A DNA stretch of 64,000 bases from Nitrospirota bacterium. GTDB lineage: Bacteria; Nitrospirota; Thermodesulfovibrionia; UBA6902. Within the stretch, counting starts at the first letter, position 1. Each line of letters begins with the position of its first letter. The position numbers were made by a program, and so were the translations under genes. Under the pieces are notes generated by a model that did not search any database, was not told the DNA's origin, and saw only the letters and a program-made list of their open reading frames with translations. Below are positions 1-64,000 of the stretch, piece by piece. The stretch spans positions 4,319 through 68,318 of the forward strand of contig JACRPZ010000017.1 of the NCBI GenBank assembly GCA_016222905.1, read 5' to 3'.

Positions 1-42
1 GGGAAAATAATCAACTCAAATGATAATAGGTAAGTTTGACTC

Positions 43-513
43 TTATCCTTTCTCCGACGATCTAATTGTCTTCAAGACATCTTTCAGCACAGGCAGCACC
101 AGTTTATCTTTTTTACGGCCAGCCGCCTGTTTGCTTTTAATGATCAACTCAAGCGGCAGCACCGGCACTTTAAAATCATCCAGAGATATTTTTATTGCCT
201 CTTTTTTGACCTCGGCATATTCGCCCAAACCATGTACATGAGTTACAATGTCAAAAAGCTGAACGTCGTCCCCGGCAAACATAGGAGGGTTGTTTCCCAT
301 AGGGGGAACATAAATTGATTTTACTTTTTTTAAGGCTTTGGTTAACTGAGTACTGGCCAAATCCGCAAACCAAAGATCAACATCTTGAGTAACAACAGGC
401 GCACCCTGTAAAGCGGCCGCTGACAGGCCGATGATCATGAAATCAACCTTATGGCGGACTAATTCGCGCAGAAAGCGAATCTCATTTTTGGTGAATATAA
501 GGTTTTTGACCAC
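43..513 (-). CDS. Pol-beta-fold nucleotidyltransferase domain protein (toxin-like partner of the upstream HTH gene)
   Basis: 156 aa. The N-terminal hG[LS]...DVDLW pattern (IIGLSAAALQG...TQDVDLWF) is typical of minimal nucleotidyltransferases. It overlaps the upstream HTH gene by 32 bp. Confidence 0.55.
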   Translation of the reverse strand: MVKNLIFTKNEIRFLRELVRHKVDFMIIGLSAAALQGAPVVTQDVDLWFADLASTQLTKALKKVKSIYVPPMGNNPPMFAGDDVQLFDIVTHVHGLGEYAEVKKEAIKISLDDFKVPVLPLELIIKSKQAAGRKKDKLVLPVLKDVLKTIRSSEKG

Positions 514-856
514 GGGTCAAGGCCCTCCGTAAACGTTCAATCGGCGGTTCGCGCAGTAATAATAACGTGTGCCTGATATTGTCCCGATCAATATTTTTGT
601 GTTTTCCGGCTATATCATCCACTTTATTTAGTAAAAGCTTCATCTTTTCCGTCTCTTTATTATCTTCGGTAAGAAATTCCGAAGGAGATATATTCAGGCC
701 CCTCGCAATAGCTTTGATAGATTTAGGCAAGACATAATCCTCACGCGCTAATGAATAAAACGCGTTGCGGCTTACCCCTGCTTGCTTAAGCAGTTCAGAG
801 AGCGTAATCTTCCGCTGACGGCATTTATCTTTAATTACTTCAAGTGATATTCTCAT
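482..856 (-). CDS. XRE-family helix-turn-helix transcriptional regulator (antitoxin-like)
   Basis: 124 aa. HTH signature ITLSELLKQAGVSRNAFYSLA. Co-oriented with and overlapping the nucleotidyltransferase gene. Confidence 0.65.
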   Translation of the reverse strand: MRISLEVIKDKCRQRKITLSELLKQAGVSRNAFYSLAREDYVLPKSIKAIARGLNISPSEFLTEDNKETEKMKLLLNKVDDIAGKHKNIDRDNIRHTLLLLREPPIERLRRALTRGQKPYIHQK

Positions 857-867
857 GATAAATATAA

Positions 868-890
868 TGTACCATAATATGGTACATAAA
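868..890. promoter_or_regulatory. Palindrome tgtaccat-aat-atggtaca immediately upstream of the HTH gene; putative autoregulatory operator
   Basis: Inverted repeat with 8-bp arms read directly from the sequence, about 10 bp upstream of the start codon at 856. Confidence 0.3.
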
Positions 891-1177
891 ACAATACCGA
901 ATGCAAATCCTTCCTGTTGTCTTGGGCGAGATGTTGAATGACCCTGATCTGATCAAAGTCGCAAAGAGTTATGCAGGCAATGCTTCAAATAAAAAAATTG
1001 ATATAGCAGGATTGAAGAAAGCATCTGACAAAAAATAAACAACTTAATTATAAAACGTGGAGACGTGGCTCTGAATGCCTTTCAAGTTAATGCGGAATAT
1101 AGACCCCATCTATTACACAAGAACGGAGCTATCAGACCGCTTACGCATGGACATGAAAAAGAGCTGATGATGGCAAA

Positions 1178-2932
1178 TTAGGCTATCGTCCAACACTTGT
1201 TTATTTCTGCAGCAAACTTCGGCCACTGACTCGAAACATAAGGAAACTTCTCTTTGTTTTTAAAATCAATCTTAAGGGCAGAAAGCTTTTTTTGGTAAAA
1301 CCCTATTTCCTTAACACCTTGGTAAACTTCCAATGACATACCAAAGCTTTTTATGAACGCAACAATAGAAGTAACTGTCAATAACTTGCTTGTACCATCT
1401 GTAACCCAATCATCTTTAAAATTACTCTGAACTGATATAAAAAACTTACAAATTGTATCAGCACAAAAAGATACATATTTATTCAGAAGTTCTTCAGCGA
1501 TATTATCTTTCCCTTCCTGTTTCTGTAGTAAATTTTTGTCTTGATTGTGCCAATACTTAAAAAGCGTTTCTTTTGATTCGTCAATTTCGACAAGCTGTTG
1601 CAGTCCATATTTTATAATTGTTGGCGTTTTAATGCCCTTATTGTCAAGCTCTGAAAGTAAAAATAGATTGAGAAATGGCGAACGAGTATTCATCTTTTGG
1701 ATTACACTTGTAGATATTCCTATTGGAGAAAAAGGGTCTTGCAGGGACTGAATGTGTTGTAGAATTTGCGTATTAACTTTTTTCTGTTTGCTGTTTATTT
1801 CCAGAAATAGCTGGCTCTCAAATTTCCTCTTCTCCGACTCGGTAAACATCCCTTTCTGATAGTATAATCCCGTAATAAATAGGTGTCTTTTATTCCGAAG
1901 GTCAGCGATTATTCTCTCTTCTTGATCATCAGGACCTTCGTAGTGACCAAACACTCTATGCTGTCCATCAATTATACCAATTGAGTTGCTTTTGTAAGGA
2001 ATTTTGATTTCTATATTAGATGTTACGTCGTCGATTGCTTTAGGATCGATAGGTTCACTTTCCAAATCCTTCTCGCCTTTTAAATAAAATTTAGCCTCTT
2101 TCGGCAAACTAACAATAATATTATCAATAAATGTCCTTTTCTCCCGTGATAGAAATTCACGTATGCTAACTATTTTACTTCTTTCAATCAGTCTTTGATA
2201 ATAGTATCCTGTATTCTGATCCCAATTCTCTTTTCGAAAAACGTACGCACAATCTAGCAACTCCTTTGCTGTCATGACAAAAGATACAAGAGACACACCT
2301 GAAGGCATCCCACTGACATCTTCAGGAAATATTACTGCACTATATATGTGTTCAGGGTAGCTTCCCTTTGTGTTTCCTATTTGTCTAAAATCGACCCCAA
2401 TAAATTTATAAAACTCATTTCTTGCTGAATATCTAATGCTATCTGCTACTTTTAGGAAATACTTCAGTATCCTATAATCTATATACTTGAATTCGCCATA
2501 AAGAATTCGCTTTTCTTCTTCTATAGGTTGTTCGGTGAAATAGATGTAGAATATTTTATAGCGTGCATTAGAATAATTATCGAAGCGAGCAAATTTGTCT
2601 TTCCCTATGTTTTTAATCCAGCTTAGGAAATTTTCTCTATCAGTCGAAAGCTTCTCGAAAAATTCATACTTATTTCGTAAATGATCTGTCGCATTAGTCT
2701 TCCCAATTGTTTCTTCACAAATCAGAATAATGTTTTTAAATAAAAAAACACTATCAATTTCACTTTCTCTGCCATCAAATCTTACTTTTTTCCCTTCCGT
2801 ACGAATGTATTCAAACCCCATACGTTTAAACATTTCAAGGATGGCTTTATGAAACTTAATTTGGTGTTTACGTTGTGGAGTTAAAGGAACTTTCTTTTTT
2901 CTCTTTCTTTTTTTCATTTTCCGAGTAGCCAT
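1178..2932 (-). CDS. DGQHR-domain protein (DndB/DpdB-like, ParB/Srx fold) with a long N-terminal extension and a polybasic N-terminus
   Basis: 584 aa. Exact motif IGIIDGQHRVFGH at about residue 323. N-terminus MATRKMKKRKRKKKVPL. AT-rich codon usage. Lies 9 bp downstream of the MTase gene on the same strand. Confidence 0.7.
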   Translation of the reverse strand: MATRKMKKRKRKKKVPLTPQRKHQIKFHKAILEMFKRMGFEYIRTEGKKVRFDGRESEIDSVFLFKNIILICEETIGKTNATDHLRNKYEFFEKLSTDRENFLSWIKNIGKDKFARFDNYSNARYKIFYIYFTEQPIEEEKRILYGEFKYIDYRILKYFLKVADSIRYSARNEFYKFIGVDFRQIGNTKGSYPEHIYSAVIFPEDVSGMPSGVSLVSFVMTAKELLDCAYVFRKENWDQNTGYYYQRLIERSKIVSIREFLSREKRTFIDNIIVSLPKEAKFYLKGEKDLESEPIDPKAIDDVTSNIEIKIPYKSNSIGIIDGQHRVFGHYEGPDDQEERIIADLRNKRHLFITGLYYQKGMFTESEKRKFESQLFLEINSKQKKVNTQILQHIQSLQDPFSPIGISTSVIQKMNTRSPFLNLFLLSELDNKGIKTPTIIKYGLQQLVEIDESKETLFKYWHNQDKNLLQKQEGKDNIAEELLNKYVSFCADTICKFFISVQSNFKDDWVTDGTSKLLTVTSIVAFIKSFGMSLEVYQGVKEIGFYQKKLSALKIDFKNKEKFPYVSSQWPKFAAEINKCWTIA

Positions 2933-2941
2933 AGTTCTGAT

Positions 2942-4195
2942 TTAATCTCCACCAACTTTTATTGGAATATCAGAATACATAAACTCAAACTTCGTCTCAT
3001 TTTTAAGAACATCTACCATTTTGCATGAAGAAGTATAAGAGAAAAATCTATCGAATTTATATTTGTAAGACTTGGCTTTATTTAATTTCTGAGCGATTTC
3101 GGAATCTTTCTTTATAGTTATAGTTGGATTAATTTTAGATTGCTTGATCAAATCACGCAATTCTTTATTGCCTAAATCTATCAATGGCATCTGCCCGTTT
3201 TGTAATATAATGACTTCAAGGTCGTTATTAGCTTTGTCCTTTACATAATATAAAAAAGAATGTTTGTTAACCTTATTCAAATGCTCACAAATATTACTTG
3301 CAACTTTTAATTTCCGCAGTTTTTTGTTGGTTTTTCTGAAATTGTCAAAGAGCAACTTAGCATCTTCTAATTCTTTAACACGCCTTTGCCAGTATCTTTC
3401 TGCACCTATCAAAACTTCAGTTTCAAATCGCTCTTTGTAAGACCTATTTACATCTAAGCCTACAGAATTTCGATGCATTTTGCTTGCAATTGCTAACACG
3501 GAACCTGATCCTGTAAAAGGATCAAGAATCCAATCATTTTCATCACTACAAAGAGAAATTATTTTTTCAACAAGTGAAAATGGGAAAGGACATAGATGAT
3601 TTTGTTTGCTATCTCCCCAACCTCTGATGGGTGTAGTGAAATTCCAAACATTTGATGGCGCTTTGCCATTTGGATTGTAACGTTCAGGATAAGTCTTCCA
3701 CCATTTTTTCAGATCAAGAATTTCACGAACTCTATCAACTTTAAACTTGAAGCTATCTCCTTTAGTGAAGAACAGAATATACTCATGCTGATTTTTAAAT
3801 TTACCTTTGTGATTCCAAGGTAAATTTTTGTCTTTGTCCCAAATAATTATATCTTGTAAAATCCAGGTTTTCTTTGAATTATCCTTGAGCCTATTTACTA
3901 TATCAAACGGGAAAAGTTTAACCTCTTTGTTTTTTTTAAAAGTATCTACTACCAACCAAAATGTTGCATCTGTTGTAGAAAGATCATGGCAATCCTGAAA
4001 TATTGAACATAGAACATCTAAGTAATCGTTATAGCTTTTCTGCCCATAACCAACTTGCTGTCTGTTATTGTCATAATTAAGTAAATCAAAGTATGGCGGG
4101 GATGAAATAATCAATTGAGGCGCAGGGATTTTCTTAATCTTAATGGTTTTTTTTACATCTTTTGCATTGGCAATAATATAACGTTGTTGAATCAT
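2942..4195 (-). CDS. Beta-class DNA methyltransferase (SPPY motif IV before FxGxG motif I; probably N4-cytosine or N6-adenine)
   Basis: 417 aa. IISSPPYFDL (motif IV) precedes DPFTGSGS (motif I), the beta-class order. A C-terminal extension of about 150 aa follows. AT-rich islet. Confidence 0.85.
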   Translation of the reverse strand: MIQQRYIIANAKDVKKTIKIKKIPAPQLIISSPPYFDLLNYDNNRQQVGYGQKSYNDYLDVLCSIFQDCHDLSTTDATFWLVVDTFKKNKEVKLFPFDIVNRLKDNSKKTWILQDIIIWDKDKNLPWNHKGKFKNQHEYILFFTKGDSFKFKVDRVREILDLKKWWKTYPERYNPNGKAPSNVWNFTTPIRGWGDSKQNHLCPFPFSLVEKIISLCSDENDWILDPFTGSGSVLAIASKMHRNSVGLDVNRSYKERFETEVLIGAERYWQRRVKELEDAKLLFDNFRKTNKKLRKLKVASNICEHLNKVNKHSFLYYVKDKANNDLEVIILQNGQMPLIDLGNKELRDLIKQSKINPTITIKKDSEIAQKLNKAKSYKYKFDRFFSYTSSCKMVDVLKNETKFEFMYSDIPIKVGGD

Positions 4196-4623
4196 ATTTT
4201 ATAGTTTAGAGAAGGCAAGTGAACTGCCAAATTATATATTCAGCAACAAAGATTTAGCAAGCAAAAATAAGGAAGTATGTCAGAGCAAAATAGTGGGTGC
4301 TCTCGGGAAGGTATAGCATTTTGCGATACCGCCCAGTCCCGAATAAAATTAATTAATGATAATACTTATACCTGTTAAAGACAAGGATTTTTTCTTCTGT
4401 CTCAAAGTGGATAATCAGTTTTACCGCCCCGGCTCATTCCCCACAAATTCAAAGAAAACGACTTGAGGCTTTGTCAGTGATATATAAATCTGTCCAATAC
4501 CCCCTAATGTGGGCATCCCTTTTGGGGTATTAACAATAAAAATAAAAGTTGATATCGTTAAATCGTCAAAAAGGAACTATTTCTTGTTCCCATATGCTGC
4601 AAAAGAAAGGGGGTGAATGTGTA

Positions 4624-5082
4624 ATGAAATCAAGGGTCCTTATAACCATTCTGTCGATACTTACTTTCCTGATGTCGTCAGCAGTTGTGCATGCGGGAGG
4701 CGCCACCCGGGTTGCGGAAGCCATCTGGGCAAACGGTAATATCTATGACACGATTCTGACTCCGGCCACTTTTGTGGCCCCTCCGTTGCAGTCAACCGAC
4801 ATCATCTATAGCTTTATGTTAAGCGGTCTCGAAGGGCAGAGGTCTGTTGCGGAAAGCGCTCCCGGTGACCAAGACTATAACGGTGGTCGATGGAATGTAC
4901 AGATGGTTGTCTTTACTCCACAGGGGATCGCGGTCCATGATCCCGATGGTGACGGTATCGTGAACTTCGAGCTGACAACAGCAGAAATGGTACTTGAGCA
5001 CGAAGCGTTGGGGCATCTGACCATCAGTGCCGCTAATTTCTACTTCGAGTGTCCGTTGCTCCCTCGTCGCGGTAACCGGTAG
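4624..5082 (+). CDS. Secreted hypothetical protein
   Basis: The internal start MKSRVLITILSILTFLMSSAVVHAGG has a signal peptide and is preceded by an AAGGGGG RBS. The longer ORF from 4549 lacks an RBS. Confidence 0.5.
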   Translation: MKSRVLITILSILTFLMSSAVVHAGGATRVAEAIWANGNIYDTILTPATFVAPPLQSTDIIYSFMLSGLEGQRSVAESAPGDQDYNGGRWNVQMVVFTPQGIAVHDPDGDGIVNFELTTAEMVLEHEALGHLTISAANFYFECPLLPRRGNR

Positions 5083-5103
5083 ATGAATTCATCATCTGCA
5101 TAA

Positions 5104-5137
5104 AGAGGGGCAGGCAGCCGCCTGCCCCTCTTTATGG
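5104..5137 (+). terminator. Rho-independent terminator hairpin (agaggggcaggc-agcc-gcctgcccctct followed by a T-run)
   Basis: GC-rich perfect stem followed by TTTAT, directly after the stop of the 4624..5082 gene. Confidence 0.5.
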
Positions 5138-5245
5138 TCCCATTATTCCCCTTTTATGAAAGCCCTTAATGAGGCATCCTGGACGCTATTTGCTTCTGTG
5201 CCAAGTGTCTCCGCCCCCTCATCCTGCATCCAGAGAATCTTAACT

Positions 5246-5290
5246 TTGACATCGAAACATTATGTGCTATTATTTTTCTTATAGTCCGAT
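5246..5290 (+). promoter_or_regulatory. Putative sigma70-type promoter (TTGACA-16 bp-TATTAT) with a conserved downstream box; the same cassette is repeated upstream of 18206
   Basis: About 46 bp are near-identical to 18125..18170. Sits upstream of the VOC gene, whose AGGAGG RBS is at 5294. Confidence 0.4.
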
Positions 5291-5305
5291 AGCAGGAGGT
5301 GATCT

Positions 5306-5728
5306 ATGAAACCGCGAATTACAGTAATTACATTGGGAGTGGACGATCTGGAAAGATCACTTAAATTCTATCGTGACGGACTCGGCCTGCCGACAGAGGG
5401 AATTATCGGCAAGGAATTTGAGTACGGCGCTGTCGCGTTCTTTAATCTGCAAAACGGCGTGATGCTTGCCCTCTGGCCGCGAAAGAGTATTGCTCTTGAC
5501 TCAACAATTCCTCTTCAGCCGCCGAGCAGCACTGAAGTTACCATCGGGCATAACGTAAACAGCAAAGAAGAAGTGGACGCGGTTATGAAGCAGGCAAAAG
5601 AAGCGGGCGCAAAGATAGTCAAATCTGCCCAAGATACCTTTTGGGGCGGTTATGCCGGTTATTTTCAAGACCCCGATGGCCATTTGTGGGAAGTGGTCTG
5701 GAATCCGCAGATGAAGATAGAAGATTAG
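5306..5728 (+). CDS. VOC/glyoxalase-bleomycin resistance family protein
   Basis: 140 aa of two beta-alpha-beta-beta-beta modules. Conserved FQDPDGHLWEV near the C-terminus. Strong RBS. Confidence 0.8.
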   Translation: MKPRITVITLGVDDLERSLKFYRDGLGLPTEGIIGKEFEYGAVAFFNLQNGVMLALWPRKSIALDSTIPLQPPSSTEVTIGHNVNSKEEVDAVMKQAKEAGAKIVKSAQDTFWGGYAGYFQDPDGHLWEVVWNPQMKIED

Positions 5729-5730
5729 TG

Positions 5731-5757
5731 TAACGTTAGGCGTAACATGTTATAATT
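5731..5757 (+). promoter_or_regulatory. Palindromes taacgtta and taacatgtta overlapping a TATAAT -10 box; putative HigA operator and promoter
   Basis: A perfect 10-bp palindrome at 5743..5752 overlaps tataat at 5751..5756, just upstream of higB. Confidence 0.35.
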
Positions 5758-5763
5758 TAAATA

Positions 5764-6042
5764 ATGATAAGGTCTTTCAGGCACAAAGGTCTTGAAAAAT
5801 ATTTCTATGATGGAGATAAAAAAGGAATTAACGTTCAGCATGCGAACAGGCTTGGACGAATTCTTGATCGTTTAGACGCTTCTATATCCCCTCAGGATAT
5901 GAATTTGCCCGGTTTTAAATTACATGAGCTTAAAGGGAAAGAAAAAAGCGTCTGGGCAGTCTGGGTGAGTGGTAATTGGCGAGTAACGTTTAAATTTCAT
6001 GGAAACGATGCAATACTCGTTGATTACCGTGATTACCACTAA
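5764..6042 (+). CDS. higB: HigB-type toxin (RelE/ParE superfamily, plasmid-maintenance killer protein)
   Basis: 92 aa. MIRSFRHKGLEKYFYDG...WRVTFKF is the characteristic HigB signature. Confidence 0.85.
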   Translation: MIRSFRHKGLEKYFYDGDKKGINVQHANRLGRILDRLDASISPQDMNLPGFKLHELKGKEKSVWAVWVSGNWRVTFKFHGNDAILVDYRDYH

Positions 6043-6061
6043 TTTGAGAGGAGGATTAAGT

Positions 6062-6352
6062 ATGACTGGAAAAAGAAAACCCGTTCATCCCGGAGAAGTT
6101 TTGAGTGAAGATGTTATTAAGCCTTTGGGACTTACGGTAACTGAAGCTGCAATGAAGCTGGGAGTTGCCAGAAAAACATTGTCTACCTTATTGAATGGCA
6201 AAGCATCATTAAGTCCTGACATGGCGGTAAGAATAGCAAAAGCAACTAATACATCTCCGGAGAGTTGGTTATATATGCAGGCAAAGTTGGACATCTGGAT
6301 TGTAGCCAGGAAATTACCAAAAGTTCAAGAGCTTAAAGCAATCGCTGTATAA
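6062..6352 (+). CDS. higA: HigA antitoxin (XRE-type HTH)
   Basis: HPGEVLSEDVIKPLGLTVTEAAMKLGVARKTLSTLLNGK is the HigA HTH. AGGAGG RBS sits 8 nt upstream. Immediately follows higB. Confidence 0.85.
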   Translation: MTGKRKPVHPGEVLSEDVIKPLGLTVTEAAMKLGVARKTLSTLLNGKASLSPDMAVRIAKATNTSPESWLYMQAKLDIWIVARKLPKVQELKAIAV

Positions 6353-6379
6353 GAAAAGAGTCTGTTTACTTCACTCACC

Positions 6380-6480
6380 CGGATTTTTCTGTTAAACTCT
6401 CCTCATGCCTATAATTAAGGTCGAAGGCTTTCAAAGAAGTTCGGGGACTTGACTGCCGTCAACAATGTCTCTTGACCCAT
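6380..6480 (+). repeat. Partial duplicate of the ABC ATPase 5' region (copy of about 9187..9290)
   Basis: ctcctcatgcctataattaaggtcgaagg...gttcggggacttgactgccgtcaacaatgtctct is about 90% identical to the real ABC gene start. The reading frame is disrupted, so this is a pseudo start. Confidence 0.8.
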
Positions 6481-6618
6481 CGTTCAGGTATGAAATAAAT
6501 GGATGCAGGCTTGTCTATTGCGTTCCATCTGATAGCGAAACGGACACGAACGTCTTTAACCCCGAAGAAGGACGATGGCGATGACATATGAAGAAGGTTT
6601 TCGGTATACTCATGGATT

Positions 6619-9006
6619 ATGGACGAACAGACCCTCCGCGTTCTTGAATTCGATAAGATACTCAGGATGGCTGCCGGCTTTGCGGTGACGGTCCCAGGCA
6701 GCGAGCTTGTCAGGAAAACAGCGCCGCTGAAGACCGCCGGCTATGCAAGGCAACGGATAAACCTCATTTCAGAGTGCAGGAGATTCGTCTCCGAAGGAAA
6801 GCATTTCGGGATTGAGCATTTTGACGATCTCTCATCATTTTTCCGAAGGGTAAGACCGGCTGATTCCGTGCTCATCCCCATGGATCTGAGATCATTCCTG
6901 CCGATCCTCTATTCCGCTTTAAACTTAAGAATGCTGGGCGAAGATTCGGAATATCAGGGCATAGGCGCTATCGCGTCTACACTCTCAACCCATCCGGAGA
7001 TAATGAAGGCGATTGAGCGCTCTATAGACTGGGACGGAGAGATCAGTGACAGCGCTAGCCCTGAGCTCTCTTCCATAAGACGGGCGATCCGGTCATGTGA
7101 AACCAAGATAAAAACTCTCCTTGAAGGGATTCTGAAACAGGAGGACCTCCAGCAGCACCTTCAGGACTTCTATCTTGCCGAACGTAACAACCGATGGGTC
7201 GTCCCCGTAAAGACAGACTCCAAAGGCAGCGTGCCCGGGATTGTCCATGACATCTCAAATACGGGAGAGACGGTCTATGTTGAGCCTTACGCGATCCAGC
7301 ACCTTGGAAATGAGCTCGAATCCCACAGGGCGGAAGAGAAGCTCGAGGAGTATAGGATACTGAGGAGTCTCTGCTCACTCATAAGAGAACACCTCAAAGC
7401 AATTGAAGATGATTATCGTATTGTCGCTGAGATCGACGCTCTTCAGGCGATTGCAGGATTTTCCGACCAGATGGGCATGTCCGCTCCTGAAATTAATGAA
7501 GAGGGATACGTGCGCATCATTCACGGACGGCACCCGCTTTTGTGGAAGACACTCAGGAGGGAGAAACGTGAAAACGACCTCGTCCCGCTCGACCTGGAAT
7601 TGGGGAGGGGACATTCCTGCATGGTCATTACCGGTTCGAATGCGGGCGGGAAGACAGTCGCTCTTAAGACGATCGGCGTGCTCTGTCTCATGGCCCTTTG
7701 CGGTATGCATACGCCCTCGGATTCCGGTACGACATTCCCGTTCCTTAAGCGCGTCTTTGCCGACATCGGGGACGACCAGTCCATAGAGCAAAACCTATCG
7801 ACCTTCTCTGCCCACATCAGGCGTATTTCGGATATCGTAAAGCGGAGCGGAAGCGGCACTATGATCATTATCGATGAGCTGGGAACAGGTACATCCCCTG
7901 AAGAGGGCGGCGCTCTCTCCTGCGCCATCCTGCGAAAGATCAGGGCACTCGGCGCCATATCGGCCGTATCCACCCATCTCGGCACCCTCAAGGTATTTGC
8001 CCATTCGGAACCCGGCATGATAAACAGCGCCATGGAGATGGCGGCGGTAGTTGTAAGCGGCAAACCGACACATAAACCTACATATAAACTGGTAGTCGGT
8101 GAACCGGGAACCTCTCATGCCTTTGAGATAGCCGGTTTGCTCGGACTGCCTGATGAGATTATTAAAGAGGCACGGGCCTTTATTACTGAAGAAGACGCGG
8201 CTGTCGAATCGCTCATTTCAGAGCTGAAGAAGAGGACGGTGGAATTAAACATGAGACTGAAAGAGGTGGAAACGATGAGGTCAGAGGCTGAACATCTACG
8301 GCTGTCCATGGCGCAAGAACTCTCACGGCTCAAGATCCTGGAGAAAGAGACTCACGCTGAAGCCTTGAAGGAGGCGGAGGAGTTTTTGCAGAAGACAAAG
8401 AGAGAGGCGAGGGATATCGTCGATGCGATGAAGCGGGCCAAACTTGAGGAGGCGCAAGAGATGGTTAAAGGGCTTGATAAGATAAGCGATGAAGTCGCGA
8501 CCGCCAGCAGGCAATATCTCCCTGATAAGAAGAGACTCACATATGTGCGCACAGGACAGCATGTCTTCGTTCATATTCTCGGCAAAACAGGCGTGGTCCG
8601 GACTGTCAACGAGAAGTCCAAAAGATGCCAGGTGCTCGTTGAAGGCAGAGAGATCGCGGTTCCATTTAAAGAGCTTTCTGAAGTTGAACCTGACATCACT
8701 GCCAGCGAGAAGTCTGATGACACAGGCAAAGAAAGGCTGTCTCTTTCCAAGCCCGAGCTCTTGCATCTTCCGACCGAACTGAACCTTATCGGCCAGCGTG
8801 TAGACCCCTCTCTCTCAAAAATAGAACGCTTCCTTAATGACGCCTCAATGGCAGGGGCGGCGCAGGTAAAGATAATTCACGGATACGGGACCGGCATCCT
8901 TTCCAGAGCTGTAAGGGATTACCTGAAAGACCACCCGCTGGTTGAAAGTTTCAGAAAAGGCAATGAAGAAGAAGGCGGAAATGCGGTCACAATAGTCTTG
9001 CTGTAG
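6619..9006 (+). CDS. mutS2: Endonuclease MutS2 (MutS family with a C-terminal Smr domain)
   Basis: 795 aa. Walker A ITGSNAGGKTVALKT and DELGTGT. C-terminal Smr domain (LIGQRVDPSL...IIHGYGTGILSRAV). Confidence 0.9.
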   Translation: MDEQTLRVLEFDKILRMAAGFAVTVPGSELVRKTAPLKTAGYARQRINLISECRRFVSEGKHFGIEHFDDLSSFFRRVRPADSVLIPMDLRSFLPILYSALNLRMLGEDSEYQGIGAIASTLSTHPEIMKAIERSIDWDGEISDSASPELSSIRRAIRSCETKIKTLLEGILKQEDLQQHLQDFYLAERNNRWVVPVKTDSKGSVPGIVHDISNTGETVYVEPYAIQHLGNELESHRAEEKLEEYRILRSLCSLIREHLKAIEDDYRIVAEIDALQAIAGFSDQMGMSAPEINEEGYVRIIHGRHPLLWKTLRREKRENDLVPLDLELGRGHSCMVITGSNAGGKTVALKTIGVLCLMALCGMHTPSDSGTTFPFLKRVFADIGDDQSIEQNLSTFSAHIRRISDIVKRSGSGTMIIIDELGTGTSPEEGGALSCAILRKIRALGAISAVSTHLGTLKVFAHSEPGMINSAMEMAAVVVSGKPTHKPTYKLVVGEPGTSHAFEIAGLLGLPDEIIKEARAFITEEDAAVESLISELKKRTVELNMRLKEVETMRSEAEHLRLSMAQELSRLKILEKETHAEALKEAEEFLQKTKREARDIVDAMKRAKLEEAQEMVKGLDKISDEVATASRQYLPDKKRLTYVRTGQHVFVHILGKTGVVRTVNEKSKRCQVLVEGREIAVPFKELSEVEPDITASEKSDDTGKERLSLSKPELLHLPTELNLIGQRVDPSLSKIERFLNDASMAGAAQVKIIHGYGTGILSRAVRDYLKDHPLVESFRKGNEEEGGNAVTIVLL

Positions 9007-9159
9007 GGCAAGGGCCAATTAGGTTGTTAACTGATACATCAAGCGGCCAATGCCCGCAAGTAAGTCAATAAGGTACATATCAGCAGCAGGAACTGAGCTT
9101 TGCGAGGAAGATAACGGTTCAGGCGGAGCTATAACCCGAGTGACACAAGGGACGGGGGA

Positions 9160-9209
9160 GGCATCAGATGAAGATAGAAGATTAGGGATATTTCTGCTAA
9201 AATCTCCTC
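9160..9209 (+). repeat. Second copy of the VOC 3' end (cagatgaagatagaagattag) fused to the native ABC 5' UTR
   Basis: 9164..9184 is identical to 5708..5728, the last codons and stop of the VOC gene. Confidence 0.75.
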
Positions 9210-10190
9210 ATGCCTATAATTAAGGTCGAAGGCCTTTCAAAGAAGTTCGGGGAGTTGACTGCTGTCAACAACGTCTCTTTTGAAGTAGAAGAAGGGGCCA
9301 TCTTCGGTTTTTTGGGGCCCAACGGGGCAGGCAAGACAACCACCATCAGTATACTCTGTACGCTGCTTTCGCCGACGTCCGGCCGGGCGTCCATCGCCGG
9401 GCATGACTGCGCAAAAGAACCCTCGGAAGTTAGAAAAGCCATAGGGATCGTCTTTCAGGACACAACACTCGACAAGGATCTAACGGCATATGAGAACCTT
9501 ATGTTCCATGCTTACCTCTATGACGTAAAGAAGGGCGAGATGAGAAAGCGCATCGATGACGCGCTGCACTTCGTCGGACTGTTCGAAAGAAGGGACGACC
9601 TCGTGAAAAAATTTTCCGGGGGGATGAAGAGGAGGCTCGAAGTGGCGCGGGGAATTATCCACAGGCCCAGGGTACTGTTCCTCGATGAGCCTACGCTCGG
9701 GCTGGACCCTCAGTCGCGCGCAAACCTGTGGGAGTTCATTATCGGGCTTCAGAGGGAATACAATACGACTATCTTTATGACGACACATTATATGGAAGAG
9801 GCCGAGGTCTGCAATAAGATAGCGATCATCGACAACGGGGATATCATAGCGTCCGGAACACCGGATGAACTTAAAAAGACGGTTGGCGGAGATGTAATTT
9901 ATATCAACACCCCGGACAATCAGAAGGCAAAACTTGAAATAGAGAGGTTGTTCAATGTTGCGGTCACCGAGAAAGACAATGAACTGTTTCTGCCGGCCCT
10001 GAACGGCGACGCCTCCATTCCTGAAATTATAAACGCTGTAGGAGGAAAAGTCCTTTCCGTAAGGCTTCAGAGACCCACGCTGAATGACGTCTTTCTGAGA
10101 ATGACAGGCAGGCAGATCAGGGAGCAGAACGGGTCTGCCGAAGATACGGTCAGAGAATCGGTCCGGGCTTACAGGAGGCGGCATGGTTGA
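9210..10190 (+). CDS. ABC transporter ATP-binding protein
   Basis: Walker A GPNGAGKTTT, signature FSGGMKRRLEVARG, Walker B VLFLDEPTLGLD. Confidence 0.9.
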   Translation: MPIIKVEGLSKKFGELTAVNNVSFEVEEGAIFGFLGPNGAGKTTTISILCTLLSPTSGRASIAGHDCAKEPSEVRKAIGIVFQDTTLDKDLTAYENLMFHAYLYDVKKGEMRKRIDDALHFVGLFERRDDLVKKFSGGMKRRLEVARGIIHRPRVLFLDEPTLGLDPQSRANLWEFIIGLQREYNTTIFMTTHYMEEAEVCNKIAIIDNGDIIASGTPDELKKTVGGDVIYINTPDNQKAKLEIERLFNVAVTEKDNELFLPALNGDASIPEIINAVGGKVLSVRLQRPTLNDVFLRMTGRQIREQNGSAEDTVRESVRAYRRRHG

Positions 10191-10941
10191 GGCAAACGCC
10201 GTTTATGTGCTTATCGCGAGGGACTTCAAAAAGTTTGTGAGGGAAAAAAGCAGGCTCGTTTCCACGCTCGCCCGCCCGCTCATCTGGCTCTTTCTTGTCG
10301 GAGGCGGCATGTCGAGGTTCGTGTCGCCGGGCGATGGCGTCACGTATATGCAGTTCATATTTCCCGGGATACTCGGCATGACGATCCTCTTCAGTTCGAT
10401 ATTCTCTTCCATATCCATTATCTGGGACAAAGAGTTCGGCCTGATGAAAGAGATACTGGTCGCGCCGGTTTCGAGGCTTTCCATCGTTATCGGAAAGGCG
10501 CTCAGCGGCACCATCATCTCCACTATACAGTGCGCCATTATCCTTTTCCTCTTTCCTTTTATCGGCATCAAACTGGGCCTGACGGCTATACCTTACACCA
10601 TAGCGATTGCCTTCCTCCTTGCGTTCTGCATATCCGCGCTGGGCATCGTCATCGCTACCTTCATCGAGAACATGGAGAGTTTCAGCGCCATCATGAACTT
10701 CATAGTGATGCCAATGTTCTTCCTGTCCGGGGCCATGTATCCTGTGCAAAAACTTCCCGATATTTTAAAACTGGTCGCGAAGCTGAACCCGCTGACGTAT
10801 GGGATAGACGCGCTGAAGCATTCCATATTCCGGGGCTCCGTGGTGCCCGATTTCCCGCTCCTTGCGGACCTGGGCGTCCTGGCAGTCTCGTCAATCGTAT
10901 TTGTGATCGCTGCCGGATATTTTTTCGAGAGAAAGAAGTAA
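10183..10941 (+). CDS. ABC-2 family transporter permease
   Basis: 252 aa with six predicted TM segments. Overlaps the ATPase gene by 8 bp (translational coupling). Confidence 0.85.
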   Translation: MVEANAVYVLIARDFKKFVREKSRLVSTLARPLIWLFLVGGGMSRFVSPGDGVTYMQFIFPGILGMTILFSSIFSSISIIWDKEFGLMKEILVAPVSRLSIVIGKALSGTIISTIQCAIILFLFPFIGIKLGLTAIPYTIAIAFLLAFCISALGIVIATFIENMESFSAIMNFIVMPMFFLSGAMYPVQKLPDILKLVAKLNPLTYGIDALKHSIFRGSVVPDFPLLADLGVLAVSSIVFVIAAGYFFERKK

Positions 10942-11035
10942 AAGGTCGGTGGCGTCGTCCCTCTTGTATTCCGGCATCATTCCTGTAAACCACAGTGCTT
11001 CTGTGCCACGGCGAAAGCGTTTCCGGCTCCCTCAT

Positions 11036-11100
11036 TACAATAATTACGTTGGGCGTGGACGATCTGGAAAGGTCACTCAAATTTTCGTGACGGACTCGGC
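11036..11100 (+). pseudogene. Orphan fragment of the VOC gene N-terminal region (GVDDLERSLKF...DGLG)
   Basis: ttgggcgtggacgatctggaaaggtcactcaaattttcgtgacggactcggcc matches 5333..5390 of the intact VOC gene, with a frameshift. Confidence 0.6.
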
Positions 11101-11232
11101 CTTCTTCGCTTTATGCTTAAAAAACTCAATTTGTTGCAACCGTTTTTTTGCTTCCTCCAAAGTCTTATACGTACCCATGTTCCTTCCACTTTCAGCAACC
11201 ACCCGATAGCCGTCTTTAATTTTGCGAATCAT
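11074..11232 (-). CDS. Small hypothetical protein (52 aa, MIRKIKDGYRVVAESGRNMGTYKTLEEAKKRLQQIEFF...)
   Basis: GGAGG RBS 6 nt upstream. Not in the ORF track because it is under 60 aa. Its 3' end runs into the VOC fragment. Confidence 0.35.
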
Positions 11233-11301
11233 AAAAGCGCCTCCTTCATCCACGTATCTGGAAGACTATTTCCAAATAGACAATCTTTGATTCAATGTTC
11301 C

Positions 11302-11442
11302 TTAACGGACCAGCCCAAGAATACCGATCAGGATGAGATAAATCGCAATGACATAATTCAAGAGTTTCGGCATAATGAGGATCAGGACCCCTGCAATTAG
11401 GGCTGCTATGGGTTGAAGAGGATATACACTAATGGACATCAT
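11302..11442 (-). CDS. DUF3096-like small membrane protein (46 aa)
   Basis: MMSISVYPLQPIAALIAGVLILIMPKLLNYVIAIYLILIGILGLVR has two TM helices, closely resembles DUF3096 family members, and has an AAAGGAGG RBS. Confidence 0.55.
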   Translation of the reverse strand: MMSISVYPLQPIAALIAGVLILIMPKLLNYVIAIYLILIGILGLVR

Positions 11443-11668
11443 ATATGTGCCTCCTTTCCGGTTTTATTTCATATCATCCGGACTCCCTGAATAATCATCT
11501 CGTTGGTCCCGGTAATTTCAATTATCCCAGAAAATCTTCAATTGTCAAGACATCATTTATTTCATTCTCCGGGGCCTGAAGCTTCTAAACTATCAACCCG
11601 GTAATTATCGTTACCCCGGTTTTTATGGTAAAATTAAACTAATTTTTAAAAGCACTTTTGATCAATCG

Positions 11669-12793
11669 ATGAAAAAGAAAATCTTTCTGACCCTGATTGG
11701 CCTGGTACTTTTGGTCGCCATACTCGGCGGGCTTAAGGCGCTGCAGATCCGTAAGATGATCGCAGCCGGCAGCAAGTTCGTCCAGCCTGCCGAACCTGTC
11801 ACGACCGCCAAGGTCACGTCCGGCACGTGGGAAACTCTGCTTCCCGCGGTAGGAAGCCTTACGGCGGTCCAGGGAGTCACGGTTGCCGCCGAACTGCCGG
11901 GAAAAGTGGCGGATATCGCCTTCACCCCCGGCGCAAGCGTCAAGAAAGGGGAACTGCTTCTGCGTCAGGACACTTCCTCGGAGCAGGCACAGCTTCCCGG
12001 CGCTGAGGCGTCATTGACTCTTTCAGAGCGTAATCTGTCCCGCGCCAAAACTCTTGTCGCGAAGGGGATAATTTCCCAGTCCGAGGTCGACACTGCTGAG
12101 GCCAACTTTCAACAGGCCCAGGCGGCAGTGGAGAACCTGCGCAGCCAGATCGCAAAGAAAACTGTCCGCGCCCCTTTCAGCGGCCGGATGGGGACCCGGC
12201 TGGTCAATCTGGGGCAGGTCCTTCGCGAAGGAGACGCGATAGTTTCTCTGCAGACACTCTCACCGATCTTTGTTGATTTCCAACTGCCGCAGCAACATTT
12301 GAGTCAGCTGCATCGCGGGCTGCAGATCAGGGTAACTGCCGATGGCCTGCGCGGCCGGCAGTTGACCGGTGAGATCACCGCCGTCAATCCGCAGGTGAAT
12401 GCGGCTACCCGGTCGATCGGCATTCAGGCCACGCTGCCAAATACGGATGAAGTGCTTCTTCCGGGGATGTTCGTTAATATTGAATTAGTGCTGCCTGACC
12501 GGCGGCCTGTCCTCTTGATACCGGCTACCGCTGTCCTCGACGCACCTTTCGGCGATTCGGTCTTCATAGTAGAGGAGAAACAGGCTGAAGGTAAAAAGCA
12601 TCTTGAATTGCGCCAGCAGTTTATACGTATCGGCGAGAAACGCGGCGATTTCGTAAGCGTCCTCTCCGGGCTGAACGCTGGTGAAAGTGTGGTCAGCACC
12701 GGCGTCTTCAAACTGCGCAAGGGGCAGACGGTGGTAGTTGACAACAGCCTGGCCCCGGAGTTCAAGCTGGACCCGAGGCCGGAGAACAACTGA
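11669..12793 (+). CDS. RND efflux periplasmic adaptor (membrane fusion protein, HlyD family)
   Basis: 374 aa. N-terminal TM, coiled-coil region, beta-barrel C-terminus. Directly upstream of the RND pump gene. Confidence 0.9.
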   Translation: MKKKIFLTLIGLVLLVAILGGLKALQIRKMIAAGSKFVQPAEPVTTAKVTSGTWETLLPAVGSLTAVQGVTVAAELPGKVADIAFTPGASVKKGELLLRQDTSSEQAQLPGAEASLTLSERNLSRAKTLVAKGIISQSEVDTAEANFQQAQAAVENLRSQIAKKTVRAPFSGRMGTRLVNLGQVLREGDAIVSLQTLSPIFVDFQLPQQHLSQLHRGLQIRVTADGLRGRQLTGEITAVNPQVNAATRSIGIQATLPNTDEVLLPGMFVNIELVLPDRRPVLLIPATAVLDAPFGDSVFIVEEKQAEGKKHLELRQQFIRIGEKRGDFVSVLSGLNAGESVVSTGVFKLRKGQTVVVDNSLAPEFKLDPRPENN

Positions 12794-12797
12794 CAAG

Positions 12798-15700
12798 ATG
12801 AAATTCACCGACCTCTTTATCCGCCGTCCGGTGCTGGCGCTGGTCATCAACCTGCTGATCATCATTGCCGGGCTGCAGGCGATTCGCACTCTCAATGTAC
12901 GGCAGTACCCTCGCAGCGAAAATGCCGCAGTCACCATCACCACCGTCTATGTAGGCGCCAATTCCAATCTGGTTAGGGGCTTCGTCACTACTCCGCTGGA
13001 ACGGGCTGTTGCCGCTGCTGACGGCATCGATTATATAGAGTCACAAAGCAGTCAGGGCCTTTCGATAATCAATGTCAGGCTTAAACTTAACTACGACGCC
13101 ATCAAGGCCCTGTCAGAGATCAGCTCCAAGGTTGACCAGGTACGCCGAGACCTGCCGCCCGAGGCCGAGGTGCCGACCATTAACGTGGAATCGGCGGACA
13201 GCCGTTTCGCCTCGGCGTATCTAAGTTTCACCTCCGATATCCTCGCCCAGAACGAAATTACCGATTACCTTGTCAGGATCGTTCAGCCGCGTCTCTCGGC
13301 GCTTGAAGGAGTGCAGAGAGCAGATATTCTCGGGGCCCGTACCTTTGCAATGCGCATATGGCTTAAACCGGAACGGATGGCAGCCCTTAATATCAGCCCG
13401 TCCCAGGTGAGGCAGGCGCTCTCTGCCAATAACGTGCTTTCGGCGATCGGCCAAACCAAGGGCTCGTTGATCCAGGTCAACCTGACTGCCGATACCAATC
13501 TCAGCAGTATCGGGGAATTCAAACGCCTGGTGGTCCGCGAACAGGAAGGCGCCATCGTTAGGATCGAGGACATTGCAGATGTTGTACTCGGGGCAGAAGA
13601 TTACGACGCCGAGGTGCGTTTTACCGGCCAGGCCGCTGTATTCATGGGGATCTGGCCGCTCCCGAATGCCAACTCGCTTGACGTCATAAAACGTGTACGC
13701 GCAGAGATGGATGCGATCCAGAAAGACTTGCCGGGAGGGATGCAGGCACGGATCGCCTATGACGCCACTGCCTATATCGACAATGCTATTAAGGAGGTCA
13801 TTACAACTCTGAGTGAAACCCTGCTGATCGTCGTTATAGTTATCTTCCTTTTCCTCGGTTCACTGCGTTCTGCCGTTATACCTGTCATCGCTATTCCGCT
13901 GTCGCTGATCGGAGCGGTCTTTCTGATGCAGGCCTTTGGCTTTACCGTCAACCTGCTGACGCTGCTCGCTATAGTCCTTTCAGTCGGGCTGGTTGTTGAC
14001 GATGCTATTGTTGTAGTTGAAAATGTTGAACGGCATCTCCGCATGGGCGGATCATCTTTTGACGCGGCGATACTCGGCGCGCGGGAGCTGATCGGGCCGC
14101 TGATAGCCATGACCATCACCCTGGCAGCGGTTTATGCCCCGATCGGCCTGCAGGGCGGGCTGACCGGCGCGCTCTTCCGTGAATTCGCTTTTACCCTTGC
14201 CGGAGCCGTTACCATTTCCGGCATTGTCGCCCTGACTCTGTCGCCTATGATGTGTTCGCGGCTTATGAAGCCGGGGTCCGGCGAACATGGACTGGCAGGA
14301 CGCATAACCCGCGACTTCGGGCGGCTTCGTAATTTTTACGGCCGGATTCTCGATGCCAGCCTTCGCAACCGGCCGGCGGTCTTTATGGTCTGGCTGATAA
14401 TCGGATTGCTGACGATCCCCATGTTTATAATGTCCCCGAAGGAGCTTGCGCCGACTGAAGACCAGGGGGTTATTTTCGGCATCATCGAAGCCTCTGCCAA
14501 CGCCACCCTGGACCAGACCAGCCAATACGCGGCAGCTGCCAACCGTGCCTATATGAGCGTGCCGGAGACCGATTTCACCTTTCAAGTCACATTTCCCAGC
14601 TCCGGTTTCGCGGGAATGGTGATCAAGCCCTGGGATGAGCGGGATCGGACCGTGTTCGAGATCCTCCCGGAGGTGCAGCAGAAACTGTTTGCGATACCCG
14701 GCATCCGCATGTTCCCTGTTACTCCTCCGGCGCTTCCGGGCGGCGGTGATTTTCCGGTCGAGTTCATTATCGCTTCGACTGCGGAACCGGAGCAGATCCT
14801 TCAGTTCGCTCAGCAGATCCAGATGAAAGCGATGCAGAGCGGCATGTTTGCATTTCCTCCTATTATTGATCTTAAGATCGACCAACCGCAGGCGGAATTC
14901 AACATAGACCGCGACCGGGTCGCCTCTTTGGGATTGAACCTGCAGCAGGTGTCAAACGATCTGGGTGCAATGGTCGGCGGCAACTTCGTAAACCGTTTCG
15001 ACATAGCAGGACGCAGCTACAAGGTGATCCCGCAGATCCAGCGGATAGGACGCCTCAACCCGGACCAGCTTCAGCAGATACATATAAGCGGCCCGAATGG
15101 CGAGCTGGTGCCGCTGTCCACTATCGCCACAATCCGCAATTCAACCGTGCCGCGTTCGCTTAACCGTTTTCAGCAGCTCAATGCGGTGAAGATCAGCGGC
15201 GTTTCAGTCCGGCCGCTCGAAGAGGCGCTTAGCTACCTTGAGGACGAGGCAGCGAAGGTCCTGCCCAAAGGCTACAAGCTCGACTACACAGGCGAATCGC
15301 GTCAGCTCCGCACCGAAGGGAACCGCTTTTTACCTGCATTTGGGATGGCAGTGGTCCTGATCTTCCTGGTGCTGGCAGCACAGTTCAACAGCTTCCGCGA
15401 TCCATTCGTCATCCTCGCCGGTTCAGTGCCGTTGGCGATGTTTGGCGCGCTGACCTTCACCTTTTTGAAGATGCCTGATCCGAACACCCCTTTCCTGACC
15501 CACGGCTGGACCACCACACTCAACATCTATTCGCAGGTCGGGCTGGTGACACTGGTTGGACTGGTATCGAAAAACGGTATCCTGATAGTGGAATTCGCCA
15601 ATAAGGCCCAGGAGCGCGGCCTTGACAAACTTGCCGCGGTCCGCGAGGCAGCCGTTACACGTCTCCGGCCGATCCTGATGACAACTGCCGCCACCATCGC

Positions 15701-15887
15701 CGGTCATTTTCCCCTTACCCTGGTAAGCGGCGCAGGGGCCGCGGCGCGAAATTCCATTGGCCTCGTGCTTGTCGGCGGTATGGCAATAGGCACCCTCTTC
15801 ACACTTTTCGTTGTACCGTCGATCTATATGCTGGTGGCGAAGGACCATTCAAGAGACCGCAAAGCTGAGGCAGATGTTCATAGATGA
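12798..15887 (+). CDS. RND multidrug efflux permease (AcrB/HAE1 family)
   Basis: About 1030 aa from the ATG at 12798 (MKFTDLFIRRPVLALVINLLIIIAGL). 12 TM segments and two large periplasmic loops. The ORF-track start at 12738 overlaps the adaptor gene and is less likely. Confidence 0.9.
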   Translation: MKFTDLFIRRPVLALVINLLIIIAGLQAIRTLNVRQYPRSENAAVTITTVYVGANSNLVRGFVTTPLERAVAAADGIDYIESQSSQGLSIINVRLKLNYDAIKALSEISSKVDQVRRDLPPEAEVPTINVESADSRFASAYLSFTSDILAQNEITDYLVRIVQPRLSALEGVQRADILGARTFAMRIWLKPERMAALNISPSQVRQALSANNVLSAIGQTKGSLIQVNLTADTNLSSIGEFKRLVVREQEGAIVRIEDIADVVLGAEDYDAEVRFTGQAAVFMGIWPLPNANSLDVIKRVRAEMDAIQKDLPGGMQARIAYDATAYIDNAIKEVITTLSETLLIVVIVIFLFLGSLRSAVIPVIAIPLSLIGAVFLMQAFGFTVNLLTLLAIVLSVGLVVDDAIVVVENVERHLRMGGSSFDAAILGARELIGPLIAMTITLAAVYAPIGLQGGLTGALFREFAFTLAGAVTISGIVALTLSPMMCSRLMKPGSGEHGLAGRITRDFGRLRNFYGRILDASLRNRPAVFMVWLIIGLLTIPMFIMSPKELAPTEDQGVIFGIIEASANATLDQTSQYAAAANRAYMSVPETDFTFQVTFPSSGFAGMVIKPWDERDRTVFEILPEVQQKLFAIPGIRMFPVTPPALPGGGDFPVEFIIASTAEPEQILQFAQQIQMKAMQSGMFAFPPIIDLKIDQPQAEFNIDRDRVASLGLNLQQVSNDLGAMVGGNFVNRFDIAGRSYKVIPQIQRIGRLNPDQLQQIHISGPNGELVPLSTIATIRNSTVPRSLNRFQQLNAVKISGVSVRPLEEALSYLEDEAAKVLPKGYKLDYTGESRQLRTEGNRFLPAFGMAVVLIFLVLAAQFNSFRDPFVILAGSVPLAMFGALTFTFLKMPDPNTPFLTHGWTTTLNIYSQVGLVTLVGLVSKNGILIVEFANKAQERGLDKLAAVREAAVTRLRPILMTTAATIAGHFPLTLVSGAGAAARNSIGLVLVGGMAIGTLFTLFVVPSIYMLVAKDHSRDRKAEADVHR

Positions 15888-16005
15888 AATGTGGTGGCGT
15901 GGCGATGATCACCATTTATGCTAATGCACTGAACAAGACCAATTTCTTGATTGGATCAACCAGAGATATTTTTGGGGCAGTCTGTGTCGATGAAGGGAGA
16001 GAATA

Positions 16006-17136
16006 TTACCTCAAAACTCCAGTGGCGTATTTCCTTTTCGACAAAGAAGGTCTGGAAGGAATTTTATAAAAAGCTTTTTTATGTTTTTTTGTCTTGCCAG
16101 CATTATACATTTCTCTCTCTTCCTTAACGCTTTGAATATATTCAGGAGTCGCCATTGCAAGCAAATCCTCAACAAAGCCGTCTCCGTTACGCTTGCCTTT
16201 TTGATTTGTCTTTCTTCTTTCTTTCTTCTGAATGACAGATTCAATACTTGAGATATTGCTATATGTTATATCTGAATATCTTGGCGCTTCAAAAAAAAGC
16301 CTTGTGTAGGCAAGGTCACAATATTCTTTATGAGTATCTATCAACAGACAGTCTCTATTTAACGACAGGGCTGCGATACCCGTTGATCCGCTCCCCGCAA
16401 AAGGATCAACCACAAGCCCGCCTTCAGGGGAAAGCAGCTTAATAAAAAAAGATGGCAGTTCCATAGGGAATACCGCTGGATGACCTTTATTCTTTCCAAC
16501 AAGGGCAATGCTGAGAACATTGGACGGGAGAACGGTATTTTTCCCAACCCATCGAGAAAGGTCCCTGCCAAATCCGCTTTGATTAGCTGAATTGTTGCGG
16601 CTCTTATCTCCTTCGCCGAGCTTCTTAAGTCTTGATTCCGCCCAGCCACCCATTGGCATTTTTACAGCTTCCTGATTCATAAAAGGACGTTTGCTTTTTG
16701 CAAGGTGAAAGCAGTACTCCCATCCATCGCGAAGTCTTGTAGGCCAGTAACCGGGCATTGGATTTGTTTTATGCCAGATATAATCATCAATCGCCTGCCA
16801 TCCAGCATCTATAAGTTTTTCAATGGTACGCCAGACAAACCGGTGTCTCACGCCTTCAACCACTTTATCCTTTATATTGATTACAAGACTTCCTTCCGGC
16901 TTTAAGGCGTTCCAGTAAGATTCATGAAAAGTTAGAAACCAATCAGGAAATTTATTGGGATGAATGCTGTCATAATGTTTTTTTCGAGCGTCTGCATACG
17001 GCGGAGATGTGACGATAAGATCAACAGAGCCTTTATAATCGACGAGATTCTCACGACTATCACCATTAATAATCGTGCATTTAGGTCTATAGTCAAAGAG
17101 AACTTCTTTATTTTGATTCTTGTGACTTCTTATCAA
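16006..17136 (-). CDS. Beta-class DNA methyltransferase (SPPY ... DPFAGSGST)
   Basis: 376 aa. LIVTSPPYADA (motif IV) precedes VVDPFAGSGSTG (motif I). AT-rich. Confidence 0.85.
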   Translation of the reverse strand: MIRSHKNQNKEVLFDYRPKCTIINGDSRENLVDYKGSVDLIVTSPPYADARKKHYDSIHPNKFPDWFLTFHESYWNALKPEGSLVINIKDKVVEGVRHRFVWRTIEKLIDAGWQAIDDYIWHKTNPMPGYWPTRLRDGWEYCFHLAKSKRPFMNQEAVKMPMGGWAESRLKKLGEGDKSRNNSANQSGFGRDLSRWVGKNTVLPSNVLSIALVGKNKGHPAVFPMELPSFFIKLLSPEGGLVVDPFAGSGSTGIAALSLNRDCLLIDTHKEYCDLAYTRLFFEAPRYSDITYSNISSIESVIQKKERRKTNQKGKRNGDGFVEDLLAMATPEYIQSVKEEREMYNAGKTKKHKKAFYKIPSRPSLSKRKYATGVLR

Positions 17137-18052
17137 CCTTACTCTCCACTATAAATATTAAAAACTTGTTTCGGTCAATTTTGTCTTCTTTATCAAGAAG
17201 ACCTAAATGTTTTAATTTTTCCTTAAGAAGTTTGGAGCATTCTTCTCTAAATTCAAGTGTCTTGAACGGCAAATAGGCAGCAACCCTTTTAATTGCTTTC
17301 ATATATATTTCAATTGGCCCTCTGCCCGTAACATAAGGGAAAATGAAACCAGGACCCCAATATTCACAGTTTTGAGAATATGGCTGTCCTTCTTTGTTGC
17401 ACTTGATAGCTCTATCTTCATTGAAGCCAGCGATTCTACCTTTTGCTGGAGTCGCAACCCCAACAATACACAAGTATGGACTAGTAAGATTTTTTTCGTC
17501 TTTGGCGATATTTTCAAGACGCCTGATTACTCCGCCAATGTCCTGTCCTCCAACCGTGTCTTTCGATTTTTTCACCGACATATAAAGTCTCAGACCTCTT
17601 TCAAAACTAGGTGTATCTATATCTGCCACAATGTCGCCTTCTCTAGTGCCGTCGAATACTGGCCATCTTTTTCTCATCAATTCAAGAATTAGATATTGAT
17701 AAAACACTCCGATAGTCATTCTGTGTCTTTGCATTTCATGACTTACGGCGTCTAATTCAAAAACATCTTCAGCTTTCAATTGACTGATAAAATACGAGCC
17801 TAAGATTGGGTCACTGCGTTCCCTCAGATGCTTTATACAAGCGCTTACAAGTTTTTCAGGTGTATCTTGTGTCCGTTTAATTTTCCCCTTCTTATCCCTG
17901 ATACATCTGTTAAACGCTGCATCAATAGCCTCTTCAATAATCTTTTCTTTCATTGGAGGAGCTAAAGGCGGGAACAACTTTATATCGGATAAAAGGAAAC
18001 CTTTTTCACGAGGGTAATCTTGCAGTGATGGACCTATTCTCTTTTTTGCCAT
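17108..18052 (-). CDS. Hypothetical protein, candidate cognate restriction endonuclease of the adjacent MTase
   Basis: 314 aa. No recognisable family by eye. Overlaps the MTase start by 29 bp and is co-oriented. Has a possible PD-(D/E)xK-like core (GDIVADID...YMSVKKSK). AT-rich. Confidence 0.4.
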   Translation of the reverse strand: MAKKRIGPSLQDYPREKGFLLSDIKLFPPLAPPMKEKIIEEAIDAAFNRCIRDKKGKIKRTQDTPEKLVSACIKHLRERSDPILGSYFISQLKAEDVFELDAVSHEMQRHRMTIGVFYQYLILELMRKRWPVFDGTREGDIVADIDTPSFERGLRLYMSVKKSKDTVGGQDIGGVIRRLENIAKDEKNLTSPYLCIVGVATPAKGRIAGFNEDRAIKCNKEGQPYSQNCEYWGPGFIFPYVTGRGPIEIYMKAIKRVAAYLPFKTLEFREECSKLLKEKLKHLGLLDKEDKIDRNKFLIFIVESKVDKKSQESK

Positions 18053-18125
18053 AAAATAACTGGAAACTCTTCTTAATTTTACTTGTCTATGACAATTTGT
18101 TCAAGACAAAACATTACATAAAACC

Positions 18126-18170
18126 TTGACATCGTGACATTATGTGCTATATTTCTCTTATAGGCCGATA
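18126..18170 (+). promoter_or_regulatory. Putative promoter (TTGACA-16 bp-TATATT) with a conserved downstream box, paralogous to 5246..5290
   Basis: cttgacatcgtgacattatgtgctatatttctcttataggccgata against ctttgacatcgaaacattatgtgctattatttttcttatagtccgata. Confidence 0.4.
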
Positions 18171-18205
18171 AAAGAACGAATAGTCTATTTATAAGGAGGT
18201 GTGAA

Positions 18206-18550
18206 ATGCCGGTAATTGAATACTCAGGGGTAAAGATCAATGTGGATGATTATGGATATCTTGTAAACTTTGAAGACTGGAATGATAAAGTTGCCTGTGC
18301 GCTGGCTGAGCAGGAGGGCATAGAGGAGCTGACCAAAGACAGGATAGACATCCTGAAATTCATGCGAGAATACTACAAGACATACAAGTTCTTTCCCATC
18401 CTGCGCTATGTCTGCAAAAGCGTCGACCAGCCGAAGACATGTGTAACCGACAAGTTTATAGAGCCTATTATTGCGTGGAAGGTCGCGGGACTTCCATACC
18501 CGGGGGATGAGGTGCAGCTGATGAAAAAATGGGAACCTCTCGGTTTCTGA
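18206..18550 (+). CDS. TusE/DsrC/DsvC-family protein (lacks the C-terminal conserved Cys)
   Basis: 114 aa. The pattern YL..F..W....A..LA..EGI.L...HW.V..F.R.YY and AGLPYP resembles TusE (KIAGLPKP), but no Cys at the C-terminus. Confidence 0.6.
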   Translation: MPVIEYSGVKINVDDYGYLVNFEDWNDKVACALAEQEGIEELTKDRIDILKFMREYYKTYKFFPILRYVCKSVDQPKTCVTDKFIEPIIAWKVAGLPYPGDEVQLMKKWEPLGF

Positions 18551-18625
18551 ACTTACACTTCACTAAAAAATCTTGACCTTGACATCGGGAGATTATATAA
18601 GACAAAGTAAGTTAAGGAGGCGATA

Positions 18626-20284
18626 ATGAAACGATTGAAAATAACAAAAGTGCGTTTAAAATTCCTGTTATTGGGAGGCAATGCAATGAGAAAAGTGATC
18701 ATTTTCCTGGCAGTTCCGCTTCTTGCCCTGGCGGGTATTGCTCAGGCAAGCGTATGCCCAACATCAAACGTCATTCAGGACCCGGCTGAGTTCCTGTGGA
18801 CTCAGCAAAATGGTTATTTGAGCGGGACCCTGGAAATCGGCAAGGCAACCCTTGACATCGGCGCCGACACCCTGACAACCAGGGCCTACCGTCAGGCGGG
18901 CGGAAGCTACGGTGTCCCCGGCCCGACGATCAGGATGACGCCGGGAAATACCTATGTCCTGACCCTCAAGAATTTGCTACCCTATGCGGCGCCGAGTACC
19001 ACTGAAAACAATTACAAGGACCCCGACATCACCAACCTTCACACCCACGGCCTGCACGTCTCACCCATGTCGCCCTCCGATGACGTAATGCGCGTCATCA
19101 ATGGCGGCTACTGCGGGGACTATGTGTATCAGGTGCCGGACGACCATATGGGGGGCACGTTATGGTATCACCCGCATCATCACGGCTCGACCTTTCTGCA
19201 GGTGTCAGGCGGTGCCTTCGGTCTTCTGCTAGTGGACGATTCTTACGACGGCATCCCGCCGGGCGTGGCTGACATGACTGAACGGCAGCTCGTCGTAGGG
19301 TATCTGGACCCCAGTGTTGCCGGTACCGGTGGCGACACTCTGATATCCGGCACACTTTCGTCCACCTGGACGGTGAATGGGAAAGTACGGGGGAATCTGT
19401 GCACCCCTGTGAATGAATGGCAGCACTGGCGCGTACTTCTTGCCGACAGCGACGCCATGCCGAGGACATTATCGGTCGGGGCGGGGTGCGAGGTAGCCCT
19501 CCTGGCCCGTGACGGCGTCTGGAGGACTCTTGCCCCCAAGCTGCTCCCGACCAACTCCCTTGAGCTGACCGGCGCCTCCAGGGCTGACCTGGCCATAAGG
19601 TGCAACACGGACTCTAACATCTCGGTCAATGGGACCATAGTCGCAAATGTGTTCGCGGATGCGACACTGCCTTACAATACGGCGGTGGGGCCCTATTCCA
19701 ATGGCTCTACCGGCGCCGCCTGGTCTGCTCAGCGGCCGGACTACCTGCGGGACCTTCGGAGCGTGACTTCGTACGAGCAACGTACCGTGAGCATGGGTGC
19801 GCGCACCATCAATGGCAGCAAGTTTAATATGGATGTGCCCACTTTCACCATACCGACAGGCCACGTGCAGCAGTGGAATATCAAGGCCGGCGCCCACCCC
19901 TTTCACCTCCACGTCTATCACTTTCAGATGAACGGCGCCTGCGGCGCGTTCGAGGACGGTGAATATTATGACACACTGGGCGGCGGTCCCTGCAACGCGC
20001 GCTTTGACCTGGACCCGGCAACCTCGAACGTCTATGACGGCACAACCGTCATGCACTGCCATATACTGGACCACGAGGACCAGGGGGCGATGGGCTGGTC
20101 TGACATCATCGGTGGTTTCGGTCCTCCCTCGTTCCCGGACCCTGCATTCCAGGAACTCTACCAGTGTGCCGGAACACCCCCTCCTCCGCCCACAGACTGC
20201 TCGATTTACATAGATCGAAAATCATGCAACAGCAACGCAACTTGCACATGGAAAGGCAAAACCGGTACATGTGTTAACCGCTAA
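18626..20284 (+). CDS. Multicopper oxidase (laccase/CueO-like) with a signal peptide and a Pro/Cys-rich C-terminal tail
   Basis: Copper-binding motifs HTHGLHV, WYHPHHHG and HCHILDHEDQGAMG. AGGAGG RBS 7 nt before the ATG at 18626. Tail PPPPPTDCSIYIDRKSCNSNATCTWKGKTGTCVNR. Confidence 0.85.
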   Translation: MKRLKITKVRLKFLLLGGNAMRKVIIFLAVPLLALAGIAQASVCPTSNVIQDPAEFLWTQQNGYLSGTLEIGKATLDIGADTLTTRAYRQAGGSYGVPGPTIRMTPGNTYVLTLKNLLPYAAPSTTENNYKDPDITNLHTHGLHVSPMSPSDDVMRVINGGYCGDYVYQVPDDHMGGTLWYHPHHHGSTFLQVSGGAFGLLLVDDSYDGIPPGVADMTERQLVVGYLDPSVAGTGGDTLISGTLSSTWTVNGKVRGNLCTPVNEWQHWRVLLADSDAMPRTLSVGAGCEVALLARDGVWRTLAPKLLPTNSLELTGASRADLAIRCNTDSNISVNGTIVANVFADATLPYNTAVGPYSNGSTGAAWSAQRPDYLRDLRSVTSYEQRTVSMGARTINGSKFNMDVPTFTIPTGHVQQWNIKAGAHPFHLHVYHFQMNGACGAFEDGEYYDTLGGGPCNARFDLDPATSNVYDGTTVMHCHILDHEDQGAMGWSDIIGGFGPPSFPDPAFQELYQCAGTPPPPPTDCSIYIDRKSCNSNATCTWKGKTGTCVNR

Positions 20285-20361
20285 AAATAGCTTGTTGTGA
20301 CGCGCGCAAGGGGGAGCATTAGCCGCTCCCCCTGAATTCCTTGGTCACCGGAGGATTTTCA

Positions 20362-21132
20362 ATGTTGGGAAGGACGCTCTGGAAAGGGTATATCCAATTC
20401 AGCGATATCAATGTGCCCGTGAAGCTGCATACCGCGGTGCAGCAGGATCGTATACAGTTTCATCTTCTGCACAAGCGTGATCATGTAAAATTGCACCAGC
20501 AAATGATCTGTGCGTATGAAAAAGTGCCCGTACCGCCGGAAGAACAGGCAAAAGGTTTTGAGCTGGAAGACAGAAAATATATCCTTGTCGATCCGGCAGA
20601 GCTCGAACAGGCCGATCCAAAAGACGGCCGGATGATCGAAGTCCACGAATTCGTCAAAGCCGGAGAGATCGCCCCTGTCTTCTTTGAACGCATGTACTAT
20701 CTGGAGCCCGATACCACCGTAAAAGAATACAGCGCGCTTGCCGGTGCATTGAAGGAAACGGGTGCGGCGGGCATCTGCACCTGGACCATGAGAAGGCGGT
20801 CCTATCTCGGGGCCTTGCAGATAAACGGGAAGGTCCTCTGCCTGAGCACCCTGAGATATGCCGATGAGGTTGTTCAGGCAAAAGCTCTCGAACTGCAGAA
20901 AGCCCCGCTGTCTGAAAAAGAACTGAAGATCGCAAGGGACCTGATCGATCAGTTGTCAGCCCCTTTTCAGCCGGAGAAATTCAAAAACGAACATCACAAA
21001 AAGCTTCAGGACTTGATAGATAAAAAAGCACGCGGAGAAAAAATCGTGCTCCTGCGTCCAAGACATTTAAAACCCACAGCGCCGGACAAACTTCTTGAGG
21101 CGCTTAAGGCGAGCATGAAGAAGGTCGCGTGA
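20362..21132 (+). CDS. ku: Ku protein (NHEJ)
   Basis: MLGRTLWKGYIQFSDINVPVKLHTA matches the Ku N-terminus. An alternative upstream start at 20341 adds 7 aa. Confidence 0.85.
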   Translation: MLGRTLWKGYIQFSDINVPVKLHTAVQQDRIQFHLLHKRDHVKLHQQMICAYEKVPVPPEEQAKGFELEDRKYILVDPAELEQADPKDGRMIEVHEFVKAGEIAPVFFERMYYLEPDTTVKEYSALAGALKETGAAGICTWTMRRRSYLGALQINGKVLCLSTLRYADEVVQAKALELQKAPLSEKELKIARDLIDQLSAPFQPEKFKNEHHKKLQDLIDKKARGEKIVLLRPRHLKPTAPDKLLEALKASMKKVA

Positions 21133-21149
21133 AGTATAAAAAGAAAAAA

Positions 21150-21250
21150 ATTAACCACAGAGAACACTGAGGTTACAGAGAGAGACTTAAAAATCTTTAA
21201 AAAATATTTTATTTTTTTCTCTGTGTACTCTGTGACCTCTGTGGTGAGAA
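21150..21250. promoter_or_regulatory. Imperfect inverted repeat (ccacagagaacactgaggttacagagag / ctctgtgtactctgtgacctctgtgg) around an AT-rich spacer, between the two ku genes
   Basis: Read directly from the sequence. Could be an attenuator, terminator or operator. Confidence 0.3.
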
Positions 21251-21253
21251 TTT

Positions 21254-22051
21254 TTGAGGAATGAAATGGCCTTACAGGAAATATGGAACGGTACAATAAG
21301 TTTCAGCCTGGTTGCGATCCCGGTAAAACTGGTCAGGGCTGTCGAGGCCGGGCGTGTCTCTTTTCGCAAGCTCCACAGCAAAGATTATTCGCCCCTCGCA
21401 AGAAAAATGTATTGTCCGAAAGAAGAAACAATAGTCCCGGCGGATGAGATAGTCAGGGGCTATGAGATCGCTCCCGATAAATACATAGTGATAACGGACA
21501 AAGAGCTGGAATCCGTATCTCCCGAACGAAGCCGCACGATCGAGATCATCGAGTTCATAGACATCAAGGATGTGGACCCGGTCTATTATGATCACCCGTA
21601 TTATCTTGTTCCTTCAAAGGGGGGAGAAAAGGCTTACCGGCTGCTGGTCGAGGTGCTGGACCGGACGCACAAGGCCGGGCTTGCAAAATTCGTTCTGCGG
21701 GAGCGTGAATATCTCGTTGCGGTCAAGAGCACGGACGGGGCACTGGCACTGATCACACTTCACTACAGCGGAGAAATACTTCCTGATGAGGACCTCGTGC
21801 CGAAAGAAGAAAAAGCTGAATCTGAAGAGAAGAGCCGCATGAAAAAGATCATTAAAAAAATGACCGCTGACTTCCATCCGGACAAATATGCTGACGAACG
21901 CCGGAAAAAGATCACAAAACTCCTGGAGAAGAAAGCGAAAAAACAAGGTACGGTCGAGGCGCCTGAGATCGAGGAGGAAGTAGAAGAAGGTGTGGTCGAT
22001 CTGGTCGCTGTTCTGGAGGAGAGCATGCGTAAAGTGAAAGAGCACAAGTGA
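21254..22051 (+). CDS. ku: Ku protein, second paralog
   Basis: LQEIWNGTISFSLVAIPVKLVRAVE is a Ku N-terminus. Lys-rich C-terminal tail. Possible alternative start at 21266. Confidence 0.85.
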   Translation: MRNEMALQEIWNGTISFSLVAIPVKLVRAVEAGRVSFRKLHSKDYSPLARKMYCPKEETIVPADEIVRGYEIAPDKYIVITDKELESVSPERSRTIEIIEFIDIKDVDPVYYDHPYYLVPSKGGEKAYRLLVEVLDRTHKAGLAKFVLREREYLVAVKSTDGALALITLHYSGEILPDEDLVPKEEKAESEEKSRMKKIIKKMTADFHPDKYADERRKKITKLLEKKAKKQGTVEAPEIEEEVEEGVVDLVAVLEESMRKVKEHK

Positions 22052-22968
22052 ACAGAAAAGTTGTTGAAGCTGCCGGGAAAAGACTTTCCTTGTCGAACCT
22101 GAAAAAGGACCTCTATCCCTCCTATGGTTTCACGAAGGCCCAAGTCCTTGATTACTACCGCAAGATAGCGGACTTCATCCTGCCGCATTTGAAAGACCGG
22201 GCGCTGACCTTAAAGCGCTACCCGGACGGAACGGAAAAGGATTACTTTTTCGAGAAGCGCTGTCCTGTGCATCGTCCAGCCTGGGTGAAAACAGCAGAGG
22301 TGCATCATAAAGAAGTGCGCTTGACAGCCTGCCTTGTCAACGATCTCGAAACGCTCATATGGGTAGAGAATCTTGCGTCACTTGAGCTGCATGTGCCTCT
22401 GGCAAGGGCCGGCTCCCCTAAGACGCCCGATTCCATAGTTTTTGATCTTGATCCAGGCGATAAGGCAGACATTCTGGATTGCTCGAAGGTAGCCATGATA
22501 CTTAGAGACCTGCTCTCCCAAATGAAGCTTGCAAGCTATCTAAAGACCTCAGGCAAAAAAGGACTCCACGTATATGTCCCATTGAACCGCAAAGAGGCGA
22601 CCTTTGAGGAGACCAAGAAATTTTCTAAAGCCGTGGCAGAAGTCCTGCAGCGCAACTATCCTGAACTGGTCACCGCAAAAATGACGAAGGAAGAGCGGAC
22701 AAAGAGGGTCTTCATCAACTGGTCTCAGAACGACCCCTCAAAGACAATGATCTGCGTATACTCACTTCGCGCAGGTGAAAAACCGGTCGTCTCGTTCCCT
22801 CTTGAATGGGAGGAACTGGAAATGCTGGCTAAAAAGGGTGATCCTAAAAAGTTCAGGATCCTGCATTCGGAGGCTGTGAGCAGGTTAGAGAAAAAAGGCG
22901 ACCTTTTCCGGGAACTTCTCACTAAAAAACAGAAGCTGCCGTTAGGCAGCTCTGATACATTGAGGTAA
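22048..22968 (+). CDS. ligD: LigD polymerase/primase domain protein (stand-alone NHEJ polymerase)
   Basis: KRLSLSNLKKDLYPSYGFTKAQVLDYYRKIADFILPHLKDRALTLKRYPDG is the classic LigD Pol-domain N-terminus. 4-bp ATGA overlap with ku. Confidence 0.85.
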   Translation: MNRKVVEAAGKRLSLSNLKKDLYPSYGFTKAQVLDYYRKIADFILPHLKDRALTLKRYPDGTEKDYFFEKRCPVHRPAWVKTAEVHHKEVRLTACLVNDLETLIWVENLASLELHVPLARAGSPKTPDSIVFDLDPGDKADILDCSKVAMILRDLLSQMKLASYLKTSGKKGLHVYVPLNRKEATFEETKKFSKAVAEVLQRNYPELVTAKMTKEERTKRVFINWSQNDPSKTMICVYSLRAGEKPVVSFPLEWEELEMLAKKGDPKKFRILHSEAVSRLEKKGDLFRELLTKKQKLPLGSSDTLR

Positions 22969-22974
22969 ACGCAT

Positions 22975-23244
22975 ATGTGCAGAAACATCAAGACCCTCTT
23001 CAACTTCGAACCGCCCGTGACCGACGACGAGATACGCGAGGCCGCGCTACAATTTGTGAGAAAAGTAAGCGGATTTCACAAGCCGTCGAAGGCCAACGAA
23101 GTTACATTCCTTGAGACTGTTGAAGAGATAGCTGCAGCTTCCAAAAAACTTCTTAGCTCGCTTGAGACGAACGCGCCGCCAAAGGACCGCGCGGAAGAGG
23201 CTGCCAAGGCGCGGGCACGCGCTGCAAAGAAGTTTTCAAGGTAA
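22975..23244 (+). CDS. Small conserved protein, probably DUF2277 family
   Basis: 89 aa. MCRNIKTLFNFEPPVTDDEIREAALQFVRKVSGF resembles the DUF2277 N-terminus. Confidence 0.5.
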   Translation: MCRNIKTLFNFEPPVTDDEIREAALQFVRKVSGFHKPSKANEVTFLETVEEIAAASKKLLSSLETNAPPKDRAEEAAKARARAAKKFSR

Positions 23245-23245
23245 C

Positions 23246-24829
23246 ATGGGATTAAGAGAATACAAAACCAAACGGAAATTCGGGAAAACGCCGGAGCCTG
23301 AGCCGAAGGAACGCACTGAAGGAGACCAACTCATTTTTGTCGTGCATAAGCACGCGGCGCGAAACCTCCATTATGACCTTAGGCTTAAGATGGATGGTGT
23401 TCTCAAGAGCTGGGCTGTGCCGAAGGGGCCTTCGCTGGATCCTTCTATAAAAAGGCTCGCCATGATGGTTGAAGACCACCCGTTTGATTACAAAGATTTT
23501 GAAGGCGTCATACCTGAGGGTAATTACGGAGCCGGGAGCGTGATCATCTGGGACAGGGGATTTTATCGTCATCCTTCAGTAAAAGACAAAAAGGAAAGTG
23601 AAAAGCTTCTCAGGGACGGATTAAAAAAGGGCGACCTGAAGTTTGTGCTCAATGGAAAAAAGCTTCAGGGAGAATTCGCCCTTGTGAGGATGCGGAAAGA
23701 TGAGAAGTCATGGCTGCTTATTAAGAAAAAAGACCGGCATGCAAGTGAAGTATCCATTTTGAAAGAGAACCGTTCCGCAGTATCGGGTAAGACCCTGGAG
23801 GATGTTGCCGAAGCCGGGCCGAGGGAATCTTTCAAACAAAAGAAAGTGAAACAGATACGCCTGCGTGAAGCTCTGGAGGATGAAGACTTGAAGGATGCAC
23901 CGGTTGGCCCGATGCCGCACAATATAAAACCTATGCTTGCGACCCTGGTCAAAAAACCGTTCGATCATCCGGACTGGATCTTTGAGATGAAATGGGACGG
24001 ATACCGGGCCATTGCCGAGATCCGGGATGGTGATGTTTCGATTTATTCCCGCAACCGGATATCATTCACGCAAAAGTTTCTTCCCATTACCGATGCACTG
24101 CGGAAACTCGGATTTGATGCTCTTCTGGACGGAGAGATCGTTGTTGTTAATGATCAGGGACATCCTGATTTCGAGATGCTGCAGAATTATCAAAAATCAG
24201 GAAGCGGTCATCTGCTCTATTACGTCTTTGATCTCCTTCACTTCCGGGAACATGATCTGACGGGCTTGCCACTGCTCAGGAGAAAAGAACTCCTGAAAAA
24301 AATCCTCCCGTCATCCCCAAAAATAAAATTCAGCGATCACGTATTGAAAGAGGGCATTCTATTTTTCAATGTCGTCAGGGAAAAAGGACTTGAGGGGATG
24401 ATCGCCAAGCATTCTCAAAGCGCGTACCAAGCGGGTAAAAGAAGCAGGCAGTGGCTGAAGGTGAAGGCGCGGCTCACGCAGGAGTGCGTGATCGCGGGGT
24501 TCACGGAACCTGGAGGCGGCAGAAAATATTTCGGTTCTCTTGTCCTAAGCATGTATGATGAGGACGAGTTGAAATACATCGGTCATTCAGGAGGCGGGTT
24601 CGAGGAAAAAGATCTAAAGGTAATATTCAATAAATTGAAGCCGCTGATCCAAAAAAAATGCCCCTTTAAGATTGAGCCTGAGACCAATACCCCTGTCACA
24701 TGGGTAAAGCCGGAACTCGTCTGCGAGGTCACTTTCACAGGCTGGACTGAAGACGGCATCATGAGGCAGCCCGTTTTTCTGCGGCTGCGCGAGGATAAAC
24801 CCGCTCGCGAAGTTGTGAAGGAGAATTGA
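23246..24829 (+). CDS. ligD: LigD 3'-phosphoesterase domain fused to an ATP-dependent DNA ligase domain
   Basis: HYDLRLKMDGVLKSWAVPKGPSLDP is the phosphoesterase domain. KxDG motif EMKWDGYRAI in the ligase domain. Starts 2 bp after the previous gene. Confidence 0.85.
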   Translation: MGLREYKTKRKFGKTPEPEPKERTEGDQLIFVVHKHAARNLHYDLRLKMDGVLKSWAVPKGPSLDPSIKRLAMMVEDHPFDYKDFEGVIPEGNYGAGSVIIWDRGFYRHPSVKDKKESEKLLRDGLKKGDLKFVLNGKKLQGEFALVRMRKDEKSWLLIKKKDRHASEVSILKENRSAVSGKTLEDVAEAGPRESFKQKKVKQIRLREALEDEDLKDAPVGPMPHNIKPMLATLVKKPFDHPDWIFEMKWDGYRAIAEIRDGDVSIYSRNRISFTQKFLPITDALRKLGFDALLDGEIVVVNDQGHPDFEMLQNYQKSGSGHLLYYVFDLLHFREHDLTGLPLLRRKELLKKILPSSPKIKFSDHVLKEGILFFNVVREKGLEGMIAKHSQSAYQAGKRSRQWLKVKARLTQECVIAGFTEPGGGRKYFGSLVLSMYDEDELKYIGHSGGGFEEKDLKVIFNKLKPLIQKKCPFKIEPETNTPVTWVKPELVCEVTFTGWTEDGIMRQPVFLRLREDKPAREVVKEN

Positions 24830-24960
24830 AAATAGGGACAAAGGCACAAAGCTTAAAAACATTAAATACACTTTTTCTTTGTGCCTTGTCTATCATAGTC
24901 TGTGTAAGTCAGCGGCTAAATGCCGTTTTTAAGATTATATAAAAAGAAAAGGAGGGCGCT

Positions 24961-25923
24961 ATGAAAGCGATACGTATCCACGAATTCGGAAATCCTGAAG
25001 TAATGAAGATAGAGGAAATACCCGATCCAAAACCGGGGGCAGGGCAGGTTGCGGTTCGAATTTATGCAGTTGGTGTAAATCCTGTTGACACATATATCAG
25101 GTCAGGACTCTATCCCTTAAAACCTGAATTGCCTTTTACTCCGGGCATGGACGCTGCCGGTGTTGTTGAAGCCGTAGGTGACGGTGTTAAGAAATTCAAT
25201 CCGGGAGACAGGGTTTACATTGCAGGGACAATAAGCGGCTCGTATGCTGAAAAGGCGGTCTGCAAGGAATCACAGGTACATCAGCTTCCGCAGAAACTCT
25301 CTTTTGAGCAGGGCGCTGCTATTGGCGTGCCTTACGGCGCCGCGTATCGCGCCCTTTTTCAGAGGGCCAAGGCAATCCCCGGTGAGGTGGTGCTTATTCA
25401 TGGCGCAAGCGGCGGGGTAGGAATTGCAGCAGTGCAGCTGGCACGCGCGGCAGGTATGCATGTTATCGGCACGGCAGGGACTGAGAAAGGCCGTCTTCTC
25501 GTGAGAGAGCAGGGCGCGCATCATGTGTTTGATCATCACGCATCCGACCATATGGAAGAGATCCTTAAATTGACGGACGGCAGAGGTGTTGATGTGGTAC
25601 TCGAAATACTCGCCAATGTCAATCTGGGCAAGGACCTCGGCATCCTGGCGCAGGACGGCCGCGTTGTAATAATCGGAAGCCGGGGTACTGTTGAAATAGA
25701 CCCGCGTGAGGCTATGAGACGCGATGCCGTTATACTTGGGATGGTCTTGATGAACGCCACCGAGTCCGAGATCTTCAGCATCTATTCCGCGCTTGCTGCT
25801 GGCCTTGAAAACGGCACGTTATCTCCGGTTATCGCCAAGGAATTGCCTTTGCAGGAAGCAGCCCGCGCCCATCACGAAATAATGGAATCGAACTCTTTCG
25901 GGAAAATAGTTTTACAACCCTGA
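24961..25923 (+). CDS. NADPH:quinone oxidoreductase / zinc-type alcohol dehydrogenase superfamily (Qor-like)
   Basis: 320 aa. GAGQVAVRIYAVGVNPVDT and a GASGGVGIAAVQLA Rossmann motif. Confidence 0.85.
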   Translation: MKAIRIHEFGNPEVMKIEEIPDPKPGAGQVAVRIYAVGVNPVDTYIRSGLYPLKPELPFTPGMDAAGVVEAVGDGVKKFNPGDRVYIAGTISGSYAEKAVCKESQVHQLPQKLSFEQGAAIGVPYGAAYRALFQRAKAIPGEVVLIHGASGGVGIAAVQLARAAGMHVIGTAGTEKGRLLVREQGAHHVFDHHASDHMEEILKLTDGRGVDVVLEILANVNLGKDLGILAQDGRVVIIGSRGTVEIDPREAMRRDAVILGMVLMNATESEIFSIYSALAAGLENGTLSPVIAKELPLQEAARAHHEIMESNSFGKIVLQP

Positions 25924-25977
25924 AAGTCCTGATATGGATACAAGCGCAAAGATAAGATGATTGGCGAGAGAGGCGCT

Positions 25978-27159
25978 TTATCTCGGCAGGATGCGGTAGA
26001 TATGGTCATCACCTTCTCTCACGCTCCCTCTGCTGTCCCTGTTGCTCGTGAGAAAGTACAAAAAACCATCCGGGCCCTCAACAACATCCCTTATCCTTCC
26101 ATACCTGCTTTTTTTATCTGCGTCTGAAAACCATCTCTCTATCTTGAGGACTTTATGTTTCTTCCCTTCACGTGAAAGCCTTATTCTGATGAGCGCCTCG
26201 CTTCCCAGCGTGGCAGCAAAGAGGTCTCCCTTTAAGTGAGCAAGTTTTGTACCTTTATAAAAAGTGATCCCTGAGGGCGGGGTTGTTTTTTTCCAGACTA
26301 TGAGAGGGTCGACATACGGCTTCTTTCCCGACGCTCCGACTGTTTCGGGCCAACCGTAGTTGCCGCCTTTCTGTATGATATTTATTTCATCATTTGCCCT
26401 GAGCAGGTATTCGCCTGAGGGACCGTGTTCGGATTCAAAAAGCTCCGCTGTGTCTGGGTTCCACGCAAGCCCCTGTGGATTACGATGGCCATATGAATAT
26501 ATTGGAGAGTTTCTGAAAGGATTATCCCTCGGGATATCCCCTTCAGATGTGACTCTTAATATCTTTCCGCCGAGTGAATTGAAATCCTGCGCAAGGTCCG
26601 ATTTAAATGTTTCGCCCGCGGTTATGTACAGCATCCCGTCAGGGCCGAACGCGATCCTGCCGCCGTTGTGAACTCTTGCTCCGGGAATCCTGTCTATTAT
26701 CACCTTATCGAAGGTCCCTTTGTCACCATTGTCCTTAAGCCTTATTACCTTGTTATAAATGTCACCCTCTTTTTTATATGTGTGCATGGCGTATATGAAG
26801 GGTTTCTTCGGAAATTCAGGATGGAGCGCCAGCCCCATCAGGCCGCCTTCTCCTGAAGGATGGACATCAAGCTTTACGTAAGGAGCTTCCTGAGGTTTGC
26901 CGTCTTTTATAAGCCTGATGCTTCCGGGCCTCTCACTGACGAGCGCCCTTCCATCAGGAAGAAAGATCAGAGACCACGGGATATCCAGATTGTCTATCCA
27001 CGATTCTACCTTTACTCCGTCACCGTCCGGCAGAAAGATGTCCTTCAGATCCTGCGGCTCACCTCCGACTGTGGGAAAGCAATATCCTGTTTGTGAAGAT
27101 AGAAGAATTAAAATGGAGATAAATATTGTCTGGATCATTATTTTGTTGCTGTCCTTCAT
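25978..27159 (-). CDS. PQQ-dependent sugar dehydrogenase-like beta-propeller (soluble glucose/sorbosone dehydrogenase family)
   Basis: 393 aa with a signal peptide. PWSLIFLPDGRALVSERPGSIRLI and HNGGRIAFGPDGMLYIT are typical. Confidence 0.75.
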   Translation of the reverse strand: MKDSNKIMIQTIFISILILLSSQTGYCFPTVGGEPQDLKDIFLPDGDGVKVESWIDNLDIPWSLIFLPDGRALVSERPGSIRLIKDGKPQEAPYVKLDVHPSGEGGLMGLALHPEFPKKPFIYAMHTYKKEGDIYNKVIRLKDNGDKGTFDKVIIDRIPGARVHNGGRIAFGPDGMLYITAGETFKSDLAQDFNSLGGKILRVTSEGDIPRDNPFRNSPIYSYGHRNPQGLAWNPDTAELFESEHGPSGEYLLRANDEINIIQKGGNYGWPETVGASGKKPYVDPLIVWKKTTPPSGITFYKGTKLAHLKGDLFAATLGSEALIRIRLSREGKKHKVLKIERWFSDADKKSRYGRIRDVVEGPDGFLYFLTSNRDSRGSVREGDDHIYRILPR

Positions 27160-27174
27160 ACTGCAATTTTATCA

Positions 27175-27412
27175 CATGGTTTTAAAAAACATTCCCCTGC
27201 AGCCGCCGAGCAACACGGAAGTTACTATCGGTCATAACGTAAACAGCAAAAAAGAAGTTGATGCAGTTATTAAGCAGGCAAAAGAAGCTGGGGTAAAGAT
27301 AGTCAAATCAGCCGAAGATACCTTTTGGGACGGCTATGGCGGTTATTTTCAGGATCCCGACGGTCATCTGTGGGAAGTAGCCTGGAATCCACAAATGATC
27401 ATAGAGGATTAA
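27175..27412 (+). pseudogene. Truncated VOC paralog (C-terminal module only, about 79 aa from a possible ATG at 27175)
   Basis: About 85% nucleotide identity to 5510..5728 of the intact VOC gene. No N-terminal module. The long track ORF 26897..27412 is antisense read-through of the dehydrogenase gene. Confidence 0.5.
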
Positions 27413-27449
27413 TGCGCTTAACGGAAAAGCCATATGTTAAAATATTAGG

Positions 27450-28115
27450 GTGGATACAATTGTATTCCGGCCACACGCGCATAAAGAAGCTTTTTACAGA
27501 TGGGCAAGCGCCCTCGCTCTCACTACTATTCTCTACAACCTCATCGAAGGCATTGTCTCTGTGTTCTTTGGGTACGAAGACGGCACGGTCGCGCTTTTCG
27601 GCTTCGGGGTTGATTCTTTCGTTGAGGTGATCTCAGGGCTCGGCATTTGGCACATGATCCGGCGAATGAAGCAGAACAGCAGCGAAAATCATGATTACTT
27701 TGAAAAAACTGCTCTGAAGGTCACAGGAACTGCCTTTTATATCCTGACTGCAGGACTGTTTGGCACGGCCTTAGTCAATCTCTACCAGGGTCATAAGCCT
27801 GAGACCACATTTTGGGGCATTGTTGTGGCAGGCATCTCAATCCTTGCCATGTGGCTGCTCATTCATTACAAACTGAAGATCGGCAGGCAGTTCAATTCCC
27901 GGGCACTTATCGCCGATGCCAACTGCACGCGAGTATGTATATATCTTTCAGTGATTCTCCTTATTTCAAGCATGGCCTATGAACTCACCGGTATAGGCGT
28001 GCTTGACTCTCTAGGAGCTATCGGAATTGCTGTGCTTTCGTTTAAAGAAGGTCGAGAGGCATTTGAAAAGGCAAAGGGCGATTTGATATGCTCTTGCCAA
28101 GGTAGCTGTAAGTAA
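27450..28115 (+). CDS. Cation-efflux-family-like membrane protein (TM domain only, C-terminal CxCxGxC)
   Basis: 221 aa and about 6 TM. Paralog of 52891..53556 (LEGIVSV.FG.EDGT.ALFGFGVDSFVEVISG). C-terminal CSCQGSCK. Confidence 0.55.
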   Translation: MDTIVFRPHAHKEAFYRWASALALTTILYNLIEGIVSVFFGYEDGTVALFGFGVDSFVEVISGLGIWHMIRRMKQNSSENHDYFEKTALKVTGTAFYILTAGLFGTALVNLYQGHKPETTFWGIVVAGISILAMWLLIHYKLKIGRQFNSRALIADANCTRVCIYLSVILLISSMAYELTGIGVLDSLGAIGIAVLSFKEGREAFEKAKGDLICSCQGSCK

Positions 28116-28164
28116 TCGCAGAAATAATCGCTATTTTCTCCTCATATCAGTTGAATCCTGCTCC

Positions 28165-28281
28165 CTATTTCGCTGCGCTTTTGGGTTGTTTGTCCTTTTT
28201 ATCTTTTAGATCATGTGCCTGTTTGATATCCTTCTGTCTCCGCTCCTTGTCTTTGTCCTTTTTGCCGCCTTTGTCTCCCAT
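28165..28281 (-). CDS. Possible 38-aa Lys/Asp-rich small protein (MGDKGGKKDKDKERRQKDIKQAHDLKDKKDKQPKSAAK)
   Basis: GGAGGAACACA RBS. Low complexity. Not in the ORF track. Confidence 0.2.
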   Translation of the reverse strand: MGDKGGKKDKDKERRQKDIKQAHDLKDKKDKQPKSAAK

Positions 28282-28398
28282 TGTGTTCCTCCTTTGATGC
28301 TGCCGTTAATATTCTTGCCTTACAAGAACTTGAGTTCCTAACATGAATGCTATCAGAAGTATGAGCCGAAGGCAAGGGCGAAAGCAACGACCGGCCGA

Positions 28399-29394
28399 TT
28401 AGGTATCAGAAGGTACACATTCTATGTTTGCAGCTTCTGAGTTATCGACTTCTCCAATCAAATTCAGCATTTCCTCTTCTGTCTCAGCAAGGAAGGCCCT
28501 GCTCCTCAGATCTTTTACATGCATGCCCCTCGTATACCAGGCGAAGAATTTCCGGAAATTAACGATGCCGATCTCTTCTCCTTTAAATGCGATACTCCCG
28601 GCAAGATGCTCTCTCATTGTTTGCGCTATCTCATGAACATCCGGCCTGCCCGGCACATCTCCTGTTCTTAAAAACTCCGCTGTCTCACGGAACAACCATG
28701 GATTGCCGAGCGCGCCGCGCGCTAATGCCACGCAGTCGCAGCCCGTCTCCTCAAAGAGCTTCCCGATGAGCTGCGGCGACAGTGCGTCTCCGCTTGCTAT
28801 CAGCGGAATTTTCAGGGTCTCTTTTACTTTTCGTATTATGTTGTAGTCGACCGTACCGCTGTATCCCTGAATCTTTGTTCTGCCATGAATAAATAGCGCC
28901 TTCACGCCCGCATCCTGCGCGCAAAGCGCCACCTCGACTGCATTGATAGAGGTTTCACCCCAGCCTGTGCGTATCTTGACTGTAACAGGCACGGTGGAAT
29001 ATTCGACGATGACCTTCAGGAGCTTTTGCAGCTTCTCCGGTTCCCTGAGCAGGCCTGCCCCTTTCCCGCCTGATACGACCTTGCTGACAGGGCATGCGGC
29101 GTTGAAATCTACGATATCGAAGTTATATGCCGATACAATATCCAGCGCCCTTTTGAGGAGTTCGGCATCATTTCCTAAAAGCTGCACACCAAGGGGTTTG
29201 TCCTTCGGATTTGTGGAGAGCATTTTTAAGGTACTTTTGCTTTTATAGACCACAGAGGCCGCACTTATCATCTCGGTGAAAGCGAGTTCGCATCCTAACG
29301 ACCTGTTGATCAGGCGGTAAGGAAGGTCGCTTATCCCTGCCATGGGCGCAAGAATAAGAGGATTGGCAAGCGTTATTTTTCCGATTGAAAACAC
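28399..29394 (-). CDS. dus: tRNA-dihydrouridine synthase
   Basis: LILAPMAGISDLPYRLINRSLGCELAFTEM. TIM-barrel FMN family. Confidence 0.9.
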   Translation of the reverse strand: MFSIGKITLANPLILAPMAGISDLPYRLINRSLGCELAFTEMISAASVVYKSKSTLKMLSTNPKDKPLGVQLLGNDAELLKRALDIVSAYNFDIVDFNAACPVSKVVSGGKGAGLLREPEKLQKLLKVIVEYSTVPVTVKIRTGWGETSINAVEVALCAQDAGVKALFIHGRTKIQGYSGTVDYNIIRKVKETLKIPLIASGDALSPQLIGKLFEETGCDCVALARGALGNPWLFRETAEFLRTGDVPGRPDVHEIAQTMREHLAGSIAFKGEEIGIVNFRKFFAWYTRGMHVKDLRSRAFLAETEEEMLNLIGEVDNSEAANIECVPSDT

Positions 29395-29431
29395 GATGGG
29401 TTATTATACCTGAGCGGAAGGCCGGAGAACG

Positions 29432-30169
29432 CTAAGGCGAGATTTCATTTACAGCATCGCTTAGATGATTCAGAAGAATTTCTTTGCCTGACCTGAAAAT
29501 ATCAGTATGCCCGCCGTCAAAGGTGACCATCTCCGCGTCCAAGCCTATTTGTTTCAGAGATTCCACTGCGGCTGCACCGGAACTAAACGCTATGATCCCA
29601 TCCCCCTTGCTATGGAAGGCTATTACTTTTGCATCATCGTCATGCGATACCTTTTTGGCTGTTAATAAATTTCCGGACAATCTGCCTGATATGGGGAAAA
29701 TGTACGAAAACCGGTCTGCATGAAAGGCGGCAAGATAATAGGCAACAAAGGCGCCGCTTGAGAAACCAAGAACGACAGGCCGTCCTTTTGTAGGGTATCT
29801 CTCAAGTAAGACTGATATTGCATCAGCCATCTCTTCACCGCATTTAGATAGCTCCTTGTCATCCATAGGCCATCCGCGGCCGCTTAAAAAACTGCTGGGA
29901 ACATCAATCAGCCCTTTCATCACAATAAAACGGGCTGGATAGTTGAAATCTTTCAGCAATGTATCATAAAAATTTCCCGGTATATCTCCATTGCCATGAA
30001 GCGCTATGATCATAGGCAGTGCATCAGAAGAATCGCCATTACCGCTGATCCTGACAATATACTCAAACTTTTGCTCAGACGAAGGCCCCTTAACAGTGGA
30101 GGGCAGCCGCCACCAATATATAATTCCAATGAACAGAATAAATAGTAAGAGTGCTACCAGTTTTTTCAT
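29432..30169 (-). CDS. Alpha/beta hydrolase (phospholipase/carboxylesterase family) with an N-terminal membrane anchor
   Basis: 245 aa. GFSSGA nucleophile elbow. N-terminal TM. Confidence 0.7.
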   Translation of the reverse strand: MKKLVALLLFILFIGIIYWWRLPSTVKGPSSEQKFEYIVRISGNGDSSDALPMIIALHGNGDIPGNFYDTLLKDFNYPARFIVMKGLIDVPSSFLSGRGWPMDDKELSKCGEEMADAISVLLERYPTKGRPVVLGFSSGAFVAYYLAAFHADRFSYIFPISGRLSGNLLTAKKVSHDDDAKVIAFHSKGDGIIAFSSGAAAVESLKQIGLDAEMVTFDGGHTDIFRSGKEILLNHLSDAVNEISP

Positions 30170-30208
30170 ATTCTAAGATCAAAGACCTTCCCCTGCAATG
30201 TCATATCC

Positions 30209-30517
30209 TCAATTACCGCGCGCTCTGATCACAACCGAACTGATCCTGTCTATCTTTATAACAGCATCATAGAAGTCCTTTCCGGCAAGCTTCTCAATAT
30301 GGACGAGTTGGAGTCCGACTGAGGCAACATTCCCTTCGAGTCCTTCCCCTGCATCGGTCCTGACCGAAACACGCTTTCCAATGTTGGCAGTCAGCACCTC
30401 CTTGAAACCATCTGATGCATTAACAACCACCTTCGTCTCTTCGGCATAAAGCTGACCTGCCGCAGCCATACCCAAAAGCGAAATCACCAATGCCAAAATC
30501 AACATTCTTGCTCTCAT
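30209..30517 (-). CDS. Small secreted hypothetical protein
   Basis: The internal start MRARMLILALVISLLGMAAAG (signal peptide) has a GGAGG RBS. The track ORF start at 30616 overlaps the SIMPL gene. Confidence 0.45.
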   Translation of the reverse strand: MRARMLILALVISLLGMAAAGQLYAEETKVVVNASDGFKEVLTANIGKRVSVRTDAGEGLEGNVASVGLQLVHIEKLAGKDFYDAVIKIDRISSVVIRARGN

Positions 30518-30563
30518 ATCCCTCCTTCTGAAACAGTTATTTGGATTACAGTAAATACCGGGG

Positions 30564-31325
30564 TTAACCTTCTCGCAAAAAAGAACGGCTATTGCCGTCG
30601 ATGTAGAACACGGCATTGACCGTGCCCTGAAGCATAAGTGTGCCGGCCTCCACAGGTGTTACGCTTTTAGCTGCCATAGACTCTGCTGCTGCCATCCCCA
30701 TTTGGTAGAGAGGTCTCGGCATCTCACCTCCGCATGAAGCAGAAATATCTTTTATGCCGGCGATCCTTGTGCCAAGTGATTGCGCAACCACTTCCGCGTC
30801 TGACCTGGCCTGTTCCGTTGCCTGCTGCAGGAGACTTTTGCAGAACCCCTTCGTGTCTGACAGACTGAAACTGATATTGTCGACCCTGTTTGCACCCTGC
30901 TCTACAGCGCTGTCAATGAATCTGCCCAGATTTGATATCTGTTTTGTTTTAACTGTTATATGATTTACGGCCTTGTACCAGATAAATTTATTTCTTCTCG
31001 TCACCTGATCATACTCATATACTGGTTCAAGATAATATGAAGAAGTTTTGACTTCATCGCCCGCATCTGACTTTAAGAGCTTCTTTAGCCCGCTGATCAC
31101 TTTTTCAGATATGGCATTATTCTTCTGGGTCACATGAGATACAGTGCTTGAGGTGTTTTCAATTGCGAGAAGAAGTGTAGCGGTATCAGGAGGATAATTT
31201 TCAGTTGCCGTGCCGGTCACTGAAACAGTGCCTCTCTTGTCTTCTCCCTGCGATTCTGCCGCAGCGGCAGTAGAAGCCAGCATTATTACGATACAGAATA
31301 AACAGATGCATTCTTTGATCTTCAT
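30564..31325 (-). CDS. SIMPL-domain (DUF541) periplasmic protein
   Basis: 253 aa with a signal peptide. VSVTGTATENYPPDTATLLLAIE...GTLMLQGTVNAVFYI is typical of SIMPL. Confidence 0.75.
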   Translation of the reverse strand: MKIKECICLFCIVIMLASTAAAAESQGEDKRGTVSVTGTATENYPPDTATLLLAIENTSSTVSHVTQKNNAISEKVISGLKKLLKSDAGDEVKTSSYYLEPVYEYDQVTRRNKFIWYKAVNHITVKTKQISNLGRFIDSAVEQGANRVDNISFSLSDTKGFCKSLLQQATEQARSDAEVVAQSLGTRIAGIKDISASCGGEMPRPLYQMGMAAAESMAAKSVTPVEAGTLMLQGTVNAVFYIDGNSRSFLREG

Positions 31326-31643
31326 ATTTCCCCGGAAAACTTGTTAATGATAATACGTAATGCCTCTTAAAAACAAGAAGTATAAGTTCATGCTTCAGAT
31401 TATAACTGAATCAAGTGATGTGGAAAAGGAGACTTCTTTCCTATCCAGTCATAGGTGAAATGTCAAAAATTAAGCATAGTCCTATCTGATTCTTCGACAA
31501 ACTGCCTGATTATGTGTTATACTTAACTAAGAGTTTTGGAAGTTTTTGTAGTTTATGAGGCCACGAAGATTTTTAACTTTGTGGCCTTTTTTAATTGTTG
31601 AGACTTTTGGAATTTTAATTCGTAGACAAGGAGGTAAAGGAAA

Positions 31644-31844
31644 ATGGCAGAAGGAACAGTAAAATGGTTCAACGACAGCAAAGGTTTCGGCTTTATTTCA
31701 TGTGAAGACGGAATCGACGCTTTTGTGCATCATACGTCCATCCAGGGTAACGGCTTTAAAAGTCTTGCCGAAGGTGACAGCGTAAGTTTTGATACCGAAA
31801 AAGGCGAGAAAGGCCCGAAGGCTATCAATGTTGTAAAACTGTAA
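31644..31844 (+). CDS. cspA: Cold-shock protein (CspA family)
   Basis: [18 protein letters not shown] with RNP1 and RNP2 motifs. 66 aa. Confidence 0.95.
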
Positions 31845-31852
31845 ATAATGAG

Positions 31853-31888
31853 GGGAGGCCCCTTCCCTATAGAGGGGGCCTTTTCATT
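31853..31888 (+). terminator. Rho-independent terminator after cspA (ggcccct...aggggcc plus TTTTC)
   Basis: GC hairpin followed by a T-run 9 bp after the stop. Confidence 0.5.
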
Positions 31889-31899
31889 CAGGAGGAAAC

Positions 31900-32259
31900 A
31901 TGGTCAGCAGAAATAATAAGGCAAGGGTAGAAAGAAATCAGAATATGCTTGACGCTGGATTTGTGTCCGCTCATTTTCCGGGAGTTGCAAGCATTGTCAT
32001 AAGCATGATGTACAAGCAGACGGGGTTAGCTAAACCGATACATAGGATCATGAATTTTGTTCCCGGCAGTCATGCTTTTTTTAAGGTGGACTGTTTGAGC
32101 AGCGACTGTGTTGGCGGAGGGTTTGATATGGATCAGATTATAAATACCATGATCAGAAACCACCGCGAGACGTCAAAAGGAGACCTCGGTTGTGTTGACA
32201 GTGGGCCTCGTCCCGATCACTCGAATATTGCTTATGAAGTTGCCATACAGTACGCATAA
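31900..32259 (+). CDS. Hypothetical protein
   Basis: 119 aa with host-like GC. No recognisable motif. Confidence 0.4.
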   Translation: MVSRNNKARVERNQNMLDAGFVSAHFPGVASIVISMMYKQTGLAKPIHRIMNFVPGSHAFFKVDCLSSDCVGGGFDMDQIINTMIRNHRETSKGDLGCVDSGPRPDHSNIAYEVAIQYA

Positions 32260-32495
32260 GTGCGCAGTAAGCTTCAGAAGTCTGATCATGAATCGCATAT
32301 TAAATGGGATATAAACCCGGGATAAGCAGCATCTGCCCTTGGCTTGTCTGTCCCGGCTTGACCTCTTTAAGCCAGCCTGACCCCAATTACTTCAGGGCAT
32401 TTTTGATATTGTATAATATCCGTGAAAGGGATGGTTAAGGGGGGCTGCCATGGCAAAAGTTGTAATTATGTTGGTGTCCCGGGAAGTATTTAAAC

Positions 32496-32918
32496 ATGGA
32501 ATGGACTGAAGACCTGTCAACCGGCGTCAAAATAATAGACGATCAGCACAAGGAACTCTTCAGCAGGATAAATGATCTTGTTGCCGCAATAAAACGGCAT
32601 ACATGCAAATACAAGATCGGCGATGTTGTAACGTTCCTTGATGAATATATAATATTCCATTTCGGGGAAGAAGAAAAATTTATGCAGAAGCATAAATACC
32701 CCCATTACCCCCATCATAAGGCTCAGCACACCAAATTCATTGAGAGTTTCAATGAACTAAAAAAAGAGCTTCATAAACTCGAAGGCGGGAGAAAGCCCGG
32801 TTCCTACGACCTTTCTGTTGAGACAAACCAGGTGGTTGTGGACTGGATACTTGATCATATCGTCAAGGTCGACAAGGAATTTGGGGCATTCCTGAAAACA
32901 CTCAGAGCAATAAATTAA
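32496..32918 (+). CDS. Bacteriohemerythrin (hemerythrin-like metal-binding protein)
   Basis: IIDDQHKELF..., HFGEEEKFMQKHKYPHYPHHKAQH, VVDWILDHIVKVD are the His/Asp iron ligands. Confidence 0.8.
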   Translation: MEWTEDLSTGVKIIDDQHKELFSRINDLVAAIKRHTCKYKIGDVVTFLDEYIIFHFGEEEKFMQKHKYPHYPHHKAQHTKFIESFNELKKELHKLEGGRKPGSYDLSVETNQVVVDWILDHIVKVDKEFGAFLKTLRAIN

Positions 32919-33001
32919 GATTAGCTCAGGGCACGGACCAATTTTAAGAGCAAAATGAAAGACTTGGCCATCTCTATTTTCTTATAGATAAGGGAAGATT
33001 G

Positions 33002-34969
33002 TCACTTTAGCCGGATCGTGTATATCATCCCAAGATAATTTCTCCCTTCAAATACCGGGACCATAAAGAACATACCTGTCTTCCCCTCCACCAGAGGGCT
33101 GTCAAAGGAACTCTCTTTTTTATTCGCAAGCGCACGGAGCATAGGCTTTGACGAAGCCGTCTTTAAGCTTTTCATGTCAAGATTGATCAGGCTGTTTTCT
33201 TCGGGATATCCCAAACGGTTAATGCCCCTGCTGTCGAGCCACTGGATGGAATAAAGCCCCTCATGTTCCGAATAAAAGTCCTTGAATATGTCCAGGATCA
33301 TTGAGCCGTCCTTTTCAGACAGGGCCTTCTTCATTTCTGTATTTTCCGCCAGGGTCCTGAGCGAATCATCATGCGAGACCGTTACTGGCTTCTCAAGCTC
33401 TTTTCCAGAGGAAAGGGCATGCCCTGCCCTGACGTGGATCGCCACAAGGCGCCATTCAGTGCCGTGTAGACCGACAGTTGTCCAGTAAGCATCCTTCATG
33501 ACCGGCTTCTCCAGCCCCTTTCCTAAAAACTCGTAGCTGCCTGTGCCGCTTCTTTCCCTTGCGATCAATGTCCCGAGAGCAAGAAGCTGGGGATATGGTT
33601 TATACAGCGGATCGTCAAAAAGCATCAGGCCTACCTCCTCCTCATCCGGGTCATAGAGGATCCTTCCGTCTTTCTGCATCAGCCAGACATCGACAGGCGT
33701 TCCCTGAACAACAGGAGATATGATGGACGCAAGCATGGTTTCGGGCTTGATAAGCACGCTTACCGAGCCTGCAAGTTCTCCATTGGAAGAAAATAAGGGA
33801 TGTTCCAGATCAACCGCGACAATGCCTTCAACTGTCCTGATAACATTGCTCATGACCGGCTTCTTCGACTCACGTAGCCGGACTATCTGTTCCTGCGAGC
33901 TTATATCACTGCCCTCAAATTTCGCATACTCTTCAGGCTCAACCAGCATCATCATCCCGTTACGGTCCACAACCGCGCAGTCCACCGCATAGGCGTAAGA
34001 CCGGCAGAGGTCGCCGAGCATTTTTCTCGTTCCGGCTGTCTTGAAATCTTTTTCTGAAAGCCTCCCCGCGAGTCGTGCAAGGTCCTGGTCCATTTTATTG
34101 AGCTCTGACGTGATCTCCTTTTCGAGTTCGGACAAGATCGGAGGAAGTTCCGCCACAGGTTCGCCCGGCTTTCCGGTAACAATACCGATGGCAAAGACCC
34201 AGCCAGTCAGGGGGAATTTTTTGTATACAACCGTCCTAGCACCATAGAAATCGTATGTCACCACGCCCTCAGGCATGGAGAGCATCTCTCCGACTGACTT
34301 TGCCAGGCTTTTGCTGCCCATGTCAGAAGGATAGGCGAAGAGCAGCGCCGATTTCCTGTGAAGGGAAGACTGGCCCTTTTGATCGAGGGCATAAAAGAAG
34401 ATATTATCCGGCAGCCCCATTTTTTCATCGAGCATTCTGCTGATCTCCTCTACCTCAAGAGATGTCCCGAGGGCCCCGATTATTTTTCCATCCTTCTTTA
34501 TCGGGACAGCGACGATAGCTGTGCGCTTTCCCGTGGAAGTGCTCAGGACGAGATCGCCGATTATCTCCTCGCCCGCCATAAGTCGAGGGAAATATTCACG
34601 GTACCGGAGGTTTAGGCCGGTCAGTCCCTTCTCCAGCGAATAATACGAGCCGTCCGGCAGCGCAAACCATACAACGGCCGCTTTTATGCCGCTCCTGTCG
34701 AATTCGGCCAGCACGCCTTTCATCTTTTCCCATTCCCCGCTCCGCGCCTCTTCCGTGACCGATATGATTCTAAGGCCGCGCAGAACGCTTTCGATATGCC
34801 CCTCTCCGAGCGCTCCAAAGGAATTGAGGAGAAGGCGCAATTCAGCCGTATTTATCCCGCCCTGGTCTTGAACAGGGGCCGTCTCTATTGCTTCGGCAGG
34901 CAGCGAAAACACTAATAAGCATAAAATAATCCCTGCTGTTTTCATGGCAAAATTCTTAAATGAACTCAT
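33002..34969 (-). CDS. Large periplasmic protein with repeated Cache-like sensor domains and no recognisable output domain
   Basis: 655 aa with a signal peptide (MKTAGIILCLLVFSLPAEA). No TM, kinase or GGDEF motifs seen. Confidence 0.5.
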   Translation of the reverse strand: MSSFKNFAMKTAGIILCLLVFSLPAEAIETAPVQDQGGINTAELRLLLNSFGALGEGHIESVLRGLRIISVTEEARSGEWEKMKGVLAEFDRSGIKAAVVWFALPDGSYYSLEKGLTGLNLRYREYFPRLMAGEEIIGDLVLSTSTGKRTAIVAVPIKKDGKIIGALGTSLEVEEISRMLDEKMGLPDNIFFYALDQKGQSSLHRKSALLFAYPSDMGSKSLAKSVGEMLSMPEGVVTYDFYGARTVVYKKFPLTGWVFAIGIVTGKPGEPVAELPPILSELEKEITSELNKMDQDLARLAGRLSEKDFKTAGTRKMLGDLCRSYAYAVDCAVVDRNGMMMLVEPEEYAKFEGSDISSQEQIVRLRESKKPVMSNVIRTVEGIVAVDLEHPLFSSNGELAGSVSVLIKPETMLASIISPVVQGTPVDVWLMQKDGRILYDPDEEEVGLMLFDDPLYKPYPQLLALGTLIARERSGTGSYEFLGKGLEKPVMKDAYWTTVGLHGTEWRLVAIHVRAGHALSSGKELEKPVTVSHDDSLRTLAENTEMKKALSEKDGSMILDIFKDFYSEHEGLYSIQWLDSRGINRLGYPEENSLINLDMKSLKTASSKPMLRALANKKESSFDSPLVEGKTGMFFMVPVFEGRNYLGMIYTIRLK

Positions 34970-35152
34970 TATATTGTTCTCCTTTCCTATACTTCAAAGC
35001 ATATCATACTGATTCATTATGTCAAGAGAAACTAAGGTCAGAGCCTCTCTTTGACAGATTCCAATTTCGTGATATACTGGGTCATATAAACAAGTTGCGC
35101 CGTGAAACTTATGTCCGGGCGTCAACAAAAACAATGAAAGGGGGAAAGTGCA

Positions 35153-35437
35153 ATGGAGACATTCATCATGAAAGGGAAGTACTCGTCTGAGGCGATAAAG
35201 CAGATAAGCGGTAAGCGCACCACAAAAGCGACCGACATAGTAAAGAAGTGCGGGGGAAAGATCGTGGCTGTCTATGCCACTATGGGGGACACCGACTTGT
35301 TGGCAATTACTGAGTTTCCCAGCCTGAACGAAGCGATAAAAGCTTCTATCGCCTTGAATAAGGCGCTTGGGATCTCCTTCTCCACTGTGCCTGCTATTAC
35401 GGTTGAGGACTTTGACAAGCTGGCGAGTGGAAAATAG
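35153..35437 (+). CDS. GYD-domain protein
   Basis: 94 aa. IVAVYATMGDTDLLAITEFPSLNEAIKASIAL is typical of the GYD family. Confidence 0.65.
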   Translation: METFIMKGKYSSEAIKQISGKRTTKATDIVKKCGGKIVAVYATMGDTDLLAITEFPSLNEAIKASIALNKALGISFSTVPAITVEDFDKLASGK

Positions 35438-35542
35438 TAGTTTGGCAGGTTGGATTGAACGGAGAGAAACCCAACAAGGCCGTTGGGCTACGCAGCGGCG
35501 ACTGTTACGCGGATCGTTGTGTATAAAAGAGAGGAATATAGA

Positions 35543-35968
35543 ATGAAAAAGCTGATCTACGGAATATGTCTTGCTTTATTGCTGTCAAGCAATGTCTTGG
35601 CCGAAAATGTTCTGGTCGAAGATGTTGTCCAGACTGATGTGTTGGCAAAATCAACTTTAAGCTGGGATGGGAGCCATATGCCCGACTACCCAAAAGGTCC
35701 TCCAGAGGTGACAATTCTTAGAATTAAAATTCCGCCCAGGGTACAATTACCCCTGCATACGCATCCGGTAATAAATGCAGGCGTATTATTGAGTGGAGAA
35801 CTGACTGTGGCCACTGAAGAGAAGAAGATCTTACATTTAAAAGCCGGAGAATCAATTGTAGAGGTTGTGGATAAATGGCATTATGGAAAGAATGAAGGCG
35901 ATAAGACGGCAGAACTTATAATATTCTATGCCGGGGTATCTGATGCGCCGATAACCGTTAAGAAATAG
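35543..35968 (+). CDS. Secreted cupin-domain protein
   Basis: MKKLIYGICLALLLSSNVLA signal peptide with a GAGAGGAA RBS. Cupin motifs LPLHTHPVINAGVLLSGEL and HYGKNEG. Confidence 0.6.
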   Translation: MKKLIYGICLALLLSSNVLAENVLVEDVVQTDVLAKSTLSWDGSHMPDYPKGPPEVTILRIKIPPRVQLPLHTHPVINAGVLLSGELTVATEEKKILHLKAGESIVEVVDKWHYGKNEGDKTAELIIFYAGVSDAPITVKK

Positions 35969-36004
35969 GGGAGCAAATAAGCAATTTCTTATCATTTATT
36001 CAAT

Positions 36005-36562
36005 ATGAAAAACGAAAAACAAACCTGTTCATGGCTGACCGGAGACCCGCTTCTCATGAAATATCATGACAATGAATGGGGAGTTCCTCTGCACAATGAC
36101 AGGAAGCTGTTTGAGTTTCTCGTCCTTGAAGGTTTTCAGGCAGGACTGAGTTGGCTCAGTGTCCTGAGAAAAAGGGTAAATTTCCGGAAGGCGTTTGATG
36201 GTTTTGATTTCAATAAAGTCGCACGATATGATAAGCGAAAAACAAATTCCCTCCTGAAAGACAGCGGGATCATCCGCAACAGGTTAAAGATCGAAGGCGC
36301 TGTTGCAAATGCAAAGGCATTTATAGAAGTAAGAAAAGAGTTCGGGACATTCGATAAATACATCTGGGGCTTTACCGAAGGCAAGCCGCTCAACAACGGG
36401 TTTCGGTCTCTCAAAGAGCTTCCCGCAAGGACAGAACTATCAGACCTCATCAGTAAAGATTTAAAGAAAAGGGGGTTCAAATTTGTGGGATCAACCATTG
36501 TGTATGCCCATATGCAGGCAACCGGTATGGTTGTAATTGAAAAGTTTGGAAATATTCATTAA
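36005..36562 (+). CDS. tag: DNA-3-methyladenine glycosylase I
   Basis: CSWLTGDPLLMKYHDNEWGVPLHNDRKLFEFLVLEGFQAGLSW is a Tag signature. Confidence 0.9.
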   Translation: MKNEKQTCSWLTGDPLLMKYHDNEWGVPLHNDRKLFEFLVLEGFQAGLSWLSVLRKRVNFRKAFDGFDFNKVARYDKRKTNSLLKDSGIIRNRLKIEGAVANAKAFIEVRKEFGTFDKYIWGFTEGKPLNNGFRSLKELPARTELSDLISKDLKKRGFKFVGSTIVYAHMQATGMVVIEKFGNIH

Positions 36563-36656
36563 CTAATTTAGAAAGCAGATAACAAATAAAGCCAGCTGAT
36601 ACTTCGACAAGCACAACAACGCTGATTTCAGGCGTTATACTGAATATCTCGCGTCT

Positions 36657-38294
36657 TTAGATCTCGCAAACCATGCTGCCTAACTCAGTTGAAAAGACAT
36701 CATAGTTAACCGAATAATCAATAGGGCACTCTATAACAACCACCTTCTTCAATGCAAAAGCTTTTTTTAGTATGCCGCCTAAATCATCTCCTCTGTTCAC
36801 TTTGATGCCTTCTGCTCCGTAGCTCTTCGCATATGCTGCAAAGTCAGGGTTTCCATAATCAAGACCAAAATCAGGAAATCCCATAGCCTTCTGTTTCCAC
36901 TTTATGAAACCGAATGCGTTGTCATTTAATAACAGTACGACTATCGGTATTTTATACCTTATCGCCGTCTCCAATTCCTGCGAGTTCATCATGAAACCGC
37001 CGTCGCCGCATACAGCTAAAACCTTCTTTTCCGGGTTCAGCATCTTTGCAGCTATCCCGGCAGGAAGACCGGCGCCCATAGTTGCCAGGGCATTATCAAG
37101 CAGAAGGGTATTCGGCATGTAAGTCTTGTACAGCCTTGCGAACCATAGCTTATAAATTCCGTTGTCCAGAGTTAGGATGTCATCTCTTGAGAGCGTATCT
37201 CTGACTATGTGGACCACCTCCTGCGGCAAAAGCGGATATCGTTTCTCGTAACCTTCATTGATCTTCTTATCTATCAGCTCCCGCGTCTTTTTAAAAGCAG
37301 GGTATTCGGATTTAGCGTCAATCTTCTCAGTCATTATTTTCAGGGAGTGAGATATGTCCCCGATCAACTCTATATCAGGATCAAAGTATCTGTCTGTTTC
37401 AGCCGGTATAAAATCAATATTCAGGATCTTATTATCGAGATGCTCGTTCCATATAAAAGGAGGATATTCCACAATGCTGTAGCCTATGGTGATTATCAGG
37501 TCTGCCCTGTCCATTCCGCAATTCACATAATCGTGTTTGTGGATGCCGGTCGCAAAGAGGCTCTGCTCCGAATCATCAGGAAGAGCGCCCTTGCCCATCT
37601 GTGTATGAACAACATATATGCCGGACTTATTAACAAAGTCAGAGAGAGCCTTTGTCGCAGACCCTCTGCAAGCCCCTGCAGAGACAATGATCAAAGGATA
37701 TTCAGCCTCCTTTATCAGCTTCATAGCCGCATCAATTGTTTCAGGGTCTGGAAATGACTTACCCATCTCCCCTTTTCTCTGGATCTCAGCATCTGTTTGT
37801 GAGCCTGCAATATCTTCAGGAAGCTCAATATGCACTGCCCCGGGACGCTCGCTCTCGGCAATCTTGAACGCCTCCCTGACAATAGTAGGAACAGAATTCG
37901 GGTCGGCTATAGAGACCGCCCGTTTGGTTATCGGTTTCATCAGGCTTATCACATCTATAAGTTGAAAAAGCGCCTGCCAGTTGTCCCTGACAGCCTTCTG
38001 TCCGGAGATAGAGACCACAGGCGCGCCGATAAGCTGGGCATGGGCTATGCCGGTCACAAGATTGGTTGCGCCAGGGCCGAGGGTTGAGAAGCATACACCG
38101 GCCTTTCCTGTCAGCCTTCCGTATGTCGCGGCCATAAACGCGGCAGCCTGCTCGTGCCTTGTGATAATCAGCTTTATACTCTTTGAAGTTCTTAGAGATT
38201 CAAGGAGATCGAGGTTCTCTTCCCCGGGCAGCCCGAAGATATATTCCACCCCTTCCTCTTCCAATTGCTTCACTAAGATGTCAGAAGCCTTCAT
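36657..38294 (-). CDS. Thiamine-pyrophosphate enzyme, acetolactate synthase large-subunit-like
   Basis: 545 aa. N-terminal TPP-pyrimidine domain, central domain, C-terminal GDG...N TPP-binding motif (VCGDGGFMMNSQELET). Confidence 0.85.
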   Translation of the reverse strand: MKASDILVKQLEEEGVEYIFGLPGEENLDLLESLRTSKSIKLIITRHEQAAAFMAATYGRLTGKAGVCFSTLGPGATNLVTGIAHAQLIGAPVVSISGQKAVRDNWQALFQLIDVISLMKPITKRAVSIADPNSVPTIVREAFKIAESERPGAVHIELPEDIAGSQTDAEIQRKGEMGKSFPDPETIDAAMKLIKEAEYPLIIVSAGACRGSATKALSDFVNKSGIYVVHTQMGKGALPDDSEQSLFATGIHKHDYVNCGMDRADLIITIGYSIVEYPPFIWNEHLDNKILNIDFIPAETDRYFDPDIELIGDISHSLKIMTEKIDAKSEYPAFKKTRELIDKKINEGYEKRYPLLPQEVVHIVRDTLSRDDILTLDNGIYKLWFARLYKTYMPNTLLLDNALATMGAGLPAGIAAKMLNPEKKVLAVCGDGGFMMNSQELETAIRYKIPIVVLLLNDNAFGFIKWKQKAMGFPDFGLDYGNPDFAAYAKSYGAEGIKVNRGDDLGGILKKAFALKKVVVIECPIDYSVNYDVFSTELGSMVCEI

Positions 38295-38554
38295 GCTGAT
38301 CTCTCCTTGAGGTTATGTCGCTGCTTTTTAATTATTATACTTAACAAACCCTTTCTCCTCATATCTTTAATTGTATCAATATTAGAAAGTCTTTTTTATT
38401 CCCCTGCTTAGAAGTGCCTACTTCTGACTTTGCAAAGGGGGGTACATGGGGTTATTTGGAATATCATAATTTTACTGAAATAAGCAATAAAATGTGTTAA
38501 TGTTTTTGAAGAGATAAAGGAAAGTTGATAGTTACTACGTTAGGCATTTAAACT

Positions 38555-39157
38555 ATGGATGCTCATAAAGAAGTTCAAGAAGCCATAATTAATTTAGAAG
38601 CAAAATTAAATATTCGAAAAGGATTTTTTGACACTCTCTTAAAAGAAGATGACTGGTCTTTTGTTATTAAATCTCATGCGTTGTTAGAGTCAGTAATTTC
38701 AAGTTTGCTTACAAACCATTTTGATCATGAATGCCTTATTGATATATTCTCGAGATTAGAACTGGGAAACAAAAAGTATGGTAAAATTGCATTCATTAAA
38801 GCACTTGATATGCTTAATAGTGATGAACGACGATTTATTTCTGCTTTTTCTGAGTTGCGCAATTTCTTAATACACAATGTATCTAATGTTGATTTTAATT
38901 TTACTAACTATATAACTACGCTTGATTCAAACCAAAAGAAAGAATTTATCAATTCATATGGTTATTGTTACTTAACAGAAGATGATAAGGGAAAACCAAA
39001 AGTAGATCATCGTGAGAAGATTTTATCCGACCCCAAAAAAACTATTTGGTTAAGTCTTAAATATATACTTGCCATTATTAGTCTTACTATAGATACAATA
39101 AGATTGAGAATACAAACTGAAATGTTTAAGAAAAAAACTGCTGAACTACTAAAATAA
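38555..39157 (+). CDS. Hypothetical alpha-helical protein with an Rx4H (ELRNFLIHN) motif; candidate HEPN-like domain
   Basis: 200 aa. AT-rich islet. RNFLIH fits the HEPN Rx4-6H consensus. Possible C-terminal TM (IWLSLKYILAIISLTI). Confidence 0.45.
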   Translation: MDAHKEVQEAIINLEAKLNIRKGFFDTLLKEDDWSFVIKSHALLESVISSLLTNHFDHECLIDIFSRLELGNKKYGKIAFIKALDMLNSDERRFISAFSELRNFLIHNVSNVDFNFTNYITTLDSNQKKEFINSYGYCYLTEDDKGKPKVDHREKILSDPKKTIWLSLKYILAIISLTIDTIRLRIQTEMFKKKTAELLK

Positions 39158-39272
39158 CTGCATCAGATTTTATGAACTGTTGCCCAAATGATAAACACCT
39201 TTCGACAAGCCACACAGTTTACTTACATACAAAAGCCGATTTTCAGTATTAAATCTTTTAGGTTGATTTTAC

Positions 39273-40367
39273 TTGAACTTTCCTTTAACGGGTGTTATTT
39301 TTATTGCAGGAGCGGATAGCGTGAGCGAACAAAAAAATACAACTCAAAAATGCTATAAGGTTGTTTGTTTTCTTTTATGCCTCTTTGCTTTTTCTTGTGA
39401 GGAAAGCCCTCAGAAGATAATAGAAAAGGCGAAAAAATCAGTTGTTACTATAAAAACGCCAACTGGTTCAGGGTCTGGGTTTGTTGCCTCTGCTGACGGC
39501 TTGATTATCACAAATAATCACGTAGTCGAAAACTATGAAACAGTAGAAATTCATTTTCCGGATGGTAGAACTACTGTGGCATCTCCAATAAAAAAAGGAC
39601 TGTCTGTTCTTGATGTTGCATATCTTAAAGTTGACGGTTCAAAGTTCGATTACTTTCCCGTAAATTTTAACTGCAATACAGGGGATGAGGTATATGCTAT
39701 AGGCGCGCCGTTAGGTTTACCAGAGTCTGTCAGCAAGGGGATAATAAGCAATTGTGACCGCACGCTCAAGGGAGTCAAATTTATCCAGACAGATGCGGCT
39801 GTAAATGCAGGAAACAGTGGTGGTCCTTTAATAAACAAGAAGGGCGAGGTAGTTGGCCTTCTTACTTTTAAGATATCTGCCGAGGGAGTTGAGGGCCTTA
39901 ACTTTGCATTATCCCCCGCAGTAGTGTGGGACTTTTATGAAAACAAATTGACCAATCTTGAGGAGGCATTAAAAAAGGAAGTCATTGCGCAAAATAAGGA
40001 AGTTACAGCGCAAAACCCTGCTAATAGAAGCACTTCGGGCGAGCCTTATTGGGTTGTAGTTTATGAAAATGATGATGCTACACATTTATATGATGTTAAT
40101 AATATGAATTTTCTAAACGAGAATATTTTTTACGCTTGGTTTAAGAGTAAATATAAGACACCACAACTAACAACAACAGCCAATAAATTGCAAACGGAAA
40201 GTATGTCCCTATTTAGATATGATTGCACAGAGAGAAGCTTTTTGTGGTTGGAATATGAAGAGGTTTATACTGATGGTAGTACGGGCAAAATGAAGTCGCA
40301 TCTTGATAAAATATATGCTGAACCTGGCTCGGTGCAAATGCTGCTCATGAATCAGGTTTGTAAGTGA
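39273..40367 (+). CDS. Lipoprotein with an N-terminal trypsin-like serine protease (S1) domain and a C-terminal domain of unknown function
   Basis: Catalytic triad context: ITNNHVV (His), TDAAVNAGNSGGPLINKKGEVVGL (Ser). Lipobox LFAFSC. AT-rich. The true start may be the GTG at about 39321. Confidence 0.65.
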   Translation: MNFPLTGVIFIAGADSVSEQKNTTQKCYKVVCFLLCLFAFSCEESPQKIIEKAKKSVVTIKTPTGSGSGFVASADGLIITNNHVVENYETVEIHFPDGRTTVASPIKKGLSVLDVAYLKVDGSKFDYFPVNFNCNTGDEVYAIGAPLGLPESVSKGIISNCDRTLKGVKFIQTDAAVNAGNSGGPLINKKGEVVGLLTFKISAEGVEGLNFALSPAVVWDFYENKLTNLEEALKKEVIAQNKEVTAQNPANRSTSGEPYWVVVYENDDATHLYDVNNMNFLNENIFYAWFKSKYKTPQLTTTANKLQTESMSLFRYDCTERSFLWLEYEEVYTDGSTGKMKSHLDKIYAEPGSVQMLLMNQVCK

Positions 40368-40424
40368 TGAAACCAAAAGTTACTATTGCCTGCATCATAA
40401 TAAAATAGAAAAGTTTTTCTAATC

Positions 40425-40446
40425 TGCGGATTATCTCTTCTTTTCT
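40425..40446 (+). repeat. Direct repeat of the tkt 3' end (gcggattatctcttcttttcta); second copy at 41513..41534
   Basis: 22/22 identical. Flanks a 1.07 kb segment carrying the killer/antidote pair. Confidence 0.8.
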
Positions 40447-40554
40447 ATATCTGCCCTTGCGGCATCTACCCCTTGCAAGAATTTACACAAGAGTCTTGAC
40501 ACTACCAATGCCTGATAGCTGGTTTAATTTTATTAATAGTAAAATAAAAACAGA

Positions 40555-40704
40555 ATGGGTTATGAGGCAAAGAAGACGGAACATTCAGGGGCAAAGAAGG
40601 GTTGCGGCGCTTACTGGGGACGGAAGGCAGACGCTAAAAAGCAGAGCAATCGTAAGCGTCGTGAAATAAATAAAACACTTACTAAGGCAGCAAGAGGAGC
40701 TTAA
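40555..40704 (+). CDS. Possible small basic protein (49 aa, MGYEAKKTEHSGAKKGCGAYWGRKADAKKQSNRKRREINKTLTKAARGA)
   Basis: ATG ORF inside the inserted segment. Weak RBS. Not in the ORF track. Confidence 0.2.
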   Translation: MGYEAKKTEHSGAKKGCGAYWGRKADAKKQSNRKRREINKTLTKAARGA

Positions 40705-40726
40705 CAATGGAGACCACCGTAGGAAT

Positions 40727-41038
40727 TTATGCATAAGCCTGTTTCTGTGCCTTTACAGTAAGCGCCAGACCCATGGCGCTAAGCAGCGTCATCAGGCTTT
40801 TTATTTCAGGGTTGCCGCGCTTTGAAAGCATGCGATAAAGATTCTCCCTGTTTAGATGCGCCTTTTCCGCTATTGCCGATATTCCGCCTTGAGCTTTAGC
40901 AATGTTTCTGAGAGCGAGCAGGAACAATTCACGGTCTCCTTCTTCAATTGCAGCATTTAGATATGCAGCAGCCTCTTTAGGTTTTTTCAGACTTTCAATA
41001 AGGTCTTCCTGATAACTTTTTTTTGGTTTTGCGGCCAT
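40727..41038 (-). CDS. Addiction-module antidote protein (HigA-like HTH antitoxin)
   Basis: 103 aa. LNAAIEEGDRELFLLALRNIAKAQGGISAIAEKAHLNRENLYRMLS is typical of this family. Confidence 0.75.
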   Translation of the reverse strand: MAAKPKKSYQEDLIESLKKPKEAAAYLNAAIEEGDRELFLLALRNIAKAQGGISAIAEKAHLNRENLYRMLSKRGNPEIKSLMTLLSAMGLALTVKAQKQAYA

Positions 41039-41043
41039 TTATA

Positions 41044-41379
41044 TCACCTCCGTTTACGTTTAAATGTTTTCCAGTATTCCTTTGCATGAGCAATATCTTT
41101 ACTTTGTGACGCCTTATCTCCTCCAAGCAGGAGCAAAACAATTGCGTCACCGGCAAATGCATAATACACGCGGTATCCGGGACCAAAATCTATTTTCAAT
41201 TCGTGCATGCCTTCACCAACAGACCTGGCATGCCCAAAGTTTCCGAGACTTATTCGGTCAAGAGCAATGCGAATCTTTGCGCGGGTATGAATATCTTTAA
41301 GTCTCTCAAGCCAGTCCTTAAACGGAATCTTGCCGGTTTCAGTAATGAAATATTCAAGCGTGAAATGGCATGGTTTCAT
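41044..41379 (-). CDS. Addiction-module killer protein (RelE/HigB-like toxin)
   Basis: 111 aa. FKDWLERLKD...RIALDRISLGNFGHARSVGEGMHELKIDFGPGYRVYYAFAGDAIVLLLLGGDK is the family signature. 5 bp upstream of the antidote gene. Confidence 0.8.
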   Translation of the reverse strand: MKPCHFTLEYFITETGKIPFKDWLERLKDIHTRAKIRIALDRISLGNFGHARSVGEGMHELKIDFGPGYRVYYAFAGDAIVLLLLGGDKASQSKDIAHAKEYWKTFKRKRR

Positions 41380-41518
41380 CGAGCTTATAATAGCTTATAA
41401 GCTACATATTGTCAAGAGAACGAGAATGGTAAATAAATCTATTTTGTAAAATCAGCAAGAAAAAAAGATGACAAGGGTAATGCCTTAAAAGTTCATTTAA
41501 CATTAAGAATTAAGCGGA

Positions 41519-43579
41519 TTATCTCTTCTTTTCTAACTCTTCCTTGGCAGCAGCGACTATCCTCTCAACAGTAAAGCCGAAATTCTTTTGAAGATCTTTA
41601 AAGGGCGCTGAGGCTCCGAACCTGTGCATGCCGATGATCTGCCTGTTGCCGACATACCGTTCCCATCCAAATGTTGATGCCTCTTCAACCGCAACACGGG
41701 CAATGACAGAAGGTGGAAGGACGCTGTCGCGGTAGACCTGATCTTGCTCTTCAAATAGCTCCCATGAAGGCATGCTTACAATACGAGCATTTATTCCTTC
41801 TCTCTTGAGCTCTTCAAAGGCCTCGATACATAGCGAGACTTCGCTTCCTGTTGCGATAAGTATAATATCTGGCTTATTATTCTCTGCGTCAGCCAGCACA
41901 TACGCCCCCTTAGCGAGCCCCGAAGCAGGCGCATATTTTGCGCGGTCGAGCGTGGGTATGGATTGTCTTGACAGCATAAGGGCTGCGGGCCTGTCACGGA
42001 ACTGCATGATCACTCTCCACGCTTCAACAACTTCATTGGCATCTGCAGGTCGCAATGTAATGAGGCCGGGCATTGCCCGTAATGAGGCAAGATGTTCTAT
42101 CGGCTGATGTGTGGGGCCGTCTTCGCCGAGGCTGATTGAGTCATGAGTAAAGATATAGATAACCGGAAGCTCCATCAGCGCGCCCAGCCGTATCGCAGGC
42201 CGCGCGTAATCGCTGAAGATGAGGAATGTCGCACCATAAGGGCGGATATTGGATAAAGCCATGCCGTTAAGTATGCCTGCCATAGAATGCTCACGAACTC
42301 CGAAGTGCATATTACGTCCTCCCGGATTTTCCGCATTGAGATCCCCGGTGCCTTCAAAAGTAAGCAGGGTTTTTGTTGAGGGGGCAAGGTCAGCCGAACC
42401 GCCTATAAGCCATGGGACATTTTTGGCTATAGCGTTAAGCACCTTACCTGAAGATACGCGGGTGGCTGTGCCTTTTGCGTCAGCCGGAAAGACCGGCAGG
42501 TCTTTATCCCACCCTTCGGGTAACTGCCTGCGCTGCATCATATATAATTGATCGGTGAGATCAGGATATTTTCTGCTGTACTCATCAAACTTTTCCGACC
42601 ATGCTTTGTAAAGCTCTGCGCCTCGTTTGCCCAAGCCTGAACGAAGATGCTCTCGCACTTCATCGGGAACGAGAAACTTTGCGTCCTCAGGCCAGCCGAA
42701 ATTCCGCTTGGCCGATCTTACCTCATCTTCTCCAAGCGGCTCGCCGTGCGCTGACGCGGTGTCCTGTTTATTCGGCGCGCCGAATGCGATATGACTTTTG
42801 ACAATTATTATTGTAGGCCTGTCGTTAGTTTTTTTAAATAATGTTAATGCATCCGCAATGCCTGTCAGATCATTGGCATCATTAACATCTATCACGTTCC
42901 AATGGTAGCCTTTAAAGCGTGTTGCAACATCTTCGCTGAATGCCAGAGCAGTGCCGCCTTCTATCGTGATCTTATTATCATCATATATCCAGCAGAGATT
43001 TGAGAGTTTAAGATGTCCGGCGATGGATGCGGCCTCTCCTGAAACCCCTTCCATCATATCACCGTCGCTGCAAAGCGCATAAACATCATGATCAAAGAGC
43101 TCAAAGCCGGGGCGGTTGAAGCGCGCTGCCATCCATCTTCCGGCAATCGCCATACCCACGCTGTTTGCCGCGCCTTGTCCTAATGGGCCTGTGGTTGTCT
43201 CAACCCCTGTTGCCAATCCATGTTCAGGATGTCCGGGGGTTTTGCTGTGAAGCTGGCGGAAGTTTTTAATATCATCAAGCTCGACCGAGAGCTTATCAAG
43301 TATCTTGCCGTCATCATCCGCTCTCTTCACATTGTAGAGATGGAGTATGGAATAAAGAAGCATTGAGGCGTGCCCCATGGAGAGTACAAAACGGTCGCGG
43401 TTTAGCCATAGCGGATTTTCAGGGTCAAAGCGGAGAAAATGCTGCCATAGAGTATATGCCACAGGAGCCATCGCCATTGGCGTGCCCGGATGGCCTGAGT
43501 TCGCCTGCTGAACAGCATCCATAGAGAGGGTGCGGATGGTGTTGATGCAGAGAATGTCAAGCCGGTTCTTGTCTGTCAT
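41519..43579 (-). CDS. tkt: Transketolase
   Basis: 686 aa. ANSGHPGTPMAMAP, the GDG TPP motif CSDGDMMEGVS, HDSISLGEDGPTHQPIE. Confidence 0.95.
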   Translation of the reverse strand: MTDKNRLDILCINTIRTLSMDAVQQANSGHPGTPMAMAPVAYTLWQHFLRFDPENPLWLNRDRFVLSMGHASMLLYSILHLYNVKRADDDGKILDKLSVELDDIKNFRQLHSKTPGHPEHGLATGVETTTGPLGQGAANSVGMAIAGRWMAARFNRPGFELFDHDVYALCSDGDMMEGVSGEAASIAGHLKLSNLCWIYDDNKITIEGGTALAFSEDVATRFKGYHWNVIDVNDANDLTGIADALTLFKKTNDRPTIIIVKSHIAFGAPNKQDTASAHGEPLGEDEVRSAKRNFGWPEDAKFLVPDEVREHLRSGLGKRGAELYKAWSEKFDEYSRKYPDLTDQLYMMQRRQLPEGWDKDLPVFPADAKGTATRVSSGKVLNAIAKNVPWLIGGSADLAPSTKTLLTFEGTGDLNAENPGGRNMHFGVREHSMAGILNGMALSNIRPYGATFLIFSDYARPAIRLGALMELPVIYIFTHDSISLGEDGPTHQPIEHLASLRAMPGLITLRPADANEVVEAWRVIMQFRDRPAALMLSRQSIPTLDRAKYAPASGLAKGAYVLADAENNKPDIILIATGSEVSLCIEAFEELKREGINARIVSMPSWELFEEQDQVYRDSVLPPSVIARVAVEEASTFGWERYVGNRQIIGMHRFGASAPFKDLQKNFGFTVERIVAAAKEELEKKR

Positions 43580-43643
43580 AATGAACCATTAATAGAAATT
43601 TATTGACTCCTGCAAATTAAGTATCTCATTTCAAGTGGAGTAA

Positions 43644-44027
43644 TTACTTCCCCTCCCTTGAGGGGAGGGATTGAGGGGCGGGTGTCCTATAAAGCCTCTC
43701 CCTTATTGCTTCAAGAACTCCGCTTGTATTAGTCAAAACCTCAGTATCCCAAAAACGCACAACAGTGTAGCCCTCTTTTTCAAGCCAGGCATCTCTTTGC
43801 CTGTCTTTCAGAATTTCGTCCGGCAAAGCATGCTGACCGCCATCCAATTCAATAATTAGCTTTCTTTCAAGGCAAACAAAATCGGCGATATATTGTCCAA
43901 TAGGGTGCTGACGTCTAAACTTCATACCTTCAAAGCGGCCCGCCCGTAAACGGCTCCATAATAGCTGCTCCACATCCGTTGATCTTTTTCTGAGTCCTTT
44001 TGCAAGATACGTTAACCCTTTTGCCAT
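43644..44027 (-). CDS. DUF559 endonuclease-domain protein (Vsr-like fold)
   Basis: LLWSRLRAGRFEGMKFRRQHPIGQYIADFVC...IIELDGGQH...DRQRDAWLEKEGYTVVRFWDTEV. Probable start MAKGL at 44027. Sits between tkt and tal. Confidence 0.75.
   Translation of the reverse strand: MAKGLTYLAKGLRKRSTDVEQLLWSRLRAGRFEGMKFRRQHPIGQYIADFVCLERKLIIELDGGQHALPDEILKDRQRDAWLEKEGYTVVRFWDTEVLTNTSGVLEAIRERLYRTPAPQSLPSREGK
43648..43684. repeat. GC-rich hairpin element (cccctccc-ttga-ggggaggg plus attgaggggcggg)
   Basis: Member of a dispersed family, in opposite orientation to the copy at 44037..44073. Confidence 0.6.
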
Positions 44028-44036
44028 TGGTTTAAT

Positions 44037-44073
44037 CACCCTCTCCCTACCCTCTCCCCTCAAGGGAGAGGGA
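44037..44073. repeat. GC-rich hairpin element (ctctccc-ctcaa-gggagag)
   Basis: Same family. Flanks the other side of the DUF559 gene. Confidence 0.6.
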
Positions 44074-44099
44074 CTTTACTGGAGAAAGAACCATTAAAT

Positions 44100-45197
44100 T
44101 TATTTCTTCTTTGTCTCTATGGCATTCAGTAATGATTCAAACGACTTCTGAAACGCGGCAACACCGTCATCAAGAAGCTTCAGGCAAATCTCGTTAACAT
44201 CTATTCCGAACCCTTTAAGATTCTCAATTATATTCCCCGCATCGCCCGCATCCTTTGTAATCGTCTCTTTAATAACCCCGTGGTCCATAAAAGCAGCGAG
44301 TGTTTTATCAGGCAAAGTGTTTACAGTCGGGTTGCCTATCAATTCGGTCACGTATTTGATGTCGCTATATGACGGGTCTTTTGTGCCGGTTGAACCCCAG
44401 AGCACTCTCTGCAGATTAGCGCCTTTATCCTTTAATGCGAGGAACTCATTACCTGAGAATATCTCATGATATTTGCTGAAAATCAATTTTGAATTTGCAA
44501 CCGCAGCCTTTCCCCTGAATGATTTAAGTTTCTCTTCTCCCGATCTCGCATCTATCATCTTATCAATTGCAGTATCTATGCGGCTTACAAAGACGCTTGC
44601 AACAGAATGCACTTTGCTCATATCGCCGCCTCTTGCCAGAAGCCTCTTCATACCTTCTATATAAGCGTGTGCCGTCCTGACATACTGCTCCAGAGAAAAG
44701 ATCAAGGTGACGTTAATATTGATGCCGCCTCCCAAAAGCTCGGATATAGCCTCAAAGCCCGCGTCTGTTGACGGCACTTTAAACATTACATTCGGCCTGT
44801 TTACCTTCTTATAGAGCCTTTGGCCCTCTTCAATTGTCTCCTGTGTCTTCATCGCCAGTTCAGGGTTTATCTCCAGACTCACATAACCGTCCAGTCCGCC
44901 CGTCTTGTCATATACAGGCCTGAACATATCTGCGGCATCCTGCACATCCCTTATAGTCAGATCATCATATATCTCAAATGTGGACTTTCCCTGTCCGGCT
45001 AATTTTTTTATTGCCTCGTCATAATCAGCGCTTGAGCTTATCGAGTTGTCGAATATTGATGGATTTGAGGTCATCCCTCTGAGGCCGAGGTTGATCTCTT
45101 CTTTGAGTTTTCCGCTCTCGATCATTGACCTGCTGATATTGTCCAGCCATATACTCTGTCCTATCTTAGCCAGTTCATCAAGTTTGCTTAAAGCCAT
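44100..45197 (-). CDS. tal: Transaldolase
   Basis: SIWLDNISR...GMTSNPSIF, KVPSTDAGFEAI. 365 aa. Confidence 0.9.
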   Translation of the reverse strand: MALSKLDELAKIGQSIWLDNISRSMIESGKLKEEINLGLRGMTSNPSIFDNSISSSADYDEAIKKLAGQGKSTFEIYDDLTIRDVQDAADMFRPVYDKTGGLDGYVSLEINPELAMKTQETIEEGQRLYKKVNRPNVMFKVPSTDAGFEAISELLGGGININVTLIFSLEQYVRTAHAYIEGMKRLLARGGDMSKVHSVASVFVSRIDTAIDKMIDARSGEEKLKSFRGKAAVANSKLIFSKYHEIFSGNEFLALKDKGANLQRVLWGSTGTKDPSYSDIKYVTELIGNPTVNTLPDKTLAAFMDHGVIKETITKDAGDAGNIIENLKGFGIDVNEICLKLLDDGVAAFQKSFESLLNAIETKKK

Positions 45198-45275
45198 TAT
45201 TTCCCCCTGTTTAATTAAGTATTTTTCCGCAGATTTCGCAGATTGCTCAGATTTATTAAAAAATTATGATTCACC

Positions 45276-45452
45276 CTAACATTTTTCAGTAAGAAAACGC
45301 ATTAGAGTCTCCGCGTCTTTCGGGGGCAGATCAAATTTCAGGCAGGCATCCCCAATTAACTTTGACAGACTGGCTCCGGGATTTTCTGTACGCTCATCCG
45401 ATATCCATTTAATGGCCCTTCTCAGTTGTTCACCCTCAGGAAGAATACTCAT
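45276..45452 (-). CDS. Possible small protein (58 aa, MSILPEGEQLRRAIKWISDERTENPGASLSKL...)
   Basis: GGAGAG RBS 5 nt upstream. Not in the ORF track. Confidence 0.3.
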   Translation of the reverse strand: MSILPEGEQLRRAIKWISDERTENPGASLSKLIGDACLKFDLPPKDAETLMRFLTEKC

Positions 45453-45665
45453 TATCTCTCCTTAATTCTTTATCATGGTTTATTGTTTAAACTCTCTGAC
45501 ACCGTCCATAAATTATACCAGCAACTGCATGATGTTGCCAGAATCAGGTGGACAAGCAAGGGTTATGTATCAAAAATTGTTTGACACGCCATGCGGCATA
45601 AGATAAAATCCTCTTAATTGGGAAAAAAGCGAAAAATAACTGCTAGGAGGTAATAAGAAAATAAA

Positions 45666-46133
45666 ATGAAATTCATTATCCAACTGCTGAAAATAGGCGC
45701 TTTTTTTTCATTGCTCTTTTTTTGTCTCATAGGTTTTATTACAATTTCACCTCTTTTGCTCACTAATGAAGTTCTGAAGGTTCAAAATAAACACATTTCG
45801 GAAAACTCATACGTTATTGAGGGGGTAGATGATAATGGTGGCAAAACAATATCGCACTATTCAGAAAGTTTTTTCAACAAAGCACAAATTGGCGATACGA
45901 TCAGATATAATGCTACTTATCAACTGCTAGTTAAAGATGGACATATAGAAAGCATTTATGTACATAAGGACATTTGGCTTATGTTAGCCTTTATGGCGTT
46001 CTCGCTATTTCCAGTTCTCATTTTCTTCCCGAATAGCAGAATATTAAGGCATCGATTTTCTTATTGGCTCATCGGAGCAAGTGAATTAACGAATATCTTT
46101 TTCTTGGCCTCATCCCTCTTTCCCTCTTGTTGA
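45666..46133 (+). CDS. Hypothetical membrane protein (AT-rich)
   Basis: 155 aa. N-terminal and C-terminal TM helices. GGAGG RBS. AT-rich composition. Confidence 0.45.
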   Translation: MKFIIQLLKIGAFFSLLFFCLIGFITISPLLLTNEVLKVQNKHISENSYVIEGVDDNGGKTISHYSESFFNKAQIGDTIRYNATYQLLVKDGHIESIYVHKDIWLMLAFMAFSLFPVLIFFPNSRILRHRFSYWLIGASELTNIFFLASSLFPSC

Positions 46134-46242
46134 ATTAAAACATAGACCGGTTAATGATGAAATGACAAATGATAATCAAATGGGCATTAAGCAGTATAAC
46201 TAAATTGGTAGGTCAGGTTTTGTCATGAATATCATGAAGAAA

Positions 46243-46330
46243 CAATGAAACTTTTCATCCCGCAGAAGATCGAACAATACGCTGCTGAATACACCAGCCC
46301 GCGTTCCCCGCTCTTCATAAACCTTGTTTT
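46243..46330 (+). repeat. Duplicated 5' fragment of the O-methyltransferase gene (MKLFIPQKIEQYAAEYTSPRSPLF)
   Basis: atgaaacttttcatcccgcagaagatcgaacaatacgctgctgaatacaccagccc is similar to 47014..47070. Confidence 0.75.
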
Positions 46331-46400
46331 TGTATTCAAATTTGAATACAATTGTATTCACTGGGATTAATTCAAATATTAAGCGTATGGAGGTGATTTA

Positions 46401-46607
46401 ATGGGTAGTAGGACATTAACCATGCCTGAAGATGCTCTCGTCAACATGCTGAAGACCCTGCCTGAAGATATGTTGATAGATGTCTTCTGGAGAACTGTTG
46501 TGGAAAGCGATATTTCCTCTCTTACTAAAGAAGAAAGAGAACTTATCAGCAAAGGCAAAGCCGAGCATAAAAAAGGCGAAACCATTAAATGGCAAAATTT
46601 GAGATAG
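46401..46607 (+). CDS. Putative antitoxin of the RelE/ParE-type toxin that follows
   Basis: 68 aa, small and acidic. GGAGG RBS. 19-bp overlap with the toxin gene. Confidence 0.5.
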   Translation: MGSRTLTMPEDALVNMLKTLPEDMLIDVFWRTVVESDISSLTKEERELISKGKAEHKKGETIKWQNLR

Positions 46608-46840
46608 AGTTTTCGAGGAGCGCCGCAAAAGATTACAAAAAGCTGCCGAAAGATTATAAAACCTTAATTGATTTAGTCCTCTCAAAACTCATTCAAGGAG
46701 TGCCAGTAGACATAAAACCCATCGCCGGAGAAGAAAATATTTACAGAATCAGAGTCGGGAAATACAGAATACTTGCCGCAGTTATTGAAAATACCATCTT
46801 GATTACAAAAATCGGACCGCGAGGAGATGTTTACAAGTAA
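46589..46840 (+). CDS. RelE/ParE-family toxin
   Basis: 83 aa. KDYKKLPKDYKTLIDLVLSKL...YRIRVGKYRILAAVIENTILITKIGPRGDVY is typical of RelE/ParE. Confidence 0.75.
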   Translation: MAKFEIEFSRSAAKDYKKLPKDYKTLIDLVLSKLIQGVPVDIKPIAGEENIYRIRVGKYRILAAVIENTILITKIGPRGDVYK

Positions 46841-47013
46841 AAGAAAGCCCCGCGTTGCTTCAAAATCCGTCAGAAGTTATAGATCCTCCGCGATAAAGAC
46901 ACTTTACATTTGTAATTGTCCATAAGAAGACTGTTTAAAAGAACATTAATATTAGTTGTGATAAAATTTGGACATGACTTATCTTGATAGTTCACTGCTG
47001 TTTTGAGGAAAAG

Positions 47014-47652
47014 ATGAACCTTTTTGTCCCGCAGAAGATAGAACGATACGCTGCCGATTACACCAGCCCACTTTCCCCGCTCCTTGAGGAGCTGCAACGC
47101 GAGACCATAAGCACAATGGATAACGCGCAGATGCTTACAGGCGTGGTCGAAGGGCGGCTGCTCCAGATGCTGGTAAAAATATCAGGGGCAAAAAGGGTTT
47201 TTGAGATTGGCACATTTACGGGCTTTTCGGCGCTTATGATGGCTGAGGGACTGCCTGAAGATGGCGAACTCATCACCTGCGAGATAGATAAAGAGCGCGC
47301 CGCGTTCGCCCGCAGGTATTTCAAAAGAAGCCCGCACGGAAAGAAGATACAGCTCAAGGCAGGGCCTGCGCTCAAGACATTGAAAAGCATCCCTGACAGG
47401 AGCATTGACTTCATCTTCATAGATGCAGACAAAACCTTATACCCTCTTTATTATTCTGAGGGGATGAGGGTCCTCAGAAAAGGCGGGCTCATTGCGGCAG
47501 ATAATGTCCTATGGAGCGGCAAGGTCCTCCGACCAGACGACGATGAGAGCCGCGCGATAGCTTTATTTAATGATATAGTGAAAAATGACAGCAGGGCCGA
47601 GAAAGTCTTCCTCCCTGTGCGCGACGGCGTTTACCTGATACGGAAGAGGTGA
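47014..47652 (+). CDS. Class I SAM-dependent O-methyltransferase (caffeoyl-CoA OMT-like)
   Basis: VFEIGTFTGFSALMMA (motif I), DFIFIDADK, LRKGGLIAADNVLWSGKV. Confidence 0.85.
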   Translation: MNLFVPQKIERYAADYTSPLSPLLEELQRETISTMDNAQMLTGVVEGRLLQMLVKISGAKRVFEIGTFTGFSALMMAEGLPEDGELITCEIDKERAAFARRYFKRSPHGKKIQLKAGPALKTLKSIPDRSIDFIFIDADKTLYPLYYSEGMRVLRKGGLIAADNVLWSGKVLRPDDDESRAIALFNDIVKNDSRAEKVFLPVRDGVYLIRKR

Positions 47653-47742
47653 GAGAGTGAATAATATAAGGTTTATGTCCATGAATCGAAAAAAAGACCG
47701 GAGCAAAGTCAGAAGAGGCGGCGGTAAAACAGATCCCGGAAT

Positions 47743-50667
47743 TTATTCATCCAAAACCTCACGCACTTTACTTAGGAGCACTTCGGGTTTGGCCGGTTTT
47801 AATATTAAGTTAACCTCGCTATCTATAATTCCCTTTTTGGCAAGTATGTATGCTGGATAACCGCTTATGAAAATAACTTTTACGCCGGCTGTTATCTTCA
47901 TCAATTCGTTGTGCAAGTCTTTTCCGCTCTGACCCGGCATAATTATGTCAGTAATAACAAGCCGTATGATATCCTTGTTTTCCATGAAAAGCTTTAAAGC
48001 CTGTTGCACATCAACAGCTTCTATCACAGAATACCCAAACTCCTGTAGTAAGGTCTTTGTTGAGTTTCTGACAGCTTCATCATCCTCTACCAAAAGGACT
48101 GTTTCTGTGCCTGAAGAGATGGCTGCTGCTTCCTTCTTTTTCGTTACTTTCTTGCCTGATTTTGCTAAAGGCAGATATATTTTAAAAGCAGAGCCTTCTC
48201 CCGGCTTGCTGTAAACATTGATGAAGCCGTTATGCTGTTTGATAGTCCCGTAGATCATTGACAGGCCAAGGCCGGTCCCCTTTCCGACTTCTTTTGTCGA
48301 GAAGAATGGATCAAAGATATTCTTCTTTGTATTGTCATCCATTCCCATTCCGGTATCCGCGACCGAAAGGAATGCATATTTACCGACCTCTCCCACCTGA
48401 TGCATCTTTATATACTGTTCATCAATTTCGAATTCTCCGGTGGTTACGGTTAACGTCCCTCCGTCCGGCATTGCATCCCGTGCGTTTGATGCAAGGTTCA
48501 TAAGCACCTGCTCGATCTGGTTTACATCTGCATTTATCATCAAATCATGACCAGCCGTATTAACCCGCAAATGAATATCTTCTCCAATAATCCTGTCTAA
48601 TATCTTTGTCATGCCCAATACAATCTCGTTGATGTTTACGTACTGCATTTGTACTGCCTGTTTCCTGCTGAAGGCGAGCAGGCTTTTTGTCAGATTTGCA
48701 GCTTTTTCGGAAGAAATAAGTATCTGTTGAAGATTCCTTCGCAGTGGATCGTCATCTTTCATATTCATCAGCATTAGATGAGCATATCCCATTATTGCAG
48801 AGAGTATATTGTTGAAATCATGCGCTACGCCTCCGGCAAGGTGTCCGATGGCTTCCATCTTCTGCGCCTGCAGCAACTGCGCCTGCAGTTTCTCCTTCTC
48901 CTTCTCGGCCAGCTTGCGCTCGGTGATGTCGTGCATGAATACAAAAAATTTATTAGCTTCCCGCATGTAATTAACACTGGTTTCAAGGTCAAGGATTCTT
49001 CCATCCTTGGATCTGTGACGGGTTTCAAAACGGTCTGAGCCGTTCTTTATTATGAACTGCATATGTTCAGCTATTTTTGCGGGGTTTTCCGACGCTTCAA
49101 TATCTCTCAAGCTCATCTTAAGCAGCTCGGTACGGCTATATCCTATCAGAGAGCAATAGGCATCATTAACCTCCAGGATGTTGCCTTGCTGCGCATCAAT
49201 AATGTAAAAAGAATCCATTGCGGTATCCAGGATGGTTTTGTATTTTACTTCCGCCTGCTTGCGCTCGGTGATGTCCTGAACAATCCCCCTGCGGCGGACA
49301 GGCATTCCCTGATCATTCTTTTCCACGAGGGCATTTACAAATATATGTTTCTCCTCACCGCTGTCCAGAATGATTCTGTACTCTATGTTCCAGGAATCAA
49401 GGGCGTTGTCTACAGATTCTTTAATGAAATCCTTCACGCGCTGCCTGTCGTCGGGATGAATCCTCTTGATAAAATCATCTACCCTGATAGTTATGCTGCG
49501 ATCAGGATTCATACCAAAGATAGCGTATACCTCATCTGACCATGACAGTATATTTGTTGCGAGATCCGTCTCCCAATCCCCCATCTTCCCCTGACGCTGG
49601 GCATCTTTGAGCCGTGCCTCGCTTCTTGTAATAGCTTCCTCTGCCCGCTTACGCGCGGTGATATCCATGATGGATCCCTCCAGGATCCCCTGCGCGCGGT
49701 AGAGCCTTAAAGACGTGAGACATCTTCGCACCTCCCCCTGCTTGGTCAGCATTCCACACTCGAATTCCGTTAAGTAATCTTCGGCTTCGAGCCGGCGTAA
49801 CATTTCTTCTCGCTCACGCGGATCTGCCCAATGGATCACCGAAGCCGAACCATGCATCTCCTCACGCGTGCGACCGAAAATCGTGAGGAACCTTTCGTTC
49901 ATGTTCAAGATCTCTGAACCATCGAGCCGCGTTCTGAACATTCCTACTTCAGCATTGTTGAAGAGGTTGCGGAATTTTTCTTCGCTCTCCCGCAGATCCT
50001 CTTCCACCCGCGTGCGCTCGGAGATCTCCAGAAGCAGGTTTTCGTTAATGTCTCTCAATTCACTTGTGCGTTCCCGTACTTTTATCTCCAGATCATTTTT
50101 AGCTCTCTGAAGCAGTTCTTCGGCGTGCCTGCGCTCGGTGATTTCCCTTTCAAGCGGCCGTAAGGCCATTCTCCGAATTGAAATCCATAAAACAAATCCC
50201 ATAATTATTGTGACAAGAAGCGACCCAGCGATCAGTTGCAACAGCAGATTACGGAGATTTTTTTCTTCCGGCTCAAAATCTCTTACCACTTTCAAGTCAA
50301 GCAGATCTCTGTCTCCATATCGGATCTGCTTTTCCTGAGGAAAGGTATGCGCTGACGGCTTTGCACGCTTGTACTGAACAAGTACAAAATTGTTGGGAGT
50401 TACGGCATTAATTTCTATAATGTTATCATTTTCTTTAGCTGACATAACAAGAAAATTCTCAACGTTTGCATATTCATGCTTAAGAAGAGATTCCGTGATG
50501 AATATCCCTGTCATATCCAATTCCGACTGCCAATGTTTTTTCAATCCGCTTAACATCTGTCTGCGGTAAGTGGAGACAATTGACACGTCAGCAACTATCA
50601 GGAAAAACAGCAATATTGCCATGAAGGCGACAAGAGATCGTTTACGTTTCAAAAGGGTTGGACTCAT
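47743..50667 (-). CDS. Hybrid sensor histidine kinase with multiple PAS domains and a C-terminal receiver domain
   Basis: 974 aa. Two N-terminal TM helices flank a periplasmic region. HAMP-like linker and coiled coils. At least three PAS domains. H-box [10 protein letters not shown]. HATPase DTGMGMD...GTGLGL. Receiver [10 protein letters not shown]...ITDIIMPG. Confidence 0.9.
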
Positions 50668-50669
50668 CG

Positions 50670-51557
50670 TTATTTAACACCCTCTTTTTCAAGCCCCTGA
50701 AGGATAATGCGGAGGCTGTCGTAATCCTTATCAACTGCGGGAACCATTCCGGTCAGATTGTCTCTGAGAGCAGATAAAATTTTTCTGCCTTTTTTATCGT
50801 CCTTCAGATGATACAAGGCTTCTTGTAATGTCCGCACCTTTTCAGTCGGGAGCGAATTGCATGTAACAAACACATGCTCGGATATCTCAGGGGTACTCGC
50901 AAGTTCTTTGAGCCCGCGTTTCTTGTATTCATAGAAGACATCTTCTTTAACAGCCCCTGCGTCATAATTCCCCATAAGCACTCCAAGTGCAATACTGTTG
51001 TGATTTGTGAGAAATGCATGGCTCGCAAGATCTTCAACCCTTACCCCTGCTTCTAACAGTACAAACCTTGGAATCAGATGACCCATTGTTGATTCAGAGT
51101 CTGCAAACGCAAAACTCTTTCCCTTCAAGTCTTCCAGAGAATGCAGCGGGCTTTCTTTCTTAACAATGATAATTCCCCTGAAAGTGGGTTTACAGCTGAT
51201 CTCAAGACGTGCCAGAATAGGCTTCTTGCCGTATAGTGAGACCATCTTTACATAGCTTGCCGGCCCCATAAAAGCGATATCTAATTTGTCTTTTCCGATT
51301 TTGTCTATATGGTCCTTATAATCTTTTGCGATCTCGAGTTTAACGGGCTGTCCTGTTTTCTCGCTCAGATACCTGGCGAGAAGAGTAAAACGATCAATAA
51401 GTTCGGTAGCAGGCAGGTAGGGATGAATGCCGAGAATTAAAGACTCCTGTGCATTAGAAATCCCGGGCCGGCAAAGTAATGAAGTGAGTAACGAGAAGAT
51501 GAATACAAAAAACTTGAATTTGCTGAAAGATAAACTTGTATTTGCTTTAAGCCGCAT
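50670..51557 (-). CDS. PhnD/SsuA-like periplasmic substrate-binding protein (phosphonate ABC-type fold)
   Basis: 295 aa with a signal peptide. LGIHPYLPATEL and KLDIAFMGPASYV are typical. 2 bp downstream of the kinase gene, so probably a co-sensing partner. Confidence 0.7.
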   Translation of the reverse strand: MRLKANTSLSFSKFKFFVFIFSLLTSLLCRPGISNAQESLILGIHPYLPATELIDRFTLLARYLSEKTGQPVKLEIAKDYKDHIDKIGKDKLDIAFMGPASYVKMVSLYGKKPILARLEISCKPTFRGIIIVKKESPLHSLEDLKGKSFAFADSESTMGHLIPRFVLLEAGVRVEDLASHAFLTNHNSIALGVLMGNYDAGAVKEDVFYEYKKRGLKELASTPEISEHVFVTCNSLPTEKVRTLQEALYHLKDDKKGRKILSALRDNLTGMVPAVDKDYDSLRIILQGLEKEGVK

Positions 51558-51731
51558 AAAAAACCTTAACTTTCCGTTGCAGCTAATAAAACATTGAGAA
51601 GCATAGTATGCTGATACATATTATACAATTTAATATTCCAAATAAATCATATTCGTTATCCCTTTGTCTGTTGCTGTAAACTCACAATTCTTTAACTTGT
51701 CGTGATACCGGTAGAGTATCATGAATTAACT

Positions 51732-52376
51732 TTATTTCATTCTCCCAACAGGCATTATATAAAGCGGCTGTTTCCTGTCAGACATCTTTAATGTTTTTTT
51801 AACCTCGTCATCATTAAAAGCTCCGATAACGACTGTTCCGAGATTCATTTGAACAGCTTGCAGAAAAACATTCTGGGCTGCGTGACCGATCTCCATATGC
51901 ACATATCGTATGCCTCTATCACCATACTTTATGGTTGTTCGTTCATAAACAGCGGATAATACTATAACTGCCCCGGCATTCCTGACAGAGGGCTGGCCGA
52001 GTGCAGCAGCGCTCAATTCGATTCTTTTGTCGCCCTTAATGACGCTAACTAATTCATGGTTGGCAGGCCTGTAATGATAAACTCCATCAGGAAGGGCATC
52101 TACATTTCCTGCAACAATGTAAATTTCAAGAGGATAGAGAGCGCCTGCAGAAGGCGCTGTCCTATGCCCATTTGAACTTGTAATACCCTGTGCAGCCCAG
52201 AGAAGCTGTGAAACTTCTGAAAGTGTCAGAGGGCTGTCTTTAAAACTCCTGACAGCCCTTCTTTTAAGTAATGCTTCTTCAATCGATATATCACTATCGT
52301 ATTTAGGTTCAGGAAGTTTGATCGTTTCAGACTTATTTTCCGGCATAATATCAGTCATTTCCCCCGCCTGCTCCAC
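51732..52376 (-). CDS. Nitroreductase-family protein (SagB/ThcOx-like)
   Basis: IEEALLKRRAVRSF and HMEIGHAAQNVFLQA. Confidence 0.7.
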   Translation of the reverse strand: MEQAGEMTDIMPENKSETIKLPEPKYDSDISIEEALLKRRAVRSFKDSPLTLSEVSQLLWAAQGITSSNGHRTAPSAGALYPLEIYIVAGNVDALPDGVYHYRPANHELVSVIKGDKRIELSAAALGQPSVRNAGAVIVLSAVYERTTIKYGDRGIRYVHMEIGHAAQNVFLQAVQMNLGTVVIGAFNDDEVKKTLKMSDRKQPLYIMPVGRMK

Positions 52377-52498
52377 CTCTGGTTCAGAGCAATCAACACG
52401 TAGTAATATCCCGATATTTAAAATCTACACCCTTTGAAAGGGCTTGTCAATCATCTGTTTATTGCATCAACATGCCGTTCATCTTATAATTTTAGTAT

Positions 52499-52852
52499 AT
52501 GGCTATCCGGTGTTCATATTGCGGCAGGGAGTACGATGTCACCCTATTTGAATTTGACATGTCTATTACGTGTGTCTGCGGAAAGACAGTTAAGTTTAAA
52601 CATGAGCAAATGACAGACGAGGCGCTTCTTGCGCTGAGCTTGGAAGATATGAAAGTCAGAGAGATAACTATCATGGCCTACCGGATCGCTTCTCTGATCG
52701 TAGGAAGTGACTATCCGTTGATAGATATCGAGATAGAAAAAGAGAAACTCAGAGAGAGGATATTGGAACTCTTCCCGGATAAGATCGATCTGTTTGATCT
52801 GATCTACGAACCGAGATTCAGGAGGCTGACAGAGCAGTTCAGAGAGTGGTAA
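52499..52852 (+). CDS. Hypothetical zinc-ribbon protein
   Basis: N-terminal CSYCG...CVCG pairs. 117 aa. Confidence 0.35.
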   Translation: MAIRCSYCGREYDVTLFEFDMSITCVCGKTVKFKHEQMTDEALLALSLEDMKVREITIMAYRIASLIVGSDYPLIDIEIEKEKLRERILELFPDKIDLFDLIYEPRFRRLTEQFREW

Positions 52853-52890
52853 TGAACTTTTAGAATCATCACGCTACGGTAAAGATTGAA

Positions 52891-53556
52891 TTAATTGCAA
52901 TTGTCTTTGCAACCGCACTTAAAATTATTTCGGGCTTTTTGAAATGATTCACGACCCTCTTTAAATGAAAACCATGCAATCAGAATCGCCCCTGCTGAAT
53001 CAAGCCAGCCTATTCCTGTAAGTTCATAACCCGCGCTCGCCAAAAGCAGAACCAGAGAAAGCTGGATGCAGACCTTTGTGCAGGCGGCATCAGCCAGTAT
53101 CGCCTGCGAGTTAAGCTGTTTTCCAACTTTAGTCTTGTAATGGATCAAAACCCACATGGTGAGAATTGAGATAACTGATATTATGATGCCCCACAAGGCA
53201 GTTTCAGGCTTATGCCCCTGATAGAAATTTACTATGGCTGTAATCACCAATCCAGTGGTAAGAATATAGAATGCAGTCCCTGTGATCCTGAGCGCGTCTT
53301 TCTCAAATCTGTCTAATTTTTCATCTCCGCTTTGTCTTAATCTCCTTACCATATGCCATATGCCGACGCCGGAGATCACTTCCACAAAGGAATCAACCCC
53401 AAAACCAAAAAGGGCTATCGTTCCATCCTCCAGGCCAAAGAGAACAGATACAATGCCTTCGAGCAGGTTGTAAAAGATCGTGATAAGGGCAAGGATATTG
53501 GCCCATTTGTAAAGATCAGCCTTCTTCTGATTCAGTTCAATAGATAGAGGTATCAT
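52891..53556 (-). CDS. Cation-efflux-family-like membrane protein, paralog of 27450..28115
   Basis: Aligns along its full length with 27450..28115. C-terminal CGCKDNC. Confidence 0.55.
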   Translation of the reverse strand: MIPLSIELNQKKADLYKWANILALITIFYNLLEGIVSVLFGLEDGTIALFGFGVDSFVEVISGVGIWHMVRRLRQSGDEKLDRFEKDALRITGTAFYILTTGLVITAIVNFYQGHKPETALWGIIISVISILTMWVLIHYKTKVGKQLNSQAILADAACTKVCIQLSLVLLLASAGYELTGIGWLDSAGAILIAWFSFKEGRESFQKARNNFKCGCKDNCN

Positions 53557-53564
53557 TTTTTATT

Positions 53565-53717
53565 CTAACAATCTTTCTTGTTTGATTTCTTCGTCATATC
53601 GCATGTCTCTGAATCGCATCCCTGACAATGCCCCTTCTTCTTCCAGAGAGAGCGGTATAAAAGATATACGGCTCCCCCGATAATTACAGTCATTAACGTT
53701 ATATCTACAAAGCTCAT
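53565..53717 (-). CDS. FeoB-associated Cys-rich small membrane protein (50 aa)
   Basis: MSFVDITLMTVIIGGAVYLLYRSLWKKKGHCQGCDSETCDMTKKSNKKDC. AAAGGAGG RBS. Downstream of feoB. Not in the ORF track. Confidence 0.55.
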   Translation of the reverse strand: MSFVDITLMTVIIGGAVYLLYRSLWKKKGHCQGCDSETCDMTKKSNKKDC

Positions 53718-53740
53718 ATTAACCTCCTTTATATTTACCC

Positions 53741-53822
53741 CTCACCCTGGCCCTCTTCCGCAAGGGGCGAGGGAACTTTTTATCTCCCCTCCCTTGATGG
53801 GAGGGGATGAAGGGGAGGGTGA
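53741..53822. repeat. GC-rich hairpin repeat element (cccctccc-ttgat-gggagggg plus flanking Gs)
   Basis: Same family as 43648 and 59415. In the feoB 3' intergenic region. Confidence 0.55.
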
Positions 53823-53831
53823 AAAATTTTT

Positions 53832-56075
53832 CTATCCTAATCCTAACAACTTCCCTCCCTGATAAATCACAAATGCCACAACCCATGCCAGAACCATCTG
53901 ATACGCAAAGGCTATACCGAACCACTTCCATGTGCCGAACTCCTGCTTCATTGCTATGGCAACGACAACGCACGGCATATAGAGAAGGACAAAGACAATG
54001 AAGGCATAGGCGCTCAAGGGTGTGAACTGGCCTTTAAGGATACCGCGCAAAGGCGTTCTTTCCTCGGTTTCTTCAGTAGATTCCTCACTGCTCATACTCG
54101 CTACCCCGAAAGTGGAAATTACATTTTCAGCAGCATCTTTGGCAGCGGTTGCAAAGGAAGTTCCCATCTCCTTCAGGTCATCCGTCAAAGTCGGAACTTC
54201 TGTCTGGTCCGTATCATCTGTACTCTGAACATATATCTCGCCCATTGTCCCGACAACTATTTCTTTTGCGATCAAGCCCGAGACAAGCGACGAGGCCGCC
54301 TCCCAATTTCCGAATCCGAGGGGTTCGAGCGCCGGAGCGAACACCTGTCCCACTTGCCCGAGATATGAATCTTTTTTATGCTCAACGCCCCACGGAAGAT
54401 TTAAAAGAAACCACACGAGTATTGAGACCGCAAAAATATAGGTACCTGCCTTGATAAGGAAATGTTTTCCTTTTTCCCATGTATGTATCATGAGGCTCTT
54501 GAAGGAAGGCATCCTGTAAGGCGGGAGCTCCATGATGAACATCGGCGATTCGCCTTTAAATAGCGTCTTTTTGAATATAATCCCCATAAGCACTGCAAGT
54601 GCAATTCCCATCACATACAATGACCAGAGCACAGTCCCGGCATTTGCGGCAAAAAATGCGCCTATGAAGACCACATATACTGGAAGCCGTGCCCCGCATG
54701 ACATAAGAGGGATAAGAAGAGCGGTGAGCGCTTTATCCCTCGGATTCTCCAGCGTCCTTGTCGCATAGACCGCAGGCACATTGCAACCAAATCCAAGCAG
54801 CATCGGTATGAAAGATTTACCATGTAACCCCATGCTGTGCATTGCCCTGTCCATAACAAAGGCGGCACGAGCCATATATCCGCTGCCTTCAAGGAATGTG
54901 ATGAAAAACATCATGGCGAAGATGACAGGTACAAAGACCAGCACAAAACCAACGCCGGCAATAACGCCGTCCGTTGCCAGTGATGTCGTCCATTCAGGGG
55001 CTTGAATAAGTCCGAGTATCGCCTCTGCCCATCTCTTGAATGGCCCTGTTATCATGGCATCCATCCAATCGGCAAAGGGCGTAGATACATCAAAGGTAAG
55101 CTTGAACATAATCCACATGGCAGCAAGAAATATGGGAATGCCGAGGAATCTGTTCAGGACGAACTTATCTATCTTTTCGGTCATCTCCATTTTTTTGAAT
55201 TCAGGCTTTTTCAAGACCTCATGTGTAAGTCCTGATGCCAATGCATATCTTTCGTCAGCCATGATGGATTCAACGTCATCGCCGTGAGCCTTTATGAGAT
55301 GTTTTGTCGCTTCCTCTATAAAAGATATATTGTCTCCAATTTTAATCTCATCCATCACATAGCTGTCTCTTTCCATAAGTTTGAAGACAAGCCATCTCAA
55401 TGGATTCTTTTCCAAAAGCTGCGGGTAGCTGTTTTTTATCTGCCTCTCCACTGCTGAGGCGGCAGATTCAATATCGCTGCCGTAATTGAGTTTCTTCGGA
55501 TGATGTACGGATGTATTACTTGTGACCGCTTTCAGGAGATCGTTTAACCCTGTCTTTTTAGTGGCCACTGTGGGAATGACCTCTATCCCGAGTATATCTT
55601 CCATAGTCTTTATGTCAATTTTATAACCCTTGCTTACAGCCTCGTCATGGATATTTAAAGCCATTACAACAGGGATGCCGAGTTCCAATAACTGCACTGT
55701 CAGATACAGATTCCTCTCAAGGTTTGTTGCATCAACTACATTAATAATCGCATCAGGCTTTTCGTGAACAAGATAATCCCTCGCAATTATTTCCTCCTGA
55801 GTGTAAGGGCTGAGACTGTAGGTGCCGGGCAGGTCCACGATCCTGATCTGCCTGCCTTCATGTTCAAACATTGCAGATTTTTTCTCAACCGTCACACCCG
55901 GCCAATTGCCTACGTGAAGCCTCGTGCCTGCAATGGCATTGATGAGAGTTGATTTGCCGGAATTAGGATTACCGGCAACCGCAATGGTGACCCCCCTTTT
56001 ATCCCCCCTTAAATTAAGGGGGGACTGAGGGGGGTTATTCAACTCTGAACTCTGAACTCCTGATTCTGAACTCAT
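53832..56075 (-). CDS. feoB: Ferrous iron transporter FeoB
   Basis: G-protein motifs VAGNPNSGKSTL and DLPGTYSL. C-terminal gate and membrane domain. The first 28 aa of the track ORF are encoded by a hairpin repeat, so the true start is probably the GTG at about 55989 (RBS AAAGGGGGG). Confidence 0.9.
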   Translation of the reverse strand: MSSESGVQSSELNNPPQSPLNLRGDKRGVTIAVAGNPNSGKSTLINAIAGTRLHVGNWPGVTVEKKSAMFEHEGRQIRIVDLPGTYSLSPYTQEEIIARDYLVHEKPDAIINVVDATNLERNLYLTVQLLELGIPVVMALNIHDEAVSKGYKIDIKTMEDILGIEVIPTVATKKTGLNDLLKAVTSNTSVHHPKKLNYGSDIESAASAVERQIKNSYPQLLEKNPLRWLVFKLMERDSYVMDEIKIGDNISFIEEATKHLIKAHGDDVESIMADERYALASGLTHEVLKKPEFKKMEMTEKIDKFVLNRFLGIPIFLAAMWIMFKLTFDVSTPFADWMDAMITGPFKRWAEAILGLIQAPEWTTSLATDGVIAGVGFVLVFVPVIFAMMFFITFLEGSGYMARAAFVMDRAMHSMGLHGKSFIPMLLGFGCNVPAVYATRTLENPRDKALTALLIPLMSCGARLPVYVVFIGAFFAANAGTVLWSLYVMGIALAVLMGIIFKKTLFKGESPMFIMELPPYRMPSFKSLMIHTWEKGKHFLIKAGTYIFAVSILVWFLLNLPWGVEHKKDSYLGQVGQVFAPALEPLGFGNWEAASSLVSGLIAKEIVVGTMGEIYVQSTDDTDQTEVPTLTDDLKEMGTSFATAAKDAAENVISTFGVASMSSEESTEETEERTPLRGILKGQFTPLSAYAFIVFVLLYMPCVVVAIAMKQEFGTWKWFGIAFAYQMVLAWVVAFVIYQGGKLLGLG
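55991..56036. repeat. GC-rich palindromic element cccccctt-aaatt-aagggggg
   Basis: Perfect palindrome read directly from the sequence, at the feoA/feoB junction. Confidence 0.5.
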
Positions 56076-56299
56076 TTTATTACCTCCACCAATATCCCCT
56101 CCGCCTCTTTTTTCCTGAGCGAAAGGCTATAGCTTTTAATCGTGACCTCCATCGGATCTCCGAGTGGCGCGATCTTTTCCACCTTTACCTTCTCACCCAC
56201 AAGCACCCCCATATCCATAAGCCTTCTTTTAATAGGGCCAATTGCGCCCATCTTTGTAATTCTTCCGTATTCACCGGGTTTCAGCATAGCCAAATTCAT
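56072..56299 (-). CDS. feoA: FeoA
   Basis: 75 aa. LKPGEYGRITKM...RRLMDMGVLVGEKVKV is an SH3-like FeoA. Confidence 0.8.
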   Translation of the reverse strand: MNLAMLKPGEYGRITKMGAIGPIKRRLMDMGVLVGEKVKVEKIAPLGDPMEVTIKSYSLSLRKKEAEGILVEVIK

Positions 56300-56333
56300 T
56301 GTATTTCTCCTTTCAACTCTTAACTCTAAACTC

Positions 56334-56612
56334 TTAACTTTTTTTCACCATTATCTTCATCGCCATGCCCCTTGCCATGGCGATCCGCGATTCGTCAATC
56401 TTTAAAAGAATGGGCCCCCCGCCTTTATTGTTGAGCATCTCCACAGTTTTTCCGATACGAAGCCCCATGTCCTCAACATGGCAGTCATGACTCTTCCCGG
56501 TCCCGTGACAACTTCCTTTTTGTGCCATTATCTCCACGATCTCTGCTTTTTCGCCTGTTGATAAAAGTCCAAGTGGTGACATGTTTTTAGTCCCTCCTTT
56601 TAGCGCTTTCAT
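56334..56612 (-). CDS. FeoA-like protein with a Cys/His-containing insertion
   Basis: LSTGEKAEIVEI...GLRIGKTVEML...GPILLKIDESRIAMARGMA is the FeoA fold. Insert HGTGKSHDCHVED. Probable start MSPLG. Confidence 0.55.
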   Translation of the reverse strand: MKALKGGTKNMSPLGLLSTGEKAEIVEIMAQKGSCHGTGKSHDCHVEDMGLRIGKTVEMLNNKGGGPILLKIDESRIAMARGMAMKIMVKKS

Positions 56613-57394
56613 TAAAATCTCAATGCCATCCCCGCAAGGAAAGTCAAATCCGTTTCCGGTTTATTGAGTCCGGCTTTGATCCCCGCGTCGATATCAAAGT
56701 TTTCTGTGATCGAATAAATCAACCCTCCCAGTACGAATGCAGGGTGCGTGTTTGATTCCTTGTCGGGATTTCTCTCAATACCGATATTCGCAACGGCGGT
56801 TAAGTCTTTAATAACTTCTACCTGCGTTGCAAGGGAGGCATGCCAAATGTTCATTCTGTTTGCTTCCTTATCTTCCTCAAGCTTGTATTCATTGTGCATA
56901 TAACCTAAATTCAGATGGAAGGCCCATGCTGCGATTTCTTCCGTTGTTATGAACGTGAGTCCATAAGACGTCTTGCCGTTTCCAAGACCCTTTCCTTCAT
57001 CACCTGTGGGGAGGGTTATTCCCGGTTTCAGCGCAAAGCCTAAACCGCCTTTCTCGAAAAATCTCCATTTAATCTCAACTGACATATCACCGATTCCGTC
57101 TTCATCAGAAATAACTACTCCCTCTTCCTTTGTCTTTGTCCATTGATATGGGACGCCCAGCACAATGTCTGCATTATCAATGAATCCGTAAGAGAGTATT
57201 GCGGCTATTTCGCCTCCTGTCTCCTTGACAGTTATTCCATTCACAGCTTCTTTTTCACGGCTGAATTCGCTGTTGACCTCGAGCGCGAATTTCCCTTTAC
57301 CCTGAGTCCCGCTATCATCCGTAATAAGCGGGTGGGCGGCAAAAGCGGTTGATGAAGCAAACAGAATAAAAATCACAGTTAAAATCTTAAGCAT
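56612..57394 (-). CDS. Outer-membrane beta-barrel channel (MetA-pathway/phenol-degradation-like transporter family)
   Basis: Signal peptide. Alternating amphipathic strands. C-terminal MALRF. 260 aa. Confidence 0.6.
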   Translation of the reverse strand: MLKILTVIFILFASSTAFAAHPLITDDSGTQGKGKFALEVNSEFSREKEAVNGITVKETGGEIAAILSYGFIDNADIVLGVPYQWTKTKEEGVVISDEDGIGDMSVEIKWRFFEKGGLGFALKPGITLPTGDEGKGLGNGKTSYGLTFITTEEIAAWAFHLNLGYMHNEYKLEEDKEANRMNIWHASLATQVEVIKDLTAVANIGIERNPDKESNTHPAFVLGGLIYSITENFDIDAGIKAGLNKPETDLTFLAGMALRF

Positions 57395-57423
57395 TTTTTC
57401 TCCTCCTTATGGTTCTATATTTT

Positions 57424-57442
57424 GATTATGATAATCATTATC
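57424..57442. promoter_or_regulatory. Fur box (gattatgataatcattatc, 18/19 to consensus) upstream of the outer-membrane channel/feoAAB operon
   Basis: Direct match to GATAATGATAATCATTATC. Confidence 0.75.
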
Positions 57443-57461
57443 ATTAATGTGTTAAAAAAAT

Positions 57462-57896
57462 TTACTTCTTACATTTACTGCATACGCCGTACATCAGCAA
57501 CTTATGCCCCTGAAGCGAGAAATTCACCTTTTTGGCAAGCCGTTCCTGCAACTTCTCTATCTCGGGATCCACCGCCTCGATAAAATTCCCGCACTTTACG
57601 CATACCAGATGGTCATGGTGTTCATGCCCGTAAAAATGTTCATACCTCACGGCGCGGTCCCCGAATCTGAGCTCGCTGCTGAGCCCGCATTCGCAGAGCA
57701 GTTTCAAAGTTCTGTATACCGTTGCAATGCCTGTTGAAGAGTTCTTTTTTTTCACCAATGAATGCAGCTCATCGGCAGTGAGATGCTTTTCGGTTTTCAG
57801 AAAGGTGAGAAGTATATCATCCCTCTGCTTGCTCTGTTTCAGCCCCTTTTCTTTTACAAAGCTGTTAAATATTTTCTGTTCTTCTTCGAATGCCAT
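57462..57896 (-). CDS. fur: Ferric uptake regulator
   Basis: 144 aa. HHDHLVCVKCGNFIE and CSKCK. Confidence 0.9.
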   Translation of the reverse strand: MAFEEEQKIFNSFVKEKGLKQSKQRDDILLTFLKTEKHLTADELHSLVKKKNSSTGIATVYRTLKLLCECGLSSELRFGDRAVRYEHFYGHEHHDHLVCVKCGNFIEAVDPEIEKLQERLAKKVNFSLQGHKLLMYGVCSKCKK

Positions 57897-57912
57897 CGTC
57901 CAGACCTTTGTT

Positions 57913-57931
57913 GAATTTGATAATCATTATC
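57913..57931. promoter_or_regulatory. Fur box (gaatttgataatcattatc, 16/19) upstream of fur (autoregulation)
   Basis: The core tgataatcattatcat is identical to the box at 57424. Confidence 0.7.
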
Positions 57932-58128
57932 ATAATTAAATCGTCACAACAATGTCAAGTGGCTATTTGATGATTACAGTTTCGGATGGATAGTGTCAGG
58001 AAGACCGGCGAGGCGGTAGAACTCTTCAATAACCAGCCGAAGGACAAGATCGTTATCGGTGCTTTTCATCTTACGTGTTAAGGATTCTGCAAGAAACAAG
58101 ACCCCGCTTACCATTTCTTCCATATAGA

Positions 58129-58695
58129 TCAGATTGGTATATCGTAAGTGACAGTGATACCTCCGCCCGTGAATGACCCTGATTCTATTATGTCAAATAA
58201 TGAAGGCTCCCTCTTATGATCAATTTCAATTCCACCAGTCTCTTTATGATGATAGTAAAGAATGCATGTAAACAATCCTGCCATAGAAAGTAGCGCGTAA
58301 TGGAGATTGGCATTTTTGAAAAATAAAGTTCTGGCATGCTTTATCTTATTGTATCCTTTTGACCACCAATGCGGTCTATTTGAAGATGTCCAATCTTCCC
58401 ATGGTTTAAAAAGGAGTTTGTATCTAGGTATGCCAACTTCAACGGTTCCGAATTTTGGATACGCACCATAAAGGATTGGATGAATTTCTTTAATACTTCG
58501 TGGATTACTTCCTGGAGTTATCAGTTGGCACAAGTCTTTTGCCACATTCTCAAACTCTGCTGATGCTGACATGATTATTTTGGCGAACTCATTTAAGTAA
58601 GTGGAATAATTGTCTGGACAAAATTCAACATACTTTGTGCAGCGTTCTAGATCGTCCTCTAAGCTTAGGAAAAATTCCCAATATTTGACGCTCAT
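58129..58695 (-). CDS. Hypothetical protein (AT-rich orphan)
   Basis: 188 aa. No recognisable motif. AT-rich relative to its neighbours. Confidence 0.45.
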   Translation of the reverse strand: MSVKYWEFFLSLEDDLERCTKYVEFCPDNYSTYLNEFAKIIMSASAEFENVAKDLCQLITPGSNPRSIKEIHPILYGAYPKFGTVEVGIPRYKLLFKPWEDWTSSNRPHWWSKGYNKIKHARTLFFKNANLHYALLSMAGLFTCILYYHHKETGGIEIDHKREPSLFDIIESGSFTGGGITVTYDIPI

Positions 58696-58794
58696 TATTG
58701 TATATCCATAGCTAAAATATAATATGTCCGACGGACATTTTCATCTATGATATGAATATTGTCATATTAATGCAAAAAACAAGGGTGCGGCTCA

Positions 58795-59256
58795 TCATCC
58801 AATCCTTGGGAATAAAGTCCACCTGATAGTCCAGTGACCAGAGTTCTCATCTCTCTCGAGACAAACTATCCCGCTGTTCTGAAAACGGATGACCGGTTTG
58901 TCTTCAGCGCCCGTTATCAGGAATGAAGCCATTCTCTCCATAAAGGGGAGATGGCCTACCAGCATGAGGTTCTCTGATGCGTTGATCTTTTCGGCAAAGG
59001 AGGCAACGTTATCGAGCGGGTTCAAACCGTCCATCATCTGCACGCCGCCAGTGGGATGTAACCTGAAGGCGAAGATCTCTGCTGTCTGTGCAGCCCTTTT
59101 CTTTCCGCTCTGGATAATACGATCTATCCAGAGGCCGCGAGCTTCGGCTGCGGAAGCGATCTCTTCTGTCTCGCTTCTGCCTTCATCGGAGAGTCCCTGC
59201 TCAGGATCAACTTCTTTTGAAAGGCTTTTACCGTGCTGTACTAAAAATAGAGACAT
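58795..59256 (-). CDS. Histidine-phosphatase-superfamily protein (SixA-like phosphohistidine phosphatase)
   Basis: MSLFLVQHGKS carries the RHG-type catalytic His context. 153 aa. Confidence 0.65.
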   Translation of the reverse strand: MSLFLVQHGKSLSKEVDPEQGLSDEGRSETEEIASAAEARGLWIDRIIQSGKKRAAQTAEIFAFRLHPTGGVQMMDGLNPLDNVASFAEKINASENLMLVGHLPFMERMASFLITGAEDKPVIRFQNSGIVCLERDENSGHWTIRWTLFPRIG

Positions 59257-59414
59257 GTCTACTCCTTCGGGGTAGTGAACCCTGTTATATGTAATATAAG
59301 TAAGGAAAAAGTATTGTAATTAAAACAGGAGTTCTCCCAATTTTATCCGTCATTCCCGAGGTAGTAGTCGGGAATCGACATGAGCCATTGGTTCACAAAA
59401 AAGCATGAAAATAT

Positions 59415-59495
59415 CACCCTCCCTTTAATCCCTCCCCTCAAGGGAGGGAAATTTTATGACCATCGCCCCTTGGGGGAGAGGGTTGGGAGAGGGGT
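59415..59495. repeat. GC-rich hairpin repeat element (ccctccc-ctcaa-gggaggg followed by cgcccctt-ggg-ggagaggg)
   Basis: Same family as 43648/44037/53741. Confidence 0.55.
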
Positions 59496-59565
59496 ATTTT
59501 CGGGTCAATGACGCTTCTTATTTTATTGCTTGCCTGCAAAAAGTTCATTAAGAATGCATCCATTC

Positions 59566-60852
59566 TCAACGATTCAAACCGCTGAAACGCCTCTCAATCA
59601 GCTCCACGGCCTTTCCAACCCCGTCCTCATTTCTCATTGCCCTGCTGATCTCCTGAGCCCTTTCTTTCATCGTGGGCGAAAAAAGGACCCGGCGTATTGC
59701 ATCAGCGAGTTTCTTGGCCGTTAATGACCTGCGGTTGATGAGTTTAGGCGCGATACCCAGACGCTCCAATTCGCATCCCCAAATTTTCTGCTCAACTATA
59801 TGGGCAACGACAACTGATGGACAGCCTGCTAATGTGGCGGACTGTGAAGTTCCCGCTCCGCCGTGATGTACCACGGCCGCACAATAAGGAAATATGCGGT
59901 TGTGCGGTGTCACTTTAATATAATAGACATCCGGCCGTGTAGGGAGGCGTGACAGATCATCCAGAGATGTCTGTATTATAGCCCTGCATCCGGCAAGCGC
60001 TGCCGCATCATACATTAAACTGATGATCTCCTCCTGCCCCTCAGGGACCGGAGGCATCAAACTGCCGAAGGTCATGTATACAGGCAATTCGCCGGTTTCG
60101 ATAAACCTTTTAAGATCATCGGGCATATGCCAATCCTCTGCTGATTCGGGGACATTACAAAAGCCGCATACCTGATTATGCGCTTTCCAGTCTTTTTGTG
60201 TCCGGCAGAAATGCTGGCTCACGGCGATAAGGTTAAGCAATTTCGACTCCCAAAAATCGCACCCTATCTTTTCAACAGGCGGTAATCCTTTGCTCATCAG
60301 GAATCCGTTCACATTGGGTTTGATCCCCCGGTTTATCATCGCATCAACGACCCTCCACCAGAAGGGGTTAATCCATGACCCAAGATCCGGAAGTCCCACA
60401 GGAGGCGCGTAACGTGAAGACAAGAAGCCGTGATTCAAAGCGACCGTAATATATGGCCTGCCGGTCTTCTCAGCGGCAGCGCGAAGAGGATAAACGATAA
60501 AGTGCCCTATGACTATCTCATTCTCTTGGCATAACCTTAAGGATGCTTCATACATGTCACTGACAGCCGGTTCAAAAAAATCGTCCAGAATGATAGAGAG
60601 CTGCTTTACAGGGTTTCTCTCCTTCAGAATGCAGTATATCAGTCTATCTATTATTTCAGGAGTAACTTCAAATTTATCAAATGCCCGGAATATCCTGAAA
60701 TTCAGCCTGTCGGCCAATGAAGAATAATCGTTGTTGTCCACGCCGGTAAAGGCAAGCGTTACGTCATGTCCTGCCGCAGTTAAGCCTCCTGCCAATGCAA
60801 TAAATGGGCGAACATCGCCGCTACTTCCCCATGTCTGTATGCCGATCTTCAT
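59566..60852 (-). CDS. Family-1 glycosyltransferase (UDP-glycosyltransferase / MGT-like)
   Basis: N-terminal MKIGIQTWGSSGDVRPFIALAGGL. C-terminal donor-binding HHGGAGT. Confidence 0.8.
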   Translation of the reverse strand: MKIGIQTWGSSGDVRPFIALAGGLTAAGHDVTLAFTGVDNNDYSSLADRLNFRIFRAFDKFEVTPEIIDRLIYCILKERNPVKQLSIILDDFFEPAVSDMYEASLRLCQENEIVIGHFIVYPLRAAAEKTGRPYITVALNHGFLSSRYAPPVGLPDLGSWINPFWWRVVDAMINRGIKPNVNGFLMSKGLPPVEKIGCDFWESKLLNLIAVSQHFCRTQKDWKAHNQVCGFCNVPESAEDWHMPDDLKRFIETGELPVYMTFGSLMPPVPEGQEEIISLMYDAAALAGCRAIIQTSLDDLSRLPTRPDVYYIKVTPHNRIFPYCAAVVHHGGAGTSQSATLAGCPSVVVAHIVEQKIWGCELERLGIAPKLINRRSLTAKKLADAIRRVLFSPTMKERAQEISRAMRNEDGVGKAVELIERRFSGLNR

Positions 60853-60997
60853 TTTCTTTTATTTAGTAATACGTTAACGCCTTTTCAGAGATTATATCAA
60901 AAAAATAAAAGGCCAAGGCAAAAGTTGCAAAATATAAAAAAATAGATGCAAACGGTTTAAAAAAGTGGTATGCTGAGTAATTATAAGCAGGTAGATA

Positions 60998-61981
60998 ATG
61001 AACCGCCGGGAATTTATATTAGCATTGACAGGGGTTGCCCTGTCAGGCAGCGCATTTGCCAAGATGAACCCATTGCAGCAATCTACTGAAGGCCTAAGAT
61101 CAAAGGTATCTCTTGTAAAGACCTCTGACAGGGCATCTGGTATTCGAAAGGCTATAAACATCCTTGGGATAAACCCTATGAAGGGAAAGGATGTTCTGCT
61201 TAAGCCGAATTTTAACACTGCTGACCCTTTCCCCGGCTCCACCCATAACGATACACTTACCAATTTAATATTGCATCTGAAGGAGATGGGCGCAAAAAGT
61301 ATTACTATCGGGGAGAGGAGCGGCCCGCCTGATACATCCGATGTCTTTAAGGAAAAGGGCATCTACGGCCTCTGTAAAAAACTTGACGTAAAACTTATAA
61401 ACTTCGAAGACCTTACGCCGAATGAATGGGTAAAGATAAAACCAGCACAGAGCCACTGGAAGGACGGGTTTGATGTCGCCAGGCCGGTCATTGATTCAGA
61501 ATGTATTGTTACAACCTGCTGCCTTAAGACCCACGGTTATGGAGGTGTCTTCACCATATCTCTTAAACTCTCTGTCGGTATCACCAGCAAGCAGAACATG
61601 TCAGAGCTCCACTCGTCACCCAAAAACATGAGAAAGATGATAGCAGAGATAAATCAGGCATATAAACCGTCTCTCATTTTATTGGATGCAACAGAGGCTT
61701 TTGTTGATGGTGGCCCTATGACAGGAACCAAGAAAAAGGCTGATGTCATACTGGCCGGGACCGACAGGATCGCAATAGACGCGGTCGGGCTTTCTATCCT
61801 GAAAGAACTCGACAGTAATAAGTCTATTATGGAAAAGAAGATATTTGAGCAGGAACAGATTGCAAGGGCAGTTGAACTCGGCCTCGGGGTAACACGTCCC
61901 GAGGATATTGAGATATTAACGGATGATGAAGCGGGCAGACAGTATGCAGATAGGTTGAAGGAGATATTAGCGGAGGCCTGA
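60998..61981 (+). CDS. Tat-signal DUF362-domain protein
   Basis: Twin-arginine motif NRREFILALTGVALSGSAFA. Central region resembles DUF362. Confidence 0.55.
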   Translation: MNRREFILALTGVALSGSAFAKMNPLQQSTEGLRSKVSLVKTSDRASGIRKAINILGINPMKGKDVLLKPNFNTADPFPGSTHNDTLTNLILHLKEMGAKSITIGERSGPPDTSDVFKEKGIYGLCKKLDVKLINFEDLTPNEWVKIKPAQSHWKDGFDVARPVIDSECIVTTCCLKTHGYGGVFTISLKLSVGITSKQNMSELHSSPKNMRKMIAEINQAYKPSLILLDATEAFVDGGPMTGTKKKADVILAGTDRIAIDAVGLSILKELDSNKSIMEKKIFEQEQIARAVELGLGVTRPEDIEILTDDEAGRQYADRLKEILAEA

Positions 61982-62050
61982 CATAATTTTTACGTTTTCG
62001 ATGTTGTGCGGGAAAAGATCGAGGAAAGCAATAGATGGACAGGAAGCAGG

Positions 62051-62075
62051 GGCATGGCTAAGCCATGCCCCTTAA
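62051..62075. terminator. Perfect palindrome ggggcatggc-taa-gccatgcccc between convergent genes (bidirectional terminator candidate)
   Basis: 10-bp GC stem. Downstream of both the DUF362 gene (+) and the cytochrome gene (-). Confidence 0.45.
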
Positions 62076-62121
62076 AGGTTAAACAAATTAGCTTCCGTGC
62101 TTTGTTGACATTATGTAACTC

Positions 62122-64000
62122 TCATTGGTCCCCATGACACAGCGTGTTGTTAAAGCACCCGGTCGTTCCGGGATTTGAAGTGTGACACTGGGCGCAGACA
62201 GCCGCATTCCCCTGATTAGTTGTTGTATGTTCGTATGTTCCTCCCGGCAGCCATGAAGAGGGATGCGGTGCGGGTATACCGTGACATGATTCACATGCAA
62301 TCCCCGAAGAACCGCCGCCAAAATTCTCCCCGTGGCAGCTTTCGCAGTAGAAGAATCCTGAGGTTGCTCCGGGAGCGGCCTTGGCCGTCGAGCCGTGGAC
62401 TGTTGGAGTGGGCCAGCCGTCCGGATGCACATTCACCGCACCATGACACAGCGTGCTGTTAAAGCACCCGGGTGTTCCGGGATTTGAAGTGTGGCACTGG
62501 GCGCAGACAGCCGCATTCCCCTGATTAGTTGTTGTATGTACGTATTTTCCTCCCGGCAGCCACGATGAGGGATGCGGCGCGAATATGCCATGACATGATT
62601 TACACGCAATCCCCGAAGAACCGCCGCCAAAATTCTCCCCGTGGCAGCTCTCGCAGTAGAAGAATCCTGAGGTTGCTCCGGGAGCGGCCTTGGCCGTCGA
62701 GCCGTGGACTGTTGGAGTGGGCCAGTTGTCGAGGTGCACACCCACCGCACTGTGACAGAGCGTGTTGTTAAAGCACCCGGGTGTTCCAGGATTGGTGTTT
62801 CTGTGGCACTGGGCACATACAGATGCATTTCCAATATCTGTTGTTGTGTGGACAAAGGCATCGCCGGGCAGCCAGGCTGAAGGATGGGGCGCGGCTATGC
62901 CATGACATGATTCACATGCAATCTCTGCAGATCCGCCTCCAAAGCTTGTCCCGTGACAGTTCTCGCAGTAGAAAAATCCCGATGATGATCCTGGAGCAGC
63001 TTTAGCCACTGGGCCGTGGACTGTTGGAACGGGCCAGTTGTCGGGATGCACACCCACCGCACTGTGACAGAGCGTGCTGTTAAAGCAGCCCGGAGGAGTT
63101 CCGTCCGGAGCAGGCACAAAAGGAGGTAGAAGCGCCTTTGCATCCGCAGGCAGATTGTTTTGGTGAAAATGGCATTGATTGCATACAGGCGCATTGCCGG
63201 TATCAGCCGTAGTATGCGTGTACGTATCATCTGGCAGCCAGGCTGAAGGATGGGGTGCGGCTATGCCATGGCACGATTGACATGCAACCCCTGAACCGTC
63301 ACCCGAGAAATCAACTGCATGGCATACCTGACAATAAGTGAAACCGCTGGTACCTCCCGGCGCATTCTTCGCCACCGGTCCGTGTATTGTCGGGGCACTC
63401 CAGCCCGGAGGATGCTGGCCCAGCACTCCATGACAAAGGGTGCTGTTAAAGCAGCCCGGAGGAGTTCCATCAGGCGCCGGCGTAAACGGTGGAAGTTTAG
63501 CAGCAGCGTCTTCAGGCAACTTGTTCCTGTGTAAGTGGCAATTCGCACAGACAGGCGCATTGCCGGGATCGGTCGTAGTATGCATATTCGTATCATCTGG
63601 CAGCCAGGCATTAGGATGTGGAGACGGCTCTGGTCCATGGCAGCCTATGAAGCAGGTTGGACCAAATACCCCTCCTCCCAAAAATGGTACATTCGGGGTG
63701 CCATGGCAAACCTGGCAGAATGAGAAGCCGCTATCATCTCCCGGAGTCATCTTTGCGCGTGCTCCGTGAGATGCCGGACTATTCCATGCATCTGTATCGC
63801 AATGACCGATTGGTGCCCCGCTGGATGAATTATGGCAACTGGCGTTAAAGCAGCTTACCTTGGAAATGCCTCCCCTTAAGACAGGGGCACTACCGTGACA
63901 TTCTTCACACTTACCAGGATTTGAGAGGAAGGTATCGATGAATTCTCCTCCATGTACCGCAATCCAGTTGTCAGAATGCTTGCCTGTATCCGGGTCTGTA
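62122..64000 (-). CDS. Multiheme c-type cytochrome built from tandem repeated modules (5' end lies beyond the window)
   Basis: At least 14 CxxCH motifs (CQVCHG, CANCHLH, CESCHGI, CAQCHTS, and others) plus recurring CFN[NS]TLCH. The frame stays open to position 64000 with further CxxCH motifs. The C-terminal modules are near-identical. Confidence 0.8.
   Translation of the reverse strand, partial: TDPDTGKHSDNWIAVHGGEFIDTFLSNPGKCEECHGSAPVLRGGISKVSCFNASCHNSSSGAPIGHCDTDAWNSPASHGARAKMTPGDDSGFSFCQVCHGTPNVPFLGGGVFGPTCFIGCHGPEPSPHPNAWLPDDTNMHTTTDPGNAPVCANCHLHRNKLPEDAAAKLPPFTPAPDGTPPGCFNSTLCHGVLGQHPPGWSAPTIHGPVAKNAPGGTSGFTYCQVCHAVDFSGDGSGVACQSCHGIAAPHPSAWLPDDTYTHTTADTGNAPVCNQCHFHQNNLPADAKALLPPFVPAPDGTPPGCFNSTLCHSAVGVHPDNWPVPTVHGPVAKAAPGSSSGFFYCENCHGTSFGGGSAEIACESCHGIAAPHPSAWLPGDAFVHTTTDIGNASVCAQCHRNTNPGTPGCFNNTLCHSAVGVHLDNWPTPTVHGSTAKAAPGATSGFFYCESCHGENFGGGSSGIACKSCHGIFAPHPSSWLPGGKYVHTTTNQGNAAVCAQCHTSNPGTPGCFNSTLCHGAVNVHPDGWPTPTVHGSTAKAAPGATSGFFYCESCHGENFGGGSSGIACESCHGIPAPHPSSWLPGGTYEHTTTNQGNAAVCAQCHTSNPGTTGCFNNTLCHGDQ
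62135..63480. repeat. Tandem intragenic repeats of about 306-366 bp (five units, the two 3'-most almost identical)
   Basis: atgacacagcgtg(t/c)tgttaaagcacccgg recurs at 62135, 62441 and about 62748, with more diverged copies at about 63060 and about 63428. Confidence 0.8.

Follow-up and report, generated by a model that had tools for sequence, protein, structure and literature searches.

What does a DGQHR-domain protein do when its only partner is a DNA methyltransferase? The question is raised by a two-gene locus of a Nitrospirota bacterium (GCA_016222905.1, contig JACRPZ010000017.1), from which a stretch of 64,000 nt, hereafter the window, was analyzed. The canonical DGQHR proteins DndB and DpdB are encoded beside dndCDE or dpdA, whereas the window offers no such neighbors. 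The lack of adjacent dnd, dpd, sulfur-transfer, and queuosine genes, pointed out in a preliminary description of the locus, extends to ~25 kb in the window, and no TGT-like (DpdA) neighbor was found there or among related loci. We consider it likely that the pair constitutes a self-contained, mobile two-gene restriction-modification (R-M) system of a Type II-like kind.

A compact two-gene islet

Both genes lie on the minus strand. The ORF calls place a β-class N6/N4 DNA methyltransferase (MTase) of 417 aa, recognized by its PF01555 match and presumed to be the M component, at positions 2942 to 4195, and the PD-(D/E)xK-DGQHR protein of 584 aa, the presumed R component, at 1178 to 2932. They are separated on that strand by a spacer of 9 bp (2933 to 2941), and the tight coupling reported earlier is thus confirmed. 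This short spacer, together with a Shine-Dalgarno-like GGAG inside the final MTase codons, ahead of the DGQHR-protein gene, suggests that the two genes are cotranscribed. A promoter-like site, TTGCTA-18-TATAAT (4231 to 4260, minus strand; a consensus match only), is found 36 bp upstream of the MTase ATG.

The islet is AT rich, as previously noted, with a GC content of 33.1% versus 50.3% for positions 4549 to 20000. Its proposed location in a defense island holds only in part: a HigB/HigA toxin-antitoxin (TA) pair does lie nearby (5764 to 6352), but the context is modest, with one possible HTH-linked pair besides HigBA.

The methyltransferase

The upstream protein matches PF01555 (N6_N4_Mtase; E value of 1.8e-42, aa 27 to 256) and the PADLOC MTase_II model (2e-37), and its nearest solved structures are M.MboIIA and M.RsrI. 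Since the catalytic motif IV, SPPY (aa 32 to 35; 4091 to 4102, minus strand), precedes the SAM-binding motif I, FTGSG (aa 227 to 231; 3503 to 3517, minus strand), the enzyme belongs to the β class. As in Type II R-M systems, it is a separate SAM-dependent MTase carrying the (S/D)PP(Y/F) and FxGxG motifs. Judging from SPPY, its product would probably be N4-methylcytosine. In the partner MTases of homologous loci, motif IV reads SPPY in 64 cases, DPPY in 8, and DPPF in 1. The C-terminal extension (aa 257 to 417; 2945 to 3427, minus strand), present only in the "long" partner MTases (~417 to 480 aa), gave no match to a recognizable family in a Pfam search.

A DGQHR domain outside the DndB and DpdB families

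The downstream protein begins MATRKMKKRKRKKKVPL and has a polybasic N-terminal tail (aa 1 to 17; 2882 to 2932, minus strand) that is predicted to be disordered. Residues 1 to 10 have a low pLDDT in the AF2 model, which scores a pLDDT of 83.5 and a pTM of 0.79 for the whole protein. A basic N terminus is also present in the homologues, which are ~580 aa long across the whole family.

Residues 212 to 528 (1349 to 2299, minus strand) form a DGQHR domain of the ParB/Srx fold, matching positions 8 to 270 of the 276 in the TIGR03187 "DGQHR domain" model with 81.6 bits, above the curated cutoff of 58.85. Three signatures of this domain are present on the minus strand and are invariant in 73/73 of the paired homologues in which conservation was scored: the QR pair (Q246 and R247; 2192 to 2197), the DGQHR motif (residues 322 to 326; 1955 to 1969) within IGIIDGQHRVFGH (residues 318 to 330), and the FxxxN motif (F376-LEI-N380; 1793 to 1807). 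All three motifs were defined previously (PMC4619093). Domain composition and invariant motifs are thereby established, and both the family membership and the placement of DGQHR about 320 residues into the protein agree with the preliminary description. We take the DGQHR motif to correspond to Box II of ParB, the P-motif contacting the phosphates of the NTP. An Arg equivalent to that of DGQHR is essential for the NTPase of DndI (PMC11662687) and, across ParB-fold proteins, for NTP binding (preprint 10.1101/2025.10.10.680097).

The window protein shares with DndB and DpdB the DGQHR domain (QR, DGQHR, and FxxxN) and an association with DNA modification genes. However, it is neither of them. It scores 38.3 bits against the DndB model TIGR04172, for which 450 are required, 22.9 against PF14072 (cutoff, 29.1), and 33.9 against the DpdB model NF041060 (cutoff, 300); the PADLOC DpdB model matches partially (E value of 1e-8), over residues 213 to 327. 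The GmrSD/SspE/DndI class was likewise rejected, with no DUF262 or DUF1524 match in Pfam and no PADLOC match. Nor did any curated restriction endonuclease (REase) model of Pfam, NCBIfam, PADLOC, or PHROGs match the whole protein or its N-terminal domain, in a search that also took in 37 homologues of that domain at an E value of ≤5. The possibility, raised earlier, that the protein falls in a characterized family was therefore not borne out.

A predicted nuclease at the N terminus

A nuclease domain is lacking in canonical DndB and DpdB, whereas the window protein carries an additional N-terminal domain of 200 aa within its 584 aa. This region is predicted to be a PD-(D/E)xK restriction-type nuclease (aa 18 to 190; 2363 to 2881, minus strand). 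The predicted fold has the αβββαβ core of the PD-(D/E)xK superfamily and is nearest to the cleavage domains of BspD6I and FokI. Sequence profiles (Pfam, PDB, PHROGs, PADLOC, and NCBIfam) do not recognize the domain; the earlier designation of this region as uncharacterized holds for such profiles but not for the predicted fold.

Conservation and the predicted strands and helix delimit a putative active-site segment from D60 to K88 (2669 to 2755, minus strand). In the AF2 model, D60 starts one β-strand, E73-E74-T75 is on the next, and H84 and K88 are on the following helix. D60 is conserved in all 71 homologues ungapped at that column. Conservation is equally complete for E73 and H84 (73/73 each) and nearly so for D or E at position 74 (71/73), T75 (70/73), and K88 (70/73). 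While D60 and E73 occupy canonical strand positions, the third catalytic position is a Thr (E73-x-T75) versus the canonical Lys; any part played by K88, on the next helix, is conjectural. The preliminary description had envisaged a restriction partner for the MTase, a reading strengthened by the predicted PD-(D/E)xK fold with its invariant acidic residues.

When the R-M explanation was weighed, three observations on this protein were counted against it: the nuclease assignment comes from a predicted fold, the third catalytic position is a Thr, and the characterized DGQHR proteins, DndB and DpdB, are not nucleases.

Adjacency, codivergence, and mobility of the pair

An MTase linkage that recurs in homologues had been suggested as a test of the pairing, and it does recur: an adjacent PF01555 MTase is kept at 86 of 88 testable homologous loci, far above chance. 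Every one of the 76 genome loci that could be tested has the MTase adjacent (75 with it immediately upstream and in the same orientation, 1 with it divergent), as do 2 rhizobial plasmids and 8 of 10 viral loci. At most loci, it overlaps the upstream end of the DGQHR-protein gene. Among the 75 upstream arrangements, the measured distance between the called ORFs lies between −122 (overlap) and +25 bp, with three exceptions, in which the gaps are 42, 115, and 156 bp. Moreover, identities among the MTases correlate with those among the DGQHR proteins (Mantel r = 0.78; 0/999 permutations as high). The M and R genes are nearly obligate neighbors, and their products codiverge, in keeping with the conserved R/M linkage of Type II R-M systems. 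Across 80 related loci, no additional gene is shared by the whole family, and dndCDE genes do not recur; a small convergent ORF lies downstream in ~35 loci of the Firmicutes type and is absent from the clade of the window's own locus. On one short viral contig (L085), the homologue seems to be intact although there is no MTase in the surrounding 5.5 kb, which was also counted against the R-M explanation.

Clustering at 50% identity divides the family into at least 173 clusters, from bacteria of many phyla, archaea, plasmids, and temperate phages. Damaged copies account for only 2 of ~76 members, and the persistence of intact genes nearly throughout the family indicates selection, which we counted in favor of R-M. 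In Akkermansia phage Chantilly, the module occupies a prophage moron position beside the integrase and repressor, and plasmid copies lie near an IS66 element and an RES-Xre TA pair. The phage moron position, the occurrence on plasmids, and the GC content of the islet (33% versus 50%) show that the two-gene cassette is horizontally acquired.

REases that are 57 to 63% identical pair with nonorthologous MTases, either SPPY enzymes of ~420 aa or DPPY enzymes of ~280 aa, and no localized REase change appeared in the comparison of the two groups. Such partner switching, likewise counted against the R-M explanation, would have to be accounted for separately if a single fixed sequence is what the enzyme reads.

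Proposed mechanism and relatives

We favor R-M because of the linkage and codivergence of the genes, the absence of any other family-wide gene, the active-site candidates, and the invariant DGQHR motifs, together with the precedents of DndI, a ParB-like NTPase-nuclease, and of an NTP-binding DndB-like protein. We infer that the protein is an active, NTP-dependent nuclease, that methylation protects DNA from it, and that the system acts against phages. The upstream β-class MTase would mark host DNA, probably with N4-methylcytosine, and the downstream cotranscribed gene would encode the restriction enzyme. In the latter, the N-terminal PD-(D/E)xK domain, resembling the sequence-independent FokI/BspD6I cleavage modules of Type IIS enzymes, would cut DNA, while the DGQHR/ParB-fold domain and the C-terminal helical region would bind DNA and a nucleotide triphosphate. 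This part would act as a switch, licensing cleavage only where the methyl mark of the partner is absent. The nuclease is probably gated by its ParB-fold NTP-binding module and would be the methylation counterpart of DndI and SspE.

DndI, SspE, GmrSD, and BrxU each combine a ParB-like NTPase (DUF262) with an HNH nuclease (DUF1524) in one fusion protein, and they have in common with the window protein a ParB/Srx-fold module, a DGQ(Q/H)R motif, and a DNA nuclease (predicted here). In DndI, where a ParB-like DGQQR NTPase is fused to the nuclease, modification stimulates the ATPase and frees the protein from self DNA, and the R87A substitution abolishes defense (PMC11662687). Both DndI and SspE provide restriction within modification systems in which the mark modulates the NTPase and spares self DNA (PMC11662687); both detect phosphorothioate. 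The nuclease of the window protein differs from these in being N-terminal and, as predicted, of the PD-(D/E)xK type, instead of C-terminal and HNH, and its ParB-like part belongs with the DGQHR (DndB) domains, neither DUF262 nor DUF1524 having matched. Modification here takes the form of base methylation by one MTase, as opposed to phosphorothioation for DndI and SspE, and GmrSD and BrxU are modification-dependent enzymes without a cognate MTase.

Separable cleavage domains occur in the Type IIS enzymes FokI and BspD6I/Nt.BspD6I, which have β-class MTases (e.g., M.MboIIA). The predicted cleavage domain of the window protein differs from theirs in being N-terminal and has no sequence similarity to them, and its putative DNA-binding part is a ParB/DGQHR fold versus their wH/HTH recognition domains. 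Unlike for FokI and BspD6I, NTP involvement is predicted.

ParB-N6N4-methyltransferase fusions of phages and plasmids join a ParB-fold NTP-binding domain to a PF01555 MTase and are enriched on mobile elements; the same study reports that a DndB-like protein binds ATP and GTP (preprint 10.1101/2025.10.10.680097). These fusions, which have no nuclease, are thought to be orphan or anti-defense methylases. There, the ParB fold is joined to the MTase itself, whereas in the window system it is joined to the predicted nuclease and the MTase is separate. We found no published description in the literature of an MTase plus PD-(D/E)xK-DGQHR system, and a predicted PD-(D/E)xK nuclease fused to a ParB/DndB-like switch domain is an undescribed design for the presumed restriction enzyme.

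Alternative explanations

A submechanism of the R-M explanation, with different predicted biochemistry, is restriction by modification sensing, which we regard as possible but rather doubtful. Here, the ParB-fold NTPase would detect the methyl mark and release or inactivate the nuclease on self DNA, and cleavage would show little sequence specificity. The DGQHR/ParB domain might tentatively be seen as an NTP-driven reader of base methylation that switches the FokI-like module off on self DNA; the mark read would perhaps be m4C, or m6A in the DPPY-partnered members. DndI and SspE set a precedent (PMC11662687 and PMC13251355), and a FokI/BspD6I-like cleavage domain is not sequence specific. If true, this mechanism would explain how closely related nucleases swap between nonorthologous SPPY and DPPY MTases with no localized change of their own, and these R-M enzymes would form a mechanistic class of their own, new in that self is told from nonself by a ParB-type nucleotide switch instead of a domain that reads sequence. 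However, two MTases modifying different bases in the same recognition site would explain the switching equally well. In addition, a hydrophobic mark-sensing pocket was not identified in the window protein, and the relationship between DGQHR and DUF262 domains is a distant one.

It is unlikely that the DGQHR protein is instead an accessory of the MTase, with a nuclease-like domain that only binds DNA. It would then either control MTase expression as an NTP-dependent repressor, in the manner of DndB, or, like DpdB, act as an ATPase that helps the modification enzyme on DNA or loads it there. These are the sole roles of characterized DGQHR proteins, DndB being a transcriptional regulator (PMC4507180) and DpdB a ParB-like ATPase required for preQ0 insertion. 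The noncanonical active site (E-x-T versus E-x-K) and the intact homologue on L085, which has no nearby MTase, are also compatible with such a role. Yet D60, E73, and the acidic position 74 are ~100% conserved in different phyla, a pattern not readily expected of an inactive nuclease, and the best structural matches of the N-terminal domain are active cleavage domains. Moreover, β-class MTases normally need no helper protein, and the gene order, tight coupling, horizontal mobility, and phage moron occurrence match a classical R-M cassette.

Finally, it is most improbable that the pair is a nonautonomous fragment or satellite of a larger system (Dnd, Dpd, BREX, or another modification system), as might be suggested by the classical location of DGQHR proteins inside dnd and dpd clusters and by the small convergent ORF downstream of ~35 Firmicutes-type loci, given that this ORF is missing from the window's clade, no further gene is conserved family-wide, dnd and dpd genes are absent within ~25 kb in the window, and the protein falls short of the DndB/DpdB equivalog cutoffs by an order of magnitude.

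Implications

Restriction-modification is the best-studied prokaryotic defense. Recognition of this family as an R-M system would add a new REase architecture, PD-(D/E)xK fused to a ParB/DGQHR fold, and would place the DGQHR domain in a third functional setting, besides Dnd and Dpd. It would also extend the emerging role of ParB-fold NTP switches as controllers of immune nucleases beyond sulfur marks on the backbone to ordinary methylation of bases. With only two genes, the system is a convenient model in which to ask how epigenetic marks are linked to DNA cleavage through a ParB-type switch. The family could yield new NTP-gated or Type IIS-like enzymes for biotechnology. Defense-finding HMM sets currently miss the family, whose members are labeled "DGQHR domain-containing protein" or "hypothetical" by annotation pipelines.

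A two-gene methyltransferase-DGQHR module

The AT-rich islet at window positions 1178-4195 consists of two minus-strand genes, encoding a 417-aa DNA methyltransferase (MTase; 2942-4195) and a 584-aa DGQHR protein (1178-2932). The ORF call recovered the coordinates of the preliminary description for both, including the 9-bp spacer between them; a GGAG element within the final MTase codons, ahead of the second gene, could be a ribosome-binding site for it. The contrast in composition also held (33.1% GC in the islet versus 50.3% over the next 15 kb), and profile matches showed the toxin-antitoxin pair reported nearby to be HigB/HigA (5764-6352). As described from the sequence, no genes resembling dnd, dpd, sulfur-transfer, or queuosine genes occur within ~25 kb of the islet.

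The MTase matches PF01555 (N6_N4_Mtase; E 1.8e-42) and carries SPPY (aa 32-35) ahead of FTGSG (aa 227-231), the arrangement of the beta class originally proposed. Its nearest solved structures are M.MboIIA and M.RsrI. The 584-aa protein starts with MATRKMKKRKRKKKVPL and contains IGIIDGQHRVFGH at residues 318-330; its assignment to the DGQHR family is borne out by the TIGR03187 model, which scores 81.6 bits over residues 212-528 (curated cutoff, 58.85). Identification as DndB or DpdB was rejected, the equivalog models giving 38 bits (cutoff, 450) and 34 bits (cutoff, 300), respectively; the Pfam DndB score of 22.9 lies under the gathering threshold of 29.1. An identical sequence is on record from a Nitrospirae MAG. 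A word-index search returned 473 matches, nearly all 560 to 600 aa long, and an exhaustive scan returned 173 clusters (50% identity) at E <= 1e-30. The protein is a member of a distinct family of uniform length, found in Nitrospirae, Planctomycetota/Brocadia, Bacteroidota, Bacillota, Campylobacter, Actinomycetota, and CPR bacteria and, among archaea, in Methanosarcinales/Methanoperedens and Nanoarchaeota.

Conserved linkage and codivergence

We retrieved 80 genome loci encoding relatives 31 to 68% identical, 4 of which end at a contig edge upstream of the gene. A PF01555 MTase adjoins the DGQHR gene in all 76 testable loci (in L076 it was missed by tblastn and confirmed with Pfam), lying directly upstream on the same strand in 75 and divergently in one, L022. 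Between called ORFs, the measured same-strand loci show distances from -122 to +25 bp, with three exceptions of 42, 115, and 156 bp. The pair is also present on two rhizobial megaplasmids (29 to 30% identity), where PGAP names it "site-specific DNA-methyltransferase" and "DGQHR domain-containing protein"; in Akkermansia phage Chantilly, where it is convergent and lies beside an integrase and a repressor; and in 7 of 9 IMG/VR loci. Overall, 86 of the 88 testable genome, plasmid, and virus loci have an adjacent PF01555 MTase, so that linkage to methyltransferases, on which the preliminary description had made its reading depend, is conserved. Both MTase-less loci are viral contigs from IMG/VR. 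In L085 (420-4834), the apparently intact gene has a phage amidase, an HTH protein, and a YhcG PDDEXK nuclease as neighbors, with no MTase on the whole 5.5-kb contig. In L086 (2189-6065), the gene is N-terminally truncated, has no adjacent PF01555 MTase, and adjoins a separate complete restriction-modification (R-M) system, composed of an EcoO109I-like REase and an HTH-fused C5-MTase.

The two proteins diverge in step (Mantel r = 0.78 between their pairwise identities; 0 of 999 permutations as high), only 2 of ~76 DGQHR genes appear damaged, and no further gene recurs family-wide among the examined loci. Purifying selection maintains the pair as a stable, mobile module of two genes. In the nearest homologue pair from a genome, that of a Candidatus Brocadia MAG (L002; REase 66% and MTase 78% identical), the MTase is intact and the DGQHR gene is frameshifted near residue 550 (5159-5260), which may reflect either inactivation of the R gene with retention of M or an assembly error.

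A predicted nuclease domain

The N-terminal region had been described as uncharacterized. This still holds for its sequence, which was recognized by none of the sequence-based methods used (Pfam, PDB, PHROGs, PADLOC, and NCBIfam), but the region is no longer blank, since a PD-(D/E)xK fold is now predicted for it. The AlphaFold2 model built from the family alignment is confident (pLDDT 83.5, pTM 0.79; residues 1-200 modeled separately, pLDDT 87). Structural comparison placed the region nearest to the cleavage domains of BspD6I and FokI, with NucS, Shedu SduA, Can2, BstEII, Hna, HamA, and NgoMIV among the further matches. A Foldseek search with the domain in isolation pointed the same way, ranking the R2 restriction-like endonuclease first (E 3e-4), ahead of AF1548, Bax1, Cdn1, XisH, BspD6I, and McrC. 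In the modeled topology (helix 19-37, strand meander 41-75, helix 81-97, strand 126-133), D60 starts one strand and E73-x-T75 lies on the next, the canonical catalytic positions. Across 73 paired homologues, D60 is present in all 71 that are ungapped there, E73 and H84 in all 73, and T75 and K88 in 70 each; position 74 is D or E in 71. A threonine thus stands where the canonical lysine is expected. This position varies in known enzymes, being Gln in BglII and Glu in BamHI, and K88 on the following helix could plausibly be a migrated catalytic lysine. On the strength of the model, the domain is a new sequence family with a predicted known fold.

Proposed mechanism and comparison with known systems

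In the best-supported reading, which we consider probable, the two genes make up a Type II-like R-M system. The MTase would mark self DNA, the PD-(D/E)xK domain would cut unmarked DNA, and the DGQHR/ParB-fold module would bind DNA and act as a switch that depends on NTP. The earlier view of the DGQHR protein as the restriction-side partner is supported. Architecture, motif conservation, linkage, and codivergence are observed directly; that the pair cleaves DNA, relies on NTP, is held off by the methyl mark, and defends against phages is what we infer. The NTP element is proposed because of homology and precedent: DpdB has ATPase activity and is ParB-like, ATP and GTP are bound by a DndB-like protein (10.1101/2025.10.10.680097), NTPs stimulate BrxU and GmrSD (2025 R-M review), and in DndI, a ParB-like-HNH fusion that acts as the restriction arm of a phosphorothioation system, the Arg of DGQ(Q/H)R is essential for ATPase activity and defense (PMC11662687). 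The ATPase of DndI is stimulated by the phosphorothioate mark, which also detaches DndI from self DNA (PMC11662687). The nuclease protein might sense its mark in a DndI-like manner, a submechanism that we put forward tentatively and hold to be rather unlikely. The main rival casts the protein as an accessory or regulatory factor for the MTase, DndB- or DpdB-like and with an inactive nuclease fold; it is quite improbable, and the acidic residues, being strictly conserved, count against it.

Functionally, the closest parallels to the proposed R-M pair are the DndI/SspE logic and the modular Type IIS enzymes. By membership, its 584-aa component is solely a DGQHR-domain and PD-(D/E)xK-fold protein: it falls outside DndB, DpdB, and GmrSD on every criterion tested, and none of the curated REase models (Pfam, NCBIfam, PADLOC, PHROGs) matches it. 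Nor is it a member of a characterized R-M or Dnd/Dpd accessory family among those compared, which had been raised as a counterargument. Makarova et al. (2013; PMC3632139) linked ParB-like COG1479 domains to R-M systems and remarked in general on their fusion to HNH, PD-(D/E)xK, or HEPN nucleases. The MTase plus PD-(D/E)xK-DGQHR module is described neither there nor in the 2025 R-M review, the 2025 survey of ParB-CTPase-fold fusions (10.1101/2025.10.10.680097), or the papers found to mention "DGQHR," REBASE lying outside this comparison.

The partner MTases carry SPPY (64), DPPY (8), or DPPF (1) as motif IV and fall into three length classes: ~300 to 320 aa with SPPY, ~270 to 307 aa with DPPY, and, as in the window, ~417 to 480 aa with SPPY and a C-terminal extension without a family. 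The MTase has been swapped for a nonorthologous one at least three times; between L001 or L002 and L003 or L012, for instance, REase identity is 62 to 63% but MTase identity only 22 to 24%. No local REase segment following these switches was found among the compared loci. Both MTase types may protect the same site via different bases, or the nuclease may sense methylation more generically.

Neighboring genes and other loci

In ~35 of 80 related loci, a convergent ORF of 72 to 97 aa lies 0 to 50 bp downstream of the DGQHR gene (e.g., minus strand, L038:3689-3916, L014:9773-10012, L053:9719-9934, and L080:9797-10018). It is found in a clade of Firmicutes and gut MAGs with SPPY MTases of ~305 aa, has no Pfam or PHROG family, and shows a conserved C-terminal motif resembling P-(V/I)-x-I-x-H-(I/V)-F-R-(I/V); it might be a third component specific to this clade, e.g., a controller or inhibitor. 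The window has a convergent 45-aa ORF, MQILPVVLGEMLNDPDLIKVAKSYAGNASNKKIDIAGLKKASDKK (901-1038, plus strand), also called by a public gene caller on an identical Logan contig, with no family match and a sequence unrelated to that of the Firmicutes-clade ORF.

Directly downstream of the R gene, a 124-aa HTH_26/Cro-C1-type regulator (482-856, minus strand) overlaps by 32 nt a 156-aa protein gene (43-513, minus strand) with no match in Pfam, NCBIfam, PADLOC, or PHROGs, resembling a toxin-antitoxin or controller pair. The near-perfect palindrome ATGTACCATAATATGGTACAT (867-887), just upstream of the HTH gene and flagged as terminator-like in a scan, is probably its autoregulatory operator. Just past a 177-aa ORF (4549-5082), where the islet borders GC-rich DNA, the arms CATAAAGAGGGGCAGGC/GCCTGCCCCTCTTTATG (5099-5136) form a perfect inverted repeat of 17 nt around a 4-nt loop, probably a terminator.

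Farther away, a second PF01555 N6/N4 MTase (376 aa; 16006-17136, minus strand; E 3.7e-40) is overlapped from upstream by a 314-aa ORF (17108-18052, minus strand) without a Pfam or PHROG family, and together they may be another R-M pair, unrelated to the first. Two Ku genes in tandem (20341-21132 and 21254-22051, plus strand) and, after them, a LigD-type ligase that includes a phosphoesterase domain (23162-24829, plus strand) look like a bacterial NHEJ cluster with a duplicated Ku. In PLSDB, the RGI layer tags the DGQHR-family gene of Phyllobacterium zundukense plasmid NZ_CP017943.1 (L083, 4857-6683) "lmrP major facilitator superfamily antibiotic efflux pump," evidently a spurious resistance label for a predicted soluble nuclease/ParB-like protein.

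Follow-up and report, generated by a model that had tools for sequence, protein, structure and literature searches.

Probable insertion of a mutS2 fragment with long target duplication, followed by a higBA cassette, at a VOC-ABC operon joint in Nitrospirota

In a stretch of Nitrospirota DNA of 64,000 nucleotides (hereafter the window), a higBA toxin-antitoxin (TA) pair and mutS2 lie between a VOC/glyoxalase-family gene and an ABC-2 exporter, and the end of the former and the start of the latter occur a second time beside them. How did these genes come to lie there, and where do the additional gene ends come from? The initial annotation had read the arrangement as nested duplications of an ancestral VOC-ABC junction that was filled with the TA module and mutS2. 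We analyzed the repeats, their counterparts in related genomes and the genes between them.

Results

Repeats at the VOC-ABC junction

Self-comparison of the window confirmed the repeats. The 21-mer CAGATGAAGATAGAAGATTAG (repeat A), corresponding to VOC codons 134–140 and TAG, occurs exactly twice, at 5708–5728 and at 9165–9185; the two copies are indeed exact and the first had been located correctly, but the second had been placed one base off (9164–9184). When up to three mismatches were allowed, there were still two matches in the window, with an expectation of 0.01 (100 shuffles). The block with the start of the ABC ATPase gene (repeat B) likewise has a degenerate copy (B′) just after higBA, as the initial annotation had noticed, and we refined the limits of both (Table 1). 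Positions 9186–9279 and 6381–6473 are 92.6% identical over 94 columns (BLAST E = 2e-25). As judged from strain L100, in which B′ is undeleted and 98 nt long, the original duplicated block extends to 9283 (TTGA) and B thus comprises 98 nt; in the window, B′ is frameshifted by a 1-nt deletion and then a 2-nt deletion. The repeat is real, but its earlier label 'RBS' is loose, since no obvious Shine-Dalgarno motif was found in the 24-nt ABC leader. A and B are contiguous (9185|9186) at the second copy only, whereas exactly 652 nt separate them at the first. Together they make up a 119-bp unit (A, 21 nt; B, 98 nt) that flanks the fragment called X here, and its two copies are identical at 110 of 119 positions.

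Table 1 Features of the VOC-ABC locus, and other features discussed, in the window
Feature	Coordinates	Strand	Remarks
VOC/glyoxalase-family gene	5306..5728	+	140 aa, intact; Pfam PF00903, E = 1e-20
higBA cassette	5729..6380	+	652 bp, self-contained; higB 5764-6042, higA 6062-6352, 28-nt tail
B′	6381..6475	+	Dead left-hand copy; ABC leader and first 24 codons
Fragment X	6476..9164	+	2,689 bp, presumably captured chromosomal DNA; nfo remnant, mutS2, 158-nt tail
nfo 3′ end	at least 6528-6618	+	Dead, ~90 nt; frameshifted, stop-containing; upstream of mutS2
mutS2	6619-9006	+	795 aa, intact; TIGR01069, 726 bits (cut-off 400), residues 3-795
Tail of X	9007-9164	+	158 nt, follows mutS2
A, copy 2	9165..9185	+	Exact copy; orphan VOC 3′ end including stop, abuts B directly
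B	9186..9283	+	Functional copy; 24-nt leader and first 24 ABC ATPase codons
ABC-2 exporter, DrrA/DrrB-type	9210..10941	+	Intact right neighbour; ATPase 9210-10190, permease 10183-10941
Ku, Ku, LigD primase-polymerase, LigD phosphoesterase + ligase	20341..24829	+	NHEJ genes, assigned with Pfam
Second scar	40426..41557	-	Transketolase 44-nt 3′ end duplicated; R 41514-41557, R′ 40426-40469
Third scar	46235..47082	+	O-methyltransferase 79-nt 5′ start duplicated; R′ 46235-46313, R 47004-47082

Empty and filled sites in relatives

Two close relatives, L097 and L102, whose ABC ATPase is 98% identical at the amino acid and 95% at the nucleotide level, have the VOC gene directly followed by the ABC gene, joined at A|B as in the second copy of the window. 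Here a single, unbroken copy of the repeat is present (2075–2194 in L097, 44–163 in L102), and these are thus empty sites. The alignment of window positions 9165–10955 to these genomes begins within the last 21 nt of their VOC genes, showing that A|B represents a real junction of VOC and ABC; the orphan copy of A, which L100 also has, was aligned to the true VOC 3′ end of both. Pairwise comparisons of the L097 target with copies 1 and 2, and of the copies with each other, gave 91–92% identity. The VOC orthologues in L097 and L094 show 90% nucleotide identity, and the exporter, which exceeds the cut-offs of TIGR01188 (347 bits) and TIGR01247 (226 bits), shows 94–95% to L097, L098, L099 and L102. 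In the close relatives L098 and L099, a DinB-like gene lies upstream of ABC, and VOC does not adjoin ABC in L101 (ABC 83%) or in 80 relatives at 56–77% identity. The junction can be called ancestral within a shallow clade, but not beyond it. L100, a 3.5% diverged strain assembled independently in another study, has higA-B′-mutS2-A-B in one contig, making a mis-assembly very unlikely.

The fragment with mutS2

The GC content of X (52%) is like that of core genes. MutS2 contains PF00488 (MutS_V ATPase) and a C-terminal PF01713 (Smr), no match to PF01624 (MutS-I mismatch domain) was found with Pfam, and the predicted protein has the features of Endonuclease MutS2. In seven more distant relatives (50–78% MutS2 identity), mutS2 has a different, conserved neighbourhood (fam3-fam6-mutS2-fam4-fam1; two of the seven have nfo immediately before mutS2), and none of these neighbouring genes is present in the window. 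This other context and the nfo remnant in X indicate that mutS2 is not native to the VOC-ABC site. The joints B′|X and X|A lack microhomology, which is compatible with end joining, though not diagnostic of it.

Comparison of syntenic regions thus found VOC and ABC adjacent in L097 and L102 and mutS2 elsewhere in the seven relatives. The empty sites, the nfo remnant and L100 support the earlier proposal that a VOC-ABC junction was duplicated and filled with the TA module and mutS2. As a refinement, one 119-bp duplication of A and B around the mutS2 fragment, and a separate insertion of higBA without duplication, describe the locus better than nested duplications do.

The higBA cassette

HigB matches PF05015 (E = 4e-21) and HigA TIGR02607 (103 bits, cut-off 48). 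The predicted operator palindromes TAACGTTA and TAACATGTTA at 5731–5750 and a TATAAT form an operator/promoter stretch (5731–5757). With the toxin gene first, an HTH antitoxin and a palindromic operator, the pair has the predicted make-up of a type II TA system of the HigBA kind. The GC content of the cassette is 39%, compared with 46% for the window. Its insertion point lies exactly between the VOC stop and the copy-1 ABC leader, without duplication. The cassette is absent from L097 and L102; distant relatives of higBA are found on Leptospira plasmids. We looked for terminal inverted repeats on the cassette and on X and found none. A deletion between both A copies would take out higBA.

Other scars, end-joining genes and mobility genes

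The duplication of neighbouring-gene fragments that had been reported at two other TA modules of the window is real as well. The repeats are 82% identical over 44 nt (E = 6e-4) at the transketolase gene, where they enclose 1,044 bp with a Gp49/HI1420 TA pair (GC 41%), and 85% identical over 79 nt (E = 1.6e-15) at the O-methyltransferase gene, where the insert is 690 bp long and carries a ParE-type TA pair (GC 37%). In both scars, the extra copies keep the frame, and the differences are mostly at third codon positions or conservative replacements. The three scars of the window have no sequence in common.

The NHEJ genes match PF02735 (twice), PF21686, and PF13298 + PF01068 + PF04679; as they lie outside the scar, they are only candidates for its enzymology. 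No integrase, transposase or IntI was found among the main ORFs of 1–32 kb scanned with Pfam, no tRNA in the whole 64-kb window, and no attC-like ends on the insert.

Discussion

History of the locus

We propose, with a probability of roughly 60%, that two successive insertions into the tight VOC-ABC operon joint produced the locus, the first of them by recombinase-independent break repair. In this first event, a 2,689-bp fragment with arbitrary cut points would have been moved or copied from a native-type nfo-mutS2 locus, with duplication of a 119-bp target that consists of the last 21 nt of VOC, the 24-nt leader and the initial 74 nt of ABC. This duplication let VOC retain its own end and ABC its own start, and what remains on either side of the insert would be nonfunctional copies of the ABC start (B′) and of the VOC end (the second copy of A). 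In the second event, a foreign, low-GC higBA of 652 bp with its own promoter/operator would have entered between B′, by then useless, and the VOC stop, with no target duplication.

The alleles record the history of the first event; enzymologically, it would be a matter of end joining or of break repair. A captured linear fragment could have bridged a pair of staggered breaks spaced about 119 bp from each other, or unequal sister-chromosome ends, with subsequent fill-in, and the end-joining system Ku/LigD of the host is a plausible catalyst. Bacterial NHEJ is not known to generate duplications of about 100 bp. That the scars span gene ends is explained by selection, since a gene works only if the insertion duplicates its end.

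Alternative explanations

It is rather unlikely that the integration was anchored by homology, with one repeat copy coming from a donor. Circularised DNA with a copy of the VOC-ABC joint and the mutS2 fragment could have entered by a single Campbell-type crossover; alternatively, linear X-A-B-ABC DNA of a sister lineage could have undergone a homologous crossover in ABC-perm and an illegitimate join 98 nt into the resident B. Homology-facilitated illegitimate recombination is known from several bacteria, and the dS of ABC-perm to relatives (0.16–0.24), compared with about 0.5 for the flanking VOC and ADH, indicates that the ABC-perm module was exchanged by recombination. Moreover, the functional B has three lineage-specific changes and the dead B′ one (three sites are unpolarised), so that B has changed at least as much as B′, which does not match simple decay of the dead copy and leaves room for a copy imported through recombination. 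The extra copies in the other two scars, with their preserved frame and third-position differences, resemble diverged functional orthologues. VOC fragments are present at several further joints of the locus, indicating that homologous recombination between VOC copies also shaped the region. However, the junction of X with the terminal 21 nt of VOC would have to exist in the donor beforehand, which merely shifts the problem, and about 100 fetched loci included no suitable donor. In addition, B and B′ have a derived CTCC state in common (relative to three outgroups), and, of the 21 sites in the second copy of A, all match the resident VOC end but two differ from L097 and L102. These two observations favour a duplication in situ.

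Short tandem duplications are frequent in bacteria, and a neutral 119-bp tandem duplication, formed by slippage or unequal crossing-over, might have preceded the insertion of X into B′|A and then of higBA into A|B′. The purine-rich sequences TGAAGATAGAAGA (within A) and TGAAGTAGAAGA (after B, 9281–9292) could have served as slippage microhomology. Nevertheless, this succession of three events is quite unlikely: the A copy begins 4 nt left of the putative microhomology, giving end points unlike those of slippage, the bare tandem duplication occurs in no relative, and X must have hit the duplication joint exactly, which is one coincidence more than a single duplicating insertion needs.

If mutS2 were native between VOC and ABC in this clade, L097 and L102 would have lost higBA-B′-X, and direct-repeat recombination between the A copies would be expected to restore VOC-A-B-ABC exactly. 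Such a loss is very unlikely, since the repeats themselves would still need an insertion or duplication event, mutS2 is accompanied by the nfo remnant and has its other conserved context in seven relatives, and L098, L099 and L101 have no mutS2 beside ABC either.

Exact 21-bp direct repeats that bound a 3.4-kb segment and overlap a gene 3′ end recall att sites, but an integrase islet or integron-like cassette with A as its att core is hardly credible. It would leave B′ unexplained, the cargo has arbitrary limits and includes a truncated neighbour gene, the scars of the window share no common sequence, and the recombinase genes, the tRNA, the terminal inverted repeats and the attC-like ends that such an element might show were not found in the scans described above. 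The same recombinase-free ORFs (1–32 kb) and tRNA-free window led us to reject an integrase-mediated integrative element, and an IS element or DNA transposon was rejected because transposase, terminal inverted repeats and a 2–14 bp duplication are all absent, the duplication being 119 bp long. Finally, an assembly chimera is extremely unlikely, even though assemblies at k=31 (Logan contigs L001 and L002) end precisely at a 31-mer common to B and B′: a single contig of L100 crosses higA-B′-X-A-B, B and B′ are distinguishable to the left and to the right of this 31-mer, and pairing the branches the other way would yield a mutS2 circle of 2.8 kb, which is implausible.

Comparison with known systems

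[quoted passage not shown] 2000, Gene 259:99; Furuta, Abe & Kobayashi 2010, PMC2853133), with other cargo. Target duplications of 46–420 bp over gene starts and stops, without mobility genes, were reported for restriction-modification (R-M) genes (PMC2853133). As in those cases, direct repeats, tens to hundreds of bp long and single-copy at the empty site of a relative, enclose an insert of a few kb; they cover a start or stop and so leave the target genes whole; neither transposase nor integrase is present; and the cargo is often an addiction-type module. Repeats of more than 30 bp and an insert below 20 kb without mobility genes were found here. The published screens required R-M cargo, and double-strand cleavage by the R-M genes' own products was proposed as the cause (PMC2853133). 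Here, in contrast, the cargo in an uncultured, NHEJ-encoding Nitrospirota is an nfo remnant with mutS2, and the other two scars contain TA pairs. This cargo weakens the idea that its own DNA cleavage is the cause and points to break repair by the host.

In Sinorhizobium meliloti, NHEJ-dependent capture of linear DNA into chromosomal breaks was found experimentally (PMC6379672; Dupuy, Sauviac & Bruand 2019). It resembles the present case in that arbitrary fragments are inserted independently of recombinase and homology, the joints are homology-free, and the host encodes Ku and LigD. However, those experiments used a defined I-SceI break and gave small deletions at the joints rather than flanking duplications of about 100 bp (PMC6379672). 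NHEJ may have had a role at the mutS2 scar. Homology-facilitated illegitimate recombination and displacement arrays, such as those of T6SS effector-immunity genes in Vibrio cholerae (PMC5361080), also place new modules beside a conserved gene end, where pieces of the earlier end persist as orphans. Those events rely on a long stretch of homology as anchor and substitute the new DNA for resident DNA, whereas nothing was lost here and both repeat copies appear to descend from resident sequence. Integrase-borne islands have att repeats that overlap a gene 3′ end and bound foreign DNA, but they differ from this locus, which has no integrase, no tRNA/tmRNA target, repeats specific to each scar and arbitrary cargo ends.

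Chromosomal type II TA modules are regarded as horizontally mobile, region-stabilising cassettes (reviews PMC2654758, PMC7167474). The compact, low-GC higBA with its own operator, its patchy distribution and its position in a variable region resembles them, and one may speculate that it stabilises the captured mutS2.

Implications

The case is clean and could be reconstructed in full: two strains carry the filled allele, two relatives the empty one, and the native source locus can be identified. It extends insertion with long target duplication beyond R-M genes to an ordinary core DNA-repair gene and TA pairs, and indicates that insertion into a very tight operon joint is tolerable, as duplication of the joint keeps both genes. 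It is possible, if doubtful, that such insertion is a general recombinase-free break-repair route, maybe Ku/LigD-dependent, that Thermodesulfovibrionia-type Nitrospirota have used repeatedly. This route would capture foreign addiction modules and pieces of the own core genome alike, the only visible mutS2 would have been relocated into a stress/DNA-damage neighbourhood (VOC, DrrAB-type exporter, Ku, LigD), and break-repair capture would have left a natural record in the three scars of this 64-kb window.

For annotation, the scars explain orphan gene-end fragments and spurious chimeric ORFs near TA modules in these metagenome-assembled genomes, and the B/B′ repeats explain why short-k assemblies break there. 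One such spurious chimeric ORF, of 60 aa, was called in L100.

Architecture of the VOC-ABC joint

The sequence CAGATGAAGATAGAAGATTAG, which comprises the last seven codons of the VOC gene and its TAG stop (repeat A), is present in exactly two exact copies in the 64-kb window, at 5708-5728 and 9165-9185. Allowing up to three mismatches still gave two matches (0.01 expected from shuffles). The start of the ABC ATPase gene, i.e., a 24-nt leader and the first codons, occurs intact at 9186-9279 and in degenerate form at 6381-6473 (92.6% identity, E = 2e-25). By comparison with L100, a contig of a second strain with the same filled site, the duplicated ABC-start block (repeat B) originally extended to 9283 and was 98 nt long. 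Its left copy in the window, B', carries a 1-nt deletion and then a 2-nt deletion that put it out of frame, and A and B are contiguous at 9185|9186 only. Both duplications had been recognized in the initial annotation, where the second copy of the VOC end was placed one base off, at 9164-9184; its interpretation of the locus as a duplicated VOC-ABC joint filled with higBA and mutS2 is supported here with some refinements. The mutS2 gene was identified as a TIGR01069 equivalog (726 bits vs a cut-off of 400) with MutS_V and Smr domains.

Features of the VOC-ABC locus in window coordinates
Feature	Position	Details
VOC gene	5306-5728	ends in repeat A
higBA cassette, 652 nt	5729-6380	two operator palindromes over TATAAT; higB 5764-6042; higA 6062-6352; 28-nt tail
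B'	6381-6475	decayed left copy of repeat B
Inserted fragment, 2,689 nt	6476-9164	mutS2 6619-9006, with 143 nt upstream and 158 nt downstream
Repeat A, second copy	9165-9185	
Repeat B and exporter	9186 onward	intact DrrA/DrrB-type ABC-2 exporter, 9210-10941

The structure is present in a second strain

Two k=31 Logan contigs matched the window exactly over 4356-6427 and 6399-9232, with the break at the sole 31-mer common to B and B'. Because B and B' share this 31-mer, assemblies are fragmented here, and the Logan contigs are unable to phase the repeat. L100, an ENA contig from another study (name prefix k141) that is 96.5% identical to window 6229-9243, runs uninterrupted from higA through its tail, B', the inserted fragment and A into B within a single contig. 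Therefore, the structure is present in at least two diverged strains, and this independent study makes mis-assembly at the junctions, a possibility raised in the initial annotation, very unlikely. The undeleted B' of L100 leaves open a 60-aa chimeric ORF (L100 177-359), in which the first 24 ABC codons are fused to the nfo-remnant region and which was called as a gene. The frameshift that interrupts this ORF in the window makes it a probable artefact of annotating across the insertion scar.

VOC and ABC genes in relatives

Four close relatives were reached via ABC ATPase homologues with 95-98% amino acid identity (loci L097, L098, L099 and L102). The direct adjacency of VOC and ABC presupposed in the initial annotation is indeed found in L097 and L102, where the ABC leader comes immediately after a VOC gene that is complete or represented by its 3' end. 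Window 9165-10955 gave a 95% alignment to these two loci that starts within the final 21 nt of their VOC gene, and the L097 target and the two window copies are mutually 91-92% identical. L097 and L102 are thus empty sites. In L098 and L099, a DinB-like gene, not VOC, lies upstream of the same leader, and homology to the window begins exactly at 9186. Whether VOC or DinB-like, the upstream gene has its stop 0-1 nt from the leader GGATTTTTCTG, and higBA is inserted at the same bond.

VOC was absent beside ABC in L101, a locus with 83% ABC identity, and in 80 metagenome loci whose ABC orthologues are 56-77% identical. Its absence from these 80 loci confines the adjacency to the closest clade; the adjacency is therefore real but young.

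Order and age of the events

Since A and B are contiguous in the right-hand copy, higBA arrived after the duplication. Both events are likely to be older than the split between the window strain and L100 (mutS2 dS 0.08). In the most parsimonious reading, they would be younger than the split from L097 and L102 (ABC dS 0.21); secondary loss, in which these relatives would once have had the insertions, is the less parsimonious alternative.

Repeats B and B' differ at six sites and by indels. They have in common the derived state CTCC, against L097, L098 and L099, and the second copy of A equals the resident VOC end exactly, with two sites differing from L097 and L102. The joint CTCC state and the identity of the second A copy favour a duplication of resident sequence in place over its main rival, a Campbell-type integration or homology-facilitated illegitimate recombination with a donor copy. 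An oddity is that three polarised changes fall in the functional B and one in B', three further sites being unpolarised.

Origin of the inserted DNA

MutS2 proteins with 50-78% identity were found in ten Nitrospirota/Thermodesulfovibrionia genomes, seven of which have the common neighbourhood fam3-fam6-mutS2-fam4-fam1; in two of these seven, nfo (deoxyribonuclease IV, TIGR00587) is the immediate upstream neighbour and overlaps the start of mutS2. The neighbours of the native mutS2 locus were found nowhere in the window; what precedes mutS2 there is a dead nfo 3' end with one frameshift and an in-frame stop, which shows ~79-80% nucleotide identity to the fetched loci L006/L008 from 6559-6564 on and is traceable to ~6528. 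Downstream, homology to relatives stops at the mutS2 stop codon. When the flanks 6476-6527 and 9007-9164 were compared by blastn and tblastx with the window and with each of the 102 fetched loci, nothing beyond the nfo remnant matched. The GC content is 52% in the inserted fragment, 51% in the ABC ATPase and permease genes and 39% in the higBA cassette. The nfo remnant and the core-like GC of the fragment indicate that it is a chunk of a native-type nfo-mutS2 locus with arbitrary cut points, so that mutS2 is an immigrant at this site; the low GC of higBA indicates that this cassette is foreign. The nearest plasmid relatives of higBA are Leptospira higBA loci (66-67% nucleotide identity).

The native mutS2 block of another relative, in the fetched locus L003, is bracketed by two copies (9665-9874 and 15783-15998, 89% identity) of a MITE-like element of 217 nt that has terminal inverted repeats, GTTGCATAAAT...ATTTAATGCAAC.

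Divergence between the two strains

The window and L100 differ at 1 of 158 positions in the right flank of mutS2 (9007-9164), 88 of 2,388 in mutS2, 5 of 141 in the left flank and 8 of 97 in B'. The right flank had no Rfam match, significant fold or similarity elsewhere, and the fold of 9000-9215 was no better than those of shuffles (z = -0.47). This near-invariant flank may be constrained as a new promoter or 5' UTR for the ABC ATPase and permease genes, or it may be a recent recombination patch.

Within mutS2, the differences form clusters, with 31 of the 88, including 20 nonsynonymous ones, in the linker before the Smr domain (8609-8807, aa 684-732) and 12 in the coiled-coil part (8211-8409). 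The overall dN/dS of mutS2 is 0.30, vs 0.04-0.11 in neighbouring genes. Relaxed selection on the relocated gene was considered and rejected, since half of the replacements lie within this one disordered linker, which makes dN/dS poor evidence.

Mechanism of insertion

A site-specific element is difficult to reconcile with the lack of integrase, transposase and IntI in Pfam scans of the main ORFs of 1-32 kb, of integrase and transposase at the two other toxin-antitoxin (TA) loci, of tRNA and tmRNA in the window, and of terminal inverted repeats at the ends of both inserts. In an Rfam scan of 4300-11700 (E <= 1), the only matches were two below threshold, near a hairpin at 5099-5136. Another alternative is a slippage duplication that preceded the insertion; slippage microhomology at the duplication ends was rejected because the end points do not fit. 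No microhomology was found at the joints of the inserted fragment with B' and with A.

The observed pattern is a few-kb insert without mobility genes, flanked by ~100-bp direct repeats that cover a stop and a start codon and of which a relative has a single copy. Such a pattern was named 'insertion with long target duplication' by Kobayashi's group (Nobusato 2000; Furuta 2010, PMC2853133). In their cases, repeats over translation starts and stops keep the target genes intact, the cargo consists of restriction-modification genes, and double-strand cleavage by the cargo is the suspected cause (PMC2853133). The insert and repeat pattern is the same here, whereas the cargo is not restriction-modification, which points to host break repair. 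In this scenario, offset breaks or unequal sister-chromosome ends ~119 bp apart would be bridged by a captured linear fragment, followed by fill-in. In S. meliloti, experiments have shown that linear DNA is captured at a break in the chromosome in an NHEJ-dependent manner (PMC6379672). Two Ku proteins and a split LigD are encoded in the window at 20341-24829. To our knowledge, no ~100-bp duplications have been demonstrated for bacterial NHEJ. We infer that break-repair capture with host enzymes was the most likely mechanism. The phenomenon is of a kind that is known but has been little studied; novel here are the core repair gene and TA pairs as cargo, the host lineage and how completely the events could be reconstructed.

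Other scars and variability of the region

The initial annotation had described duplicated fragments of neighbouring genes at other TA modules of the window as well, and two further scars have the same form. In one, a transketolase gene has its last 44 nt duplicated around a 1,044-bp insert with a Gp49/HI1420 TA pair, and in the other, an O-methyltransferase gene has its first 79 nt duplicated around a 690-bp insert with a ParE-type TA pair; the GC content of both inserts is 37-41%. When 816 kb of fetched loci were screened for direct repeats in flanking positions, the matches were mixed and included the MITE in L003.

In the window, one VOC fragment follows the ABC permease (11034-11102) and another lies between the genes for GSDH and CDF (27188-27414); fragments are also found at different joints in L097 (5023-5059), L098 (4220-4260) and L099 (9962-10002 and 1842-2154). 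These orphan pieces include a 71-nt 5' piece (89% identity), a 224-nt 3' piece (86%) and pieces of 37-41 nt in the relatives. VOC copies seem to act as recurrent recombination end points. In the fetched locus L094, a full VOC gene is followed directly by sequence matching window 28146-28273.

L097-L099 lack, between the permease and ADH, a 14-kb block (10951-24933) that ends in Ku-Ku-LigD; L095 and L096, which are more distant, have Ku-Ku-LigD after VOC. The ABC ATPase-permease stretch (9186-10950) has a dS of 0.16-0.24 to L097, L098, L099 and L102, vs ~0.5 for their VOC and ADH genes. The VOC fragments, the absent block and the less diverged exporter genes together mark the region as a hot spot of recombination and insertion, shaped by homologous exchange as well as by illegitimate insertion. 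Besides the two Ku genes and LigD, the block contains an HlyD-RND efflux pair, a DsrC-like gene, a multicopper oxidase, a DNA methyltransferase paired with an unknown partner, and two small genes. In L102, the permease runs instead into the HlyD upstream region (window 11603-11648).

A ~50-nt promoter-like block, TTGACATCGRRACATTATGTGCTATATTTTTCTTATAGG, lies upstream of VOC, the DsrC-like gene and the multicopper oxidase (5242-5291, 18122-18170 and 18576-18596) and, in relatives, upstream of Ku and the DinB-like gene (L095 11863-11901; L099 5305-5364). Its copies are 88-92% conserved, which suggests one regulon, possibly for stress or DNA damage. Another 50-nt element, ACCGCCCCGGCTC...GACTTGAGGCTTT, is found at 4422-4472 upstream of the gene at 4549-5082 and directly after the ABC permease in L097 (3868-3917); with a shorter version at 11012-11030 and in L102, it looks like another small travelling scar.

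Two DNA methyltransferase loci are located in the variable parts flanking VOC, one with a DndB-like gene and an N6/N4 methyltransferase (1178-4195), the other with an N6/N4 methyltransferase and a 314-aa protein without Pfam match (16006-18052). In relatives, this place is taken by other defence genes, namely an MmeI-type methyltransferase with a PIN gene in L095 and RES in L099. Farther away, ~309-nt tandem repeats (93%, 67-73% identity) at 62132-63786 lie inside a minus-strand ORF (62122-63750, 542 aa) that probably encodes a repeat-domain protein. GC-rich hairpin repeats of the CCCCTCAAGGGAGAGGG type, which resemble REP or MITE elements, occur in both orientations at 43644-43684, 44035-44078, 53736-53822 and 59413-59496.

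Follow-up and report, generated by a model that had tools for sequence, protein, structure and literature searches.

The window, a 64-kb stretch of a Nitrospirota contig, carries two adjacent genes at 38555-40367, ORF-A and ORF-B, which the first-pass annotation had read as a HEPN-like protein paired with a lipoprotein protease in a candidate abortive-infection or stress module. This arrangement raises the question of whether the two genes form one system, and of what each encodes if they do not. The strong AT-richness that had been ascribed to both is a property of ORF-A, whose GC content of 28.5% is that of the lowest 600-nt stretch in the window (window mean 46.1%, sd 6.5%), but not of ORF-B, which at 39.0% lies about 1 sd below the mean.

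ORF-A (38555..39157, + strand, from the ORF listing of the window) encodes a 200-aa product that contains ELRNFLIHN, as had been annotated. A signal peptide is absent, and the product is predicted to be a stand-alone HEPN-fold protein. The codons for RNFLIH (38858..38875, + strand) specify R102-N103-F-L-I-H107, which alignments and the structure model mark as an Rx4H motif of the HEPN catalytic type. R102, N103 and H107 were invariant in 57 homologues (alignment A1) and also in 127 diverse representatives of clusters built at 50% identity (alignment A8); for this reason the RNxxxH of ORF-A is beyond chance, and the conservation of Arg and His that had been proposed as a check of the HEPN assignment was borne out. 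E45 was conserved in at least 90% of the aligned sequences. The AlphaFold model of ORF-A (pLDDT 95.8) consisted of helices only, except for a short hairpin, with E45 placed in helix 33-56, helix 89-106 ending at the motif and H107 just beyond it. When this model was searched against the PDB with Foldseek, the top six matches were all MtlR/YggD proteins (E 0.04-0.17; probability 0.92-0.99), at TM-scores of 0.37-0.52 that represent a modest fold match.

Profile searches gave a mixed answer. Scans of ORF-A against Pfam and NCBIfam returned nothing at E-values up to 1, so that no curated HEPN model was significant, and a PADLOC scan gave no match; the sub-threshold Pfam matches of family members fell on HEPN families, namely HEPN_Swt1 in 13/57 homologues (best match 0.0039) and also HepT-like, MtlR, HEPN_Apea and HEPN_RiboL-PSP. 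Two HEPN toxins, 7ae9 and 6m6w, gave the best PDB profile matches, with LRNxxVH as the aligned motif and a non-significant E of 0.4-0.5, and these matches were no better with the broader profile of 127 sequences. An hhalign comparison of the family profile with two single HEPN proteins from the fetched loci was negative, single sequences being weak templates. No match to ORF-A was obtained by tblastn against phage genomes, and a fold search of BFVD returned nothing meaningful. As judged from sequence and model, by the invariant RNxxxH, a predicted helical bundle near MtlR/YggD and the sub-threshold HEPN matches, ORF-A is a genuine HEPN-like protein, and the HEPN call of the first-pass annotation holds.

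The family to which ORF-A belongs comprises about 1,900 clusters at 50% identity (1,946 representatives) from Nitrospirota, Planctomycetota, Chloroflexota, Acidobacteriota, Bacteroidota, Cyanobacteria and other phyla, and is not represented in Pfam, NCBIfam or PADLOC. The best 150 of the 1,946 representatives were 158-283 aa long and each matched in a single stretch, as single-domain proteins. GC content of the family's genes was below that of their own flanks by a mean of 8.3 points. Immediate neighbours were heterogeneous: when neighbouring ORFs of at least 70 aa were clustered at 80 loci, no family was conserved around the ORF-A relatives, the largest being present in 6 loci at a distance of 3.5-5 kb, and no neighbours belonging to sugar or PTS operons were found. 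Relatives on plasmids (P. aeruginosa megaplasmids and a Pseudoalteromonas replicon) were again solo genes labelled 'hypothetical protein'. The closest homologue compared (locus L001) was 68% identical to ORF-A and had no protease partner; its DNA homology to the window was limited to the coding region, with the flanking DNA not conserved.

Repeats flanking ORF-A relatives in other genomes are canonical attC sites of the form RYYYAAC...GTTRRRY. Sites were called by using two covariance models, the first built from the conserved ends and the second (R2) from real matches. With R2, 104 attC matches were obtained in 826 kb, of which 101 were on the strand of the gene; these counts and the E-values are approximate because the training sites came from these very loci and the calibration was short. 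An attC site abutted the ORF-A relative in 23/77 loci, and in 12 loci sites were present on both sides with room for one ORF only. In the complete cassettes of L052 (5959 to 6553), L032 (5970 to 6609) and L069 (1381 to 2008), the space between the attC sites holds the HEPN ORF alone. An integron integrase was identified in L052 (TIGR02249, E 5e-142), and an IntI-like gene adjoins the ORF-A relative in L028. Two other procedures were dropped: an attC finder combining a regular expression with folding, which was too noisy and called palindromes on both strands, and RNAalifold on full-length sites, which gave no structure, the variable centres having been scrambled by MAFFT. The ORF-A family is a recurrent one-gene integron cassette (attC, gene, attC) in many bacteria.

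A HEPN family in integron cassettes has been described before (PDB 3jrt), as small solo proteins proposed to be stress or dormancy RNases and reported as gammaproteobacterial (Anantharaman et al. 2013, PMC3710099). ORF-A relatives are likewise small solo HEPN proteins in integron cassettes, but 3jrt was absent both from the PDB profile matches of ORF-A (E up to 10) and from the 50 Foldseek matches listed, and the ORF-A family spans many phyla; it appears to be a new, previously unnamed HEPN family, apart from the 3jrt family. Esos of V. cholerae is a single-gene, HEPN-only anti-phage integron cassette of the growth-arrest type for which activity was shown experimentally (Darracq et al. 2024, bioRxiv 10.1101/2024.07.02.601686). 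Compared by description only, the ORF-A family resembles Esos as a one-gene integron cassette with HEPN as its sole feature, but the 80 ORF-A loci kept included no V. cholerae locus. The HepT and related toxins of HEPN-MNT modules (6m6w, 7ae9) share with ORF-A the catalytic LRNxxVH(D/N), aligned at E 0.4-0.5; unlike these toxins, ORF-A is longer, with extra N- and C-terminal helices, and neither MNT nor any other antitoxin gene was found next to its relatives among ORFs of at least 70 aa.

The probable role of ORF-A is that of an RNase serving as a toxin or in defence. By analogy with HEPN proteins whose Rx4H motif is intact, ORF-A would dimerise, and the dimer would form a metal-independent endoribonuclease site from R102, N103 and H107 together with E45 of the neighbouring helix. 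Once expressed or triggered, it would need no partner to arrest growth as a toxin or to act as a defence effector; the one-gene cassettes have no room for a second gene. An abortive-infection or stress role, which the first-pass annotation had offered for the two genes together, is plausible for ORF-A by itself. We put forward more tentatively, as a possible though doubtful reading, that the family consists of phylum-spanning one-gene cassette HEPN RNases that provide autonomous, 'Esos-like' anti-phage defence by growth arrest, with self-control contained within the 200 aa.

The alternative that survives best, although we regard it as unlikely, is that ORF-A is a non-catalytic regulator similar to MtlR/YggD which binds protein or RNA and is not an RNase toxin. 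MtlR has been placed in the HEPN superfamily as a mainly gammaproteobacterial group in which some members keep the Rx4-6H motif and many are regarded as inactive (Anantharaman et al. 2013, PMC3710099). The MtlR/YggD proteins (PF05068; PDB 6kcr, 3c8g, 3brj), including the MtlR-HPr complex 6kcr, are the best structural neighbours of ORF-A and are similarly all-helical, single-domain proteins of about 170-200 aa; two ORF-A homologues are moreover labelled 'MltR family' by JGI. ORF-A itself has no match to PF05068 at threshold, however, and only 2/57 relatives match the model (E 0.036). Unlike the degenerate subset of MtlR, the ORF-A family keeps RNxxxH invariant and the acidic residue nearly so across 127 diverse sequences, and its genes lie outside mannitol/PTS operons, in many phyla and often in an integron cassette. 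Such a mobile, AT-rich, one-gene distribution is less expected of a host regulator than of an accessory gene for a toxin or for defence.

More improbable still is a toxin-antitoxin (TA) pair in which ORF-A would be the toxin and an adjacent small ORF or RNA that went unrecognised its antitoxin. A cognate antitoxin such as MNT accompanies most HEPN toxins, and integron arrays often contain TA modules; the neighbourhood of ORF-A has TA modules of its own, with a Gp49/HI1420-type pair at 40727-41379, and the neighbour clustering covered ORFs of at least 70 aa. Against such a pair, the HEPN ORF is alone between its attC sites in the complete cassettes, no conserved adjacent family was found among ORFs of at least 70 aa, and the window and L001 share no conserved DNA on either side of the coding region.

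The history of the window copy bears on a further alternative. A box, CGTTAGGC, at 38537..38544 (+ strand, read from the sequence) ends 10 nt before the ORF-A ATG and resembles the R' core of attC (GTTRRRY). A strict GTTRRRY was present in 12/76 loci within the 47 nt that precede the start, against 2.5 expected (P 7e-6), and in 7/62 loci for which no upstream attC had been detected (P 0.004), statistics that are modest for a box noticed post hoc in the window; in L001, GTTAGGT lies 12 nt before the ATG. Neither covariance model, run with filters off, called an attC near 38.3-40.7 kb of the window, folding of the segment 3' of ORF-A (39152-39268) was no better than that of shuffled sequences (z +1.06), and no IntI gene was found in the 64-kb window. 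One attC was present at 36577-36640, 1.9 kb from ORF-A. Since these attC and folding searches were negative at ORF-A, its history as a former cassette is read from the short CGTTAGGC box, which may be a remnant of the cassette's 5' boundary; with this R'-like box and an AT content above that of every other gene of the window, ORF-A looks like a stranded ex-cassette. That the stranded copy is moreover a functionless remnant, unexpressed and not maintained by selection, is highly improbable: its attC/integron context has been lost and only weak promoter-like matches lie upstream, but the gene is intact and full length with every invariant family residue present, and the same arrangement was recovered in three independent sequencing runs.

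ORF-B is a lipoprotein serine protease of the S1C (HtrA-like) type. The 364-aa ORF that had been annotated is present at 39273..40367 (+ strand) as a mechanical reading from TTG, but its true start is probably GTG 39321, which is preferred because it is preceded by an AGGAG at a distance of 8 nt and coincides roughly with the start of several homologues; ORF-B is accordingly placed at 39321..40367 (+ strand). The lipobox LFAFSC (39381..39398, + strand) noted on first reading is supported by 15 homologues, which share its Cys and the hydrophobic stretch before it, and the mature protein would begin with Cys42 in lipidated form. The S1 protease core was likewise confirmed as a Trypsin_2/S1C domain at residues 67-196 (39471..39860, + strand; Pfam E 4.2e-30) with the catalytic triad H83, D114 and S182 invariant in the 15 homologues. 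NCBIfam Do/HtrA models match this part only (TIGR02037, E 4.5e-42), so that ORF-B shares the protease core and His-Asp-Ser triad of the HtrA/DegP/DegS proteases, but its score is far below the family cut-off (144.5 against 416.2 bits) and no PDZ domain was found in profile scans.

In place of a PDZ domain, the C-terminus of ORF-B, which had been left unassigned, is a beta-rich Adhesin_E (Protein E-like) domain with two conserved Cys at residues 260-364 (40050..40364, + strand). It matched PF16747 over the full profile (1-109) with an E-value of 8.1e-6 and 26.5 bits (cut-off 23.7), and a model of the domain (pLDDT 91.3) gave Foldseek matches to Protein E (3zh5/6/7, 6gus) and TdeM (9m3l) with a probability of 1.0 and TM-scores of 0.60-0.70; no literature on TdeM was found. 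H. influenzae Protein E is likewise a lipoprotein, but the ORF-B version is fused to a protease instead of standing alone and is hypervariable. The domain would probably tether or target the protease in the cell envelope. It varies fast between strains in a Nitrospirota lipoprotein protease that is otherwise conserved: mean pairwise identity among close homologues was 44% for the C-terminal domain and 94% for the protease domain. A DGR-type template repeat was considered as a source of this variation and rejected, the window containing no repeat of the region.

The two gene families do not co-occur in the loci compared, an outcome that the first-pass annotation had itself named as refuting the pairing. 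No S1C protease was found within 6 kb of an ORF-A relative in any of 80 loci (phmmer, and profile HMM on six-frame translations), and no ORF-A relative was found at the three protease-homologue loci L081-L083; a 79%-identical ORF-B homologue likewise lacked the partner. The DNA block homologous to L081 (39266..40430, + strand) contains ORF-B only and stops short of ORF-A; in a sliding comparison with L081, identity was 92-100% over 39300-39960 and 62-88% over 39960-40376, with homology lost outside the block. ORF-A lacks a signal peptide and ORF-B is an exported lipoprotein, and their products are therefore in different compartments. The pairing that the first-pass annotation had proposed, a two-gene abortive-infection or stress module, is extremely improbable, also in a form in which, for example, the protease senses or activates the RNase. 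ORF-A and ORF-B do lie side by side on one strand, separated by 115-163 bp, with no terminator-like site found between them and both lower in GC than their flanks; but co-occurrence is zero in the loci compared, the nearest homologues of each lack the partner, homology at the DNA level is interrupted between the two genes at about 39266, one product is predicted to be cytoplasmic and the other secreted, and in the one-gene cassettes the ORF-A relatives travel alone. We consider it likely that the two genes of the islet, a solo HEPN ex-cassette and an exported protease, are unrelated, were acquired independently and are neighbours by accident.

These results remove a false lead, in that the HEPN-protease "system" does not exist, and the hypervariable Protein E-like domain of ORF-B becomes a lead of its own, though a modest one, on the diversification of envelope or surface. 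What the locus reveals in its place is a HEPN family of considerable size that lacks annotation, keeps its catalytic-type motif invariant and moves as a one-gene cassette across many phyla. Relatives of ORF-A that are flanked by attC sites are naturally delimited and offer ready-made constructs for testing. If the 'Esos-like' reading is true, such a system would be far more widespread than Vibrio. If solo phage defence or growth arrest is true, such a protein would be a minimal model of how a solo HEPN RNase is silenced and then triggered, and would bring a family from outside Vibrio into the integron "defence biobank".

ORF-A (38555-39157, + strand), the gene for the 200-aa HEPN-like protein, and ORF-B (39273-40367, + strand), the gene for a lipoprotein protease of 364 aa counted from TTG, derive from a Nitrospirota (Nitrospirae) MAG, and three independent sequencing runs show the same gene order. 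NCBI entries identical at 100% are named "hypothetical protein" (ORF-A) and "serine protease" (ORF-B). The more probable ORF-B start is GTG 39321, with AGGAG 8 nt ahead of it and the starts of several homologues at about this position. The 28.5% GC of ORF-A is the lowest of any 600-nt stretch in the window (mean 46.1%, sd 6.5%); ORF-B is only mildly low at 39.0%. Further AT-rich stretches comparable to the ORF-A islet (GC 0.30-0.34) lie at 1150-3900 and 45600-46000.

The first-pass annotation had proposed that the two genes form a HEPN + protease abortive-infection or stress module. A related protease was looked for in 80 loci that encode relatives of ORF-A, fetched with flanks of 6 kb, by phmmer on called ORFs and by a protease-domain HMM on six-frame translations, and none was found (0/80). 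The loci of protease homologues with 79% and 55% identity likewise held no ORF-A relative, so that the two families did not occur jointly across the fetched loci. All-against-all clustering of neighbours gave no conserved partner of ORF-A, the biggest family being present in 6 loci at a distance of 3.5-5 kb, and the nearest same-strand neighbours (n = 77) were mixed, among them dehydrogenases, hydrolases, DUF4238, FRG, PIN_8, a TIR effector, AAA_15 and BglII endonuclease. A 68%-identical Nitrospirota homologue of ORF-A (locus L001) is flanked by dapA and TA fragments, without a protease, and its homology to the window covers the ORF-A coding region only; DNA homology to the protease locus L081 is confined to ~39266 to ~40430. 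No export signal was found in ORF-A, whereas ORF-B is an exported lipoprotein. Given the lack of co-occurrence, the separate DNA homology blocks and the differing export, ORF-A and ORF-B are independent neighbours and the two-gene "system" is not real. The original observation was otherwise largely correct, its HEPN call included.

No match to ORF-A was obtained with Pfam, NCBIfam or PADLOC models, and none of its 152 detectable homologues, which span many phyla, carries a Pfam domain. A profile search against 1.84 billion cluster representatives recovered 1,946 members of the family at E ≤ 1e-3, of which 820 passed E ≤ 1e-30; the best 150 of the 1,946 are 158-283 aa long and match in a single stretch. 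R102, N103 and H107 (RNFLIH) are invariant in 57 sequences and again in 127 diverse representatives, as are D33 and W34, with E45, K39 and H41 conserved at ≥90%. The AlphaFold model (pLDDT 95.8, pTM 0.89) is nearly all helical; helix 89-106 carries the motif at its C-terminal end, and the long helix 33-56 contains E45, a layout of motif and acidic residue found in HEPN domains (Anantharaman et al. 2013, PMC3710099). The top six FoldSeek hits in the PDB were all MtlR/YggD (E 0.04-0.17, probability 0.92-0.99, TM 0.37-0.52), a family counted in the HEPN superfamily by the same authors. Pfam matches below threshold among the relatives cluster on HEPN_Swt1 (13/57), the others being HepT-like, MtlR, HEPN_Apea and HEPN_RiboL-PSP, and the top PDB sequence matches, although non-significant, were two HEPN toxins, 7ae9 and 6m6w, whose alignment falls exactly on LRNxxVH. 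No line is strong by itself, yet all are concordant; we consider it highly probable that ORF-A has a HEPN fold, as first called from its RNxxxH motif.

On megaplasmids of P. aeruginosa (L088, 7745-8407, plasmid pSE5369-NR), the neighbours of the ORF-A relative are a hypothetical protein of 1,446 aa and, on the opposite strand, a "HEPN domain-containing protein" with its own annotation. An IS110-family transposase follows the relative in a Pseudoalteromonas replicon (L089, 7623-8651).

In other genomes, the family to which ORF-A belongs takes the form of an integron gene cassette. Most genomes show its members with a lower GC content than the flanking DNA (mean difference 8.3 GC points; >5 points in 44/76 loci), and locus self-comparison revealed 60-120-nt repeats that close around them with cassette-like spacing and are textbook attC sites, e.g. 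GCCTAACAATTCGTTCAAGCCGA...TCGGCTTAACTCAGGCGTTAGGC. For a first covariance model, 33 sites supplied their conserved ends (paired cells 69%, versus 25-52% in slid controls); a second, R2, was built from 80 real matches. R2 identified 104 attC sites in 826 kb (E up to 0.1), 101 of them on the HEPN-gene strand; the counts are approximate because the models were trained on sites of the same loci with short calibration, several of the searched loci being outside the training set. The attC calls find independent support in the strand bias, in a consensus that is canonical and in the integrases. At least one attC was found in 27/77 ORF-A loci, and in 23/77 a site abuts the ORF-A relative (downstream 21, upstream 14, both sides 12). 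The stop codon TAA often lies inside the R'' box (RYYYAAC) of the downstream site, and wherever both sides carry attC the space between them fits the HEPN ORF alone. Locus L052 carries a complete integron, with a TIGR02249 integrase (3616-4632, - strand, E 5e-142) upstream of an array of at least five attC sites in which the HEPN gene is the third cassette. In L028, a possibly frameshifted IntI-like gene (4756-5699, - strand, two tblastn segments) lies directly upstream of the HEPN gene, which is therefore the first cassette there.

The window itself holds no integrase in its 64 kb, neither model, even when run unfiltered, placed an attC next to either ORF-A or ORF-B, and the 117 nt after ORF-A fold no better than shuffles (z +1.06). 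A CGTTAGGC box ends 10 nt before the ORF-A ATG, spaced as in real cassettes, and the stop codon sits in AAATAAC. A strict R' box (GTTRRRY) occurs in the 47 nt that precede the start in 12/76 loci against 2.5 expected (P 7e-6), and in 7/62 loci without a detected upstream attC (P 0.004), the window and L001 being among the seven. A lone good attC-like site of canonical form, AGATAACAAAT...TCAGGCGTTATAC, lies 1.9 kb upstream of ORF-A at 36577-36640 (+ strand; R2 30.3 bits, E 1.8e-5 over the whole window), directly following the methyladenine glycosylase (tag) gene (36005-36562). From the R'-like box and this site, ORF-A could tentatively be read as a stranded ex-cassette, a reading to which we give somewhat less than even weight. 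A minimal R''/R' pair, ACCCAACAAGGCCGTTGGGC, lies at 35469-35488 (E 0.27) between a GYD-domain gene and a cupin gene, and a decayed cassette cluster may occupy 35.1-36.6 kb.

ORF-B is an ordinary, though unusually built, lipoprotein protease. The lipobox and S1 core noted initially were upheld: the signal peptide carries a lipobox whose Cys is kept in 15 homologues, and the S1C core matches Trypsin_2 (4e-30) with H83, D114 and S182 invariant. Do/HtrA models covered the protease part only, far under their cut-offs, and domain model scans found no PDZ domain. The C-terminal domain, previously listed as unassigned, matches the whole Pfam profile PF16747 Adhesin_E when scanned alone (E 8e-6, 26.5 bits, cut-off 23.7), and the model predicted for it (pLDDT 91.3) matches Protein E of H. 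influenzae (3zh5/6/7, 6gus) and P. aeruginosa TdeM (9m3l), all at probability 1.0 and TM 0.60-0.70. The best structural match, 9m3l, was deposited as "ADP-ribosylated endolytic muramidase", a title that points to a possible action of Protein-E-fold domains on peptidoglycan. In the nine closest homologues, mean identity is 94% in the protease domain and 44% (minimum 18%) in the Protein-E-like domain (40050-40364, residues 260-364; homologues P0122-P0129 compared), and DNA identity to L081 falls from 92-100% to 62-88% at ~39960. The domain is either evolving fast or undergoing recombination; a check of the window for a DGR-type repeat was negative. ORF-B would most likely be an envelope-tethered protease that uses this domain for binding or targeting. 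In L082, the protease homologue P0131 is followed 1.1 kb downstream by a good attC match (8291-8379, 39 bits, E 1.3e-6), which lies among several same-strand small ORFs without Pfam matches, and P0131 may sit at a cassette array edge.

Downstream of ORF-B, a 44-nt direct repeat (82% identical; 40426-40469 and 41514-41557) brackets a Gp49-like toxin / HI1420-type antidote pair (40727-41379). The left copy begins where ORF-B block homology to L081 ends and the right copy coincides with the 3' terminus of the transketolase gene; the TA module thus has the look of an insert in the 3' end of tkt.

The analogy of HEPN proteins with an intact Rx4H motif (PMC3710099) suggests that ORF-A would most likely dimerise, giving a metal-independent endoRNase site, and would serve as a toxin that arrests growth or as an effector of defence. 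The invariant motif and the mobile, context-free distribution of the family speak against the main rival, a non-catalytic regulator like the MtlR proteins that head the structural matches of ORF-A. There are two precedents. One is the "integron cassette HEPN" family (PDB 3jrt), for which a role as stress RNases has been proposed (PMC3710099); its structure was not among the ORF-A PDB matches. The other is Esos, a HEPN-only one-gene cassette in the superintegron of V. cholerae whose anti-phage activity has been demonstrated (Darracq et al. 2024, bioRxiv 10.1101/2024.07.02.601686) and which resembles the ORF-A family by description (HEPN-only, single-gene integron cassette). As posed, the HEPN + protease finding is of moderate-to-low interest; of somewhat more is the family-level result, which places ORF-A in an unnamed HEPN family whose kind is known, the solo, integron-borne HEPN genes.
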